Below, in pieces: positions 1 through 43,428 of a DNA stretch of 43,428 nt; within the stretch, counting starts at the first letter, position 1, and the number at the start of each line of letters is the position of its first letter. The notes under the pieces were generated by a model. The model worked only from the letters and a program-made list of their open reading frames with translations. It made no database searches and was not told the origin of the DNA. The stretch comes from an uncultured Candidatus Saccharibacteria bacterium (lineage in GTDB: Bacteria > Patescibacteriota > Minisyncoccia > Phycocordibacterales > UBA9973), in contig CAYUOT010000002.1 in assembly GCA_964446475.1 (NCBI GenBank), forward strand, positions 1 to 43,428. The letters are read 5' to 3'. The translations under genes and the position numbers were made by a program.

Positions 1-438
1 CCTTCGCTGGCATATTAAAAGTACAAGCACTTGTTCCTGTACATACAGAATCTGTTGATGTCCAACCATTAAATGAATACCCTGTTGGTGGTGTTTGAGT
101 TATTGAAATAGGAGATCCGTATTCTTTACTTCCAGCTGAAGTTCCGCCCATAGTTCCACCATTTGATGTAATGGAAAGATCATATGAATTTTTTGTATAA
201 TTCGCAGTCACTGTCACCGCCTTCGCTGGCATATTAAAAGTACAAGCACTTGTTCCTGTACAAACAGAATCTGTTGATGTCCAACCATTAAATGAATACC
301 CTGTTGGTGGTGTTTGAGTTATTGAAATAGGAGATCCGTATTCTTTACTTCCAGCTGAAGTTCCGCCCATAGTTCCACCATTGGAAGTGATGGAAAGAGA
401 GTAAGAATTAAGTCCATAATAAAAATAAATACTAAAAT
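1..438. repeat. 219-bp (73-codon) in-frame tandem duplication inside the surface-protein gene
   Basis: Unit 1-219 and unit 220-438 are identical over the first ~170 nt except one mismatch (tacatacag vs tacaaacag). The last ~50 nt have diverged. A third degenerate start (gggcatattaaaagtacaag) follows at ~446. The window edge coincides with a unit boundary. Confidence 0.9.
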
Positions 439-1813
439 TAGTTACGGGCATATTAAAAGTACAAGTTGCAGATGAACTAGTCCCACAAGGTCCATCCCAC
501 TCACTTAAATTTGTACCGGGCGCAGCATCAGATCTAGTTGCAGTACAAGATGTACCAGGAGTAACTTGGCTTCCAGAGGAAATACTTGAACCACCGCAAC
601 TCATTGTTACAGAATTATATGAACCACCATCCCAAGCTGCACCAAAAGTCAAAGTAGGTATTATTGACCAAGTTGTAGTTATTGTACAATCACCTGTAAT
701 AGTTGCACGATAAACAGAATCAGGGGCGTTATTAACGGTGTCATAAACGGTCATTGGTGTACCACCACAACCACTAATAGTTGCATAATAACCTGAATCA
801 ACTAAAACAGAAACAGGTATTTCTCCTCCAGAAGGTATATTTTGAGACACATCATTAGTTCCAGGGCTTACATAATTATAAGTTGAACTTCCAGAAGAAG
901 AAAAAGAAACTGTATACATTTGCAACCATTTTGCATACAATGTCACATCTTGATAACCAAAAGTTAAACTGCCGCCATTAGAATACACGACAGCTCCACC
1001 AGCTGAAGTTGCCCATCCATCAAAAACATAACCAGATCTTGTAAAAGTATTTGAATTTATAGTAACTGTTCCATCAGTAACACCATTTGTCTGATTTGCC
1101 ATAGTTCCAGAACCACCATTTGCATTGAAAGTAATAGTTCTAGCTTGTGCTACATAAGCCACAGAAGCAGTTGCAGCCGAGGTCATTGTAAAAGCACAAC
1201 TCTGTGAAGTACTCCCGTTACAAGATGAAGCAGCACCTGTAGCTGTCCATAGATAATTATAACCATATTGAGTAGAAGCAGCGATAGAAACAGAAGTACC
1301 GTGATTTATACTACAAGGACTAGTTGCACTTGTACAAGTACCATAAACCGAACCATTCGCATGCCCACTAGAAGAAACGGAAAGAGAATAGGTGATATTT
1401 AAAGTTGTAAAAGTTGATCGAGATGAATATCCAACTTCACTAGCACTATCTATACCATAAGCTATATAATAATAAAGTGTACCAGGAGTCAATCCTGATA
1501 ACATAGAACTAAAGGAACCTGTACCTGCAGACTCAACAGTGCAAACATTACCATAACTTCCACCTGGATATGATGGCAGATATCCACCAGCTGTTCCATA
1601 ACAAAAACCACGCCCAACTGACTCAGCTGAAGTAATACTAGAAGAAAGCATAGCTCCTGTAGCAGTGACACTAGAAGAAGAAGGAGAACTAAGAGTAGGA
1701 ATAGCAGCTTCCACTTTATTTAAATTAAATAAAAAAACAAATAAAAATAATCCTATAAAAAAGTATTTTTTGTTATTTTTTATAATATTTGATTTAAAAA
1801 TTTTATTAAACAT
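1..1813 (-). CDS. secreted multi-domain surface protein, C-terminus cut by window edge (Fn3-like module, then Listeria-Bacteroides / InlB B-repeat-type modules)
   Basis: Absent from the supplied ORF track because it has no stop in the window. Hand translation of the minus strand from the ATG at 1813-1811 (MFNKIFKSNIIKNNKKYFFIGLFLFVFLFNLNKVEAAIPTLSS...) stays open to position 1, about 604 codons. The N-terminus looks like a signal peptide. The module ITFNANGGSGTMANQ..NTFTRSGYVFDGWATSAGGAVVYSNGGSLTFGYQDVTLYAKW fits the Listeria-Bacteroides repeat consensus. Repeated YSLSITSNGGTMGGTSAGSKEYGSPISITQTPPTGYSFNGWTSTDSVCTGTSACTFNMPA modules follow. Confidence 0.8.
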   Translation of the reverse strand, partial: MFNKIFKSNIIKNNKKYFFIGLFLFVFLFNLNKVEAAIPTLSSPSSSSVTATGAMLSSSITSAESVGRGFCYGTAGGYLPSYPGGSYGNVCTVESAGTGSFSSMLSGLTPGTLYYYIAYGIDSASEVGYSSRSTFTTLNITYSLSVSSSGHANGSVYGTCTSATSPCSINHGTSVSIAASTQYGYNYLWTATGAASSCNGSTSQSCAFTMTSAATASVAYVAQARTITFNANGGSGTMANQTNGVTDGTVTINSNTFTRSGYVFDGWATSAGGAVVYSNGGSLTFGYQDVTLYAKWLQMYTVSFSSSGSSTYNYVSPGTNDVSQNIPSGGEIPVSVLVDSGYYATISGCGGTPMTVYDTVNNAPDSVYRATITGDCTITTTWSIIPTLTFGAAWDGGSYNSVTMSCGGSSISSGSQVTPGTSCTATRSDAAPGTNLSEWDGPCGTSSSATCTFNMPVTNFSIYFYYGLNSYSLSITSNGGTMGGTSAGSKEYGSPISITQTPPTGYSFNGWTSTDSVCTGTSACTFNMPAKAVTVTANYTKNSYDLSITSNGGTMGGTSAGSKEYGSPISITQTPPTGYSFNGWTSTDSVCTGTSACTFNMPAK

Positions 1814-1850
1814 ATATACAAAAATTAATTAATAAAAAATAACAAAAAAA

Positions 1851-3851
1851 TTATCTAGAACAAGGTGTATCTGTCCCTATAGATGTGCAAGTACCTGTAC
1901 CACCACCTGACTCTTCTGGGGCCTCTATAAAACTTTCAATATTAACTGGGCCATCTTTTATATTAAGAGAAATCCAAGAGAATTTAACATCATACTTTTC
2001 AATAGGATTTTCCAATTCAATAGAAAAACCTGAATTTGTTATATTTGTAACAATATATTTAGGCATTTCCACAAAACTATCTAAAATAGGAGAAACATTT
2101 ACAAACGGTGCTTCATTATAAGGAGTATTGAAAATAACATCAACCATATTTTGACCAGCTATTATGGTTGCGTACCCTGCCATATCATTATTAAATATAG
2201 GAGAAGATTCAAACTCTACAACTTTCCTAAATATTATAGAATCTATAGTGTCAATAATTGAATCAAAGAAAGATATTGATTTTTCATAAAGTGATTCATC
2301 TGAAACCTTAAGAGAATAATTACTTCTGTATCCCTGCTCAACAAAAACCATAATAGTGTCACTTAAACCATCCCAATCTTCGAGTGCTTTACCGATAACA
2401 AAACCAGAATTATTAGCCTTCATTGCCATACCTTCATCTGTTGAAGTTGTAAGATAATCCCCTGCTTTTATTTGATCTGAATTTTTTGATATTTTTACTG
2501 GAACACGCCCATTAAGAGCAACCGGCATAGGATTGTCTTCTTTTTTAATATTATAACCAACAGAACTAAAATCTCCGTAATTAAGAGATACAATTCCTAT
2601 AACTTTTTCTTGATATTCTTCGTTTGATTTAACTAATTTTTTAACCTTACCTTTTACTGTATTAAAATCTATAACACCATATTTATCTGTGTCATAAGTA
2701 TTTATGTCATCTTCTCCTATTACAACTATATCTCCGTATTCAACATCTGTTTCTACTGGATACATCTCAGCATAGTCAGCCACAGGAGTACTACTACAAT
2801 CTCTTATTTCATAAGCAATTCCCAAAACAGGACTAGTGCCATTTGGTAAACTAGAACAGATAGCAGATGTTGCAGTTATGCTAGGAAGACTTATATTCAA
2901 AAATCCATCACTTGTTACTTTGAATAACGAAGCATTGTTATTTTGGAAATCAACAAAATTACCAGTGAATGTTCCAGACCCTGTAGCAAAATCCATCAAA
3001 AGTCCTGTTCCCTCATAAGACGATGTATCATGATAAAAAGTTGCATAAGCTGGAGCAGTTGTCATTGTCTTAGAATATAGTCTCAAAATATCTCCTTGTG
3101 TTGTACCAGTACTTTCACCATAGATAGCAGCAGGTACATAAGTACCACCAGCAAGCGCTGTAGTTATGGCTTGTATGCCGAAAGTTGCACCATTTGAACG
3201 AAGACCAGTATTGACCCCAAAAGTATTAGTACCAGCATTTGAAGTTATATCCAAACCTCTAACGAGATTAGTGAGTGTTGTATTGTCAATAACTCTGTAT
3301 ATATTTCCAGCTGCTGTGTTTGGTAATAGTGTTGGGTTATTATTAATTATATAACGATTACCAACCTGAGTACCACCAGTAGTTGGATTAAAAGTATAAT
3401 TACCAAGTATACCAGAAATAGCAGAAGCAGAACCACTACTAGAAGTAGTCCCTGATATATAAAGAGATGAAGATGAAGTACTCTCGCTATTAGCTCCAAT
3501 CCAGACTCTACCTGAATTATAGTAAATATCATTATTTGACTTTACCCACTTTGAGTTAATATTTCCATCAAGCTTTCCTAGTGCTCCTATTAAAGTATCG
3601 TTTTCTGATATTATCCCCTCATTACTTACAAAACCTAATATTTGAGAATTTAAAGATACATAACTAGGTATAACTATACAATTAACACTACCAGGAGTAC
3701 ATCCTGGATCAAGTTCGGTTCCCGGAGAAAATGGACCCGTCCCTCCTAATGCAAAAATTTTAGTATAAGAAACAAAAAGTAATACAAAAACAAAAATCAA
3801 AAATATTTTTAATTTCAACGGAATGATTAGTTTATTTTTTTTATTGTTCAT
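1851..3851 (-). CDS. secreted/N-terminally anchored hypothetical protein, 666 aa, G/T/S/N-rich beta-rich body
   Basis: ATG start. Hydrophobic N-terminal segment LKIFLIFVFVLLFVSYTKIFALGG. Low-complexity G/T/S/N-rich central region. C-terminal part contains ADYAEMYPVE..YGDIVVIG...VIGIVS...PVALNGRVPVKISK..IKAGDYLTTSTDEGMAMKA. No terminator separates it from the downstream 1..1813 gene. Confidence 0.6.
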   Translation of the reverse strand: MNNKKNKLIIPLKLKIFLIFVFVLLFVSYTKIFALGGTGPFSPGTELDPGCTPGSVNCIVIPSYVSLNSQILGFVSNEGIISENDTLIGALGKLDGNINSKWVKSNNDIYYNSGRVWIGANSESTSSSSLYISGTTSSSGSASAISGILGNYTFNPTTGGTQVGNRYIINNNPTLLPNTAAGNIYRVIDNTTLTNLVRGLDITSNAGTNTFGVNTGLRSNGATFGIQAITTALAGGTYVPAAIYGESTGTTQGDILRLYSKTMTTAPAYATFYHDTSSYEGTGLLMDFATGSGTFTGNFVDFQNNNASLFKVTSDGFLNISLPSITATSAICSSLPNGTSPVLGIAYEIRDCSSTPVADYAEMYPVETDVEYGDIVVIGEDDINTYDTDKYGVIDFNTVKGKVKKLVKSNEEYQEKVIGIVSLNYGDFSSVGYNIKKEDNPMPVALNGRVPVKISKNSDQIKAGDYLTTSTDEGMAMKANNSGFVIGKALEDWDGLSDTIMVFVEQGYRSNYSLKVSDESLYEKSISFFDSIIDTIDSIIFRKVVEFESSPIFNNDMAGYATIIAGQNMVDVIFNTPYNEAPFVNVSPILDSFVEMPKYIVTNITNSGFSIELENPIEKYDVKFSWISLNIKDGPVNIESFIEAPEESGGGTGTCTSIGTDTPCSR

Positions 3852-3952
3852 TATATATTATTATAAACTATTTATTAAAAAAAGAAATAGTTGACTATCT
3901 TTTTGTTAACTAACATTATTATAAACTATTTATTAAAATAATAAAACAAAAA

Positions 3953-4558
3953 TCAATCTTCTTTGTGTTGATAAATATTAACCCGAGCAGGTCTAATAAC
4001 CCTATCACCTATTTTGTATCCTGTTTGAATTATTTTTGAAACTAAATGATCTTTTGATTTATCATTTATAAAAATTATTTCTACAGATTCATGAATAAAG
4101 GGATCAAAAATAATATCTTCTTTATCTATTCTATCTATCCCAGAATCAAGAAGCCCTGTTATTAACTGTTGATAAATATATTCCACTCCAGTGCTCCAAT
4201 TTTTATCAACAGATTCCCAAGATTCTTTATTGGCAAAAGCAACATCAAAACTATCAAGAGCTGGGAGTAAATTTCTTAAAAACTTTTCTTTTACTATTAT
4301 AGAATTTTTAAGATTAGATTCCCCGCATTCTTTTTGTAAATTAATATAATCAGCTTTTGCTCTTTGCCACCCTATAAGGTAATCTTCTTTTTCTTTTTTA
4401 CAATTTTTTAATTCTTCTTTTATTTTTTTTAAAACATCTTTAGAGAGCAACGCTTCTCCATCTTCTGTACTCTCTACAAAAGTTATATCATCAACATTAT
4501 TTTGATTTTCCACTTCTTCTCTTTCTATGTTTTCTTTTATTATTTCTTCATCTTTCAT
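3953..4558 (-). CDS. grpE: nucleotide exchange factor GrpE
   Basis: GWQRAKADYINLQKE, LLPALDSFDVA and GYKIGDRVIRPARVNI match GrpE hallmark segments. The stop codon is TGA. Confidence 0.85.
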   Translation of the reverse strand: MKDEEIIKENIEREEVENQNNVDDITFVESTEDGEALLSKDVLKKIKEELKNCKKEKEDYLIGWQRAKADYINLQKECGESNLKNSIIVKEKFLRNLLPALDSFDVAFANKESWESVDKNWSTGVEYIYQQLITGLLDSGIDRIDKEDIIFDPFIHESVEIIFINDKSKDHLVSKIIQTGYKIGDRVIRPARVNIYQHKED

Positions 4559-4700
4559 ATTCTTAATTATACAAAAAATCAGAATTTTTTCAAATTTTGA
4601 TTTTTACTAAAATAAACAAAAACTTCAAATATAAAAATCACAGACCTAAAAACCACAAATAAATCGAAACCATTTAAAGACAAGATTTCATTTAAAAATA

Positions 4701-4745
4701 ATCAATATCAAAAACTCCCCATTGAGGGGAGTTTTTGATATTGAT
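4701..4745 (-). terminator. long perfect hairpin downstream of rpsI
   Basis: atcaatatcaaaaactcccc / attga / ggggagtttttgatattgat gives a 20-bp perfect stem with a GGGG/CCCC core and a T-run. Confidence 0.75.
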
Positions 4746-4750
4746 ATATT

Positions 4751-5161
4751 CTAACGTTTTGACCACTGTGGACTCTTACGAGCCTTCTTAAGTCCAAATT
4801 TCTTTCTTTCAACTTGTCTAGGATCTCTCTTAAGCATTTTAGCTTTTTTAAGAGGAGATCTAAGTTCTTCATCATAAACAACTAGTGCTCTTGAAATACC
4901 GTGCCTTACAGATTCTGCTTGCGCATGTATTCCACCACCTTTTGTTGTAATAGTTACTTCAAATTTATCAACAGGATTAGCTTCTTCAAAAGCACCTGTA
5001 ACTATCTTCCTAAGTTCTATTGTTTTAAAATAATCAATTAAATCTTTACCGTTTATTGTGTATGTATTCTTAGTTGATTTAACCAATTTCACTATGGCTG
5101 TGGCAGTTTTTCTACGACCAACAGCTCTAATATATTCTTTTGTTGATTTTTTTTCTGCCAT
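4751..5161 (-). CDS. rpsI: 30S ribosomal protein S9
   Basis: GRRKTATAIVKL, GGGIHAQAESVRHGISRAL, and C-terminal RKKFGLKKARKSPQWSKR. Confidence 0.95.
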   Translation of the reverse strand: MAEKKSTKEYIRAVGRRKTATAIVKLVKSTKNTYTINGKDLIDYFKTIELRKIVTGAFEEANPVDKFEVTITTKGGGIHAQAESVRHGISRALVVYDEELRSPLKKAKMLKRDPRQVERKKFGLKKARKSPQWSKR

Positions 5162-5163
5162 AT

Positions 5164-5514
5164 TTATTCAGTTATTTTTAAGCGCTTCATCATTTGAGCT
5201 CTTAACTTATTACCTGGTAACATTCCATATACTGCTAGTTCATATAAACCAGCCCAACCTTTTTTCTCTATGATTTTCTCATTTGTTGCAAATTTTAAAC
5301 CACCAGGAAAACCAGAATATCTTTCATGTAATGTTTCTTTCATCTTTTTTTCAGTAGCTTTTGTTTTGCTTGCATTTATTATTTCAACTTTAACATCAGC
5401 TACTTTGTTGCGAACAAATTCTGGTGAATCTTTTGCCATTAAATATTTAGCTGCTTCTGTAGCAACCCTTCCTAAAACTTTTCCACTAGCATCAATTGTA
5501 TATACTTTTGTCAT
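5164..5514 (-). CDS. rplM: 50S ribosomal protein L13
   Basis: IDASGKVLGRVATEAAKYL and YGMLPGNKL. The track start at 5529 is a TTG. The ATG at 5514 (MTKVYTIDASG) lies just after the rplQ stop at 5516-5518 and is preferred. Confidence 0.9.
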   Translation of the reverse strand: MTKVYTIDASGKVLGRVATEAAKYLMAKDSPEFVRNKVADVKVEIINASKTKATEKKMKETLHERYSGFPGGLKFATNEKIIEKKGWAGLYELAVYGMLPGNKLRAQMMKRLKITE

Positions 5515-5515
5515 A

Positions 5516-5869
5516 TTATATAAATTCAATTATTGACATAGGACTAGCATCGCCACCCCTCTGACCTATTTTTGTAATACGAGTATAACCACCTGAACGA
5601 CCCTTATATTTTGGTGCTATTTCATTTATCAATTTATTAGCCTCTGATGTCAAATTATATAATCTTGATATAATCAAACGCTTAGAAGATAATGTTCCCT
5701 CATTTGCTTTTGTGATAAGCTTTTCAATCATTGGGCGAAGTTCTTTTGCTTTGGCTGTGGTTGTTTCTATTTTACCATGAGCAATAAGCGACAACATCAA
5801 ACCCTTCATAAGAGCATTGCGTTGATTCTTTTCCCTCCCAAATTTTCTTTTACTATTGTGATGTCGCAT
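5516..5869 (-). CDS. rplQ: 50S ribosomal protein L17
   Basis: MRHHNSKRKFGREKNQRNALMKGLMLSLIAHGKIETTTAKAKELRP. Confidence 0.95.
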   Translation of the reverse strand: MRHHNSKRKFGREKNQRNALMKGLMLSLIAHGKIETTTAKAKELRPMIEKLITKANEGTLSSKRLIISRLYNLTSEANKLINEIAPKYKGRSGGYTRITKIGQRGGDASPMSIIEFI

Positions 5870-5893
5870 AAAAATTTAAAATAAAACTATTAA

Positions 5894-6886
5894 TTATTTA
5901 AGTGTTATACCATAATCACCCAAGATTTTTTTAATCTCGTTGATTCCCTTATCTCCTATCCCTTCTATTTCAAGAAGATCTTCTTTCTTCTTGCGAGCAA
6001 TACCGCCGATAGTACGGATATTTGCTCCTGTAAGAGCATTTAAGGTTCTGGTCGAAAATGGAAGTGCGTCAATTCTTGTCTTTAGAGTATCTGTAAATTC
6101 ATTAGTATCTGATTTTTTATCATCTTCTTTTTCTTCTAAGGCTTCCTCTTTATCATTTTTAACCTTTTCTATCTTTTCTTCTATTTCTCTAGGTTTAACA
6201 ATAAACCCTAATATTGATTGCAATTGTTCAGTCATAATAACAATAGATTTTTCTAAAGCTTCATGTGGAGTAATTGTTCCATCTGTTTCAATAATCATTC
6301 TCAATCTATTGTGATTTGTTTTATCTCCTACACGCATATTTTCAACTTCATAAGCAACACGACGAATAGGAGTAAAAATAGCATCAAGAGAAATAACACC
6401 TACTTCATTTTTATCTTTTTGATGAACATCTTTAGATACAAAACCTAACCCTTTTTCTACATTCATTTCTATCTCAAGAGAATTTTTTCCTGTAACTTCT
6501 GCTATATATAAATCTTTATTTAAAATTTCAACCTGACCAGAAACTTCTATATCTCCAGCTGTAACAATTTTAGGACCTTTTATTGAAAGTTTTACAGTTT
6601 GAGGTTCATCAGTCAATAAACGAAATCTTATTTGCTTTATATTAAGCATTATAGTAATAACATCTTCTTTTACTCCATCTAAAACAGAAAATTCATGAGG
6701 TGCCCCATTTACTTTAATAGAAGTGACAGCAGCACCAGTCAAAGAAGATAATATTATTCGACGCAAAGAATTACCGAGTGTGTGTCCATAACCCGGATAA
6801 AGACTATCGATTTCATAGACACCTTTTGTGTCTACTTCAGAAACTATAGATAACTTAGATGGTAACAAAATGTTTAGATCAGACAT
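5894..6886 (-). CDS. rpoA: DNA-directed RNA polymerase alpha subunit
   Basis: GYGHTLGNSLRRILLSS-type motif (PGYGHTLGNSLRRIILSSL). C-terminal domain LPFSTRTLNALTGANIRTIGGI. Long acidic linker. The track start at 6907 is a TTG; the ATG at 6886 (MSDLNILLP) is preferred. Confidence 0.93.
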   Translation of the reverse strand: MSDLNILLPSKLSIVSEVDTKGVYEIDSLYPGYGHTLGNSLRRIILSSLTGAAVTSIKVNGAPHEFSVLDGVKEDVITIMLNIKQIRFRLLTDEPQTVKLSIKGPKIVTAGDIEVSGQVEILNKDLYIAEVTGKNSLEIEMNVEKGLGFVSKDVHQKDKNEVGVISLDAIFTPIRRVAYEVENMRVGDKTNHNRLRMIIETDGTITPHEALEKSIVIMTEQLQSILGFIVKPREIEEKIEKVKNDKEEALEEKEDDKKSDTNEFTDTLKTRIDALPFSTRTLNALTGANIRTIGGIARKKKEDLLEIEGIGDKGINEIKKILGDYGITLK

Positions 6887-6955
6887 ATGATATGTTATTT
6901 GTAGCAATTAATGCTTACAATATTTATTTATAAAAATTAACCATACGTTTATAAA

Positions 6956-7564
6956 TTATCGACTATAAAACTCAAGAACTGTGTTTAAATCAATAAAACC
7001 TTCAGTATTTTTGGGTTTACCTGCAATACTTCCAGAAAGAGCTTCTGGGTTAAATGTCAACCAGTTTGGACAAGTATAATCTTTGGAATTCTTTACAATA
7101 TCAGCAAATAATGGACTTTTTTTACTACCTTCTCTGACAGAAATGATATCTCCAACTTTTACTTCTGCTGAAGCTACATTATTTTTCTTATTATTTAAAA
7201 TAATATGACCATGAGAAACCATTTGACGAGCTGATCTGCGAGTTAAAGCTAATCCTAAACGGTAAATTACATTATCTAAACGATTTTCAAGTAATTCAAA
7301 GAGATAAATAGCTGATGGTTCTGCTTTTTGAGAAACAGATTTTTTAACATAATTGTAAAACTGCTTTTCACTTATGTTATACATAAAACGAACTTTTTGT
7401 TTTTCAATTAATTGCAAACCATAACTAGACAACATTTTAGGTCTTTTGTTTTTTAAATTTTTACTATGGCGAGCTTCAGATGCAACAAACTTTGGTGTTT
7501 GACATTTTTCAAAAACACCAGCCCCTAATCTTCTACCAATTTTATATTTTTTTACTTGCTTCAT
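6956..7564 (-). CDS. rpsD: 30S ribosomal protein S4
   Basis: YGLQLIEKQKVRFMYNISEKQF, RLDNVIYRLGLALTRRSARQMVSHGHI; expected position in the operon. Confidence 0.95.
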   Translation of the reverse strand: MKQVKKYKIGRRLGAGVFEKCQTPKFVASEARHSKNLKNKRPKMLSSYGLQLIEKQKVRFMYNISEKQFYNYVKKSVSQKAEPSAIYLFELLENRLDNVIYRLGLALTRRSARQMVSHGHIILNNKKNNVASAEVKVGDIISVREGSKKSPLFADIVKNSKDYTCPNWLTFNPEALSGSIAGKPKNTEGFIDLNTVLEFYSR

Positions 7565-7596
7565 TTGAAATAATTTTACTTAAAATAAATATTAAA

Positions 7597-8040
7597 CTAA
7601 ACGCGACGAGGTTTTTTAGGTTTTGGACCATTATGTGGAACTGGAGTATAATCTTTTATTCCTGTAACCTCTATATCAAAAGTCATAAAAGCTCTAATTG
7701 TTGGTTCTCTTCCACTACCTACACCTTTTACAATTACATCAACTTCTTTAATTCCTAAAGCTTTGGCTTTTTCTCCTATAATAGAACCAGCTTTACTTGC
7801 AGCAAAAGGAGTGCCCTTTTTAGCACCCTTGAAACCCAAAGAACCTGCAGATGTCCAAAATAAAGTATTTCCTTCTTTGTCAGAAAGTACAACTTTTGTA
7901 TTATTGAAGGTTGCTTCAACATGGAGTGTTCCTGCAACAATTTTTTTCTTTGAACTCTTAACATTAACAGGATTTTGTTTTTCTGTGTTAGGAGTTTCTA
8001 TTTCTTCTTCTTTTTTGGTTACAATTTTAATTTTTCCCAT
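7597..8040 (-). CDS. rpsK: 30S ribosomal protein S11
   Basis: HVEATFNNTKVVLSDKEGNTLFWTSAGSLGFKGAKKGTPFAA, and C-terminal TPVPHNGPKPKKPRRV. Confidence 0.95.
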   Translation of the reverse strand: MGKIKIVTKKEEEIETPNTEKQNPVNVKSSKKKIVAGTLHVEATFNNTKVVLSDKEGNTLFWTSAGSLGFKGAKKGTPFAASKAGSIIGEKAKALGIKEVDVIVKGVGSGREPTIRAFMTFDIEVTGIKDYTPVPHNGPKPKKPRRV

Positions 8041-8079
8041 AATATAAATAATTTAGTTAAATATCTTTAAAGCTATAAA

Positions 8080-8460
8080 TTAGGTTTTACTTTCTTTACG
8101 ACGACCAGATGACATTGTCTTTCTTACATTACCTCTCACTGTTCTAGAATTTGTTTTAGTTCTTTGACCATTAACAGGAAGTCTTTTCATGTGTCTAACA
8201 CCTCTATATGATTTAATATCTTTTAGTCTTTTTACATTGTTTGCTATTTCTCTCTTCAATGTGCCCTCTATAGACATTTCTTCAATTATTTTTCTTATAG
8301 TGTTTTCGTCGTCCACAGACAAACTATCAGCTTTTATGTTTGGGTCAATATTAGCCTCTTTTAATATTTTTTTAGCTCTACTTATTCCTATTCCATATAA
8401 AGAAGTAAGAGCTATATATAAATGCTTATTATTTGGAATTGTTATACCTAGTATTCTCAT
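8080..8460 (-). CDS. rpsM: 30S ribosomal protein S13
   Basis: MRILGITIPNNKHLYIALTSLYGIG, SYRGVRHMKRLPVNGQRTKTNSRT. Confidence 0.95.
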   Translation of the reverse strand: MRILGITIPNNKHLYIALTSLYGIGISRAKKILKEANIDPNIKADSLSVDDENTIRKIIEEMSIEGTLKREIANNVKRLKDIKSYRGVRHMKRLPVNGQRTKTNSRTVRGNVRKTMSSGRRKESKT

Positions 8461-8462
8461 AA

Positions 8463-8573
8463 TTATTGTTTTTGTTTATGTTTAGGATTTGAGCAAATAA
8501 CATGAAGATGCCCTGCTCTTTTGACCATTTTACATTTCGTACAAATTTTTTTAACTGATGCTTTTATTTTCAT
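8463..8573 (-). CDS. rpmJ: 50S ribosomal protein L36
   Basis: Below the ORF-track size cutoff. Hand translation gives [36 protein letters not shown]. The ATG is at 8573-8571 and the TAA at 8465-8463, directly abutting the rpsM start. Confidence 0.9.
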
Positions 8574-8693
8574 AATAATTTTATAAACTAAATAAAAAAT
8601 AAGGGAATAATCCTTTTATTTTCAAAATTTAAACTATACGGAACAATACTACACTATTTTAAAAAAAATGCAAGACTTGAATTTTAAAAAAGG

Positions 8694-8909
8694 TTATCCT
8701 CTCTTAATAATTCTCCCTTTACCTCCATATTTATCGACGAGGACTTCAACTTTGTCACCCACCAAAACCTTGATACGATGTATTCTCATTTTCCCAGAAA
8801 GATAAGAAATCATCACCTTGCCATCTTCTGTCTCAACACGAAAAAGGGTATTTGGTAATGCCTCAATTACAACCCCCGAAACAGTATTGTTTTCGTTATT
8901 CTGATTCAT
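8694..8909 (-). CDS. infA: translation initiation factor IF-1
   Basis: VSGVVIEALPNTLFRVETEDGKVMISYLSGKMRIHRIKVLVGDKVEV. Confidence 0.93.
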   Translation of the reverse strand: MNQNNENNTVSGVVIEALPNTLFRVETEDGKVMISYLSGKMRIHRIKVLVGDKVEVLVDKYGGKGRIIKRG

Positions 8910-8956
8910 TTATAATGTGTTGATATATAGTAACAAAAAAAATAGATACAGTCAAA

Positions 8957-10357
8957 TTAATTAACTTTTATTTTTATACGAGAAATATTATAAGGCAAAT
9001 CTTTTGACCATGGAGGAAATATTTTAGCAGTAGCATTTCTAATGCCTGGGTCATTTTTTAAAATAGAAACAACTTCTTTTTTATTAACACCAAGCAAAGA
9101 CTTAGCTAAAATATTTATTTGAGGGTTCCATATAAACTGCAAATCTCCATTTAAAATAAAATCAATATTATCTATATCTTTTCCAATCAATTCATTTTCA
9201 TTCGAGAATTTAAAAGATAAATCTTCTAACCCCAATATATCTATTTCAGACATTTCCCCATCTGAAATATTTGGTATTGTATTTTTGATTATTGAATCTT
9301 CAAGATGTTCTTTTTTAATTAAAATTGAAGCCAGCTTCCCTGAAACAGGAACCTTTGCATTGCTATCTTTAAAATAAATATTTTTATTTTCATCTGGATA
9401 AAAAGAAACAGCTGTCCCGTAAAAAATATAACCATCAGGAACCTGAGCTTTCATTTTTCTTATAAGATTGTTTTTAAAAGTGCTTTCTTTGTAAGAATTT
9501 AAAATACCTAAATTTTCAGAATTTAAAACATAAACATTTCCAGAAATACCACCAGTAAAATCAGTCTTGGCTTGTGCATATATTTTGTCATATTTAACAG
9601 TATCCTTAAATGAATTTATTTTAAAATTTTTAGGCTCTCCGTTGTAGGAATCTCCCGCAATAAAAGAAGTCGCTGTTGTTAAAAAACTTCCTGGAATAAT
9701 TTCTCCGTTAAAATCTACAGTATAACCTGGAATAATAATATCTTCATCTAAAATATATAAAATACCTTTTTCATCTGATATCCTTGTACCTTTTATTATT
9801 TTTTCTTGTTTTTGACTATATTGATTATAAAAAATGACTTCACCTTTTGATTTAATGGAAATTTCAGAAGTTTCTGTTAAATTAATATTTTTATAGTCCT
9901 CTCCTTCTACAATCATTATCTCAAATGGTATTCCCGTACTCGAATTTTTAGATAATATAAATTTTTTACTATTTAAAGTAAAAATATCTTCCCTATTGTC
10001 TATTAAAATCTTTGTGGTTTCAAAAAAATTAAAAGTAAAATAAATAATAAAAACAATAACAACAGAAAATACAAAAAAATAATACCAACTTCTCTTGTTT
10101 TTTTGTATAGGATTATTATACTTTTCTTTATTGTAATCTTTTATTCCGTATGATTCTTCCGGTTGATCATTTTTTTTATAATGCAAAATTTTATTTAGAT
10201 TATCATTATTAATCCTATTATCTTTTATTTTTTGAGAAGGATTAAGATCATTTAAATTATTATTTAAATCTTTTTTAGCAAAATTAAAATCAGAAAGATT
10301 ATTATCTTTTATATTATTTTTATTATTATTTATTTTTATATCTGCTATTTTTTTCAT
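8957..10357 (-). CDS. bitopic membrane protein, N/K/D-rich cytoplasmic head, one TM, ~350-aa extracytoplasmic domain; function unknown
   Basis: Low-complexity N-terminus (KINNNKNNIKDNNLSDFNF...). TM segment WYYFFVFSVVIVFIIYFTFNFF. The ATG at 10357 directly abuts the TAA (10358-10360) of the upstream gene. Confidence 0.6.
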   Translation of the reverse strand: MKKIADIKINNNKNNIKDNNLSDFNFAKKDLNNNLNDLNPSQKIKDNRINNDNLNKILHYKKNDQPEESYGIKDYNKEKYNNPIQKNKRSWYYFFVFSVVIVFIIYFTFNFFETTKILIDNREDIFTLNSKKFILSKNSSTGIPFEIMIVEGEDYKNINLTETSEISIKSKGEVIFYNQYSQKQEKIIKGTRISDEKGILYILDEDIIIPGYTVDFNGEIIPGSFLTTATSFIAGDSYNGEPKNFKINSFKDTVKYDKIYAQAKTDFTGGISGNVYVLNSENLGILNSYKESTFKNNLIRKMKAQVPDGYIFYGTAVSFYPDENKNIYFKDSNAKVPVSGKLASILIKKEHLEDSIIKNTIPNISDGEMSEIDILGLEDLSFKFSNENELIGKDIDNIDFILNGDLQFIWNPQINILAKSLLGVNKKEVVSILKNDPGIRNATAKIFPPWSKDLPYNISRIKIKVN

Positions 10358-11557
10358 TTATTTATTTTCTATTTTTCTAAAAAAAGAAATAGCCCCTATC
10401 ATTAAGAAAGGATCACAAAGACCGCCAGAGACTTCACACATGCTTAAAAATTCTCCTCCGTCGATAGTAACAACTTCTGGGTTGTATTTAGTTATCATAC
10501 TAGGAGCGTATTCTTCTTTTTTGATTGTATCCCTAAACCAATCTTTTATATCAGGGTCTGCTGTTAAAAATATTGTACTAGGTAGCGCCAATGTATGAGG
10601 CAGTGTATTAACACATTGTCTAAATGCCTCACCCCAAGACTTTTCAATTGAATCAAAAAGAGGTTTTACTTTTTCTTTTCTTCTTTGTGATAATGAATTA
10701 GACAAATACATATTTAATAATTCTTTGGCATCTCTTAATTCAACATCAAGCTTTGTGCAAATATATCGATAGAAAGTTTTTTTACCAAAAGGAAAAGAAA
10801 GAGATGACATCAAAACACCTTTATAAACTATACCAACTTCAGTTATCTCTCCTCCAACATCAAGAAGAAGATATGATTCTGGGCTTATATATTTATCTCT
10901 AACTGCTAAATAAGAAGACATCATAAAAGAAGAAAAAGATATTTTTGTATGATGAAAAACTTTTGATAAAGATTTTCTAACCTCTTCTAAACAATTTTTT
11001 GAAGACAAAGACACCATTACATTCATTTCTACAGATTTAGTGCTAACATTTAATGGATTATCTATCTTGTATCCATTCAAAGAGATACTCATAATATAAT
11101 TTTCCATTAATTCTAAGGAATTATCTATATCGGGATATTGTTTTTTGTAAGATTCTTTCAAATTAGTTATTTCTTTTTTAACTAAATCATCCATCATTTT
11201 TTTTGTAAAAATAAAATGATTTTCTCTTGATGTTTTTATAACCCTATTTTCAGACAAATACCAAGGAGAAGCCATCATGCACATTATTTCATCAAAAGAA
11301 CCCATCTTGCTATTGTAAAGATTATTTGCAGTAGCACTAAGTGCTTTAATCATATTCTCTAAAAGAACTTCTATGTCATTGTTTTCATAGAAAGCAATTT
11401 CATTTCTAACAGACTTAATTATTTTAGGAACATCATTTTTTGAATCAATTTTTACAATAGCGCCACCAACACTATCTGACCCAATATCAAAAACAGCAAT
11501 AAGTTTTTCTTTATTTTTATTTCCAAATAAAAATCCCATATGCTTACAGTATAACAT
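10358..11557 (-). CDS. divergent actin-fold (ASKHA; FtsA/PilM/MreB-like) protein
   Basis: Phosphate-1-like LIAVFDIGSDSVGGAIVKI. Phosphate-2-like LLLDVGGEITEVGIVYKG. The expected adenosine motif position reads IFLTADPDIKDW rather than LTGGG. An alternative ATG exists at 11539. Confidence 0.55.
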   Translation of the reverse strand: MLYCKHMGFLFGNKNKEKLIAVFDIGSDSVGGAIVKIDSKNDVPKIIKSVRNEIAFYENNDIEVLLENMIKALSATANNLYNSKMGSFDEIMCMMASPWYLSENRVIKTSRENHFIFTKKMMDDLVKKEITNLKESYKKQYPDIDNSLELMENYIMSISLNGYKIDNPLNVSTKSVEMNVMVSLSSKNCLEEVRKSLSKVFHHTKISFSSFMMSSYLAVRDKYISPESYLLLDVGGEITEVGIVYKGVLMSSLSFPFGKKTFYRYICTKLDVELRDAKELLNMYLSNSLSQRRKEKVKPLFDSIEKSWGEAFRQCVNTLPHTLALPSTIFLTADPDIKDWFRDTIKKEEYAPSMITKYNPEVVTIDGGEFLSMCEVSGGLCDPFLMIGAISFFRKIENK

Positions 11558-11598
11558 ATATTAATAATTAGTTTCTAGTCATTAGGCTAAAATAAAAA

Positions 11599-11624
11599 AT
11601 AGCGTTGCCGCAAGACAACGCTAT
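11599..11624 (-). terminator. rho-independent terminator after lipoprotein gene
   Basis: atagcgttg / ccgcaaga / caacgctat, followed on the minus strand by a T-run. Confidence 0.7.
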
Positions 11625-11645
11625 ATTTAATATTCTAGAATTCAA

Positions 11646-12575
11646 TCAATTTATTTTATAAATTGTAATTCCATTTTCTTCTAAGATTGAAAGATCCCCA
11701 TCCTGCTCCTCTGCTAGATTAATATAATAACATCCATTAATCCCACAAACGTACATTCCGGTTGGTTTAAAAAACAATGAGAATGAGATGATTTGAGGCA
11801 TACCATCCTCTCGATAAACAGGATAATTCATATATAAATATTCTCCTGTTTCTTCACTCCAACTTCTAAAACTGATACTGTAAACATTGACTAAAGAAGC
11901 TCTTTCTATCTCCACTTTTGCAATAATATTTTCTTCTTTTAAATTTAAACGAAGATTAATCTGATAATCATCATCAAAATCAATTTGATCAGAGATAAAT
12001 GATTGTTCAATATCACCATCATTATAATTTATTTGAAGTTGCCAATATCCATCAGCAATATTGGGAAGACTAACTTTAGATGAACCCCATTTACCAAAGT
12101 AAGCAAATTGCTCTCCGTTATTAAAACGAAAAAAGAAGCTAATTTGTTCTACATTTTGTGATGTTGGAACAAAAAATTCCTTTGAGTATGGATAAGGACA
12201 TCCAACCTCATAGCTATCAGATATTTGATACTCACCAAGTACTCCATCAACTAATTCAAATTGTTGACGAATTGTGATTAATTTATTTCTACAACCATCC
12301 TGACCAATCTCATAATACACGAGATACTTAATAGCATAGTTTTCACCGATTTCATAAAGATCGGAAGAAAGCGCAAAAATTTGTACCAACACCGGCTCAT
12401 TATTATTAATAACACCAGATTTTAATGTACCATTAAGAACCGCTTGAATCTCAGATTTGTCCGGAATTGGTTGCCTTACAAGTTCAGCACGAACAGCTTC
12501 ATTGTTTACAAATAAATCCTTTTGACATCCAGTTAGAAAAATTATCACAACAAGGGAAAAAACTAAATTCTTCAT
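11646..12575 (-). CDS. putative lipoprotein, function unknown
   Basis: Lipobox in MKNLVFSLVVIIFLTGCQKD. No recognisable domain. Confidence 0.6.
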   Translation of the reverse strand: MKNLVFSLVVIIFLTGCQKDLFVNNEAVRAELVRQPIPDKSEIQAVLNGTLKSGVINNNEPVLVQIFALSSDLYEIGENYAIKYLVYYEIGQDGCRNKLITIRQQFELVDGVLGEYQISDSYEVGCPYPYSKEFFVPTSQNVEQISFFFRFNNGEQFAYFGKWGSSKVSLPNIADGYWQLQINYNDGDIEQSFISDQIDFDDDYQINLRLNLKEENIIAKVEIERASLVNVYSISFRSWSEETGEYLYMNYPVYREDGMPQIISFSLFFKPTGMYVCGINGCYYINLAEEQDGDLSILEENGITIYKIN

Positions 12576-12622
12576 ATTATTTATTTTTAATAAAACATTA
12601 TTTTATTTTTTATATTATATCA

Positions 12623-12654
12623 AAAAATAAGGCATTTGTCAATGCCTTATTTTT
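12623..12654 (-). terminator. hairpin terminator after GerMN gene
   Basis: aaaaataaggcatt / tgtc / aatgccttattttt. Confidence 0.65.
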
Positions 12655-12745
12655 GATATTTTATATTATTATATTCTTTTTTTGTTTAAAATACTACTCA
12701 TAAATATCTGTGATATTTATCCCCTATTTATATTTTTAATTATAA

Positions 12746-13387
12746 TTATGGTTGTAATATTTCATCACTATTCCAATTTCCATCTACAGCAAACTGTATA
12801 TCTTTAACACTAGGGAATTGTTTCAAGGTTTTATTTATAGAAGATAATCTAAAAAGACCACTGCAGCTTGCAAAGTTATTTTCTATTTCTTTACTAAAAT
12901 CAATAGAAAGTAAGCCATTTTTAATGTTTATAGAATTTATTTTTGTCCCTACTGGTACTGCACCATAATAACCCAATTTCTCTTCTTCTTTTGTTGGACC
13001 TTTAATTAACTCTTCTAGTGTTGCTTTAGCTATGGCTTCTGTTTTAAATATTTTTCTTTTTACTGGATAAACCAAACCACAATCTAACATTTCTGGATTA
13101 AAAATTTTATTACCAAAATATAATGTAATTTCTATTTCATTATTTAATGTAAGATTTTCTACCTGTTTATTGTTTTCTTCTTTATTTATTTCTTGAAAGC
13201 TCTCTTGTTTTTTCATATTTAATTCATCAGACAAATCATTCTTTTCTAACTTTTCCTCTGAATTAATATTTATTTCTTCATTTTTAACTTCCTTTTTTGT
13301 TCCCAAATAATAAGCACCACCAACGACAACTAAAGCTCCCAAAATAATTCCAAAAATTACAATTGTAGCAAAACCTTTGTTTTTCAT
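12746..13387 (-). CDS. membrane-anchored GerMN domain protein
   Basis: N-terminal TM ATIVIFGIILGALVVVGGAYYLG. GerMN-like ITLYFGN...LVYPVKRKI...ATLEELIKGPTKEEEKLGYYGAVPVGTKINSINIKNGLLSIDFSKE. Confidence 0.7.
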   Translation of the reverse strand: MKNKGFATIVIFGIILGALVVVGGAYYLGTKKEVKNEEININSEEKLEKNDLSDELNMKKQESFQEINKEENNKQVENLTLNNEIEITLYFGNKIFNPEMLDCGLVYPVKRKIFKTEAIAKATLEELIKGPTKEEEKLGYYGAVPVGTKINSINIKNGLLSIDFSKEIENNFASCSGLFRLSSINKTLKQFPSVKDIQFAVDGNWNSDEILQP

Positions 13388-13512
13388 AATAAATAAATTA
13401 AAATTTTAATAGTTTAATTATACCACAAATATAATACAAAAATCTTTATAGGTCTTGCCTATTCAGATTTTTATTTACTAAGTCGATGATATAGGTTTAA
13501 GATGATAAAGAG

Positions 13513-15297
13513 TTACTCCAATACTGCCTTGATTCTACGAACCCCAGCAGATGAAGCTTCTTCTTTTTGTATTTTAAAGTGACCGAGTTCTTTTGTATTT
13601 TCCACATGAGGGCCACCACAGAATTCTATACTTACATCCCCACCAGTCGGACTGGTGGGAGTACCCACTAGATCCGACTGGTGGTCTCCACCGATAAAAT
13701 AAACAGAAACAACTTCAGGGTATTTTGCTCCAAATTCCATTTCGGCTCCAAGTTTTTCTGCTTCAGCAAGTGGAAGTTCTCGACGAACAACTTTTAACCC
13801 TCTTTGTATTTTATCATTTACCCAATCTTCCACTTTATTTTTTTCTTCATCTGTAAGCTTTCTGTCAAACATAAAGTCTATTCGAAGTCTTTCCTCTGTA
13901 ATATTACTACCTCTTTGTTTAATATTTTTATCTATCACATTTTGCAGTCCCGCAAGAAGCAAATGGTGTGCCGTGTGAAGTCGAGTAGTTTTCTCACTAT
14001 GATTTGCAAGCCCACCCTTAAACATTCCTGCAGATGCAGTTCTTGAGAGCTCTTGATGTTCTTTCAGCTTTTTATTAAAATCTTCTAAATCTATTTCTCT
14101 TCCTTTTTCTTTTGCGAGCTCAAGTGTAAGCTCTATTGGAAATCCGTAAGTTGTGAAAAGTATAAATGGATCTTCTCCTTTTTCAAATTCCTTAAGACCT
14201 TTCTCTAGTGTTTGGCGAAACTTTTCTTCTTCTTTGTTTATTTCTAATTCTATATTATTAGACTGAGCTCCAATATAAGGATAAGTTATTTCATATTTAT
14301 GAACAACAGAAGTCGCAATAAAATGTAAAGAATTATTTGGCAAACCAAGTAAATCAGAATATCTAACCATTCTTCTTATTATTCTTCTTAAAACATATCC
14401 TCTATCTGTATTTGATGGAATAACGCCATCTCCAATCATAAATACTGCTGTTCTAATATGATCAGCTATTATTCTTTTATATAGGATAGAATCATTTTTT
14501 GGTCTTAAATGATTAAAAGCTCCAAAAATATATTCAAACAAATCTGTATCAAATACTGTTTTCACTCCTTGGCAGACCATTGTGATTCTTTCGAGACCCA
14601 TACCTGTATCTACGTTGTGTTGTGCAAGTTTACCGATGACTTTTCCTTCTTTCTTTTCGTATTCCATGAAAACATTATTCCAGATTTCTATTACTCGCCC
14701 TTCATCATCTGCTTTCACAAATTCATCATGAGTCATATCACCAAGTGCAATTTCATTGGTATCATAGAAAATTTCAGTATCAGGACCACAAGGGCCATTC
14801 TCACCTGCACTCCACCAATTATTCTTTGCGGGTAAGAAATAAATGCGATTCTCTGATAAATACTTTTTCCAAATTTCATATGCTTCATTATCTCGTGGAG
14901 CATTTTCATCTCCTTCAAAGACTGTCACATAAATTCTATTTACATCTAATCCAAGCCCTGTCTCTTTATTCGTAAGAAATTCGAAACTCCAAGCGATAGC
15001 ATCCTCTTTAAAATAATCTCCAAGAGACCAATTCCCCAGCATCTCAAAAAATGTAAGGTGTCTATTATCACCCACTTCATCTATGTCTCCAGTTCTAACA
15101 CACTTTTGTGCATCGCAAAGTCTAGTCCCCATAGGATGCTTTTGTCCAAGTAAATAAGGAACGAGTGGTTGCATCCCTGCGGTATTAAAAAGAACCGAAG
15201 GGTCGTTCTCGGGTACAAGTGAAGCGCTAGGTATTATTTTATGTCCTTTACTTTCAAAAAATTTTAAAAATTTATTTCTTATTTCTTCTGATCCCAT
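13513..15297 (-). CDS. alaS: alanine--tRNA ligase, compact form (no C-Ala domain)
   Basis: FLKFFESKGHKIIPSASLVPENDPSVLFNTAGMQP. Editing-domain HTAHHLL and CGGPHV. The ATG at 15297 (MGSEEIRNKF) is preferred over 15321, which would overlap the upstream gene. Stop at 13513. Confidence 0.92.
   Translation of the reverse strand: MGSEEIRNKFLKFFESKGHKIIPSASLVPENDPSVLFNTAGMQPLVPYLLGQKHPMGTRLCDAQKCVRTGDIDEVGDNRHLTFFEMLGNWSLGDYFKEDAIAWSFEFLTNKETGLGLDVNRIYVTVFEGDENAPRDNEAYEIWKKYLSENRIYFLPAKNNWWSAGENGPCGPDTEIFYDTNEIALGDMTHDEFVKADDEGRVIEIWNNVFMEYEKKEGKVIGKLAQHNVDTGMGLERITMVCQGVKTVFDTDLFEYIFGAFNHLRPKNDSILYKRIIADHIRTAVFMIGDGVIPSNTDRGYVLRRIIRRMVRYSDLLGLPNNSLHFIATSVVHKYEITYPYIGAQSNNIELEINKEEEKFRQTLEKGLKEFEKGEDPFILFTTYGFPIELTLELAKEKGREIDLEDFNKKLKEHQELSRTASAGMFKGGLANHSEKTTRLHTAHHLLLAGLQNVIDKNIKQRGSNITEERLRIDFMFDRKLTDEEKNKVEDWVNDKIQRGLKVVRRELPLAEAEKLGAEMEFGAKYPEVVSVYFIGGDHQSDLVGTPTSPTGGDVSIEFCGGPHVENTKELGHFKIQKEEASSAGVRRIKAVLE
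13636..13692 (-). repeat. GC-rich palindromic 48-nt in-frame module plus flanking GGD-codon repeat inside alaS
   Basis: Plus strand ccaccagtcggactggtgg (13640-13658) is a perfect 9+1+9 palindrome. ccgactggtgg recurs at 13674-13684. It encodes HQSDLVGTPTSPTGGD, preceded by GGD (ggtggagac vs ggtggggat on the coding strand). The segment is strongly GC-rich against AT-rich surroundings. Confidence 0.7.
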
Positions 15298-15301
15298 ATT
15301 T

Positions 15302-15790
15302 TTATAATTTATTATCTTCATTTCCTTCTTTAAACCATTTTAATGATTTTAATTTATTTTCTAAATACCATAAAACAACAAAAATAAATAAAATCAAAAA
15401 TGTAGAAAAAATAGCTATTTTAAATAAGCCAAAACCAGCAGCCATACCTATAGCAGCAGAAACCCAAAGCCCTGTCGCCGTTGTTAAACCTGTCAGTTTT
15501 GAATCTTTTGACATTATTATACCTGTACCAATAAAACCTACTCCTACAACAATTTGAGAAACCATCCTAAGTGGGTCAATAATATTACCAAAACCTAAAT
15601 ATTTTTTAACAACCTCCTCTGAAATAACAACAAACAAAGCAGCCCCCATAGAAACTAGAGCATATGTTCTCATTCCTGCCGTTTTATTCGCACGAGTTCT
15701 TTCTAATCCAATAAAAACACCTAACAACAAAGCTATTATTAATTTAAAAAATATGTCTAAATTATTAAATCCTAAAAATTCTAATATCAT
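15302..15790 (-). CDS. MgtC/SapB family membrane protein
   Basis: GLERTRANKTAGMRTYALVSMGAALF plus 4-5 hydrophobic segments. Confidence 0.8.
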   Translation of the reverse strand: MILEFLGFNNLDIFFKLIIALLLGVFIGLERTRANKTAGMRTYALVSMGAALFVVISEEVVKKYLGFGNIIDPLRMVSQIVVGVGFIGTGIIMSKDSKLTGLTTATGLWVSAAIGMAAGFGLFKIAIFSTFLILFIFVVLWYLENKLKSLKWFKEGNEDNKL

Positions 15791-15832
15791 ACTAATTATA
15801 TTATCATAATTAACTACTAATTAACACATGTC

Positions 15833-17011
15833 CTATTTAACAATACCTCCCCCCAAACAAACATCTCCGTCATAAACCACTATAGACTGTCCACTATCTA
15901 CCAAAATATTTTTATCAAATATGATTTGAGTTTTATTATCTTTTGATATATTTATATTACAATCCAAAAGTTCTCCATGATATCGAATTTGTGAAGTATA
16001 CTTTTTATTCTCTTTCGGAATTATAGTCCAGTTTGTATTGATTAATTCATAGGCAAGACCTATGTTCTTTTGTTTTTCAAAATTAGTACATAGGTCTTGC
16101 CTATAAGAATGCGTCGAAGTGGAAACTATAATTATATTTTTCTCTACATCTTTTCCTACCACATAATATGGTTTATCTTTTTCTGTTTTCTCTGTAATTA
16201 CAAACCCATGCCTTTCACCAAGAGTGAAAAATACTGCTCCATCATGAGTGCCTATTACTTTTCCATTTTCATCCAACACATCCCCTTTTTTAGATTCTAT
16301 ATAATGTTTAAGAAAATCTTTCATATCGAGTGGGCCCAAGAAACAAACTCCCTGACTATCTTTTTTTGTAGCCACAGGAATTTTATATTTCAAAGCTTTC
16401 TTCCTTACTTCAGTTTTATATAAATGCCCAATGGGGAAAAGCGTGTGACTCAAATCATCTTGTGTAAGAGTCCAAAGAAAATAAGATTGATCTTTGGAAG
16501 GGTCGGGGGATTTTAGCAAACTTTGTATTCTATCTCCTCCTTTTTGAGGAGGAGTGCCCAGAGGGCGAGGTGGTAATTCTTTTAAATCACCACCCCCTAC
16601 CCCCTCCTCCACAAGGAGGGGAGAATTCACTGCATAATGTCCTGTTGCGATAAAATCTGCCCCATGTTCTTTTGCAAATTGCCAAAAGACACCAAACTTC
16701 ACCATGCGATTACACATTACATCTGGGTTGGGAGTTCTACCACATTTATACTCTTCTATCATATAGTCAGCTACACCTTTTTTGTAAGCATCTTCACCAT
16801 CACATTCAAGAAAAGGTATATCTAAGTGAGCACATACCCTCATCGCATCTCTCCTCTCGTCTCTCCAAGTACAATCTATAAAATCTGGTGTCCAAGTACG
16901 GATAAAAACCCCAACGACATCGTAACCCTGGTCTTTCAGAAGAGCGGCTGAAACAGAGCTATCTACCCCACCCGAAACCCCTACAAATACTGTTTTTTTA
17001 TTTTTATTCAT
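15833..17011 (-). CDS. mnmA: tRNA 2-thiouridine(34) synthase MnmA
   Basis: PP-loop VFVGVSGGVDSSVSAALL, ATGHYA, KDQSYFL, QIRYHGE. Confidence 0.92.
   Translation of the reverse strand: MNKNKKTVFVGVSGGVDSSVSAALLKDQGYDVVGVFIRTWTPDFIDCTWRDERRDAMRVCAHLDIPFLECDGEDAYKKGVADYMIEEYKCGRTPNPDVMCNRMVKFGVFWQFAKEHGADFIATGHYAVNSPLLVEEGVGGGDLKELPPRPLGTPPQKGGDRIQSLLKSPDPSKDQSYFLWTLTQDDLSHTLFPIGHLYKTEVRKKALKYKIPVATKKDSQGVCFLGPLDMKDFLKHYIESKKGDVLDENGKVIGTHDGAVFFTLGERHGFVITEKTEKDKPYYVVGKDVEKNIIIVSTSTHSYRQDLCTNFEKQKNIGLAYELINTNWTIIPKENKKYTSQIRYHGELLDCNINISKDNKTQIIFDKNILVDSGQSIVVYDGDVCLGGGIVK
16049..16104. repeat. 56-nt hairpin with 16-bp perfect arms inside mnmA
   Basis: ataggcaagacctatg (16049-16064) pairs with cataggtcttgcctat (16089-16104) across a 24-nt loop. 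The arm 15-mer ataggtcttgcctat also occurs at 13448-13462. Confidence 0.85.
16532..16624 (-). repeat. GC-rich triple-hairpin ~93-nt in-frame module inside mnmA
   Basis: Three hairpins: ctcctcc/ggaggag (16534-16554), ggtggt/accacc (16569-16594), cccctcct/aggagggg (16601-16621). The module encodes SPLLVEEGVGGGDLKELPPRPLGTPPQKGGD between ATGHYAVN and RIQSLLKSPDPSKDQSYFL. Confidence 0.7.
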
Positions 17012-17056
17012 TTACAAATAGATAATATACAAAATTTATATTAAATACAAATCCAT

Positions 17057-17087
17057 AAAATGCGTCAGCCTTCGGCTGACGCATTTT
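17057..17087 (-). terminator. terminator after the 1072-aa surface-protein gene
   Basis: aaaatgcgtcagcc / ttc / ggctgacgcatttt: a perfect 14-bp stem with A/T-run flanks (3-nt central loop as drawn; the top pairs may open). Confidence 0.85.
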
Positions 17088-17102
17088 GTATTTAGCATTT
17101 AA

Positions 17103-20100
17103 CTATTTCAATTCATTCATCTTTGCAATAGTAAGCTTACCTATTAGACCGTCTGGAGTAAGTCCGTTTGCTTTTTGGAAAGCAATAACTGCTTGTTTAG
17201 TCTTTGGTCCGAAGATACCGTCTGGTAGACCTAGTATGTAACCTTTTGATGTTAGATATGTTTGTATTTGTTTGATATCATCCCCTCTTGTGCCTTGTTT
17301 TAGAAGTCTAGTGTATATCATAGAGAAAGAAGGAGTAGTGATAGGGTTTTTGATTTCTGGATTAGTATTTACTATGTTTTCTGATTTTTTGCCTAGTAGT
17401 GTAGATGGATTGATACTACCGATAACTCGGGAATGTCTTTTTGTATCGTTATCATCCTCATCGTCTACTACATCACAAGCACTTGTGGTAAATGTCATAT
17501 CTTCTCCGTATGATGTTCCTGCACTGTTAGTAGCATAGGCTCGATAGTGGTATGTAGTATTGCAATCTAGATTACTTAGATCATATGAGAATGTACCTGT
17601 TGCTTCTTCCATTTCTACTGTACCTGTAGCCATTAGATATGAATTATCTAATCCTATTTGGAATCCGAGTTCAGATAAATCTTCTCCTCCGTTGTTTGTT
17701 ACTTCTCCTTTTAGGGTGGCTCCTGTTTGAGTGATAGATGTAGGGGTAGATGAAATTAATGTGGGAATAGAAATAGGTTTTACATATTTCATTATGATAG
17801 CTTTATTATTGTTAGTATCGTCTACATATGCTACATATAGAGTATCATTTAAAGAAAAAACGAGAGAGGTATAATCAGCTTCCCCAGTAGAGAATTCAAT
17901 TAATCCAACAGAAACCCAAGAATTTCCATCAAATTTCATAACAGTGGCTTTATTATTATTAGCAAAATCTGAATATGCTACATATGGAATACCATCTGAA
18001 GAAATATCAATAGTAATATATTCAACTATTCCTGCCGAGAACCCAGCTGAACCAACAAGAATCCATGATGAACCATCAAATTTCATAACAGTAGCTTTCT
18101 GGTTATTAGCACCATCTTGATATGCTATATATAGAGTATTATCTGGAGAAATTGATAAATCTAAATATGCTAAACCAGAACTTACCCAACCTTCTGAAAA
18201 TCCAGCTGGACCAACAAGAATCCATGATGAACCATCAAATTTCATAACAGTAGCCTTACTGCTATTAGCATTATCTGAATATGCTACATATGGAGTATTA
18301 TCTGGAGAAATAGCGAAAGAAATATTATAAACTCCAGTTGCTGAAAATCCAGCTTGGCCAACAGGAATCCATGATGAACCATCAAATTTCATAACGGTGG
18401 CTTTATAGTTATTAGCACTATCTGTATATGCTACGTATGGAGTGCCATCTGAAGAAAAAGCAAGAGATAAACCATTAGACCATTGTGCTGAAAATCCAGC
18501 TTGGCCAACAGGAATCCATGATGTTCCATCAAATTTCATAACATTAATTTTACCACTCATACCATCTACATATGCTACATAGGGAATATTATCTGGAGAA
18601 ATTAATAAATCTGAATATCCTTGACTAACACTTATATAACTTTCTGAAAATCCAGCTTGGCCAACAGGAATCCATGATGAACCATCAAATTTCATGACGG
18701 TAGCTTTACCACTATTATTAACATTATCTGAATATGCTACATATGGAATATTGTCTGTAGAGACAGAGAAACTAATACCCCCCAAACTTTCTGAAATTCC
18801 AACTGAATCAACGGGGACCCAAAAATCATCATGAAAAGTAATACTTCCTTGATTATTTGTATAATTTATAACACCACTTGCAGTTGCAGTATCTGTAAAT
18901 GCTCCATCTAAAAATGTAATCGTAAGATTTGAAATACTATCAGATAAAAGACTATCCGTAGCATTACCCGTGAAAGTCAAAATTGCAATTGTTCCATCAC
19001 TATTAATGGTCATAACAGGAGTTAAACCAGAAGGCATAGGAGAAATAGTATAATGAGTGTTTAAGGTTAAGGTACTATTTGCATTTATAAAAGTATCATT
19101 TGCTAAGGTTATTACCCTACTACCAGTAACACTTCCATTATTAGATTCCAACTCACTGAAATTACCAGAGTATGATGTAATAATAGGATCAAAAATAAGT
19201 TTCATGATGGTGGCGTATTTTTCAGTACTATTTCCATTTGTATATACTACATATGGAATATCATCTGAAGAAATAGCAAGAGAAATATTACGAGCTGATC
19301 CTGCTGAAAATCCAGCTTGGCCAACAGGAATCCATGATGAACCATCAAATTTCATAGCAGTAGCTTTATTATAATTATCGAGATCTGCATATACTACATA
19401 TGGAGTATTGTCTGAAGAAAAAGCAAGTTTACCACCACCAGATTCTGATGAAAACCCAACTGGACCAACGGGAACCCAAGCTGAACTATCAAATTTCATG
19501 ACAGTGGTTTTATTATCATCTGCATATGCTACATATGGAATGTCGTCTGAAGAAAAAGCAAGAGAAATATAATTAGTCCAACCTGTTGAGAAATTAGCTG
19601 AACCAACTAGAACCCAAGAATTTCCATCAAATTTCATGACGGTAGTTTCATTACTATTGTCTCTATCTAGATATGCTACATATGGAGTGTCATCTGAAGA
19701 AAAAGCAAAAGAAATACCATTAACTTTTCCTAATGAGAAATTAGCTGAACCAACTAGAACCCAAGAATTTCCATCAAATTTCATGACGGTAGGTTTATTA
19801 CGGTAATAAAGATGATCAATATATGCTACGTATGGAGTGCCGTCTGAAGAAAAAGCAAGAGAAATACCACTAGCTCTTCCTGGTGAAAAACCAACTGACC
19901 CAACGGGAATCCAAGAATTTCCATCAAATTTCATGACAGTGATTTTATCATTATTAGCATCATCTACATATGCTACATATGGAATGTCGTCTGAAGAAAA
20001 AGCAAGAGAAAAATCACTAGCATCCCCTGCTGAAAAACCAACTGACCCAACGGGAACCCAAGTTGAAGTTAAACCATCAAATTTCACGACAGTGGCTTCA

Positions 20101-20321
20101 TTACTATTATCCACATCTTGATATGCTACATATGGGGTGTCGTCTGAAGAAATAGCAAGAGAAGTATTACTAGTCCAATATGCTGGAAGTTCAACTGATC
20201 CAACTTGATTCCAAGCACCAGTTGCTGCTCTGGCTTGATTCGGTAATAATACAAAACTTGAAACAATCAAACACAATGCGAATACGAAAACCGATGCGGG
20301 AACATTTTTTTTGAGAATCAT
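17103..20321 (-). CDS. secreted surface protein: two 7-repeat (propeller-like) arrays, Ig-like linker, Fn3-like module, C-terminal peptidoglycan-binding domain
   Basis: Signal peptide ...LLPNQARAATGAW. There are 7 + 7 repeats of ~58 aa with consensus TPYVAY.D..N..KATVMKFDGSSWIPVG.AGFS.G......SLAFSSDD. Fn3-like SSTPTSITQTGATLKGEV...TTYHYRAYATNSAGTSYGEDMTFTT. PG_binding_1-like GTRGDDIKQIQTYLTSKGYILGLPDGIFGPKTKQAVIAFQKANGLTPDGLIG. Confidence 0.8.
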   Translation of the reverse strand: MILKKNVPASVFVFALCLIVSSFVLLPNQARAATGAWNQVGSVELPAYWTSNTSLAISSDDTPYVAYQDVDNSNEATVVKFDGLTSTWVPVGSVGFSAGDASDFSLAFSSDDIPYVAYVDDANNDKITVMKFDGNSWIPVGSVGFSPGRASGISLAFSSDGTPYVAYIDHLYYRNKPTVMKFDGNSWVLVGSANFSLGKVNGISFAFSSDDTPYVAYLDRDNSNETTVMKFDGNSWVLVGSANFSTGWTNYISLAFSSDDIPYVAYADDNKTTVMKFDSSAWVPVGPVGFSSESGGGKLAFSSDNTPYVVYADLDNYNKATAMKFDGSSWIPVGQAGFSAGSARNISLAISSDDIPYVVYTNGNSTEKYATIMKLIFDPIITSYSGNFSELESNNGSVTGSRVITLANDTFINANSTLTLNTHYTISPMPSGLTPVMTINSDGTIAILTFTGNATDSLLSDSISNLTITFLDGAFTDTATASGVINYTNNQGSITFHDDFWVPVDSVGISESLGGISFSVSTDNIPYVAYSDNVNNSGKATVMKFDGSSWIPVGQAGFSESYISVSQGYSDLLISPDNIPYVAYVDGMSGKINVMKFDGTSWIPVGQAGFSAQWSNGLSLAFSSDGTPYVAYTDSANNYKATVMKFDGSSWIPVGQAGFSATGVYNISFAISPDNTPYVAYSDNANSSKATVMKFDGSSWILVGPAGFSEGWVSSGLAYLDLSISPDNTLYIAYQDGANNQKATVMKFDGSSWILVGSAGFSAGIVEYITIDISSDGIPYVAYSDFANNNKATVMKFDGNSWVSVGLIEFSTGEADYTSLVFSLNDTLYVAYVDDTNNNKAIIMKYVKPISIPTLISSTPTSITQTGATLKGEVTNNGGEDLSELGFQIGLDNSYLMATGTVEMEEATGTFSYDLSNLDCNTTYHYRAYATNSAGTSYGEDMTFTTSACDVVDDEDDNDTKRHSRVIGSINPSTLLGKKSENIVNTNPEIKNPITTPSFSMIYTRLLKQGTRGDDIKQIQTYLTSKGYILGLPDGIFGPKTKQAVIAFQKANGLTPDGLIGKLTIAKMNELK

Positions 20322-20389
20322 AAAATTTAATTCAACGAAAGAAATTAATTAATAATAAATTGTTATAAATATAGTATATCAAATATCTA

Positions 20390-20399
20390 CCCCCCCCCC
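20390..20399. repeat. C10 (G10 on coding strand) homopolymer in the upstream region of the surface-protein gene
   Basis: ctaccccccccccgcaaa: ten consecutive C, 68 nt upstream of the ATG at 20321. It sits just after an AT-only hairpin (20402-20426) that overlaps the stop of the upstream gene. Confidence 0.9.
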
Positions 20400-20424
20400 G
20401 CAAACAAAATAAAATTTATTTTGT

Positions 20425-21306
20425 TTAATTCTTACTCCATCTTGCAAATATTCCACAAGGAAGTAATCTGTCACTACTCGATTCTTCTATAGTTAATTCT
20501 CCAGATTCTATTTTTCCTCCATATTTCTTCATTAAATCTTTTAAATTATTCTCATAAGTTATGGCCGAGTATCCTGCAGTGTATCCATTTATAAGGACAA
20601 AGAGTGGTTCATCAGATAAAATCTCTCCACATAATTTCATAAGTTCAAAGAAACTTTCTTCTATTTTCCAAAGTTCATCTTTTGGACCGTGGCCAAAGGA
20701 AGGTGGATCCATTATTAATGCATCATACTTCCTTCCCCTTTTTATTTCTCTTTTTAGAAAAGTTAATACATCTTCTATCATCCACCTTATCGGCTTATCA
20801 GAAAGTCTTGAAAGTTCTGCATTCTCTCTCGCCCATACAACTGCTGACTTCGAGCCGTCCACATGACAAACTTCAGCTCCAGCTTTTGCACAAGCAAGAG
20901 TCGCACCACCAGTGTAAGCAAAGAGATTTAAGACGGAAATGGAATCTGAAAAATTATTTGAAGATGAAGCTTCTTGAATTTTTTTCTCCATCCATTCCCA
21001 ATTTGAAAGTTGTTCGGGGAAAAGCCCAACGTGTTTAAAAGAAGTTGGTTTTATAGAAAAATTAAATCCTCCAAATTTTATTTGCCAATCTTTCGGCATT
21101 TTATTTTTTATAATCCATTTTGTTTTATTCCCGTTTCTTTCAAACCTAAACTCTGCCTTATCCCATATTTTTTTATCTATTTTTTTCTCCCATAAAGCTT
21201 CTGGGTCTGGTCGTCTAAAAATAAATTCACCAAATCTTTCAAGTTTTTCACATTCACCACTATCTATTAATTCATAATCTTTATTTTTGATTGTTTTTAA
21301 AATCAT
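20425..21306 (-). CDS. class I SAM-dependent methyltransferase (RlmI/RlmK-like rRNA MTase family)
   Basis: SAM-binding LNLFAYTGGATLACAKAGAEVCHVDGSK and catalytic-loop-like ALIMDPPSFG. Confidence 0.75.
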   Translation of the reverse strand: MILKTIKNKDYELIDSGECEKLERFGEFIFRRPDPEALWEKKIDKKIWDKAEFRFERNGNKTKWIIKNKMPKDWQIKFGGFNFSIKPTSFKHVGLFPEQLSNWEWMEKKIQEASSSNNFSDSISVLNLFAYTGGATLACAKAGAEVCHVDGSKSAVVWARENAELSRLSDKPIRWMIEDVLTFLKREIKRGRKYDALIMDPPSFGHGPKDELWKIEESFFELMKLCGEILSDEPLFVLINGYTAGYSAITYENNLKDLMKKYGGKIESGELTIEESSSDRLLPCGIFARWSKN

Positions 21307-21308
21307 AA

Positions 21309-22199
21309 TTATTTCAAATATTTTTTAATATTTAATCTATGCTCTTCATAATTTTTCGCATAATGGACACTTCCTTCTTTATCATGTAAATAATACCAAT
21401 AATCAGATTCTATAGGATTTATAGCGGCTCTTATAAAAGAAAGCCCTGGATTATTCAAAGGTAACGAAGGTAATCCTTTCTTTTCATAAGTAACAGGATC
21501 TACATCAACTTGAAGTCTCATTCCTTTATTTATCCTTTTCCAAAGTATTCCAGAAATTATTTCTACATCATCATCTCCACTAGCTTCACCTTCTAAAATA
21601 GAAGCCATAATAATTATATCATTTAAACTATAATTATTATTAACTATTTCTTTTGTTTTATTTTTAAAATTAGAAGAAAGTTTTTCTATAATCTCTTCTG
21701 TTGTTGAATAAGGAAAAAAGAAATAAGTATCTGGAAATAAATAACCTTGCATATTCTTTGCTTTTTCTAAAAATAAACTTTTATCAAAGCCAAGAATATC
21801 TTTTGAAAGTATTTCAGCAAATTCTTCATTTGTTAAACCTTCCTTTAATGTTACTTTAATTTGTTTTATATTATGATCTCCATTGGATAGTTGCCATGCA
21901 ACCTTATAAACTGGAGTATTTTTATCAAAAAAATAATCCCCTTCTGAAAAATTACCAACAGCAAAAAGTTTAAAAAATATTTTTAACAAAAAAACATTTC
22001 TTATTATTTGTTTTTCTTTTAATTCTAAAGAAATATGTCCAAAAGAATCACCTTTTTTAACATGAACAAAATTGTCTCTGCTTTCAAAAGGAGCAGAAAT
22101 AAAAAGAAGATAAAATATAAAGATAAAGATAATTAAAAACAAAAACATTATTTTTTTATTTTTAATTAAATTTTTAAAGTTAAATGAATTTAACAACAT
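21309..22199 (-). CDS. mltG: endolytic murein transglycosylase MltG (YceG-like)
   Basis: N-terminal TM. GYLFPDTYFF, ASILEGEA, LQVDVDPVTY, GLPSLPLNNPGLSFIRAAINP. Confidence 0.85.
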   Translation of the reverse strand: MLLNSFNFKNLIKNKKIMFLFLIIFIFIFYLLFISAPFESRDNFVHVKKGDSFGHISLELKEKQIIRNVFLLKIFFKLFAVGNFSEGDYFFDKNTPVYKVAWQLSNGDHNIKQIKVTLKEGLTNEEFAEILSKDILGFDKSLFLEKAKNMQGYLFPDTYFFFPYSTTEEIIEKLSSNFKNKTKEIVNNNYSLNDIIIMASILEGEASGDDDVEIISGILWKRINKGMRLQVDVDPVTYEKKGLPSLPLNNPGLSFIRAAINPIESDYWYYLHDKEGSVHYAKNYEEHRLNIKKYLK

Positions 22200-22202
22200 A
22201 GA

Positions 22203-23615
22203 CTATAGCGGTAAATTTGAAGGAGGTTTAGCAATTTTTGTTTCAACTCTTTTAAAGCTTGGAGTTTCAGAAACCATTCCAGGAAAATGATATATTGTAG
22301 CTAATTCTTCTGTTGACATAACAAAAATTTCTGGTTTCCCTGATGGAAAAAACATAGATAAATATTTAGGATAATTTATATCATATTGAATTGGAGGTGA
22401 AAAAAAAGTTCTAGTTCTGTAAAAATTAAGTAGTCTTGATCTTATTTTATCTAAAGCTAACCCTGTAGGGTCTGACCAAGGAAAATCAAGAGATGTCGTA
22501 TTTGTTCTTACAAATTCATTTATTGTTGGATTTGCATATTGTCTAAAAAGAAGTCTGGAAGAACGAATTAAATTTATAAAATTCTCTATTGGAATAGTAT
22601 CTTTCTGTGAAAGTGTTATAACTCTTATTCCACATTCAAAATGATATTGGGGTATATTTCTATTTATTGAATCCATTGTTTTTTCTAGATGTTTAGGAAC
22701 CATAGAAGTCCTACTTATTGTTTCACCTTTTTCATTTTTAGTTACATTTGTAAAAGGAGCCATCATTTTATCAACAAACTCTACAGCAGCTTTATAAAAA
22801 TCTATAGAACTTCCATCTTTATTACTTTCATATGTTTTAGTACATTGTTTAACTAATATTTGTACCCACAACTGCTGTCCTTTTGGCAAAGAACCAAGAA
22901 ACTCGATTAAAGGAACAATTGGATCTATTTTAAATTCTTCTTTAACTCCTGCTCTTAATTCATCTCCAAAATCTTTATATGTTTTAATTGGCAAAAAATC
23001 ATCTTTTGCTTTTTTAAACTCAAAACCCCAAAGATTCCAATTAATATTGGGTGTATAATCTGGAATATCTAAAGTATAATCTTCTACTTCTACAACTTTT
23101 GCTTGAGGATATTGTGCATAAATTTGTGTTTCTATTAATTCTTTAAAATTAACAGGAGTTCTTATATAGAAATGAACTCTACCATCTATAGAAGCTATTT
23201 CTAAAGAAAACCATGTCCAGGGAGCTCCAAAAATATATCTACCCCAAAAACCTCTAGTTAAATTTTTATGATAGAGAGCATTACCAAAAAACATTTCCAT
23301 CGCAGCGGGGCTTTTGGATATTTCTCTAGGAACATGTATTTCTAAAAGCACCCATTTTACATTTCCTAAAAATTTATCGTTTTTGTAATTTTTCCATAAA
23401 GTAACAGCAATATAAGATAATGGAATAGGTAAAATAAACCAAATTGCTGTTAAAATTGTTTTTATCAAACCAGACGTGCCATTTTTAAAAAGAAGAAATA
23501 AAACTAAAAATAAAGCCAGTAAAAATATTACAACTTTAATAAAATTTCTATGAACAAGTTCTGCAATAGAAAGAAGTATCTTTTCTATAAAACTGATTGA
23601 ATCCATACCATACAT
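22203..23615 (-). CDS. membrane protein with large soluble C-terminal domain, function unknown
   Basis: Two or three N-terminal TM segments (VVIFLLALFLVLFLLF, ILTAIWFILPIPLSYIAVTLW). Then WVLLEIHVPREISKSPAAMEMFF...WFSLEIASIDGRVHFYIRTP...IYAQYPQAKVVEVEDY and ELATIYHFPG near the C-terminus. Tightly packed with mltG, 3 nt apart. Confidence 0.6.
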   Translation of the reverse strand: MYGMDSISFIEKILLSIAELVHRNFIKVVIFLLALFLVLFLLFKNGTSGLIKTILTAIWFILPIPLSYIAVTLWKNYKNDKFLGNVKWVLLEIHVPREISKSPAAMEMFFGNALYHKNLTRGFWGRYIFGAPWTWFSLEIASIDGRVHFYIRTPVNFKELIETQIYAQYPQAKVVEVEDYTLDIPDYTPNINWNLWGFEFKKAKDDFLPIKTYKDFGDELRAGVKEEFKIDPIVPLIEFLGSLPKGQQLWVQILVKQCTKTYESNKDGSSIDFYKAAVEFVDKMMAPFTNVTKNEKGETISRTSMVPKHLEKTMDSINRNIPQYHFECGIRVITLSQKDTIPIENFINLIRSSRLLFRQYANPTINEFVRTNTTSLDFPWSDPTGLALDKIRSRLLNFYRTRTFFSPPIQYDINYPKYLSMFFPSGKPEIFVMSTEELATIYHFPGMVSETPSFKRVETKIAKPPSNLPL

Positions 23616-23637
23616 AATACAATATTATTATAAAAAA

Positions 23638-23661
23638 ATAAAACCCAATTAAGGGTTTTAT
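23638..23661 (-). terminator. hairpin terminator after the sigma-r4/HARE-HTH gene
   Basis: ataaaaccc / aattaa / gggttttat, followed by a T-run. Confidence 0.65.
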
Positions 23662-23668
23662 TTTTATT

Positions 23669-24700
23669 TTAAACTATTGCATATAATCCATTCTTATCTT
23701 TTTTGAAATATTTTGAATTTTGAAGATTAACTAATATTGTATTCTTTTTCAAATATCTTTCTTTCATTACTTGATTTACAATATCATCTTTGGACATCGG
23801 TCCGTTTTTTTTCAAAAGTTCTTTTATAACATCTCTCACAACTCCTGATTTATATCCCCATTCTGATAAAGCATAAATACCACGCCCAACCAAAACAAAT
23901 CTTTTGTCTTTAATAAGTTCATTATGACAAGTAGCAATATGACAACTTTTACCAAAATTATTTATAACAGCTTTTGCAACTTCTCTGAAATGCATAGGGC
24001 TTCCATGCTTTCTCATCATCAAATATGCATAATCTTTGACTCCTCTTGTTTTAATTATAGAAGAATTTGTCTTACCCCACTCACCAAGAGGATTTTTGCT
24101 AATTTTTTTAAATATAGCTAACCATCTTTTGACAACTTCTTCATTTCGATACTGCTCAGAAATATCTTTTACTTCTTCTAAAAACTTAGAAATTAATTCA
24201 CCTTCTTGAATTAATTCTTCATCTGAAATATTTTCATATATTTTTTTTAAAGAATTATGAATAGTATCTGAGATAGAATTATTAACACTCCATCGTGTGT
24301 GGAATTGATCATCCTCTTTGTGTTTAGTAAATTCATCACCAAGAGTAAGGTATAAATGAACTACATTTTGAGTTAATTTATCTTTTGAAATGTAATTTAA
24401 GAGTTCTTTTTCTGAAATTATTCCACCTAATGTATTAACTAAATTTTTTAATTCTTCAAATATATCCTTTTCATTTTTAAAAGATTCAGACTTTTTAATC
24501 ATAGCAAGAGCCGCATTTTCTATTTGTCTAACTCTTTCGCGAGTAATTCCATATTTTTGACCGATAGCTTCGAGAGTTTTTCTTTCTGCATCAGAAGACA
24601 GCCCGAATCTGCTAGTAACAACCTCAGAAGCTCTTGGGGGTAGTTCAGATAAAATTCTTTTGGTTATTTGTTTTGGTTTTATTGTAATTATATTAGCCAT
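23669..24700 (-). CDS. sigma-70 region-4-like HTH protein with C-terminal HARE-HTH-like modules (not a complete sigma factor)
   Basis: SRFGLSSDAERKTLEAIGQKYGITRERVRQIENAAL is a classic region-4 signature, and no region 2 is recognisable. C-terminal MHFREVAKAV...KDKRFVLVGRGIYALSEWGY resembles the HARE-HTH / RpoE-delta N-terminal domain. Confidence 0.65.
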   Translation of the reverse strand: MANIITIKPKQITKRILSELPPRASEVVTSRFGLSSDAERKTLEAIGQKYGITRERVRQIENAALAMIKKSESFKNEKDIFEELKNLVNTLGGIISEKELLNYISKDKLTQNVVHLYLTLGDEFTKHKEDDQFHTRWSVNNSISDTIHNSLKKIYENISDEELIQEGELISKFLEEVKDISEQYRNEEVVKRWLAIFKKISKNPLGEWGKTNSSIIKTRGVKDYAYLMMRKHGSPMHFREVAKAVINNFGKSCHIATCHNELIKDKRFVLVGRGIYALSEWGYKSGVVRDVIKELLKKNGPMSKDDIVNQVMKERYLKKNTILVNLQNSKYFKKDKNGLYAIV

Positions 24701-24786
24701 TTTAAAAATTTTATTATAATAATTTCATTTACTAAAAAATATAATATCACTGTTATTAAATAAAGTCAACACCACAATAAATAAAT

Positions 24787-26604
24787 TTAATTTTTTTGTG
24801 AAGATTTAGCTTTTGATCTATCCTGTTCTTTTAAAAGCTTTTTCCTTAACCGAATGCTTTTAGGTGTAATTTCTAAATATTCATCATTTGCCATTATTTC
24901 TAATCCTCTTTCAATACTTAACTTAAAGGGTGGTTTAACATTAATAGCCTCATCTGTTCCAGAAGAACGCATATTTGAAAGTTGTTTACTTTTAGTAGGA
25001 TTTACACCCATTTCATCACCTTTTAAAACATTACCAATGACCATTCCTTCATAAACATCATCCCCGTGTTCAACATATAATACCCCTCTTTCTTGAAGCG
25101 TCCAAAGAGAGAAAGCAATTATTTTCCCAGCTACCAATGATGTCATAGAACCAACATCTCGCTTCTTTATCTCACCTCCGTATTCCTTAAATCCAATAAA
25201 TCGTGCAGAAAGAATTCCTTCACCACGAGTATCTACTACAAATTGTCCACGGTAACCAAGAAGTCCGCGTGTTGGAATTTCTAAAAACATTCGAGTAATG
25301 CCTTCTTTTTCATACATATTTGTTATAAGCCCACGACGAGAAGTTAACTTCTCAATCACACTTCCTGAATATTCATTCCTTACATCAATAGCTACTTCTT
25401 CATAAGGCTCTAAGGTTTTTCCGTTCTCTTCTTTTATAATTACGTGAGGTTGAGAAACCTGAAGTTCGTATCCTTCACGACGCATATTTTCAAGTAATAC
25501 TGCAATATGAAGTTCACCTCTTCCATAGACAAGAAATCCTTCTGACATTTCTTCTTCATCTTTATGATCAAAATCTACTCTAAGCCCTACATTCATCTCA
25601 AGTTCTTTTTCAAGCCTTTCTCTTATTTGTCTACTTGTTACATACTTTCCTTCACGTCCTGCAAAAGGAGAATCATTGACTAAGAAGTTTAGAGAAATTG
25701 TTGGCTCATCAATAGTTATTGAAGGTAAAGCTACTGTATCTTTATTATCACAAAGTGTCTCCCCTATATATATGTCTGGAATTCCAGCAATGATTGCGAT
25801 ATCACCAGTATTTAATACGTCTACTTCTTTCCTTGCTATCCCCTCAAATGTAAACATTTTAGAAATTTTCGCTGTACGAGTTTTACCATCTGCATCTTTA
25901 ACAATTATTTGTGAACCACTTTTTACAGAACCAGAATAAATACGAGCGATGGCAAGTCTTCCAAGAAAATTATCATAACCTAAATTAAATACTTGAGCGG
26001 AAAATGGCTTATCTTGATTGACAGAAGCCTCAGGAACTTCTTGTAGTATTAAATCAAACAAAGGAGTTAAATCTTTCGATTCATCTTCCATTTTTAATTT
26101 GGCAATTCCTTGCTTGCCTATAGCATACATGGTTTTAAAATCTATCTGTTCTTCACTAGCCCCTAATTCCAAAAATAACTCTAAAACCTCTTCATGAACT
26201 TTTTCTGGATTAGCTGCAGGCTTATCTATTTTATTTATAACCACAATAGGCTTAAGACCAAGTTCAAGAGATTTTTTTAATACAAAACGAGTTTGTGGCA
26301 TTGGACCTTCTTGTGCATCAACTAAAAGTAAAACAGAATCAATCGCACGTAAAACACGCTCAACTTCAGAACCGAAGTCAGCATGGCCAGGAGTGTCCAC
26401 AATATTTATTTTTGTATTTTTATAGTTAACAGAAGTATTCTTTGAATAAATAGTAATTCCTCTTTCTAACTCAAGAGCGTTTGAATCCATAGTGGCACCA
26501 TCTTCGTTCATCCCACATTGTTTCATCATTTCATCGGTCAGAGTTGTTTTTCCGTGATCAACGTGTGCAATTATAGCTATATTTCGTATTTCTTTTGGTT
26601 GCAT
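24787..26604 (-). CDS. typA: translational GTPase TypA/BipA
   Basis: [62 protein letters not shown]. Confidence 0.93.
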
Positions 26605-26717
26605 TATATTTAAATCTTAATTTTAATATTCGTCTATAAAAATAAAATCGCCTTATGGCGAAAGTCATTTATTTACTTTTCACACAATATCATACTTTTT
26701 TAAATATGTAAATAATA

Positions 26718-26752
26718 AAAAATCCATGCTAATCTTATTTGCATGGATTTTT
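26718..26752 (-). terminator. terminator after rseP
   Basis: aaaaatccatgc / 11-nt loop / gcatggattttt. Confidence 0.7.
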
Positions 26753-26763
26753 ATAATATCTAT

Positions 26764-27861
26764 TTAAAATAACTTTACAATATCATGGAAAGTTACTACA
26801 GCCATGAGAAGCATTAGAATTCCAAAACCTATAGTATTAACCCAGTTTGCAATTGATGGTTTAATACGAGAACCTTTTATTTTTTCTATTAATAAGAAAA
26901 GCAATCTTCCTCCATCTAAAGCTGGAAATGGCATAAGATTTATGACTGCCAAATTAATAGAAATGAGAGCTGTGAAAGAAAGCAAATAAACAAAACCAAA
27001 CTCTCTAGCATCACCAACTACCCCAACAATACCGATAGGACCAGTCACAGAGTTCATATCTGCTTTCCCTAAAACAGCATCTCTTAATAAATTAAAAAAT
27101 CCTATAGTTGTTGCTTTTGTTAAATTACATGTGAGTTTTGCCCCCTCCCATAAAGCTTTATGTGGTGGAATTTGAAGTTTACCAATTATATCCATTGTAA
27201 TACCAATAGCTCCATTTTCTCCAATAATCCCAGAAGTTGGAATAATTTTTACATCATTTATCTCATCTGCTCTTTTGTATTTGATACCTAACTCTTTTCC
27301 ATTTTTTGTTTTGACGAAATTACTAAATTCAGTTGTATCAAGAGGATTATTTATAAATTCATCTCCATATTCTATTGATAGTATTTTATCTCCAGTTTTT
27401 ATTCCTGCTTTTTCTGCTGGACTATCAGGCAAAACGCTCGTTATGGTCAAGGCTTTATCTTTTATAACTGTATTTTCTGGGGCACTATCCACAGAAGTAG
27501 GGAGGCCTGACATAAAACCAACAGAAAGGAGTATCCATGCAACTAAAATATTCATTACAACACCAGCAATCAAAACAAAAGCTTGTATATATCTTGGTTT
27601 ATTTACAAAACTTCTATCTTTATCTTTACCATTTATATTTTCTTCATCAGGATCTTCTCCGTAAATTTTAACATAGCCACCAAAAGGAATAGCATTGAAA
27701 TTGTATTCTGTCTCCCCTTTTTTAAAACCGAAAAGTTTTGGTTTAAAACCGAAAGAAAATTCATCCACCCTTATCCCCGACTTTTTCGCAACAATAAAAT
27801 GCCCAAATTCATGAGATAATACTAAAACTAATAAAATTATAAGAAAAATTAAAATATTCAT
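26764..27861 (-). CDS. rseP: RIP metalloprotease RseP (M50 site-2 protease with PDZ)
   Basis: HEFGHFIVAKKSGIRVDEFSFGF, PDZ-like SPAEKAGIKTGDKILSI, and NLMPFPALDGGRLLF. Confidence 0.9.
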   Translation of the reverse strand: MNILIFLIILLVLVLSHEFGHFIVAKKSGIRVDEFSFGFKPKLFGFKKGETEYNFNAIPFGGYVKIYGEDPDEENINGKDKDRSFVNKPRYIQAFVLIAGVVMNILVAWILLSVGFMSGLPTSVDSAPENTVIKDKALTITSVLPDSPAEKAGIKTGDKILSIEYGDEFINNPLDTTEFSNFVKTKNGKELGIKYKRADEINDVKIIPTSGIIGENGAIGITMDIIGKLQIPPHKALWEGAKLTCNLTKATTIGFFNLLRDAVLGKADMNSVTGPIGIVGVVGDAREFGFVYLLSFTALISINLAVINLMPFPALDGGRLLFLLIEKIKGSRIKPSIANWVNTIGFGILMLLMAVVTFHDIVKLF

Positions 27862-27902
27862 AGAGTTATAATAGCATATTTTTGTTTTTAGATAAAATAA
27901 AC

Positions 27903-27925
27903 TGCGTTAGGTAAGGCCTAACGCA
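27903..27925 (-). terminator. terminator after frr
   Basis: tgcgttagg / taagg / cctaacgca, then tttta. Confidence 0.7.
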
Positions 27926-27946
27926 TTTTATATTTCTAAAACCAAT

Positions 27947-28480
27947 TTATCCATTCATCAAATCTGTTTCTTTCTTGTCAAAAATTGTTTCTAAGTTTTG
28001 ATTTGCTTCATCTACGCATTTTTGAATCTCATCCTTGGCTCTCTTTTTTTCATCTTCTGTTAAATCTTCTGTTTCATCTATTGCACTTTGCCTTTCTTTG
28101 CGAACACTTATACGAGCATCTTCAAGCTTGTCTTTGAGTATTTTCACAAGCTTTATTTTATTCTCGGTTGTAAGCATTGGAAAAATAGCACGAACTCCTT
28201 CCCCATCAGAAACAACAGATAATCCTAGGTTTGCGTCTTGGATTGCTTTCTCTATAGTTTTTATATGATTTCTATCCCAAGGAGAAATGCGAAGAGTTTT
28301 CGCGTCTTCTATTGAAATACTAGCAACATTTTTAATAGGCATCATACTCCCATAGTTATCCACCATAACACTATCTAATATTATGGGAGTAGCTCTTCCT
28401 GTTTGAACTTGCATAAATTCTTTGGAAAGCCATTCTTCTATTTTCTTTAATTCACTTTTAAAATTTGTTGTATTATACAT
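27947..28480 (-). CDS. frr: ribosome recycling factor
   Basis: GRATPIILDSVMVDNYGSMMPIKNVASISIEDAKTLRISPWD, LGLSVVSDGEGVRAIFPMLTTE. Confidence 0.93.
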   Translation of the reverse strand: MYNTTNFKSELKKIEEWLSKEFMQVQTGRATPIILDSVMVDNYGSMMPIKNVASISIEDAKTLRISPWDRNHIKTIEKAIQDANLGLSVVSDGEGVRAIFPMLTTENKIKLVKILKDKLEDARISVRKERQSAIDETEDLTEDEKKRAKDEIQKCVDEANQNLETIFDKKETDLMNG

Positions 28481-28488
28481 ATAAACTA

Positions 28489-29178
28489 TTATAACATAAT
28501 TGCAATATGCTCCAAAATCATTTTAACCGAAGCACCTGGAGTCGAAAGATATTTTCTTTTATTGTTTATTTCTTCTAAAACTTCTAAAACATTTTTATCT
28601 TTATTATTATCTTTTAATTTTTTATAAAAATACAACTCAATAAAATTTAAAAAAATAGTTGCATAGGACCGGAAAACAGCACTCTCTTTGTCTTCATTAC
28701 TTTTTAATTTTTGAGAAATGAAATCAAATCTTTTTTTTAAAGGCATATTAATAAAATCAATCGCCTCTTTTTTAATTTCCCCATCTATATTTTCATTTTT
28801 TATTTTTACAACATGAACTCTAGACAAAATAGTATCTAATAAATTTGAAGAATTCGGAATAACTATAAAAAAATGAGTATTCTGGTTTGGCTCTTCTAAA
28901 ATTTTTAAAAGACTTCTTTCTGCGTCATGGTTTATATATTTACTAGCAATTATGCAAAATCTCTTTTGATTATTTATAGATTTATTTAAATGCCACTCAT
29001 GAATTAAATGGCTATCATCTATTTTAAAAGAGTCATATGTTTGATACAAAACCTCAATATCATCTCCGTGTTTTTCTTTTACAAAATTAAAAATAGAAAT
29101 AGAAGCTAGATCTCTATCTCCCTCTACAACATAACTATGATTTAACTCTTCTGGAAATAAATCTTTTATATTTTCCAT
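28489..29178 (-). CDS. holB: DNA polymerase III delta-prime-like clamp-loader subunit (short)
   Basis: AERSLLKILEEPNQNTHFFIVIPNSSNLLDTILSRVHVVKI matches the sensor-1/SRC region. No Walker A is seen, as is usual for delta-prime. Confidence 0.7.
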   Translation of the reverse strand: MENIKDLFPEELNHSYVVEGDRDLASISIFNFVKEKHGDDIEVLYQTYDSFKIDDSHLIHEWHLNKSINNQKRFCIIASKYINHDAERSLLKILEEPNQNTHFFIVIPNSSNLLDTILSRVHVVKIKNENIDGEIKKEAIDFINMPLKKRFDFISQKLKSNEDKESAVFRSYATIFLNFIELYFYKKLKDNNKDKNVLEVLEEINNKRKYLSTPGASVKMILEHIAIML

Positions 29179-29187
29179 ATTATTATT

Positions 29188-30243
29188 TTACCTTATTGGA
29201 AAAATATCTGAAAGCTCTCCTGAATAATAAAACTCATGACCAATATCTCCAAAAGTATAATCTTTCCCTGCAATATTTATAACAGCTCCACCTATTTCTG
29301 GATTTTCTTTTGGTGAAGAATAATAAAAACCGAGGTTGTATAATGTAGCCAAAATCCCAGCATCTTTGCTTATATCATAACCCTGACTATTCCACTGATG
29401 AATTATCTGATTTATAAAAAGACCAACATATAAATATGAATAATATGGATTTTTTGTGTTGGTGATTCTATCCATAACTTCTTCTTCTGTAATTACATCC
29501 TTTACTCCAGTTATATTTCTCATGTTACTTCCTAAATAAAATGAAGATTTTTCATTTTTTAGATTTTCTTCTATTTGTAAAATAGTTTTTGGTTTTATCC
29601 CCGCTATTCCATAAGAAATATTAGATAACGATGCAAGAATTTTTAATGGTTCAAAATAAGATTTAAAAGATTCTCTTCTGTTACTAAAAAATCTAAACTG
29701 CTCTCCAATAACACAAGAAAGAATCAACCTTGGGGAAACCCCAGCATCTTCTGCTGCTTTTTTAATAATATCTTGATCTCTAGTAAAAACATTTTTCATT
29801 AAAGACCATTCATCTGTATCTGCCCATTCATATGCTGATATAGCCAGATCAAATTCTTGAAGAATGTTGTTCGAACATTTTTCTATTTTATTTTTAAAAA
29901 CTAAATCATTGTTAAACCTAACAGAAGCCATATTTAACATCTTTGAAACAAGATCAAAATCATTTGTTTTCATTAAAGTATTATAAATATTTACAGAAGT
30001 AGTAGGGGCATATTTATTAAGTACATTAATTTTACAAGCAAGATTAAAATCATTTATATTTTCGGCTTTTGCTTCTTTTCTATTTATATTAAAATAAGAA
30101 TTTCTTTCTGAAATAGATCCTTTAACATTTAATAGACCCAATTTTAAAGAAATAAAAACTGAAACAAAAATAACCCCAATAATTGAGAATAAAAATAAAA
30201 AGAACAAAAAAAATTTTTTGACTAATTTTTTATTTTTAAGCAT
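29188..30243 (-). CDS. N-terminally anchored hypothetical protein, translationally abutted to mreB
   Basis: TM FFLFFLFLFSIIGVIFVSVFISL. The ATG at 30243 abuts the mreB stop at 30244-30246. Weak SLT-like spacing of CVIGEQ ... YGIAGIKP ... ATLYNLGF. Confidence 0.55.
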   Translation of the reverse strand: MLKNKKLVKKFFLFFLFLFSIIGVIFVSVFISLKLGLLNVKGSISERNSYFNINRKEAKAENINDFNLACKINVLNKYAPTTSVNIYNTLMKTNDFDLVSKMLNMASVRFNNDLVFKNKIEKCSNNILQEFDLAISAYEWADTDEWSLMKNVFTRDQDIIKKAAEDAGVSPRLILSCVIGEQFRFFSNRRESFKSYFEPLKILASLSNISYGIAGIKPKTILQIEENLKNEKSSFYLGSNMRNITGVKDVITEEEVMDRITNTKNPYYSYLYVGLFINQIIHQWNSQGYDISKDAGILATLYNLGFYYSSPKENPEIGGAVINIAGKDYTFGDIGHEFYYSGELSDIFPIR

Positions 30244-31260
30244 TTATTGTCTTTTACTTATAATAGTTTTTTTGTAAGTATCTAAATGATGAAGAGCTTC
30301 ACCTGTTCCCTTTGCTACACAAAAAAGAGACTCATCTGAAACTCTAGCTTTAACACCTGTTTTTCTGTAAATCAAATCTGCCAAATTTCTAAGCTGAGAA
30401 GTCCCCCCTGTCATAATTATTCCATCGTCAATAATATCAGCAGCTAACTCTGGTGGAGTTTCAGCTAAAACATCTTTAATTGCACCTATCATAATTTTTA
30501 ATTCTTTATCTATCGCTCTTACAATTTCATTTGTAGAAACTTGAGCAGTCCTAGGAAGTCCTTGAATAAAATCTCTTCCTTTAATAGTTGCTGTCAATTC
30601 TTCTTCTAGAGAAATAGCAGAACCAATTTTTATTTTAATTGTTTCTGATGTCTTATCCCCTATAGCAAGATTAAATGTCTTTTTTATATAATCAGCAATC
30701 GCTTGGTCAAGTTTATCTCCAGCACATTTAACAGAAGTAGAAGCAACTATTCCACCCAAAGAAATAACAGCAACATCAGTAGTTCCTCCCCCAATATCCA
30801 TAATCATGTGGCCTCTTGATTCATGAATTGGTATTCCTGCTCCAATAGCAGCAAGTATTGGCTCTTTCACTACATAAGCATTACGAGCACCTGCCCTAAT
30901 AGCAGCCTCGACGACAGCTCTTCTTTCTGTAGAAGTAATACCAGCGGGAACAGAAACCATTATATCTGGTTTAAATAAATTATATTTGCCTAAAGTTTTA
31001 CCAATAAAATACCTGAGCATAGCCTCTGTAACTCTATAATCGGCAATAACACCATCTTTCATTGGACGATAAACGATAATACTTTCTGGGGTTTTCCCTA
31101 TCATATCTTTTGCCTCTTTCCCAATAGCCAAAATAGTATTATCTTGTTCAGAAATAGCAACAACAGACGGTTCATTTAAAACAACACCTTTGCCTGGAAG
31201 ATACACAAGAGTATTTGCTGTTCCCAAATCTATTCCTAATTTTTTAGACATAAATCCCAT
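30244..31260 (-). CDS. mreB: rod shape-determining protein MreB
   Basis: LGIDLGTANTLVY, DIGGGTTDVAVISLGG, IMTGGTSQLRNL. The track start at 31281 is a TTG; ATGs at 31260 and 31251 are more plausible. Confidence 0.93.
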   Translation of the reverse strand: MGFMSKKLGIDLGTANTLVYLPGKGVVLNEPSVVAISEQDNTILAIGKEAKDMIGKTPESIIVYRPMKDGVIADYRVTEAMLRYFIGKTLGKYNLFKPDIMVSVPAGITSTERRAVVEAAIRAGARNAYVVKEPILAAIGAGIPIHESRGHMIMDIGGGTTDVAVISLGGIVASTSVKCAGDKLDQAIADYIKKTFNLAIGDKTSETIKIKIGSAISLEEELTATIKGRDFIQGLPRTAQVSTNEIVRAIDKELKIMIGAIKDVLAETPPELAADIIDDGIIMTGGTSQLRNLADLIYRKTGVKARVSDESLFCVAKGTGEALHHLDTYKKTIISKRQ

Positions 31261-31347
31261 AACAAGCCGATTATAGCACAAAAATAAATAAACTAAAGAA
31301 AAAACTCACATCCTCTTGGAGAATATGAGTTTTGGGAAAAACCTTGA

Positions 31348-31641
31348 TTATCGGCTTCTTCGTGCTTCTTTGCGGTTTTCTTTTTGGATTTTTTTGATGC
31401 GAGCTTCTCGCATCTTATCTCTTTTTTCCTCTGTAGAACCAAGAGATTGGTTGTAAAAAGGTAAATTTGAATTTACCGAACCAACTTCACCACGAGTCCA
31501 TTTGTTTGAATATTCTCCACCCCTTGAGGAAGCAAGAATTTCATTAGTTGGTGAATAATGACTAGAAGCCATTTTAGTAGAATTGCAACTTGATAAAAAA
31601 ATCGCAGCAAAAAATCCAATTAAAAAAAGTACTTTTTTCAT
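31348..31641 (-). CDS. small lipoprotein with basic C-terminus
   Basis: Lipobox FLSSCN in MKKVLFLIGFFAAIFLSSCNST. C-terminal KKIQKENRKEARRSR. Confidence 0.55.
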   Translation of the reverse strand: MKKVLFLIGFFAAIFLSSCNSTKMASSHYSPTNEILASSRGGEYSNKWTRGEVGSVNSNLPFYNQSLGSTEEKRDKMREARIKKIQKENRKEARRSR

Positions 31642-31768
31642 AAATATATATTTTTTAGTAAATACTCAAAAAATTTATCTCATCGAGAGTCTAGCATATT
31701 TAAGACTTATTGTCAAGTTCTAAGTATGAGTTATAATCTTCCCTCTTTTATGATATTATATTTTATAT

Positions 31769-33727
31769 ATGTACATCTTAACTGTTATACCAATCAAAAA
31801 AGGATTCCAAAAAGAAAACTTAACATATTTTTGTTCTCAAAAAGTAACCCTTGGCTCAATAGTTGAAATACCAATAAGAAAAAAAACAGCAGATGCTATT
31901 GTTGTTGATATTGAAAATGCTCATGATGTTAAATTTGATATAAAAAATAAAGACTATCAATTAAAAAAAATAAATAAAATAAAAGGATCAGCTATTTTTA
32001 GTAATGCCTTTTTCGAAACATGCGAAAGCTTAAAATATTATTATAACAGCAACACAGGAGTAATAATTGATTCAATACTTCCTAAAATATTTTTAGATAG
32101 TATTTCGAGTTTCAAAAAAACTAAAAATAATTCTAAAGAAAATAATATAGATATAAACAATAATATAGATGTTGAGAAATTAATTTTTCAATCTCCATGG
32201 GATGAAAGAATTAGTTGGTATAAAACATTAATAAGAGAGTCTTTTGCTAAAAAAGAATCTTTATACATAGTAGCCCCCACAATTTATGATACAGAAATAC
32301 TTAAAAATGAATTATCAAAAGGCATTGATTCATATGTCTATATATTCAATAGCAGAATAAATAATAAAAACCTAATCGAAAACTATAATAAAGCAACAAC
32401 AGAAGAACACCCTGTATTAATAATAGGAACGGCATCTTTTATATGTATTCCAAGAGAAGATATTAAAACAATAATTATTGAAAAGGAAAGTAGTGAAGCA
32501 TACAAACAGACAAGAAGACCTTTTGTTGATTTAAGAAATTTTATAGAAGTTTTTTCATATATTAATAAAGTAAAAATAATATTAAGTGATACGATCTTAA
32601 GACCAGAAACTATTTATAGACATGAAAATGGAGAGTTGGGAGAAGTAAGACCACCTTCTTTTAGATTAAAAGAAACAAAAAAACAAATTCTTATCAATAT
32701 GAAAAAAGAATTTGAAGAAAAAAGAGATAAAAAATTTGAAATATTTGGAGATGAAACAAAAAAAATAATAGATGAATCTTTACTAAAAAAAGAATCTATT
32801 TTTATCTATATAACACGTAAGGGACTTGCCCCAGTAACTGCTTGTAATGACTGCGGGCATACACTCATATGTCCTTCTTGTGAAACTCCAATAGTTTTGT
32901 ATGGAACAAAACAAATGACTGCAAACAAAGGAACGACAAAAAGAATTTTTATGTGTAATAAATGTGGGAGAAAAGAAACAACAGAAACTAGATGCCCTCT
33001 TTGTAATAGTTGGAATTTAACACCTTTAGGAATAGGAGCAGATAAAGTATATGAAGAAATAAAAAAAATATATCCACAATCAAATATCTTACAAATAGAC
33101 AAAGAAAATACCACAGACAAAGAAGCAAAAGAAATTATTAATATTTTTGAAAAAAATAAAGGTTCTATACTAATAGGAACGGAAATGGCTTTTTCTTATA
33201 TAAAAGAAAACGTAGATCATAGTATTGTTGTATCACTTGATGGGATTTTATCAATACCAAGTTTTAATATTAATCAAAAAATATTACATATAATAGAAAG
33301 ACTCCAAATAATAACAAATAACAATTTAGTAATACAAACAAGAGATCCAGAAAATAAAATTTTAGAAAATATTCTAAAAGGAAATGTATTACCAATATTT
33401 AGACAAGACCTAATAGAAAGAGAATCTTTTGGATATCCTCCATTCAAAAAACTTATAAAAATTACATTTATAGGAAACAAGGAAGAAACAGAAAAATCTA
33501 GAAATTATATAAATAAAATATTAGAAAATTACGACCCCCAAATTTTTTCTGCTTTTATTGGTAAAATTAAGGGAGAATATGTAACAAATACAATTATTAA
33601 AATCAATCCTCAAATGTGGCAATTACCCAAAAATAACAAAAATTCAATAAATGAAGATTTGGCTTTAAAATTATCTAATCTATCACAAGCATTCTCTATA
33701 AATATAGAACCTGAGGATTTATTATAA
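31769..33727 (+). CDS. priA: primosomal protein N' (PriA) homolog with degenerate helicase motifs
   Basis: Cys-rich zinc region CNDCGHTLICPSCETPIVLYG...MCNKCGRKE...RCPLCNSWNLTPLGIGADKV, and C-terminal FGYPPF. Collinear positions read QSPWDERISWY for GVTGSGKTEVY and IIIEKESSEAYKQ for IVDEEHDSSYKQ. Confidence 0.8.
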   Translation: MYILTVIPIKKGFQKENLTYFCSQKVTLGSIVEIPIRKKTADAIVVDIENAHDVKFDIKNKDYQLKKINKIKGSAIFSNAFFETCESLKYYYNSNTGVIIDSILPKIFLDSISSFKKTKNNSKENNIDINNNIDVEKLIFQSPWDERISWYKTLIRESFAKKESLYIVAPTIYDTEILKNELSKGIDSYVYIFNSRINNKNLIENYNKATTEEHPVLIIGTASFICIPREDIKTIIIEKESSEAYKQTRRPFVDLRNFIEVFSYINKVKIILSDTILRPETIYRHENGELGEVRPPSFRLKETKKQILINMKKEFEEKRDKKFEIFGDETKKIIDESLLKKESIFIYITRKGLAPVTACNDCGHTLICPSCETPIVLYGTKQMTANKGTTKRIFMCNKCGRKETTETRCPLCNSWNLTPLGIGADKVYEEIKKIYPQSNILQIDKENTTDKEAKEIINIFEKNKGSILIGTEMAFSYIKENVDHSIVVSLDGILSIPSFNINQKILHIIERLQIITNNNLVIQTRDPENKILENILKGNVLPIFRQDLIERESFGYPPFKKLIKITFIGNKEETEKSRNYINKILENYDPQIFSAFIGKIKGEYVTNTIIKINPQMWQLPKNNKNSINEDLALKLSNLSQAFSINIEPEDLL

Positions 33728-33772
33728 AATATCCTTGCTTAGATTATATATATATGTTAATATAACATCACT

Positions 33773-34021
33773 ATGGTAACAGTAATAGAAGTAAAGAAAA
33801 ATACAAATGAGAGTAATACAAACCTTATCCGTCGATTTAGTCGTAAGGTTAGTGAGTCAGGTATTATCCAAAAAGTTAAAGGTAAACGCTATAACGAAAG
33901 AAATCTTTCTAAATTAAAAGTTAAGTTAGATACTTTAAAGCGTTTGACTCGTCGTAAAGAAAATGAGAAACTTTTAAAATTAGGTAAGGGCAAAAAACCC
34001 AAAACAAAAGGACATCGTTAA
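33773..34021 (+). CDS. rpsU: 30S ribosomal protein S21 (divergent)
   Basis: VIEVKKNTNESNTNLIRRFSRKVSESGIIQKVKGKRYNERNLSK parallels V.V..NE..d.ALRRFKR.cek.Gvl.e.r.r..YEKP. Very basic tail. Confidence 0.7.
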   Translation: MVTVIEVKKNTNESNTNLIRRFSRKVSESGIIQKVKGKRYNERNLSKLKVKLDTLKRLTRRKENEKLLKLGKGKKPKTKGHR

Positions 34022-34026
34022 ACTTT

Positions 34027-34410
34027 ATGGAAGAATTATCGTGCATAATTTCAAACAGAACAAAAGACAAGCTTCCACGCTTGTCTTTTGTTTCTATGAA
34101 AAATGAAATTCTTGGAGAAGAATATTATTTTGAGATTAGTTTTATTTCATCAAAAAAACAAAGAGAATTAAATAAAAAATATAGAAATATAGATAAAACC
34201 ACAAACATATTATCTTTTCCTCTATCTAAAAATTCAGGAGAAATAACAATCGATATTAAAAAAGCAAAATCCGAAGCTCATCTTTTTGAGATGACTAAAA
34301 CATCATTTTTAAAATTTTTAGTTATCCACGGAATGTTACATTTGAAGGGATTCGATCATGGTGCTATAATGGAAAGACAAGAGAAAAAGTTTCTTAAGAA
34401 ATTCTCTTAA
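34027..34410 (+). CDS. ybeY: rRNA maturation RNase YbeY
   Basis: HGMLHLKGFDH zinc motif, and TNILSFPL. Confidence 0.88.
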   Translation: MEELSCIISNRTKDKLPRLSFVSMKNEILGEEYYFEISFISSKKQRELNKKYRNIDKTTNILSFPLSKNSGEITIDIKKAKSEAHLFEMTKTSFLKFLVIHGMLHLKGFDHGAIMERQEKKFLKKFS

Positions 34411-34422
34411 TTTTATTTCCAA

Positions 34423-35595
34423 ATGAAAAAAAATAAAATTTCAATTAGTATAGACATTGGATCCTACTCCACAAGGGTAGTTGTTCTTGCTTTTGATAAA
34501 GAAACAAATCAACCTCATGTATTAGGACTTGGTATCAGTCAAAATGAAGGAATGCGCCTTGGATATGTAAAAAATATAGACAAGGTATCAGAGAGTATTA
34601 AAAAAGCAGTAAGACAAGCAGAAGCAACATCTGGAATTAAAATAAGACAAGCAATAGTATCAATTGGAGGTATTGGGCTTAGTTCTGCAATATCAAATGG
34701 CTCAGTAATAATATCTAAAGCAGATCAAGAAATAACAGATTTCGATAAAAAAAAGGCAATACTAAATAGCCAAGAAAATTTAGATCTAACTAACAAAAAA
34801 ATAATTCAATCAATTCCTCTTTTATACAAACTGGATGGAAAAGAAATATATGGAAACCCAGAAGGAATGTATGGAGTAAAATTAGAAGTAAAAACTCTTT
34901 ATATAACTTGTTCTAAACAGAACCTTAGTGACTTAATCACTTCTGTAGAATTATCAAATATAGAAATAATAGATATAGTACCTGAAGCAATTGCAAGTTC
35001 AACAATATTATTAAACAATAAACAAAAAGCAGCAGGTAGTGCAATCTTAGATATAGGAGCTGAAACTGTATCTTTCGCAGTATTTGAAAATAATCTACCC
35101 TTACTTTTGCAAGTATTTCCTATCGGCAGTATGGATATAACAAAAGACATAGCACTCGGGCTTCGTGTGAGTTTAGATGAAGCAGAAAGTATAAAGCTCG
35201 GAAGTGTAATTGGTGGAGATTTCCCAAAGAAAAAAATAGATGAAATAATAGAAGCAAGACTTGGAGATATTTTTGAGTTAATAGAAAATAATTTAAAAAA
35301 AATAAAAAGAAATGAATTATTACCAGCAGGAATAGTTGTTACCGGAGGAGGTTCTCATGTCAATAACATTGAAGAAATGATTAAAAAAGAACTTAAGCTA
35401 CCCGTGAGAATAGGTTTACTTGACCCAACAATATCTAGTAAACTAAAAATAAAAGATAATTCTTGGCATACCGCATTCGGACTAGCTCTATATATAAATG
35501 ACAATAATCTAAGGGACCAAGATGCAGATGACAATAATTTAATTAAAAAAATAAAAATTGGAATTAAGACAGCCCTATCACAACTCCTACCATAA
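34423..35595 (+). CDS. ftsA: cell division protein FtsA
   Basis: SIDIGSYSTRVVVLAF, ILDIGAETVSFAVFENN, GIVVTGGGSHVNNIEEMIKKELKLPVRIG. Confidence 0.88.
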   Translation: MKKNKISISIDIGSYSTRVVVLAFDKETNQPHVLGLGISQNEGMRLGYVKNIDKVSESIKKAVRQAEATSGIKIRQAIVSIGGIGLSSAISNGSVIISKADQEITDFDKKKAILNSQENLDLTNKKIIQSIPLLYKLDGKEIYGNPEGMYGVKLEVKTLYITCSKQNLSDLITSVELSNIEIIDIVPEAIASSTILLNNKQKAAGSAILDIGAETVSFAVFENNLPLLLQVFPIGSMDITKDIALGLRVSLDEAESIKLGSVIGGDFPKKKIDEIIEARLGDIFELIENNLKKIKRNELLPAGIVVTGGGSHVNNIEEMIKKELKLPVRIGLLDPTISSKLKIKDNSWHTAFGLALYINDNNLRDQDADDNNLIKKIKIGIKTALSQLLP

Positions 35596-35596
35596 A

Positions 35597-35625
35597 AAAG
35601 TCCTAAGCTTATAGCTTAGGACTTT
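35597..35625. terminator. bidirectional hairpin between convergent ftsA and the 143-aa gene
   Basis: aaagtcctaagc / ttata / gcttaggacttt. It overlaps the last codons and stop of the minus-strand ORF. Confidence 0.75.
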
Positions 35626-36040
35626 CTACATTAACTAACTCAGGATAGTTTTTAAAAAATTCTCCCCTTTTTTCTTCTAGAGAGACTTTTTCGTGTTTGA
35701 GCTTTGTAAATTCTCCCTGAAGACGTTTAATTTCATCTGCGATGAAATTAATTTCTTCATCTTTTTCTTTTATTGATTGCTTAACTTTTTCATATAAAAA
35801 TCTTGGAGACTTTTCTTCTATTTTCAAAGAAAGAAAATTTTTATAATCTTTTTTTGCTAAATAAAAAGCAAAAAACAATGCAATAAACAAAACCACAATC
35901 CAAGCAAAAACATTAAAATCATCTTTGCTAAATAATTGTTTTATTCCCCAACAAAGAACAGAAGAAACACATAACCCTATTATTAAAAAAGCCAAAAGGT
36001 GATGGAATTTTTGATTAAAATATTCAGAAAATTCTTTCAT
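35609..36040 (-). CDS. two-TM plus coiled-coil small membrane protein
   Basis: TMs LLAFLIIGLCVSSVLCWGI and AWIVVLFIALFFAFYLA. Heptad-like IADEIKRLQGEFTKLKHEKVSLEEKRGEF. ATG start. Confidence 0.55.
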   Translation of the reverse strand: MKEFSEYFNQKFHHLLAFLIIGLCVSSVLCWGIKQLFSKDDFNVFAWIVVLFIALFFAFYLAKKDYKNFLSLKIEEKSPRFLYEKVKQSIKEKDEEINFIADEIKRLQGEFTKLKHEKVSLEEKRGEFFKNYPELVNVESPKL

Positions 36041-36223
36041 GATATTAAGATTTTAAATTATTTTAAAATTACTTTATTTTCTTATAATTGTAACATTATA
36101 TATATAAAAGTCAAGGGGTTTTCATTTATTAATAAAGTTGATATTATATAGACATACAATAATATGTCGATATCCTAAAAGATAATCATAATTTAGTATT
36201 AATAATTTTATAATTTAAAAAAT

Positions 36224-37411
36224 ATGCCTAAAATAAATCCAGACGTAGAATCATTTGCAAGAATCAAAGTAATCGGTGTTGGCGGTTCAGGAAAAAACGC
36301 TCTAAACCACATGATAAACTCAAAAGTTAAAGGAGTTGAATTCATAGTAATGAATACAGACACCCAAGACTTACACAACTCATTGGCTGATAAAAAAATT
36401 CACTTAGGTAAAAATCTAACAAAAGGACTCGGGGCTGGAATGAATCCAGAAGTTGGACGTCGTGCAGCAGAGGAGACAAAAGCTGAAATCCAAGATGCAA
36501 TAAAAGGTGCTGATATGGTTTTTATAGCATGTGGAATGGGAGGAGGAACAGGAACAGGTGCTGCCCCCATAGTTGCTCAAGCTGCAAAAGAACAAGGAAT
36601 TCTAACTGTGGCTGTTGTAACTAAACCATTTTCATTTGAAGGAAGAATGAAGCTGGCAGAGTCTGGTCTTTCTTTATTAGAAAAAGAAGTTGATGCTATT
36701 CTTGTAATACCAAATGACAGACTTATTGTTATTTCTGGTAAAGACGTAGGGTTCAAACAAGCATTTGCCTTATGTGATGAAGTATTAAAACAAGCAGTAG
36801 AGGGAATATCAGAACTTATCACAACACCAGGGATGATAAATGTTGACTTCGCAGACATAAAGGCGGTTATGTCAGATGCAGGAAGTGCGCTTATGGGTGT
36901 TGGTATTGCCGCAGGAGAAGGAAGAGCTGAAAAAGCAGCGATGTCTGCAATAAATTCCCCTCTTCTAGATCTTTCTATTTCAGGAGCAAAAGGTGTTCTT
37001 TTTGCTATTTCAGGGGGAGACGATTTAACGATACATGAAATACAAGAATCAGCAAAAATAATAACAGAATCAATAGATAATGACGCCAAAGTTATTTTTG
37101 GAACAATAAATGACGATAAGTTAAAAAAAGGTGAAATAAAAGTAACAGTTATCGCAACAGGTTTCCCTACCGACACACCTAAAAAATCTCTATTTCAAAT
37201 AAATCAAAATAACAAACAAAATATTTTTATTTCACAAAATCAAGAAACAAAAGAAACTCCCGTAATAAAAAACGAAGAAAAAGAAGCTCAGCCTCAAACA
37301 ACAGAATACATAAAGAAACCGGAAAAAGAAAAATCAGAAGAGGATGAATTATTTATTGATGATACAGACGACTGGAGTACAGTCCCCGCATTTCTAAGAA
37401 GAAAAAAATAA
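36224..37411 (+). CDS. ftsZ: cell division protein FtsZ
   Basis: IKVIGVGGSGKNALNHMI, GMGGGTGTGAAPIVAQ, NVDFADIKAVM. C-terminal conserved peptide DDWSTVPAFLRRKK. Confidence 0.95.
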   Translation: MPKINPDVESFARIKVIGVGGSGKNALNHMINSKVKGVEFIVMNTDTQDLHNSLADKKIHLGKNLTKGLGAGMNPEVGRRAAEETKAEIQDAIKGADMVFIACGMGGGTGTGAAPIVAQAAKEQGILTVAVVTKPFSFEGRMKLAESGLSLLEKEVDAILVIPNDRLIVISGKDVGFKQAFALCDEVLKQAVEGISELITTPGMINVDFADIKAVMSDAGSALMGVGIAAGEGRAEKAAMSAINSPLLDLSISGAKGVLFAISGGDDLTIHEIQESAKIITESIDNDAKVIFGTINDDKLKKGEIKVTVIATGFPTDTPKKSLFQINQNNKQNIFISQNQETKETPVIKNEEKEAQPQTTEYIKKPEKEKSEEDELFIDDTDDWSTVPAFLRRKK

Positions 37412-37439
37412 TCAATAATAATTAATTTATATTAAATGT

Positions 37440-37469
37440 AAAATGCGTCAGCTAAAACTGACGCATTTT
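37440..37469 (+). terminator. terminator after ftsZ
   Basis: aaaatgcgtcag / ctaaaa / ctgacgcatttt. The 12-nt arms are identical to those of the terminator at 17057. Confidence 0.85.
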
Positions 37470-37553
37470 ACATTTTCAAACACAAATTAAAAATAAAACA
37501 GATATGTGATATAATAAAATTATTAATTAATAAATAATAAAGAAACTAATCTT

Positions 37554-38480
37554 ATGTACGACTTAATCATATTAGGGGGAGGACCTGCGGGAGCATCCGC
37601 ATGTATTTATGCAGCCCGTAAAAAATTAAAAACAGCAATAATAGCTGGAGAACTAGCAGGACAATCATCAGTATCTGAAACAATATATAACTGGCCAGGA
37701 ATACCAGAAATTTCTGGATATGATTTATCAAATAATTTTAAAAAACACATATTATACTATAAAGGACCACTTTTAGATATTTTTGAAGGAGAAAAAGTTA
37801 CAGAAATAAAAAAAGAAAACGATATATATATAATAAAAACAGATATGGGTAAAACATATACATCCATATCAATTTTAATAACAACAGGTAGTGGAAGAAA
37901 AAAATTAAATGCGGAAAACGCAGATAAATATGAACATAAAGGAATAACATATTGTGCATCTTGTGACGGCCCTATGTTTGGAGATCAAGATGTAATAGTT
38001 ATAGGGGGAGGAAATGCTGGATTTGAAACAGCATCACAACTTCTTGCATATTGTAAAAGTGTTACATTAATTCACAAAAACAAAGAATTTAAAGCAGACA
38101 AAATAACAGTCGAAAAAATGTTACAAAACCCTAAGTTTAAAACAATAACTAATGCAGAAATAATAAAAGTGGACGGAGATATTTTTGTAAAAAATTTAAC
38201 ATACAAAGATAAAGATACTAATGAAAAATACACACTCGAAGCTTCTGGAATATTTGTAGAGATAGGGCAAACTCCAAATACAGATTTTGTAAAAGAACTA
38301 GTCAATCTTGATAATTTTGGCAAAATTATTGTTGACCCAACAAATCAAAAATCTTCTATCGATGGAATATGGGCTGCTGGAGACTGTTCAAATGGTAAAT
38401 ATCATCAAAATAGCATAGCTGCAGGTGATGCAGTCAAAGCTGTAGAAGATATATATATATGGATACAAAATAATAAATAG
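37554..38480 (+). CDS. trxB: thioredoxin-disulfide reductase
   Basis: YDLIILGGGPAGASACIYAAR, redox-active CASCDG, GGGNAGFETA, AAGDCSN. Confidence 0.88.
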   Translation: MYDLIILGGGPAGASACIYAARKKLKTAIIAGELAGQSSVSETIYNWPGIPEISGYDLSNNFKKHILYYKGPLLDIFEGEKVTEIKKENDIYIIKTDMGKTYTSISILITTGSGRKKLNAENADKYEHKGITYCASCDGPMFGDQDVIVIGGGNAGFETASQLLAYCKSVTLIHKNKEFKADKITVEKMLQNPKFKTITNAEIIKVDGDIFVKNLTYKDKDTNEKYTLEASGIFVEIGQTPNTDFVKELVNLDNFGKIIVDPTNQKSSIDGIWAAGDCSNGKYHQNSIAAGDAVKAVEDIYIWIQNNK

Positions 38481-38511
38481 CAGAATAATTTATAATACGA
38501 TTAATTTAATT

Positions 38512-38542
38512 AAAAATGCACCAGATTTACTGGTGCATTTTT
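38512..38542. terminator. bidirectional terminator between convergent trxB and the nucleotidyltransferase gene
   Basis: aaaaatgcaccag / attta / ctggtgcattttt. Confidence 0.85.
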
Positions 38543-38558
38543 AATTAAACTTCAAAAA

Positions 38559-39317
38559 TTATAGATTTGACAACAGTCCTTCTAATATTTCTAATTCTTC
38601 TCTAGTATTTGGTTGAAATATTTCTATAATATTAGAAAGTTGCACTGTTTTTATTTTTTCCCCTTGCTCTTGTGCTAATTTTATTAAATCTGTAAGATAA
38701 TATTCACCTTGAGCATTCTCTTTTTTTAAACTATTTATATTTTTCCAAAGCCAAACAGAATCAAAAGCATAAATACCTGGATTAATTTCTAATATTTTCT
38801 TTTCATCTTCTGTAGCATCTTTATATTCTGTAATTTTAATAATCTCTCTTTTTTCACCTCGAATTATACGTCCCAAAAAATAAGCCCCAGCCCTCCAATC
38901 TTTAAAGTCTGGAAGCACTACAGTCCCCATTGTTATCACACTATTTTCTTTTTCGTGTGTTTCTATAATTTTTTCTATAGTATCTTTAGATATAAGAGGT
39001 TGATCAGTAGAAATTACAAAAATCATTTTGTTATCAGGATGAACCATATCTCTGGCAGACAAAACAGCATGACCAGTTCCAAGTTGTTCTTCTTGATAAG
39101 CATAATTTTTATCAATTCCAAAAACATCAAAAATTCTTTCTTTTTTATATCCAACAACAATAACAGGATCTATGGGAAGATTTAATTTTTTTACTGTATC
39201 TAATATATGAGAAAGAAAAGGTCTTCCACTAAGGATAGCAAGAGCTTTAGGGTCATCTGACTTCATTCTCTTGCCCATCCCTGCTGCTAATATTATTATT
39301 TGTGTTTTATTTTTCAT
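38559..39317 (-). CDS. sugar-phosphate nucleotidyltransferase, GlmU N-terminal (uridylyltransferase) domain only
   Basis: [43 protein letters not shown]. There is no left-handed beta-helix acetyltransferase part. The track start at 39341 is a TTG; the ATG at 39317 (MKNKTQ) is preferred. Confidence 0.8.
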
Positions 39318-39439
39318 ATAAATTAAAATGAAAATACCCAATATACATTGCGGTCATATATAATTTTCTGCTGAAAATTTATGCGACCCTGCCTGATACC
39401 GTCGGCTTTCGATTCGCACAAAGTATTTTATATACTTTG

Positions 39440-39512
39440 TGCGCGGTGAGGAACTCGAATCCCCGACCTACCCCACGTCAAGGGGTCGCTCTACCAGCTG
39501 AGCTAACCGCGC
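39440..39512 (-). tRNA. tRNA-Val (anticodon GAC), no encoded CCA
   Basis: The reverse complement GCGCGGTTAGCTCAGCTGGTAGAGCGACCCCTTGACGTGGGGTAGGTCGGGGATTCGAGTTCCTCACCGCGC folds as a cloverleaf. Acceptor GCGCGGT/ACCGCGC, D arm GCTC/GAGC, anticodon loop TTGACGT, T loop TTCGAGT. Confidence 0.93.
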
Positions 39513-39705
39513 ATATTTATATAAACCATTATTCCAAAAAAACAATCAGAAGACATTCTTCGTTATCTACCAAAACAGCATAACCGCGCATATTTATATA
39601 AACCATTATTCCAAAAAAACAATCAGAAGACATTCTTCGTTATCTACCAAAACAGCATAACCGCGCATATTTATATAAGCCATTATTCCAAAGAACGAAT
39701 ACCAA
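39505..39705. repeat. 77-bp tandem direct repeat, 2 identical copies plus a degenerate third, starting inside the tRNA-Val 5' end
   Basis: The unit aaccgcgcatatttatataaaccattattccaaaaaaacaatcagaagacattcttcgttatctaccaaaacagcat occurs at 39505-39581 and 39582-39658, 77/77 identical. The third copy from 39659 diverges after ~34 nt. The first 8 nt are the first 8 nt of the tRNA. Each unit carries a TATAAAT -10-like box 5 nt upstream of GCGCGGTT on the minus strand. Confidence 0.92.
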
Positions 39706-39736
39706 ATATTTATTAATAAAACAGTGTCATCCACAC

Positions 39737-39767
39737 AATATACAAAAAATTATTACTTTTGTATATT
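39737..39767 (-). terminator. AT-rich hairpin after the 395-aa gene
   Basis: aatatacaaaa / 9-nt loop / ttttgtatatt. Confidence 0.55.
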
Positions 39768-39823
39768 ATGCCAAAAAAATAAATTAAATTCAACCTTATA
39801 TAAATATATCTTATTTAATATTT

Positions 39824-41011
39824 TTATTTATCATTTATTTTAACTTTTTTATGAGATATTATTTTTAAGAAAAATTGGAATAAAATAATAACAATTATTA
39901 CCACCCCAAAAACAGAAAAAGAAGAATATTTCATTTGACTCCAATTTTCATGCCAAGGCCACGGAATAGCCATTGCAAAAAATGCAACAACAACGCCAGC
40001 CACGGATATAATTTGAAGAACTTTAATTTCTCTTTCTGTTCCTTCTGCAATCAGTGAATCTAAAAGATCTAGTGTTTCATTTGCATAACTAGATGTCATA
40101 TCCCATAAATTTAAAATATAGTGTTGTTCTGAACTTAAAATTTTAAATCTATTTAGCATCTCAGTTTTTACGAGAAGTTCTCTGTCTTCATTATTTAAAC
40201 TAAATTCTCTTGATAATAATATATCTTCCATCTGTAATAATCTTGCTTTTACAAAAGACAAAGTTCTTTGCTGCTTAAGAATTTTATTTCTAATTTCTGA
40301 AAATTTATTTGCTCCTATATTTTTGTTATTTCTTATTTCTTCTAAATCTTCCCATATTTTTCGATGAACATTTAGATACCTGCTTAGCTGTTTTTCAAAC
40401 TCTCTAAAAACAATTAAATTGCAAATAAATTCTTTTGCTGTTTTTTTAATTTCCAACTCTTTATTATCTAATATATTAATAACAACCATTTCTTCTCCTG
40501 AATATATCTCAACTCCACCATTATTTTCAGTTAAATAATTTTGGTTCATCATTAAATCAAAATATTCTTTTATTTCCCTATCTTCTGTATTTAAACCCAA
40601 AAAATAAAGAGGATAAATCTCTGTGATATCACTTAAATCTTTAGGTAAGGGAGCTCCCCTACTAAAAATATAAGCAAGTGCGGGAGATAATTTATTGATG
40701 TAAAAATCTTTTAAAAGATTTGCATTTTCTTTAATATTTTTAAAAGTTGAATTAATTAAAATAACACCATCTTCTGTCATCGAAAAATCAACTTCTTTGC
40801 TTTTTACCAAAAGTAAAGAAACACCATCTTCTTTTTTAAGCTCCAAAGATTCTATTTCTAAATTATTTCTTAGGTGGTCACATTTTTCTTGATTTAATCC
40901 ATCTGTTATTTTTTGATTATTTAAAAAATAATAAAACTCTTTTAGGTGGATAGAAGTTCTCTGAAACCACAAACCTAGATAAACATTTTTTTTAAAATCA
41001 TTATTTTCCAT
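39824..41011 (-). CDS. hypothetical protein with CorA-like topology (large soluble N-domain, long helices, two C-terminal TMs)
   Basis: C-terminal LQIISVAGVVVAFFAMAIPWPW and FSVFGVVIIVIILFQFFLKII. There is no GMN motif; AMA occupies that position. ATG start. Confidence 0.55.
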   Translation of the reverse strand: MENNDFKKNVYLGLWFQRTSIHLKEFYYFLNNQKITDGLNQEKCDHLRNNLEIESLELKKEDGVSLLLVKSKEVDFSMTEDGVILINSTFKNIKENANLLKDFYINKLSPALAYIFSRGAPLPKDLSDITEIYPLYFLGLNTEDREIKEYFDLMMNQNYLTENNGGVEIYSGEEMVVINILDNKELEIKKTAKEFICNLIVFREFEKQLSRYLNVHRKIWEDLEEIRNNKNIGANKFSEIRNKILKQQRTLSFVKARLLQMEDILLSREFSLNNEDRELLVKTEMLNRFKILSSEQHYILNLWDMTSSYANETLDLLDSLIAEGTEREIKVLQIISVAGVVVAFFAMAIPWPWHENWSQMKYSSFSVFGVVIIVIILFQFFLKIISHKKVKINDK

Positions 41012-41059
41012 TTCAATTTTAATTAAATTATTAATTATTAATTATTTTTTAAATTAATG

Positions 41060-41146
41060 CGGAGGGTACAGGATTTGAACCTGTGATCCCCTTTCGAGGA
41101 TTCCGCTTTTCGAGAGCGGTGCATTCAACCACTCTGCCAACCCTCC
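41060..41146 (-). tRNA. tRNA-Ser (anticodon CGA), long variable arm, no encoded CCA
   Basis: Reverse complement GGAGGGTTGGCAGAGTGGTTGAATGCACCGCTCTCGAAAAGCGGAATCCTCGAAAGGGGATCACAGGTTCAAATCCTGTACCCTCCG. Anticodon stem CCGCT/AGCGG, loop CTCGAAA, T loop TTCAAAT. Confidence 0.92.
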
Positions 41147-41171
41147 AGAAGCATATTATATAATTTTATTA

Positions 41172-42680
41172 TTACAAAACCAAACTCTCCCCAGTCATAT
41201 CTTCTGGTTTATCTATTTCCAAGAGTTTAAATACAGTAGGGGTAACATCAGAAAGCCCACCTTCTTCTCTAAGTTCAAATTCATTACTAGTTATAATAAA
41301 TGAGACTTTATTGTTTGTATGCGAAGTATGAGGCTTGCCTGCCTGTTTATCAAAATATATCTCTGCGTTTCCATGATCAGCTGTAATCAAAGCAATACCT
41401 CCTTTTTCATTTAATTTTTCCAAAACTCTTCCTAATTGTAAATCAACCTCCTCAATAGCTTCATGAATAGCAGAAGCCACAGCTGTATGCCCAACCATAT
41501 CTGCATTTGCAAAATTAATGAATATAAAATCAAAACCTTCTTCTATTTTTTCTATTGCTCTATCTGCAACACCGCTTGCGCTCATCTTGGGAGCAAGATC
41601 ATATGTCTTTATATCTTTTCGGCTTGGAACTAATACATGTTCCTCCTTTTCATAAAGTTTTTCAACACCACCATTCAAGAAATATGTGGCATGAGCAAAT
41701 TTTTCTGTCTCTGCAATATGAACTTGCGAAAAACCTTTTCCTGAAAGTTCTTTAGCTAAAGTGCTTTTTATTGAAATAGAAGGATACACAACGTGTGTTT
41801 TATATTCATCTCCATAACTTGTCATTGTTGAAATAAATATATTTTCGGTTTCAGATTTTTCTAATATTTTCCTAGTCAATTGTCTTGCTCTGTCAGCACG
41901 AAAATTAAAAAAGAAAACTCCATCATTTTTATTAATCAAATATTTATTTTTATTTTCATCTAAACACAAAAAAGGTGTTAAGTGCTCATCTACTTTCCCT
42001 TCTTTATAAAGATTTTCAATATATAAATGTGGCTCTATTTCACAAATATTTCCTACTCCTTCAAAAATTAAATCTTCAACTAATTTTAATCTATCCCAAT
42101 TATTATCTCTATCCATAGCATAAAATCTTCCAGAAATAGAAACTATTTTACCTATACCTATTTCTTTAATTTTATCTTCTAATTCTTTGACATAAATATT
42201 CGCACTTTGAGGTGGAACATCTCTACCATCAGTAAATAAATGAATAACTATTTTTTCTATATTATTTTGTTTAACAAGATCCAAAAAAGCAAAAAGATGA
42301 TTCATGTGACTATGAACACCTCCAGGAGAAATTAAGCCCATTACGTGTAAATAAGAATCGTTGTTTTTTACATGCTGAAAAAGATTTTGAAAAGTTTTAT
42401 TTTTATAAAAATCACCATTATTAATCTCTTTATCTATTCTAACTAAATCTTGATCTAAAATCCTTCCAGCTCCTATAGTTGTATGACCAACTTCACTATT
42501 CCCCATTTGCCCTTCAGGGAGACCTACTGCAAGTCCAGAAGCTTCTATAAGAGTATGAGGAAAATTATCCCACAAATAATCAAAATTAGGCTTTCTAGAC
42601 TCTTCTATTCCATTGAATTCCTTATCTTCTCGATACCCCCAACCATCAAGTATTATAAGTGCAACTTGCTTTTTATTCAT
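41172..42680 (-). CDS. gpmI: 2,3-bisphosphoglycerate-independent phosphoglycerate mutase
   Basis: LIILDGWGYRE, GLPEGQMGNSEVGHTTIGAGR, TDGRDVPP, ADHGNAE. Confidence 0.93.
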   Translation of the reverse strand: MNKKQVALIILDGWGYREDKEFNGIEESRKPNFDYLWDNFPHTLIEASGLAVGLPEGQMGNSEVGHTTIGAGRILDQDLVRIDKEINNGDFYKNKTFQNLFQHVKNNDSYLHVMGLISPGGVHSHMNHLFAFLDLVKQNNIEKIVIHLFTDGRDVPPQSANIYVKELEDKIKEIGIGKIVSISGRFYAMDRDNNWDRLKLVEDLIFEGVGNICEIEPHLYIENLYKEGKVDEHLTPFLCLDENKNKYLINKNDGVFFFNFRADRARQLTRKILEKSETENIFISTMTSYGDEYKTHVVYPSISIKSTLAKELSGKGFSQVHIAETEKFAHATYFLNGGVEKLYEKEEHVLVPSRKDIKTYDLAPKMSASGVADRAIEKIEEGFDFIFINFANADMVGHTAVASAIHEAIEEVDLQLGRVLEKLNEKGGIALITADHGNAEIYFDKQAGKPHTSHTNNKVSFIITSNEFELREEGGLSDVTPTVFKLLEIDKPEDMTGESLVL

Positions 42681-42685
42681 ATAAA

Positions 42686-42946
42686 TTATTTAATTTCTAA
42701 ATTATTTTCTCTATTAAAAAATCTAACCGGTAAAATCTTTTTCCAAAAATCAGGATGGTCAACAACAATCTCACTTACAAAAGCAAATGGAATAGCTACA
42801 ATAATAGCGACAAATAGATGCCTTAATTCAAAACCTCCATCAGTTGCAAGCATTATGGCTATTAAATCCTCTATTATTCCACATACTATCCCAACAATAA
42901 AAAACTCTACCAACCTAACCCGATTAATTTTTTTGCTTTTTTTCAT
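42686..42946 (-). CDS. small membrane protein
   Basis: Two hydrophobic segments (LVEFFIVGIVCGIIEDLIAIML, LFVAIIVAIPFAFVSEIVV). The track start at 42964 is a TTG; there is an ATG at 42946 (MKKSKK). Confidence 0.5.
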   Translation of the reverse strand: MKKSKKINRVRLVEFFIVGIVCGIIEDLIAIMLATDGGFELRHLFVAIIVAIPFAFVSEIVVDHPDFWKKILPVRFFNRENNLEIK

Positions 42947-43167
42947 AAAACCATTATACAACAATAAGAGATATTTTGAAATTATTAAATTTCAAAACCT
43001 AGACTCAATTCCCGGACGCAAATAAAGAAGTTTATTTACTTAGGGTCACATGAGGTCACAAGTTACTAAGTAAAATTTTTCGATTACTCAAATTTTACGT
43101 AAATACTCGCGACCCCAGCTCGGTAATTTTTCTACTGAAAAATTATACCTGCGCTTTCACAAAAGCG

Positions 43168-43195
43168 AAAAAGACTGGAGCAGTCCAGTCTTTTT
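43168..43195 (-). terminator. terminator downstream of tRNA-Glu, nested in a longer inverted repeat
   Basis: aaaaagactgga / gcag / tccagtcttttt. Outer arms tcacaaaagcg (43157-43167) and cgcttttgtga (43203-43213), the latter overlapping the tRNA 3' end. Confidence 0.8.
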
Positions 43196-43210
43196 GAATT
43201 CGCGCTTTTG

Positions 43211-43282
43211 TGACCCTACCGGGAATCGAACCCGGATTACCGGCTTGAAAAGCCGATGTCCTAACCGTTAGACGATAGGGCC
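43211..43282 (-). tRNA. tRNA-Glu (anticodon UUC), no encoded CCA
   Basis: Reverse complement GGCCCTATCGTCTAACGGTTAGGACATCGGCTTTTCAAGCCGGTAATCCGGGTTCGATTCCCGGTAGGGTCA. Anticodon loop TTTTCAA, T loop TTCGATT. Confidence 0.92.
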
Positions 43283-43428
43283 AAAATTTATTTAATTTTA
43301 AAATAAAACATTACTTACAATTCTTGGCTTTTCAAAAAAAGCCGATGTCCGCTATATTCTAACTTGGTTAGATGATAGGGCCAAAATTTATTTAATTTTA
43401 AAATAAAACATTACTTACAATTCTTGGC
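43281..43428. repeat. 100-bp tandem repeat upstream of tRNA-Glu, running off the window
   Basis: The 48-nt string ccaaaatttatttaattttaaaataaaacattacttacaattcttggc is identical at 43281-43328 and 43381-43428. The window ends inside the second copy. Confidence 0.9.
43326..43382 (-). pseudogene. tRNA-Glu 5'-half relic
   Basis: The reverse complement GGCCCTATCATCTAACCAAGTTAGAATATAGCGGACATCGGCTTTTTTTGAAAAGCC shares GGCCCTATC.TCTAAC and GGACATCGGCTTTT with the intact gene. It lacks the T arm and 3' acceptor strand and ends in a GGCTTTT/AAAAGCC hairpin. Confidence 0.75.

Follow-up and report, generated by a model that had tools for sequence, protein, structure and literature searches.

A GC-rich palindromic module lies in frame within the alanyl-tRNA synthetase gene (alaS) in the window analyzed here, a stretch of 43,428 nt. 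The alaS module is one copy of a palindromic repeat family dispersed among CPR bacteria and is probably an intragenic REP-type element in doublet, "REPIN-like" form. The initial annotation had seen in it a tolerated in-frame palindromic element analogous to the Rickettsia palindromic elements (RPEs), a description borne out by the short EDENGN turn of orthologous enzymes and by copies in other CPR genes. A closer analogy was overlooked, the REP/REPIN doublet, with a family that flanks a RAYT-like gene.

Structure of the alaS doublet

The host gene, the module and their parts are as follows.

13513..15321, minus strand: alaS host gene, encoding a 602-aa alanyl-tRNA synthetase without the C-terminal domain, like its CPR orthologs
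13627..13638, minus strand: right flank, D562-I565 (GAT GTA AGT ATA), where NVISK of empty-site orthologs has become DVSI
13639..13684, minus strand: probable REP doublet, REPIN-like, 46 nt, two inverted CCACCAGTC-N-GACTGGTGG palindromes forming one long hairpin
13639..13659: REP unit A, perfect 21-nt palindrome CCCACCAGTCGGACTGGTGGG, encoding P555-G561 (PTSPTGG)
13660..13663: spacer of 4 nt, AGTA on the plus strand, the loop of the long hairpin (ATTA in PIF1 doublets)
13664..13684: REP unit B, degenerate inverted copy CCCACTAGATCCGACTGGTGG
13685..13692, minus strand: additional new sequence, GGTGGAGA on the coding strand, which covers codons G544 and G545 and part of D546

The alaS palindromes are real and occur far above chance expectation, with 3 matches in the window to a 12-mer at up to 2 mismatches where 0.45 are expected. 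On the plus strand, where a palindrome had initially been reported, unit A is perfect over its full length, with 10-nt arms (CCCACCAGTC-G-GACTGGTGGG) separated by 1 nt. Unit B differs from it by a C>T change, a 1-nt insertion and a center base C instead of G. The alternative 12-bp stem proposed at first (13640-13651 with 13673-13684) is 100% complementary, its companion GTGGG/CCCAC inner pair is present, and the direct repeat TCGGACTGGTGG / TCCGACTGGTGG is found with its copies 26 nt apart. At minimum free energy the doublet forms one 45-nt hairpin with 19-20 bp, and the fold of the 71-nt region (-35.6 kcal/mol, z = -4.0 as RNA; -21.7 kcal/mol, z = -6.8 as DNA) was equalled by none of 200 shuffles. 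The contrast in composition between the segment and its AT-rich gene also stands, as local GC reaches 62.5% against a window mean of 30.4%; beyond the tRNA gene and ordinary conserved motifs, comparable GC islands occur only in alaS and mnmA. An E-value scan of positions 13000-17500 against Rfam gave only sub-threshold noise. The adjoining GGTGGAGA, which is not present in the empty site described below, may be a partial third arm, and partial arms also adjoin full palindromes at three other loci (L027, L030 and L057).

The insertion site and its orthologs

The product of the host gene matches the Pfam families tRNA-synt_2c (E = 1.1e-135) and tRNA_SAD (E = 8.3e-17) and has 120 orthologs from Paceibacteria and Nomurabacteria at 68-90% identity. 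The module is in frame, as first read, and encodes G544-D562 (...GGDHQSDLVGTPTSPTGGD...). At this site the orthologs have a short ordinary EDENGN turn, within F[IV]EDENGNAISKEFCGGPHV in 115 of the 120, and a homologous loop of ordinary composition was not seen among them. The module itself is missing from 118 of the 120 and is confined to two closely related strains. The peptide that the translated insert would yield is HQSDLVGTPTSPTGGD.

One ortholog, L002 (90.4% identical), represents the empty site and reads TTT GTA GAA GAT GAA CAA GGA AAT GTA ATT TCT AAA GAA TTC, translated as F-VEDEQGNVISK-EF. Comparison with it shows by presence and absence that 18 new codons stand in place of a beta-turn of 5-6 codons, a net gain of 36 nt. 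The junctions are not clean, as several flanking codons are substituted and one codon has probably been lost. The clean 48-nt insertion proposed at first does not fit this comparison, because excision of 48 nt leaves a protein 4 residues too short. Nor does the "GGD...GGD" bracket represent a target-site duplication: the empty site has neither GGTGGAGAC nor GGTGGGGAT, and the right-hand "GGD" belongs to the palindrome itself, as its 3' end. The same empty site led to rejection of a MITE with terminal inverted repeats and a target-site duplication. Absence of such a duplication is expected for HUH Y1 enzymes.

An AlphaFold2 model of the synthetase places residues 545-561 in coil, with pLDDT < 50 at 548-560, flanked by beta-strands 537-544 and 562-567. 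The site thus corresponds to the turn between these strands and not to the conserved editing-core strand to which it had been assigned. The insert lies six residues ahead of Cys568 of the Zn-binding CxxxH motif and is predicted by the model to be a disordered surface loop just before that motif. This proximity might suggest a lineage-specific adaptive loop, in which 12 extra residues were selected for editing or tRNA binding and the palindrome is incidental. Some protein-level filtering is also indicated by the center codon of single intragenic copies of the family, which is Pro or Gly and never Arg at 7 of 7 independent sites. Such an origin is nevertheless very improbable, given the predicted disorder of the loop, the lack of the insert in nearly all orthologs, the reading of the same DNA in three frames in different proteins, and the occurrence of the palindrome between genes and as RAYT flanks.

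An assembly or chimera artefact, or a local palindrome formed de novo by slippage, might be considered for a single copy in the window, on an AT-rich metagenomic contig. Both are refuted by an identical in-frame module in L001, an independent Logan assembly from another SRA run (SRR27197503) whose gene has 94.3% nucleotide identity, and by the identical 19-mer and near-identical doublets in many unrelated contigs; the residual probability is minute. None of the findings named at the start as refuting the reading was obtained.

A dispersed palindrome family and its RAYT-like gene

Further copies, whose existence the initial annotation had made a test of its reading, are plentiful in related CPR genomes. 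The family is built on the core CCACCAGTC-N-GACTGGTGG, often extended to tttC...Gaaa, in units of 19-21 nt. The exact 19-nt core was found at 21 loci in the genome collection, 13 of them from 8 CPR MAGs, and at 50 loci in metagenomes, mostly of 28-40% GC (about 40 are low-GC), so that exact copies cluster in CPR genomes and in metagenome contigs of low GC. Copy number is modest, with 1-6 exact copies per genome seen, far under that of classical REPs: the MAG SJ250 has 6 on 4 contigs, the MAG SO_2017_GW1_135 has 5, and the complete 693-kb RAAC4_OD1_1 contig has one exact match, its PIF1 doublet. These searches demanded exact palindromes and the sample is therefore biased to conserved copies. 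A viral origin was rejected, as IMG/VR gave merely 2 matches, one of them a high-GC chance match. Near-identical to the alaS doublet are doublets in PIF1 helicase genes of other CPR contigs (L005, L043 and L048), which equal it at 44 of 46 positions, with 1 substitution and 1 indel, and which have in common with it the C>T change of unit B.

Many copies lie inside genes. Among 64 non-redundant low-GC copies, 19 (~30%) are inside other long ORFs and 6 inside RAYT genes, the rest being intergenic. At least eight housekeeping genes besides alaS hold the palindrome in frame; PIF1, Fmt, PheT, RNase HII, MnmA, MiaA and DapF were confirmed with Pfam, and LigA was recognized by eye in translation. Most of these intragenic hosts function in translation, tRNA modification or replication. 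The three reading frames in use (PPVGLV, HQSDWW and TSPTGG) indicate that it is the DNA that is conserved and not the peptide.

The family is closely associated with a gene for an HUH/Tyr protein of ~230 aa, which 22 of the 64 copies flank or occupy. Homologs adjoin palindromes at 10 distinct loci (L008, L022, L025/L075, L030, L035, L041, L051, L061, L064 and L073), with 3-56 nt between palindrome and ORF end, and other cognate palindromes flank the gene likewise in L076, L079, L042 and L029. The protein matches the NCBIfam model REP_Tyr_transpos at E of about 1e-12, with 46-48 bits against a cut-off of 80; it stays under the curated NCBIfam and Pfam cut-offs. Its match is to the RAYT profile and not to the IS200 profile. 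Comparison with PDB sequences, by single sequence or profile, gave nothing meaningful. The AlphaFold2 model (pLDDT 88.9) has as its best PDB fold match 4er8, the E. coli RAYT bound to a REP hairpin (E = 3.3e-7, TM 0.61 on the target), with IS200/IS605 TnpA proteins at ranks 2-20. The HUH histidines (H83, H85) and Tyr150/Tyr154 are invariant in 68 homologs. From these best profile and fold matches, the protein is predicted to be an HUH Y1 enzyme of the RAYT clade.

Enzyme and palindrome vary together. Different RAYT subfamilies have different cognate palindromes (CCACCAGTC, CCATAAGTC, CCACATGTC, CCATAGGC and others), whose sequences change in concert at three places: the 5' flank of the gene, a site in frame inside it, and the 3' flank. 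In each subfamily examined, the gene retains its cognate palindrome in frame, and the codon pairs are compensatory (Q/W, K/L, M/M or R/L) in 58 of 68 RAYT sequences. A RAYT of only 36% identity likewise holds an internal copy, but at another place within the gene. The subfamily palindromes at three positions offer a ready table of enzymes and hairpins for tests of DNA recognition by HUH Y1 proteins.

Spread, retention and relation to known systems

By homology with the E. coli TnpA-REP and IS200/IS605 enzymes, and from the fold matches to 4er8, IS608 and ISDra2, the RAYT would recognize the single-stranded CCACCAGTCSGACTGGTGG hairpin and then cut and rejoin it, so that units or doublets could spread without target-site duplications. 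The alaS copy was presumably mobilized in this way. The doublet would have landed in an ancestor of the source strain and L001, after the L002 lineage had split off, in the DNA for a beta-hairpin turn of the AlaRS editing/SAD domain. The frame was kept because the palindrome is stop-free in every one of the six frames and the net gain is divisible by three; with a loop predicted to be disordered and at the surface, the essential gene presumably stayed functional and the copy was retained. It can be speculated that the very stable hairpin in the mRNA affects translation or mRNA stability.

Simple cut-and-paste leaves the messy alaS junctions partly unaccounted for. A gain of 36 nt for a 46-nt doublet, the extra GGTGGAGA and the substituted codons would suit a copy moved by ectopic gene conversion, illegitimate recombination or template switching at hairpins, with no RAYT transposition involved. 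The near identity of the alaS and PIF1 doublets as whole units points the same way, as does reuse of the same protein loops by other hairpin families: the alaS loop of L003 carries another hairpin, ATCTCCCCCTTGATAAGGGGGAGAT, and the Fmt site of L061 holds a different repeat. In addition, tblastn found no RAYT gene in the 43-kb window, scans of the window for the 12-mer (up to 2 mismatches) and for GTC-N-GAC palindromes returned the alaS module only, and a 19-mer search at up to 4 edits revealed no second copy, either in the window or across ~85 kb from syntenic relatives. Against this route, the empty site has no homology to the element that could prime conversion, no PIF1 gene was found in the window by tblastn, and the tight, co-varying pairing of RAYT and palindrome suggests an enzyme-driven system. 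Movement of this kind is accordingly held to be rather unlikely. Because no second copy is present in the window or the syntenic relatives, activity of the REP-type element in the source genome is unproven, and the alaS copy may be a relic.

A different issue is whether the hairpin is a passenger. It might instead be kept for a role as nucleic acid, as a translational pause or mRNA-stability element within alaS, or as a DNA site that the RAYT or some other protein binds in a network spanning the genome. Six PheT orthologs of 44-67% amino acid identity share a perfect 19-nt palindrome at one position, and three RNase HII orthologs likewise share one; the persistence at PheT is more readily explained by selection or repeated conversion than by passive tolerance. 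The compensated in-frame copies within RAYT genes, including the one at another position in the 36%-identical protein, and the high stability of the hairpin are consistent with such a role. For alaS, however, restriction to two closely related strains and the degenerate unit B suggest a recent neutral insertion, and the exact-palindrome searches are biased toward conserved copies; selection for a nucleic-acid function is considered doubtful. A broader proposal, also viewed as unlikely, is that CPR bacteria have a distinct kind of REP-RAYT system in which the palindrome is actively maintained inside coding sequences, through RAYT-dependent homing or repair or through a regulatory role, the alaS doublet being a recent recruit. 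The compensated cognate hairpins within RAYT genes, and the perfect copies at fixed sites of the deeply diverged pheT and rnhB genes, are what prompts it.

The REP-type reading is best judged against the "REPtrons" of E. coli (TnpA-REP) and Pseudomonas (REPINs). Common to these and the CPR family are palindromes of ~20 nt that are dispersed (for the CPR family, in MAGs such as SJ250) and often pair as inverted units in a single long hairpin, the flanking of an HUH/Tyr gene on either side (in other CPR genomes, and with 4er8 as the best fold match), the lack of a target-site duplication, and cognate palindromes specific to each lineage. The CPR family differs in its hosts (Paceibacteria, Nomurabacteria and Saccharibacteria-labelled MAGs) and in an almost loop-less stem with a GTC-N-GAC core that has no 5' GTAG/CGTC tag: among 62 oriented copies, GTAG occurs in 1 and CGTC in 2, the flank consensus being tttC / Gaaa. 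It differs further in that roughly 30% of its copies, that in alaS among them, lie in frame within genes, where REPs are extragenic, and in that the RAYT gene has a third, in-frame cognate copy. The protein, at ~230 aa, has a C-terminal extension and scores under the curated RAYT cut-off.

Elsewhere, in other phyla, a minority of REPs is known to be intragenic. Single and dimeric GTAG/CGTC REPs have been described in uvrA, uvrB, recB and other genes of Opitutus terrae, Xanthomonas and Rickettsia conorii (Di Nocera et al. 2013, PMC3733652). Like the CPR copies, these are ORF-internal, add roughly 10-30 residues at presumed loop or linker sites, and sometimes include different REPs at the same site; the CPR family is an untagged, different sequence family in another phylum and has its own transposase, which the CGTC families are without. 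The alaS doublet would be a known REP-type principle in a CPR host and in a new untagged family, intragenic REP dimers being known from other phyla (PMC3733652). A limited library of literature yielded no report of REP/RAYT or of in-frame palindromes in CPR, Parcubacteria or Nomurabacteria.

Two other systems share part of this pattern. RPEs (Ogata et al. 2000, via PMC10969869), with the Rickettsia sequence families RPE-1 to RPE-10, are likewise selfish palindromic DNA that has entered, in frame, unrelated housekeeping genes of a reduced genome and is translated to extra surface peptides that fit the fold. RPE-1-type elements, however, span about 100-150 bp and encode a conserved peptide of 30-50 aa in one frame, whereas the CPR element has 19-46 nt and is read in three; this separation by size and peptide family follows the published description. 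RPEs are also without a known associated transposase and restricted to Rickettsia (PMC10969869), whereas the CPR element is linked to a RAYT. The IS200/IS605 elements (IS608, ISDra2) have the HUH Y1 fold, hairpins at both gene ends and single-stranded DNA substrates, and they share with the CPR family the lack of target-site duplication. The hairpins of the CPR family also occur solo, far from any transposase gene, and one and the same palindrome lies on either side of the gene where IS200/IS605 elements have differing left and right ends.

Ultra-small CPR genomes are generally regarded as poor in mobile DNA, yet they host REP-RAYT systems with palindromes that reach essential translation and replication genes. 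In phylogenetic markers such as alaS and pheT, the repeat peptides HQSDWW, TSPTGG and PPVGLV may distort alignments or pass for lineage motifs.

The mnmA gene of the window carries a further GC-rich module.

16533..16622, minus strand: separate element, a four-hairpin GC-rich module of ~90 nt (SPLLVEEGVGGGDLKELPPRPLGTPPQKGGD), in frame in mnmA

This module is real and palindromic, folding at -58.3 kcal/mol (z = -6.1), but it is another element type than the alaS family. The sequence relationship between the two that was suggested at first was rejected: only GGTGG/CCACC is shared, the mnmA module has no GTC-N-GAC core, and across 569 kb of related loci its hairpin sequences occur only at orthologous mnmA sites. 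The loop in mnmA and the similarly reused loops of alaS, fmt and rnhB chart, in nature, where conserved enzymes tolerate insertions.

The palindrome doublet in alaS

The features that the initial annotation listed in the alanyl-tRNA synthetase (AlaRS) gene are all real and were located in the window: a perfect palindrome (13639-13659), an alternative 12-bp stem (13640-51 paired with 13673-84), an inner GTGGG/CCCAC pair, a direct repeat with 26-nt spacing, a GC content of up to 62.5% versus a window mean of 30.4%, and in-frame coding, the segment encoding G544-D562. Unit B of the module is a copy of unit A, inverted and slightly decayed.

Layout of the alaS module
13513-15321, minus strand: alaS, 602 aa
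13639-13684, within alaS: module of unit A, 4-nt spacer and unit B
Unit A: CCCACCAGTC-G-GACTGGTGGG
Unit B: CCCACTAGATC-C-GACTGGTGG

The module exceeds chance in both 12-mer count and folding: its 12-mer gave three matches in the search versus 0.45 expected, and the region forms one 45-nt hairpin (RNA, -35.6 kcal/mol, z = -4.0; DNA, -21.7 kcal/mol, z = -6.8). Among all perfect palindromes of the window with stems of at least 8 bp, the combination of GC richness and an intragenic position is confined to this one and two in mnmA.

When the window protein was aligned with its 119 closest homologues (120 sequences; Nomurabacteria/Paceibacteria, 68-90% identity), the segment was missing, as had been anticipated, from all but the window AlaRS and protein P0002, with F[IV]EDENGNAISKEFCGGPHV at the site in 115 of the 120. 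P0002 is encoded on locus L001, which comes from a different run and has 94.3% DNA identity to the window; its module is identical at every base, excluding the assembly artefact that had been a concern. Locus L002, 90.4% identical, has an empty site (F-VEDEQGNVISK-EF). Eighteen new codons (13639-13692) replace 5-6 old ones, a net gain of 36 nt with substitutions nearby, and cutting out 48 nt does not, contrary to the initial claim, give back the ancestral AlaRS protein. The proposed GGD...GGD duplication stands as a direct repeat and fails as a target-site duplication, since GGD codons are lacking at the empty site. In an AlphaFold2 model built on the same alignment (mean pLDDT 81.4), the insert is coil at 545-561 and falls below pLDDT 50 at 548-560; it connects strands 537-544 and 562-567, directly ahead of C568-x3-H572. 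It is thus predicted to extend a loop rather than to disrupt the conserved editing-core strand in which it had been placed. The alaS copy is recent, has no target-site duplication, and lies in a loop.

The same AlaRS beta-turn carries other inserts. In another lineage, the alaS gene of protein P0075 (L003:11610-11710) has a GC-rich hairpin of another sequence, ATCTCCCCCTTGATAAGGGGGAGAT, which encodes LPLDKGE, and P0094 has still another insert, ITLDKGEGQGGG; the loop has thus been the target of independent insertions from different palindrome families. Elsewhere in the window, two terminator-like intergenic hairpins (17057-17087 and 37434-37475) have common arms, AAAATGCGTCAGC / GCTGACGCATTTT, and so may represent a second small repeat family, and a third hairpin (38505-38549) has an arm, TGCACCAG, similar to the arm CCACCAG of the repetitive extragenic palindrome (REP).

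A palindrome family associated with RAYT genes

Exact matches to CCACCAGTCNGACTGGTGG in one genome per GTDB species were found at 21 loci, 13 of them from eight metagenome-assembled genomes (MAGs) of the candidate phyla radiation (CPR), labelled Parcubacteria, Nomurabacteria, Paceibacterota or Saccharibacteria; the remainder are isolated matches scattered over unrelated taxa, in line with what chance would produce for a pattern of 18 specified bases. A metagenome collection added 50 loci, mostly of 28-40% GC. The exact palindrome core was recovered in coding and intergenic positions alike, and the alaS module belongs to this family. Removal of duplicates left 64 low-GC copies.

Classes of the 64 low-GC copies
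Flanking a RAYT-like (REP-associated tyrosine transposase) gene: 16
Within a RAYT-like gene: 6
Within other long ORFs: 19
Remaining copies, mostly intergenic and in many cases flanked by an A-run / T-run resembling bidirectional terminators: 23

The stem is lengthened by genome-specific flanks (tttc/gaaa, ccag/ctgg, attcc/ggaat), and the GTAG or CGTC tag is absent from the flanks of family copies. Partial single arms such as CCCACCAGA and GGACTGGTGGGGG often adjoin a full palindrome (L027:1202-1245, L030:1040-1074, L057:1124-1158); these may have been left behind by cleavage and rejoining, or by slippage, and GGTGGAGA at 13685-13692 of the window may be a comparable arm.

Three palindromes bracket an ORF of about 230 aa in L008, L025, and L022; the middle one is inside the ORF in L008 and L025, and in L022 it is just 3' of the stop, the third following a neighbouring gene. 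(In L022, labelled Saccharibacteria, an ORF of 231 aa, 1513-2208, whose C-terminus is HNH-like, is situated between palindromes 2 and 3, directly downstream of the RAYT.) By tblastn, this RAYT-like protein adjoins palindromes in 10 distinct loci and has no match in the window. It matches NCBIfam REP_Tyr_transpos (E about 1e-12; 46-48 bits, under the 80-bit cut-off) and, weakly, Pfam Y1_Tnp. The more than 7,700 homologues are largely from CPR, some carrying the JGI name 'REP element-mobilizing transposase RayT', and the HUH histidines and Tyr are invariant. The AlphaFold2 model (pLDDT 88.9) has as its top PDB match 4er8, E. coli RAYT on a REP hairpin (E = 3.3e-7), followed by IS200/IS605 TnpA. 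These profile, residue, and fold matches make the REP-RAYT 'REPtron' the closest known kind of system (PMC5581495; PMC3733652), and the family is associated with RAYT genes.

The RAYT alignment contains an SH-x-SD-x-W motif downstream of the HUH strand in which the x pair co-varies in 58 of 68 sequences as Q/W, K/L, M/M or R/L, exactly the codon pairs that preserve the DNA palindrome CAC-xxG-TC-N-GAC-xxG-TGG.

RAYT genes with their own palindrome
L008:362-1143
L025:5202-5983
L076:5945-6717, K/L type: CCATAAGTCGGACTTATGG 56 nt upstream, internal, and 3 nt past the stop
L079:5975-6726, M/M type: CCACATGTCNGACATGTGG upstream and internal
L042:2614-3371, 57%-identical RAYT: triple layout, CCATAGGC...GCCTATGG
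L029:4782-5524, 36%-identical RAYT: triple layout, internal copy ahead of the HUH motif

These DNA checks indicate that each RAYT has its cognate palindrome three times, once in each flank (5' and 3') and once in frame within the gene, a layout for which no description was found in the REP/RAYT literature examined.

In-frame copies in other genes

The view of the alaS module as a palindromic repeat tolerated in frame was right: it is missing from nearly all orthologs, and further in-frame copies occur in other genes.

Hosts of in-frame copies (genome loci confirmed by Pfam)
PIF1-like helicase: L005, complete RAAC4_OD1_1 contig; further doublets in metagenome loci L043 and L048/L069
Fmt: L009, two perfect tandem units
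PheT B5 domain: L010; five more genes in metagenome loci, palindrome position unchanged
RNase HII: L013; two more genes in metagenome loci, palindrome position unchanged
MnmA: L017; second site in metagenome locus L028
MiaA: L018
DapF: L020
LigA: metagenome locus L037, translation judged by eye, not Pfam

All three frames are used (PPVGLV, HQSDWW, TSPTGG) and none contains a stop codon, which argues that the DNA rather than the peptide is conserved. The centre codon of single intragenic copies is Pro or Gly, never Arg, at seven of seven independent sites, a hint of protein-level filtering that argues for translation of the copies. Over 46 nt, a single substitution and a single indel separate the PIF1 doublets from the alaS module, with which they have in common a diagnostic C>T in unit B; the doublet as such is therefore a dispersed unit. 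A perfect 19-nt palindrome at the same PheT B5 codon position in six orthologs of 44-67% protein identity (L010, L029, L036, L042, L045, L072) suggests that, in some hosts at least, selection or conversion has retained it, an observation biased by the exact-match search. In rnhB (L013, L039, L052), one site is occupied in differing frames or orientations (PPVGLVG versus PTSPTGG). L039 also has a neighbouring variant palindrome, ATCACCGGTCAGACCGGTGAT, with compensatory changes, and fmt of L061 (9524-10417) has another repeated insert, GMPRGSSVSESLCGMPRGS, where its ortholog in L009 has two tandem CCACCAGTC palindromes.

Classification, dispersal, and the mnmA module

Intragenic REP singles and dimers are known for GTAG/CGTC REPs of Opitutus, Xanthomonas, and Rickettsia (PMC3733652), and Rickettsia palindromic elements are the classic in-frame case (PMC10969869). 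Unlike the tagged GTAG/CGTC REPs, the CPR family is untagged and previously undescribed; it extends REP-type elements to a new phylum, its intragenic fraction is unusually high compared with known REP systems, and its RAYT gene, unlike those of such systems, holds its own palindrome in frame. A search of a limited literature collection found no paper linking CPR with REP/RAYT or in-frame palindromes. The best label for the alaS module is an intragenic REP/REPIN-like doublet (REPIN, paired inverted REPs) of a CPR REP-RAYT family.

If it acts like its homologues TnpA-REP, IS608, and ISDra2, the RAYT would recognise and cut the hairpin in single-stranded DNA and so disperse the palindrome; in essential genes, the survivors would be only those copies that preserve the frame, lack stops, and lie in loops. 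The untidy alaS junctions also allow for recombination or template switching. As neither the window nor some 85 kb of syntenic relatives contains a RAYT or a second family copy, the alaS copy may be a relic.

The window mnmA module, described initially as sequence-related to the alaS module, is a different element.

16533-16622, minus strand: mnmA module, an insert of about 90 nt with four hairpins between ATGHYA and KSPDxSKDQSYF

This four-hairpin element (-58.3 kcal/mol, z = -6.1; no Rfam match) occurs in both L001 and L002, and its DNA is conserved, with two compensatory pairs, in the more distant L084:10367-10528, L085:10367-10537, and L086:5218-5415. It is more like the CTCCCCCTT/AAGGGGGAG hairpin of the L003 alaS loop than the window alaS module. 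Across 80 orthologs the site measures 28-76 residues and holds at least seven types of insert peptide; the loop from ATGHYA to KSPDxSKDQSYF is an insertion hot spot.

What the first reader, a model, noticed from the sequence alone, without database searches (positions are those of the whole stretch)
16532..16624. Triple-hairpin GC-rich ~93-nt in-frame module in MnmA sharing the LGTP-x4-GGD motif and GGD flanks with the alaS module
What the sequence shows: three consecutive perfect hairpins in a GC-rich patch inside an AT-rich gene.
- CTCCTCC/GGAGGAG at 16534-16554
- GGTGGT/ACCACC at 16569-16594
- CCCCTCCT/AGGAGGGG at 16601-16621

The reading frame is kept and encodes SPLLVEEGVGGGD-LKELPPRPLGTPPQKGGD.

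The second half parallels the alaS insert:
- DLVGTPTSPTGGD (alaS) versus RPLGTPPQKGGD (mnmA).
- On the coding strand both read GG(T/C)ACTCC, then a hairpin, then GAT.
- The stem sequences differ (CCCACCAGT..ACTGGTGGG vs CTCCTCC..GGAGGAG), so the structure is conserved with different stems.
- Both modules are preceded by another GGD codon triplet.

What established knowledge adds: MnmA proteins normally have only about 15-20 residues between ATGHYA and KDQSYFL. Here there are about 47.

Inference: one or two tandem copies of the same palindromic element family have inserted into a second essential gene.
Basis: partly seen in the sequence, partly recalled or inferred. Interest (0 to 1): 0.75.

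Follow-up and report, generated by a model that had tools for sequence, protein, structure and literature searches.

The report
Triplex-forming DNA repeat inside mnmA
A 93-base GC-rich patch in an essential tRNA-modification gene of an ultra-small (CPR) bacterium is an in-frame copy of a widespread repeat that can fold into DNA triple helices, a repeat so far described only between genes, and copies of this repeat also flank a small endonuclease gene (DUF559) that may be what spreads it.

Summary
Window 16532-16624 (minus strand) holds three perfect hairpins and adds exactly 31 codons (S130-D160) to MnmA.

The hairpins are better read another way. Each half of the patch is a perfect G/C-rich purine-motif intrastrand triplex motif: a pyrimidine arm, a purine arm and a mirror-image third strand. 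This is the BoxC / PIT / "TM" kind of repeat (PMC4666352). The two motifs are inverted, and the "middle hairpin" is their two third strands pairing.

- The module is a dispersed repeat. Its invariant 20-mer hit more than 120 genome loci in many phyla, mostly between genes.
- In Patescibacteria it also sits in frame in uvrB, uvrC, recJ, topA, murB, tgt, pheS, pheT, lepA, a sufS-like gene and a second mnmA site.
- A 92%-identical relative lacks it.
- It is better conserved than its host gene (95.7% against 72.6%).
- AlphaFold predicts a disordered loop.

The alaS insert is not the same family. It is an ordinary palindrome that also serves as a terminator hairpin in a sister genome.

New lead: all 19 DUF559 (Vsr-like endonuclease) loci examined, from CPR bacteria to E. 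coli ycjD, have triplex motifs beside the gene. No role for DUF559 has been shown.

The parts
15833..17011 (-). mnmA (tRNA 2-thiouridine synthase), 392 aa, the host gene
   Evidence: ORF list. Pfam PF03054, PF20259 and PF20258. Homologues at 65-98% identity are named MnmA. PDB MnmA entries 9hlv, 2hma and 2der match at E of about 1e-75.
16532..16624 (-). The inserted module: 93 nt, codons S130-D160, an inverted (tail-to-tail) pair of intrastrand triplex motifs
   Evidence: Covariance model R1 scores 112.3 bits, E = 1.5e-22, and this is the only real hit in the window. Absent from L002, P0004 and P0005. Residues 132-162 have pLDDT below 50.
16589..16621 (-). Left triplex motif, on the sense strand: Y arm CCCCTCCT (16621-16614), loop TGTGG, R arm AGGAGGGG (16608-16601), loop 2 GTAG (16600-16597), mirror third strand GGGGTGGT (16596-16589)
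   Evidence: Own triplex finder gives 8 of 8 triplets (G*G:C and T*A:T). It finds 0 such motifs in 200 shuffles of the window and 0 in 5000 shuffles of the module.
16534..16574 (+). Right triplex motif, on the antisense strand: Y arm CTCCTCCT (16534-16541), loop TTTTG, R arm AGGAGGAG (16547-16554), loop 2 TGCCCAGAGGGC (itself a small GCCC/GGGC hairpin), third strand GAGGTGGT (16567-16574)
   Evidence: In all 12 aligned copies the purine arm, the pyrimidine arm and the third strand change together: ACTCCTCC..GGAGGAG goes with ACCACCTC, and ACCCCTCC..GGAGGGG goes with ACC(A/G)CCCC.
16575..16588 (.). AT-rich spacer between the two third strands (AATTCTTTTAAATC, with the TTTAAA palindrome). It is the loop of the apparent middle hairpin.
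   Evidence: Its length and sequence vary among copies, from 10 to about 55 nt.
13636..13683 (-). For comparison, not part of the family: the in-frame 48-nt palindromic insert in alaS (HQSDLVGTPTSPTGGD) between IGGD and VSIEFCGG
   Evidence: Orthologues in 29 loci have 8-10 aa at this position. Fold -36.1 kcal/mol, z = -4.4. R1 scores 12.5 bits, which is noise. Its palindrome recurs as the L002 terminator hairpin.

Best explanation
The 93-nt patch is a copy of a dispersed, non-coding DNA repeat. It is built from two inverted G/C-rich purine-motif (class II) intrastrand triplex motifs, the kind known as BoxC, PIT element or "TM".

- **Anatomy.** Each half is a pyrimidine arm, a short loop, the complementary purine arm, a second loop, and a G/T (or G/A/T) strand that mirrors the purine arm. 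As single-stranded DNA that third strand can fold back on the hairpin by reverse-Hoogsteen G*G:C and T(A)*A:T triplets.
- **Insertion (inferred from presence/absence).** The unit entered mnmA between codons N129 and R161, at the tip of a beta-hairpin. Its length is a multiple of three, and one of its two open frames is in register with the gene.
- **Translation (inferred).** It is read through and adds a 31-residue Gly/Pro-rich, probably disordered surface loop that MnmA tolerates.
- **Conservation.** What is conserved is DNA sequence and triplex potential, not the peptide.
- **Spread (not shown).** How copies spread is unknown. The best candidate partner is the small Vsr-like endonuclease DUF559. 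Its genes are bounded by the same motifs in every locus examined, much as RAYT transposase genes are bounded by REPs.
For: **Anatomy**
- There are two perfect 8-triplet motifs, one per strand, and none elsewhere in the 43 kb. Shuffles give none.
- The architecture matches the published TMECO pattern CCCTCNCCC-N3-6-GGGNGAGGG-N3-GGGNGAGGG (PMC4666352).
- It also matches the published E. coli inverted pairs, which always combine two types differing in loop 2.
- The third strand changes together with the duplex in 12 of 12 aligned copies and across many other stem variants.

**A dispersed repeat**
They include Acidobacteriota, Ignavibacteria, Patescibacteria, Armatimonadota, Proteobacteria and Clostridia, and most copies are intergenic.
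- Model R1 finds full modules in these phyla.

**Insertion**
- L002 mnmA is 91.7% nt identical but lacks the module. P0004 and P0005 have 15-aa loops.
- The same module lies at a different mnmA site in L014/L098.
- In-frame copies occur in UvrB, MurB, TopA, Tgt, RecJ, LepA, a class-V aminotransferase, PheT, PheS and UvrC, all confirmed by Pfam.

**Constraint on the DNA**
- Module against the rest of mnmA: 95.7 vs 72.6%, 86.5 vs 65.4% and 88.8 vs 69.7% nt identity.

**Tolerated loop**
- Residues 132-162 have pLDDT below 50 and no secondary structure, between strands 127-129 and 165-167.
- PDB homologues have no counterpart of this segment.

**DUF559 link**
- All 10 independent loci from CPR bacteria, Ignavibacteria and Bacteroidota have a perfect motif within 65 nt of the gene. 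In the closest family one lies 10-22 nt upstream and one 9-17 nt downstream, with the third strands pointing away from the gene.
- All 8 plasmid or chromid loci from other phyla have such motifs, each genome with its own stem sequence.
- E. coli ycjD has a TMECO about 170 nt downstream.
- Background in 50-kb windows around four of these genes is 2-22 motifs.
- 34 of 120 DUF559 homologue ORFs run into motif-derived peptides.
Against: - Triplex folding of this particular sequence is inferred from the base-triplet rules. It has not been measured.
- Translation of the insert is inferred from the open frame and from lengths that are multiples of three. There are no proteomic data.
- In E. coli the published motif is "always intergenic", and its authors found no mobility genes nearby (PMC4666352).
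- No target-site duplication was seen.
- In the mnmA copies seen as DNA or peptide (window, L003, L004, L114, P0006, P0014, P0019, P0023) the module starts exactly two codons after GHYA. This fits one old insertion kept under strong constraint as well as it fits repeated site-specific insertion.
- No DUF559 gene lies in this window.
- A 115-aa PD-(D/E)XK protein is unlikely to be a complete transposase.
- The DUF559 association could instead reflect regulation of the gene, or DUF559 cassettes landing at the motifs.
Confidence: 0.8

Rival explanations
1. It is a GTAG-tagged REP/REPIN (BIME-like) element mobilised by a RAYT (IS200/IS605-type Y1) transposase, inserted into a gene as described for "REP-decorated" proteins.
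For: - GTAG lies directly 5' of the stem GGGGTGGT...ACCACCCC.
- REPs inside genes are documented, often in repair genes and tRNA synthetase genes, and RPEs are treated as a CGTC-tagged family (PMC3733652).
- There is no target-site duplication and presence/absence is clean. I know both as features of single-strand HUH transposition; that is from my own knowledge.
Against: - GTAG is loop 2 of the triplex motif and varies among copies: TA, CTA, TTG, TCG, GCAGG, or a 12-nt mini-hairpin.
- Single units carry GTAG+GGGGTGGT with no ACCACCCC partner, so there is no REP stem in them.
- REPs have no mirror third strand.
- Clustering about 2000 ORFs from 120 loci found no recurrent Y1 transposase near the copies. 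The recurrent neighbour is DUF559.
Confidence: 0.07
2. The hairpins are a functional mRNA structure selected in mnmA, for example for translational pausing, mRNA stability or regulation. The DNA repeat aspect would be secondary.
For: - The sense RNA folds very stably, z = -6.8.
- G.U pairs outnumber A.C pairs 94 to 29 on the G-rich strand over 72 copies.
- About three quarters of the 120 closest MnmA homologues carry some insert at this loop, and in the loci examined as DNA the inserts of several unrelated families fold stably.
- The H1 arm AAGGAGGGG resembles a Shine-Dalgarno sequence. It sits about 7-10 nt before the start codon of several DUF559 genes.
Against: - The same unit is mostly intergenic, in either orientation, and occurs in many unrelated genes.
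- The G.U excess is concentrated in H2. It is explained by the two different third strands (GGGGTGGT against GAGGTGGT), each matched to its own duplex, so it reflects a triplex constraint rather than an RNA one.
- The count is also biased by the orientation of the model.
- No Rfam family matches.
- Close relatives do without it.
Confidence: 0.07
3. Ordinary loop evolution: a lineage-specific protein insertion selected for a function of the peptide, such as tRNA or partner contact. The hairpins would follow incidentally from Gly/Pro codons.
For: - The loop is hypervariable in length (14-62 aa) in this clade.
- In Patescibacteria the in-frame copies found with the 20-mer all use the same frame..PLLxxEGVGGG...
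Against: - Nucleotide identity of the module exceeds that of the gene.
- The peptide differs at loop positions while the stems are kept or compensated.
- The same DNA is read in other frames or on the other strand elsewhere: SPCEGGVPEGRGG in L007 mnmA, TTPYPLL, PPPTPSL, HHPLPPP.
- It occurs between genes in many phyla.
- The predicted loop is disordered.
- Only 2 of the 6 frames of this copy are open, which by itself limits the choice of frame (by reading the sequence).
Confidence: 0.04
4. Assembly or sequencing artefact: a chimeric join at a GC-rich palindrome.
For: Palindromes can cause misassembly, and the source is a metagenome.
Against: - An identical gene is present in an independent Logan assembly.
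- A 98%-identical protein cluster has 8 member sequences.
- The insertion is exact and in frame, with conserved flanks.
- The same module is at the same codon in contigs from unrelated projects: L003, L004 and L114.
Confidence: 0.01

Closest known systems
BoxC / PIT (potential intrastrand triplex) elements / TMECO triplex motifs of E. coli and other bacteria (Holder et al. 2015, PMC4666352, which cites Hoyne/Maher 2000 and the 1990s BoxC work)
   Same: - Three-block architecture: a C-rich arm, a 3-6 nt loop, a G-rich arm, a short second loop (TTA/CTA/GTA-like), and a second G-rich block that mirrors the first.
[quoted passage not shown]
- Dispersed in many copies and very well conserved.
- Often found as inverted pairs of two types that differ in loop 2.
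- Varies between close strains.
   Different: - The stem sequence differs: CCCCTCCT/AGGAGGGG/GGGGTGGT against CCCTCNCCC/GGGNGAGGG/GGGNGAGGG.
- TMECO was reported from 262 proteobacterial genomes. This variant occurs in Patescibacteria, Acidobacteriota, Ignavibacteria and others.
- TMECO is reported as always intergenic, with no mobility gene nearby. Here copies lie in frame inside essential genes, and every DUF559 gene examined has such motifs beside it.
- Triplex formation by this variant has not been tested.
Rickettsia palindromic elements (RPE). Their in-frame insertion in ORFs is from my own knowledge (Ogata et al. 2000) and is also summarised in PMC3733652 and PMC2229807.
   Same: A short palindromic repeat inserted in frame into many housekeeping genes of a reduced genome. 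It is translated as an extra surface segment and also occurs between genes.
   Different: RPEs are restricted to Rickettsia, have unrelated sequences, end in CGTC (PMC3733652) and have no triplex third strand. This family spans many phyla.
GTAG-tagged REPs / REPINs and their RAYT transposases ("REPtrons"; PMC3733652, PMC3116915)
   Same: - Small GC-rich stem-loop repeats that occur as singletons or inverted dimers.
- Some lie inside repair genes and tRNA synthetase genes.
- A single-copy enzyme gene is flanked by inverted copies of the repeat it is thought to spread. DUF559 plays that part here.
   Different: - GTAG here is a loop, not a terminal tag.
- The defining feature is the mirror third strand.
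- The flanked gene encodes a Vsr-like PD-(D/E)XK nuclease (DUF559), not a Y1 HUH transposase.
Vsr-like (EDxHD) homing endonucleases such as I-Bth0305I (PMC3239194, PMC2677866)
   Same: They are a precedent for a Vsr-fold nuclease acting as a selfish mobility enzyme.
   Different: They are a different family, are encoded in introns or inteins, and cleave long asymmetric targets. No activity is known for DUF559; its only structure is the structural-genomics entry 3hrl.

Membership tests
BoxC / PIT / TM (G/C-rich class II intrastrand triplex motif) | A homopyrimidine arm and the complementary homopurine arm form a hairpin of 6-15 bp with a loop of 1-6 nt | tested here: met
   CCCCTCCT/AGGAGGGG with loop TGTGG, and CTCCTCCT/AGGAGGAG with loop TTTTG
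BoxC / PIT / TM (G/C-rich class II intrastrand triplex motif) | A third block after a second loop mirrors the purine arm (G for G, A or T for A), so that reverse-Hoogsteen triplets are possible | tested here: met
   GGGGTGGT and GAGGTGGT both give 8 of 8 triplets. Shuffles give none. The third strand changes together with the duplex in 12 of 12 copies. Loop 2 of the right unit is 12 nt, longer than the 1-6 nt used by ITxF, but it forms its own mini-hairpin.
BoxC / PIT / TM (G/C-rich class II intrastrand triplex motif) | A conserved repeat dispersed in many copies across genomes | tested here: met
   More than 120 loci carry the exact 20-mer, several of them from the same genome. R1 gives 108 matches at E <= 0.001 in 100 of these loci, about 72 distinct copies once overlapping and opposite-strand matches are merged.
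BoxC / PIT / TM (G/C-rich class II intrastrand triplex motif) | Match to the TMECO consensus CCCTCNCCC-N3-6-GGGNGAGGG-N3-GGGNGAGGG | tested here: not met
   The stem sequence is different. It is the same kind of motif but a different family. The E. coli copy beside ycjD does fit the consensus.
BoxC / PIT / TM (G/C-rich class II intrastrand triplex motif) | Intergenic location, reported as "always" for E. coli | tested here: not met
   The copy lies in frame in mnmA. At least ten other genes in Patescibacteria carry copies.
BoxC / PIT / TM (G/C-rich class II intrastrand triplex motif) | Forms a stable triplex in vitro (CD, NMR, footprint) | not testable with these tools
   This needs oligonucleotide biophysics.
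Rickettsia palindromic elements (RPE) | A palindromic repeat inserted in frame in ORFs and also found between genes | tested here: met
Rickettsia palindromic elements (RPE) | Sequence homology to RPE-1..8, a CGTC terminus, and a Rickettsia host | tested here: not met
   The host is a Paceibacteria-like CPR bacterium and there is no CGTC terminus. No sequence comparison against RPE consensus sequences was run.
GTAG-tagged REP / REPIN | An unpaired terminal GTAG next to a 6-13 bp stem-loop | tested here: inconclusive
   GTAG does precede GGGGTGGT..ACCACCCC in the dimer. But it lies inside the element, varies among copies, and is present in single units that have no partner stem.
GTAG-tagged REP / REPIN | A RAYT gene flanked by the repeats | tested here: not met
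   No recurrent Y1 transposase appeared among about 2000 ORFs of 120 loci. DUF559 recurs instead. Whole genomes were not searched.
MITE | Terminal inverted repeats, under 300 bp, no coding capacity of its own | tested here: met
   The element is 93 nt and its two arms are inverted, related units.
MITE | A target-site duplication and a cognate transposase with matching TIRs | tested here: inconclusive
   No duplication is visible at the mnmA, uvrB, topA or murB junctions. DUF559 cassettes carry the same units as inverted ends, but DUF559 is not a known transposase.

The most novel reading that the evidence does not exclude
DUF559, a widespread Vsr-like endonuclease of unknown function (E. coli YcjD), is the missing partner enzyme of the BoxC/PIT/TM intrastrand-triplex repeats.

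- Its gene forms a selfish cassette bounded by inverted triplex motifs, a triplex counterpart of the RAYT-REP "REPtron".
- The enzyme recognises or nicks the folded motif and so seeds new copies.
- In the CPR these copies colonise permissive loops of essential genes, with mnmA as a hot spot, and add new peptide segments.
Probability: 0.35. Interest if true: 0.85.

Novelty: new variant of a known kind. Interest (0 to 1): 0.7.

Why it matters
**1. A second case of repeats colonising essential genes.** Rickettsia was the textbook case of selfish palindromic DNA settling inside essential genes. This window shows the same process in the ultra-small CPR bacteria, with a different element. Hosts include uvrB, uvrC, recJ, topA, murB, tgt, pheS/T, lepA and mnmA, and nine of the ten motifs found in 82 MnmA-centred loci lie inside mnmA. 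Anyone aligning or annotating CPR proteins, or building trees from them, should be aware of this.

**2. A gap in what is known about triplex repeats.** BoxC/PIT/TM repeats have been known since the 1990s. They form triplexes in vitro and mark unstable loci, but they have had no known origin, function or mobility factor. They were also thought to be intergenic (PMC4666352). This study finds copies inside genes.

**3. A testable candidate enzyme.** All 19 DUF559 loci examined, in at least seven phyla and including E. coli ycjD, have such motifs beside the gene. That gives a concrete candidate that can be tested in E. coli.

**4. A possible fragile site.** A sequence that may stall polymerases now sits inside an essential gene, so it could be a built-in fragile or regulatory site.

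Tried and rejected
- **Rfam.** An E-value scan of the region and a gathering-threshold scan of 8 cross-phylum loci gave only chance miRNA-like hairpin matches far below threshold, plus an unrelated Acido-Lenti-1 hit.
- **Peptide search with the insert.**
  - A 62-aa concatenate found only two fragments, one of them a UvrB piece. That search was essentially wasted.
- **Phage origin.** The 20-mer occurs in only 4 viral contigs, so the element is not primarily phage-borne.
- **RAYT or other transposase near the copies.** All-against-all clustering of about 2000 ORFs gave none.
- **The GTAG-REP reading.** I held this for a while and dropped it once the mirror third strand was recognised.
- **G.U excess as evidence for an RNA structure.** Rejected. 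It is explained by the two different third strands and is biased by the orientation of the model.
- **GGGYACTCC as a family signature linking alaS and mnmA.** Rejected. The third copy in the window is ordinary rpsK coding sequence, and R1 does not detect alaS.
- **Literature.** Searches on CPR with palindromic elements, on the motif's 12-14-mers, and on DUF559 with repeats found no paper describing this.
- **First hairpin scan.** It timed out and was rerun with a GC prefilter.
Full report
**1.

The window has 30.4% GC. The gene at 15833-17011 on the minus strand is MnmA (Pfam PF03054, PF20259 and PF20258; closest homologues are from Candidatus Paceibacterota/Nomurabacteria).

- At 16532-16624 the GC content rises to 50-53%.
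- The sense strand folds at -57.1 kcal/mol, z = -6.8, and none of 200 dinucleotide shuffles folds as well.
- The frame stays open and reads SPLLVEEGVGGGDLKELPPRPLGTPPQKGGD, residues 130-160.
- Only two comparably GC-rich hairpin patches lie inside genes in the 43 kb: this one and one in alaS.
- An independent Logan assembly carries the identical gene, so this is not an assembly artefact.

**2. It is an insertion**

- Between TGHYA and DQSYF the protein has 46 residues. Many homologues have 14-22. Solved MnmA structures align to residues 4-127 and 163-391 only.
- The relative L002 is 91.7% identical in nucleotides over the rest of the gene but lacks the module.
- P0004 and P0005 have a 15-residue loop, RIKNNSLLKSPDSSK. 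The window's loop minus S130-D160 is also 15 residues, VN|RIQSLLKSPDPSK.
- AlphaFold (45-sequence alignment; mean pLDDT 69.5) gives pLDDT below 50 and no secondary structure for residues 132-162, between strands 127-129 and 165-167.

**3. It is a dispersed repeat, not a private loop**

- L003 encodes a MnmA that is 72% identical in protein. It carries the module with 4 differences in 92-93 nt, while the rest of the gene is 72.6% identical. Other pairs show the same excess: 86.5 vs 65.4% and 88.8 vs 69.7%.
- In L014/L098 the same module sits at a different place in mnmA.
- The 20-mer AGGAGGGGGTAGGGGGTGGT is invariant in these copies.
- The hits come from Terriglobia/Acidobacteriota, Ignavibacteria, Kapaibacteria, many Patescibacteria, Armatimonadota, Clostridia, Geobacterales, sphingomonads, Thioploca and others. 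Several genomes carry multiple copies, and most copies lie between genes.
- In Patescibacteria, in-frame copies lie in UvrB, MurB and TopA (full modules), in Tgt (two or more copies) and PheS, and in RecJ, LepA, a class-V aminotransferase, PheT and UvrC (single units). Pfam confirms all these hosts.
- A covariance model built from 12 copies finds exactly one real hit in the window, at 112.3 bits and E = 1.5e-22. It also finds full modules across phyla.
- Rfam has nothing like it.

**4. What the unit really is**

While following a neighbour gene (section 6) I found that E. coli ycjD is followed by a repeat present at a median of 18 places per E. coli genome. This repeat is the known BoxC / PIT / TMECO element, an intrastrand triplex motif (Holder et al. 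2015, PMC4666352).

Applying the triplet rules to the window gives two perfect motifs and nothing else. There were none in 200 shuffles of the window and none in 5000 shuffles of the module.

| Strand | Y arm | Loop 1 | R arm | Loop 2 | Third strand |
|---|---|---|---|---|---|
| minus (sense) | CCCCTCCT | TGTGG | AGGAGGGG | GTAG | GGGGTGGT |
| plus (antisense) | CTCCTCCT | TTTTG | AGGAGGAG | TGCCCAGAGGGC | GAGGTGGT |

- In each motif the third block is the mirror image of the purine arm: G opposite G, and T or A opposite A. This is the class II purine motif.
- "GTAG" is a loop, not a REP tag.
- The small GCCC/GGGC hairpin is loop 2 of the right unit.
- The purine arm, the pyrimidine arm and the third strand change together in 12 of 12 aligned copies. 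Many other stem variants with matching third strands occur in the loci.
- Holder et al. report that TMECO forms a triplex in vitro, that purine-motif triplexes do not form in RNA, and that the motif marks unstable loci. In E. coli they found it always intergenic, with five inverted pairs that always combine two loop-2 types. They found no mobility gene nearby.
- The module is thus a new sequence variant of a known kind of repeat, in a location where that kind had not been described.

**5. The alaS insert is a different thing**

- alaS carries 16 extra codons (13636-13683, minus strand) compared with 29 orthologues, and the insert folds well.
- Its arms are mixed-sequence, so no triplex is possible, and the triplex finder reports no motif there.
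- The model scores it at noise level, 12.5 bits and E = 0.24.
- Its 17-nt palindrome CACCAGTCGGACTGGTG recurs once in all the loci held. There it forms the stem of a terminator-like hairpin upstream of mnmA in the sister contig L002: AAAACCACCACCAGTCGGACTGGTGGCGGTTTT.
- The window has an unrelated hairpin at that spot.
- The shared GGYACTCC/GGD is not specific, because the third GGGCACTCC in the window encodes KKGTPFAA of ribosomal protein S11.
The claim that the two inserts belong to one family does not.

**6. The DUF559 lead**

- Clustering all ORFs of the 120 loci gave no transposase. The most recurrent neighbour was a 115-residue DUF559 protein (PF04480; Vsr-like; its D..ExDG..H motif is intact).
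- In L113, L155/L208 and L223 the gene has a motif 10-22 nt upstream, whose AAGGAGGGGG arm sits where a ribosome-binding site would be. Another motif lies 9-17 nt downstream. Both third strands point away from the gene.
- L210 and L220 were chosen only through the protein. Both have a full mnmA-type module directly upstream (99.6 and 69.8 bits). Both copies were later included in the seed alignment of the model, so these scores are inflated.
- Of the 120 closest DUF559 homologues, 34 called ORFs run into motif-derived peptides. These include SSPPCGGGVPEGRGGD, which is the other-strand reading of the module's right half. It also occurs as an mnmA insert in L007.
- Outside the CPR, all 8 plasmid or chromid loci examined have triplex motifs beside the gene, each with its own stems and usually with CTA/TTA/GTA-type second loops. 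The taxa are Photobacterium, Deinococcus, Synechocystis, Pseudanabaena, Picosynechococcus, Azospirillum, Sinorhizobium and Neisseria.
- Local background in 50-kb windows around four of these genes is 2, 8, 4 and 22 motifs.
- With E. coli ycjD, 19 of 19 loci show the association.
- Caveat on sampling: seven of the CPR-type loci were found through the motif itself. Only the adjacency to the gene, not the presence of a motif, is informative for those.
- Only 25 papers in the library mention DUF559. Going by their titles and abstracts, none connects it to repeats. Vsr-fold homing endonucleases are a precedent for a selfish role.
- What is shown is the association. That DUF559 spreads the motifs is an inference. 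Alternatives are that the motifs regulate DUF559, or that DUF559 cassettes land at such motifs.

**7. Things that remain open**

- In 82 MnmA-centred loci (697 kb) the strict finder sees 10 motifs. Nine lie inside mnmA and one lies 22 nt after it. With the three family-A loci removed it is still four of five.
- The same loop also holds unrelated perfect palindromes in other lineages: L008, L011, L018 and L060.
- Why this gene and this loop are such a hot spot is unexplained. It could be a permissive beta-hairpin tip, a DNA target, or hairpins attracting hairpins.
- In the mnmA copies seen as DNA or peptide (window, L003, L004, L114, P0006, P0014, P0019, P0023) the module starts exactly two codons after GHYA. 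Either there was one old insertion held under very strong DNA-level constraint and lost precisely in several lineages, or insertion is site-specific. The data do not decide between these.
- No target-site duplication is visible.
- Translation of the insert is inferred only.

**Verdict**

It is a mobile-type repeat inserted in frame, but it is a pair of triplex motifs, and the alaS insert is unrelated.
- It is a new variant of a known kind.
- Interest is above average, for two reasons: the intragenic location in essential CPR genes, and the general, apparently undescribed link between DUF559 genes and triplex motifs.

Noticed in passing
window 13636-13683 (-), alaS: A 48-nt in-frame palindromic insert (HQSDLVGTPTSPTGGD) lies between imperfect direct repeats GGTGGAGAC and GGTGGGGAT. 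It is absent from 29 orthologues. L011 has a different hairpin insert at the same site (KRSDLKGAQGLTFGSRND).
   Followed up: partly
L002 541-580 against window 17062-17095 (-): Two contigs that are 92% identical carry unrelated terminator-like hairpins at the same place upstream of mnmA. L002 has AAAACCACCACCAGTCGGACTGGTGGCGGTTTT and the window has AAAATGCGTCAGCCGAAGGCTGACGCATTTT. The L002 stem is the palindrome found inside the window's alaS.
   Followed up: partly
mnmA loop between TGHYA and DQSYF in L008, L011, L018, L060, L226, L228 and in P0003-P0120: This one loop carries at least seven unrelated insert families. Some are perfect 20-22 bp palindromes (L008, L011). About three quarters of the 120 closest homologues have an insert there.
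   Followed up: partly
L018 (Ga0209518_1004843) 1671-3086 and about 5400-7200: One CPR contig has a 487-aa MnmA with three separate GC-rich hairpin inserts and a 627-aa AlaS with two. This genome seems riddled with such insertions.
   Followed up: no
L230 (E. coli K-12 NC_000913 1351205-1351238), downstream of ycjD: The only DUF559 gene in this E. coli region is followed about 170 nt later by a TMECO/BoxC triplex motif (type A, one mismatch). The repeat has a median of 18 places per E. coli genome.
   Followed up: partly
L242 (Photobacterium sp. GJ3 pGJ3-1) 25412-26990: A 1.6-kb array of about 12 alternating triplex motifs of two stem types (TCCCCCTT and CCCTCCCC) starts 58 nt after the DUF559 gene. 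A second such array lies 18 kb away.
   Followed up: no
L092, L094, L100, L101, L124, L127, L134, L138, L140, L162, L163, L165, L176, L179, L198 (Armatimonadota and unclassified MAGs): A larger conserved repeat of about 110 nt contains the left triplex unit between conserved AT-rich flanks (...ATTATCAAGTAACTATCATAACTCCCCTCCTTGCCAAGGAGGGGGTAGGGGGTGGTTTGGTTGATTATATAATTAGTATGGTTTTGCAAGAGCC). The reverse strand has promoter-like hexamers and an SD-ATG. It may be the end of another element.
   Followed up: no
L095, L152, L156, L171, L173 (Ignavibacteria CoA_1_bin.73): Head-to-head pairs of the unit with the third strands pointing outward, which is the arrangement that flanks DUF559, but with only about 8 nt between them. 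They look like gene-less derivatives of the cassette.
   Followed up: no
L114 (Nomurabacteria GW2011_GWA2_40_9) mnmA, C-terminal third: Besides the canonical module, this MnmA has a second repeat-like insert (SLRPPLTGEGWGEV) near the site used by the module in L014.
   Followed up: no
window 17103-20321 (-): A 1072-aa protein made of about 15 tandem units of about 45 aa each (...TPYVAY.D..N..K.TVMKFDG..W..VG..GFS...), with a C-terminal peptidoglycan-binding-like tail. The homologous position in L002 holds the end of a related gene.
   Followed up: no
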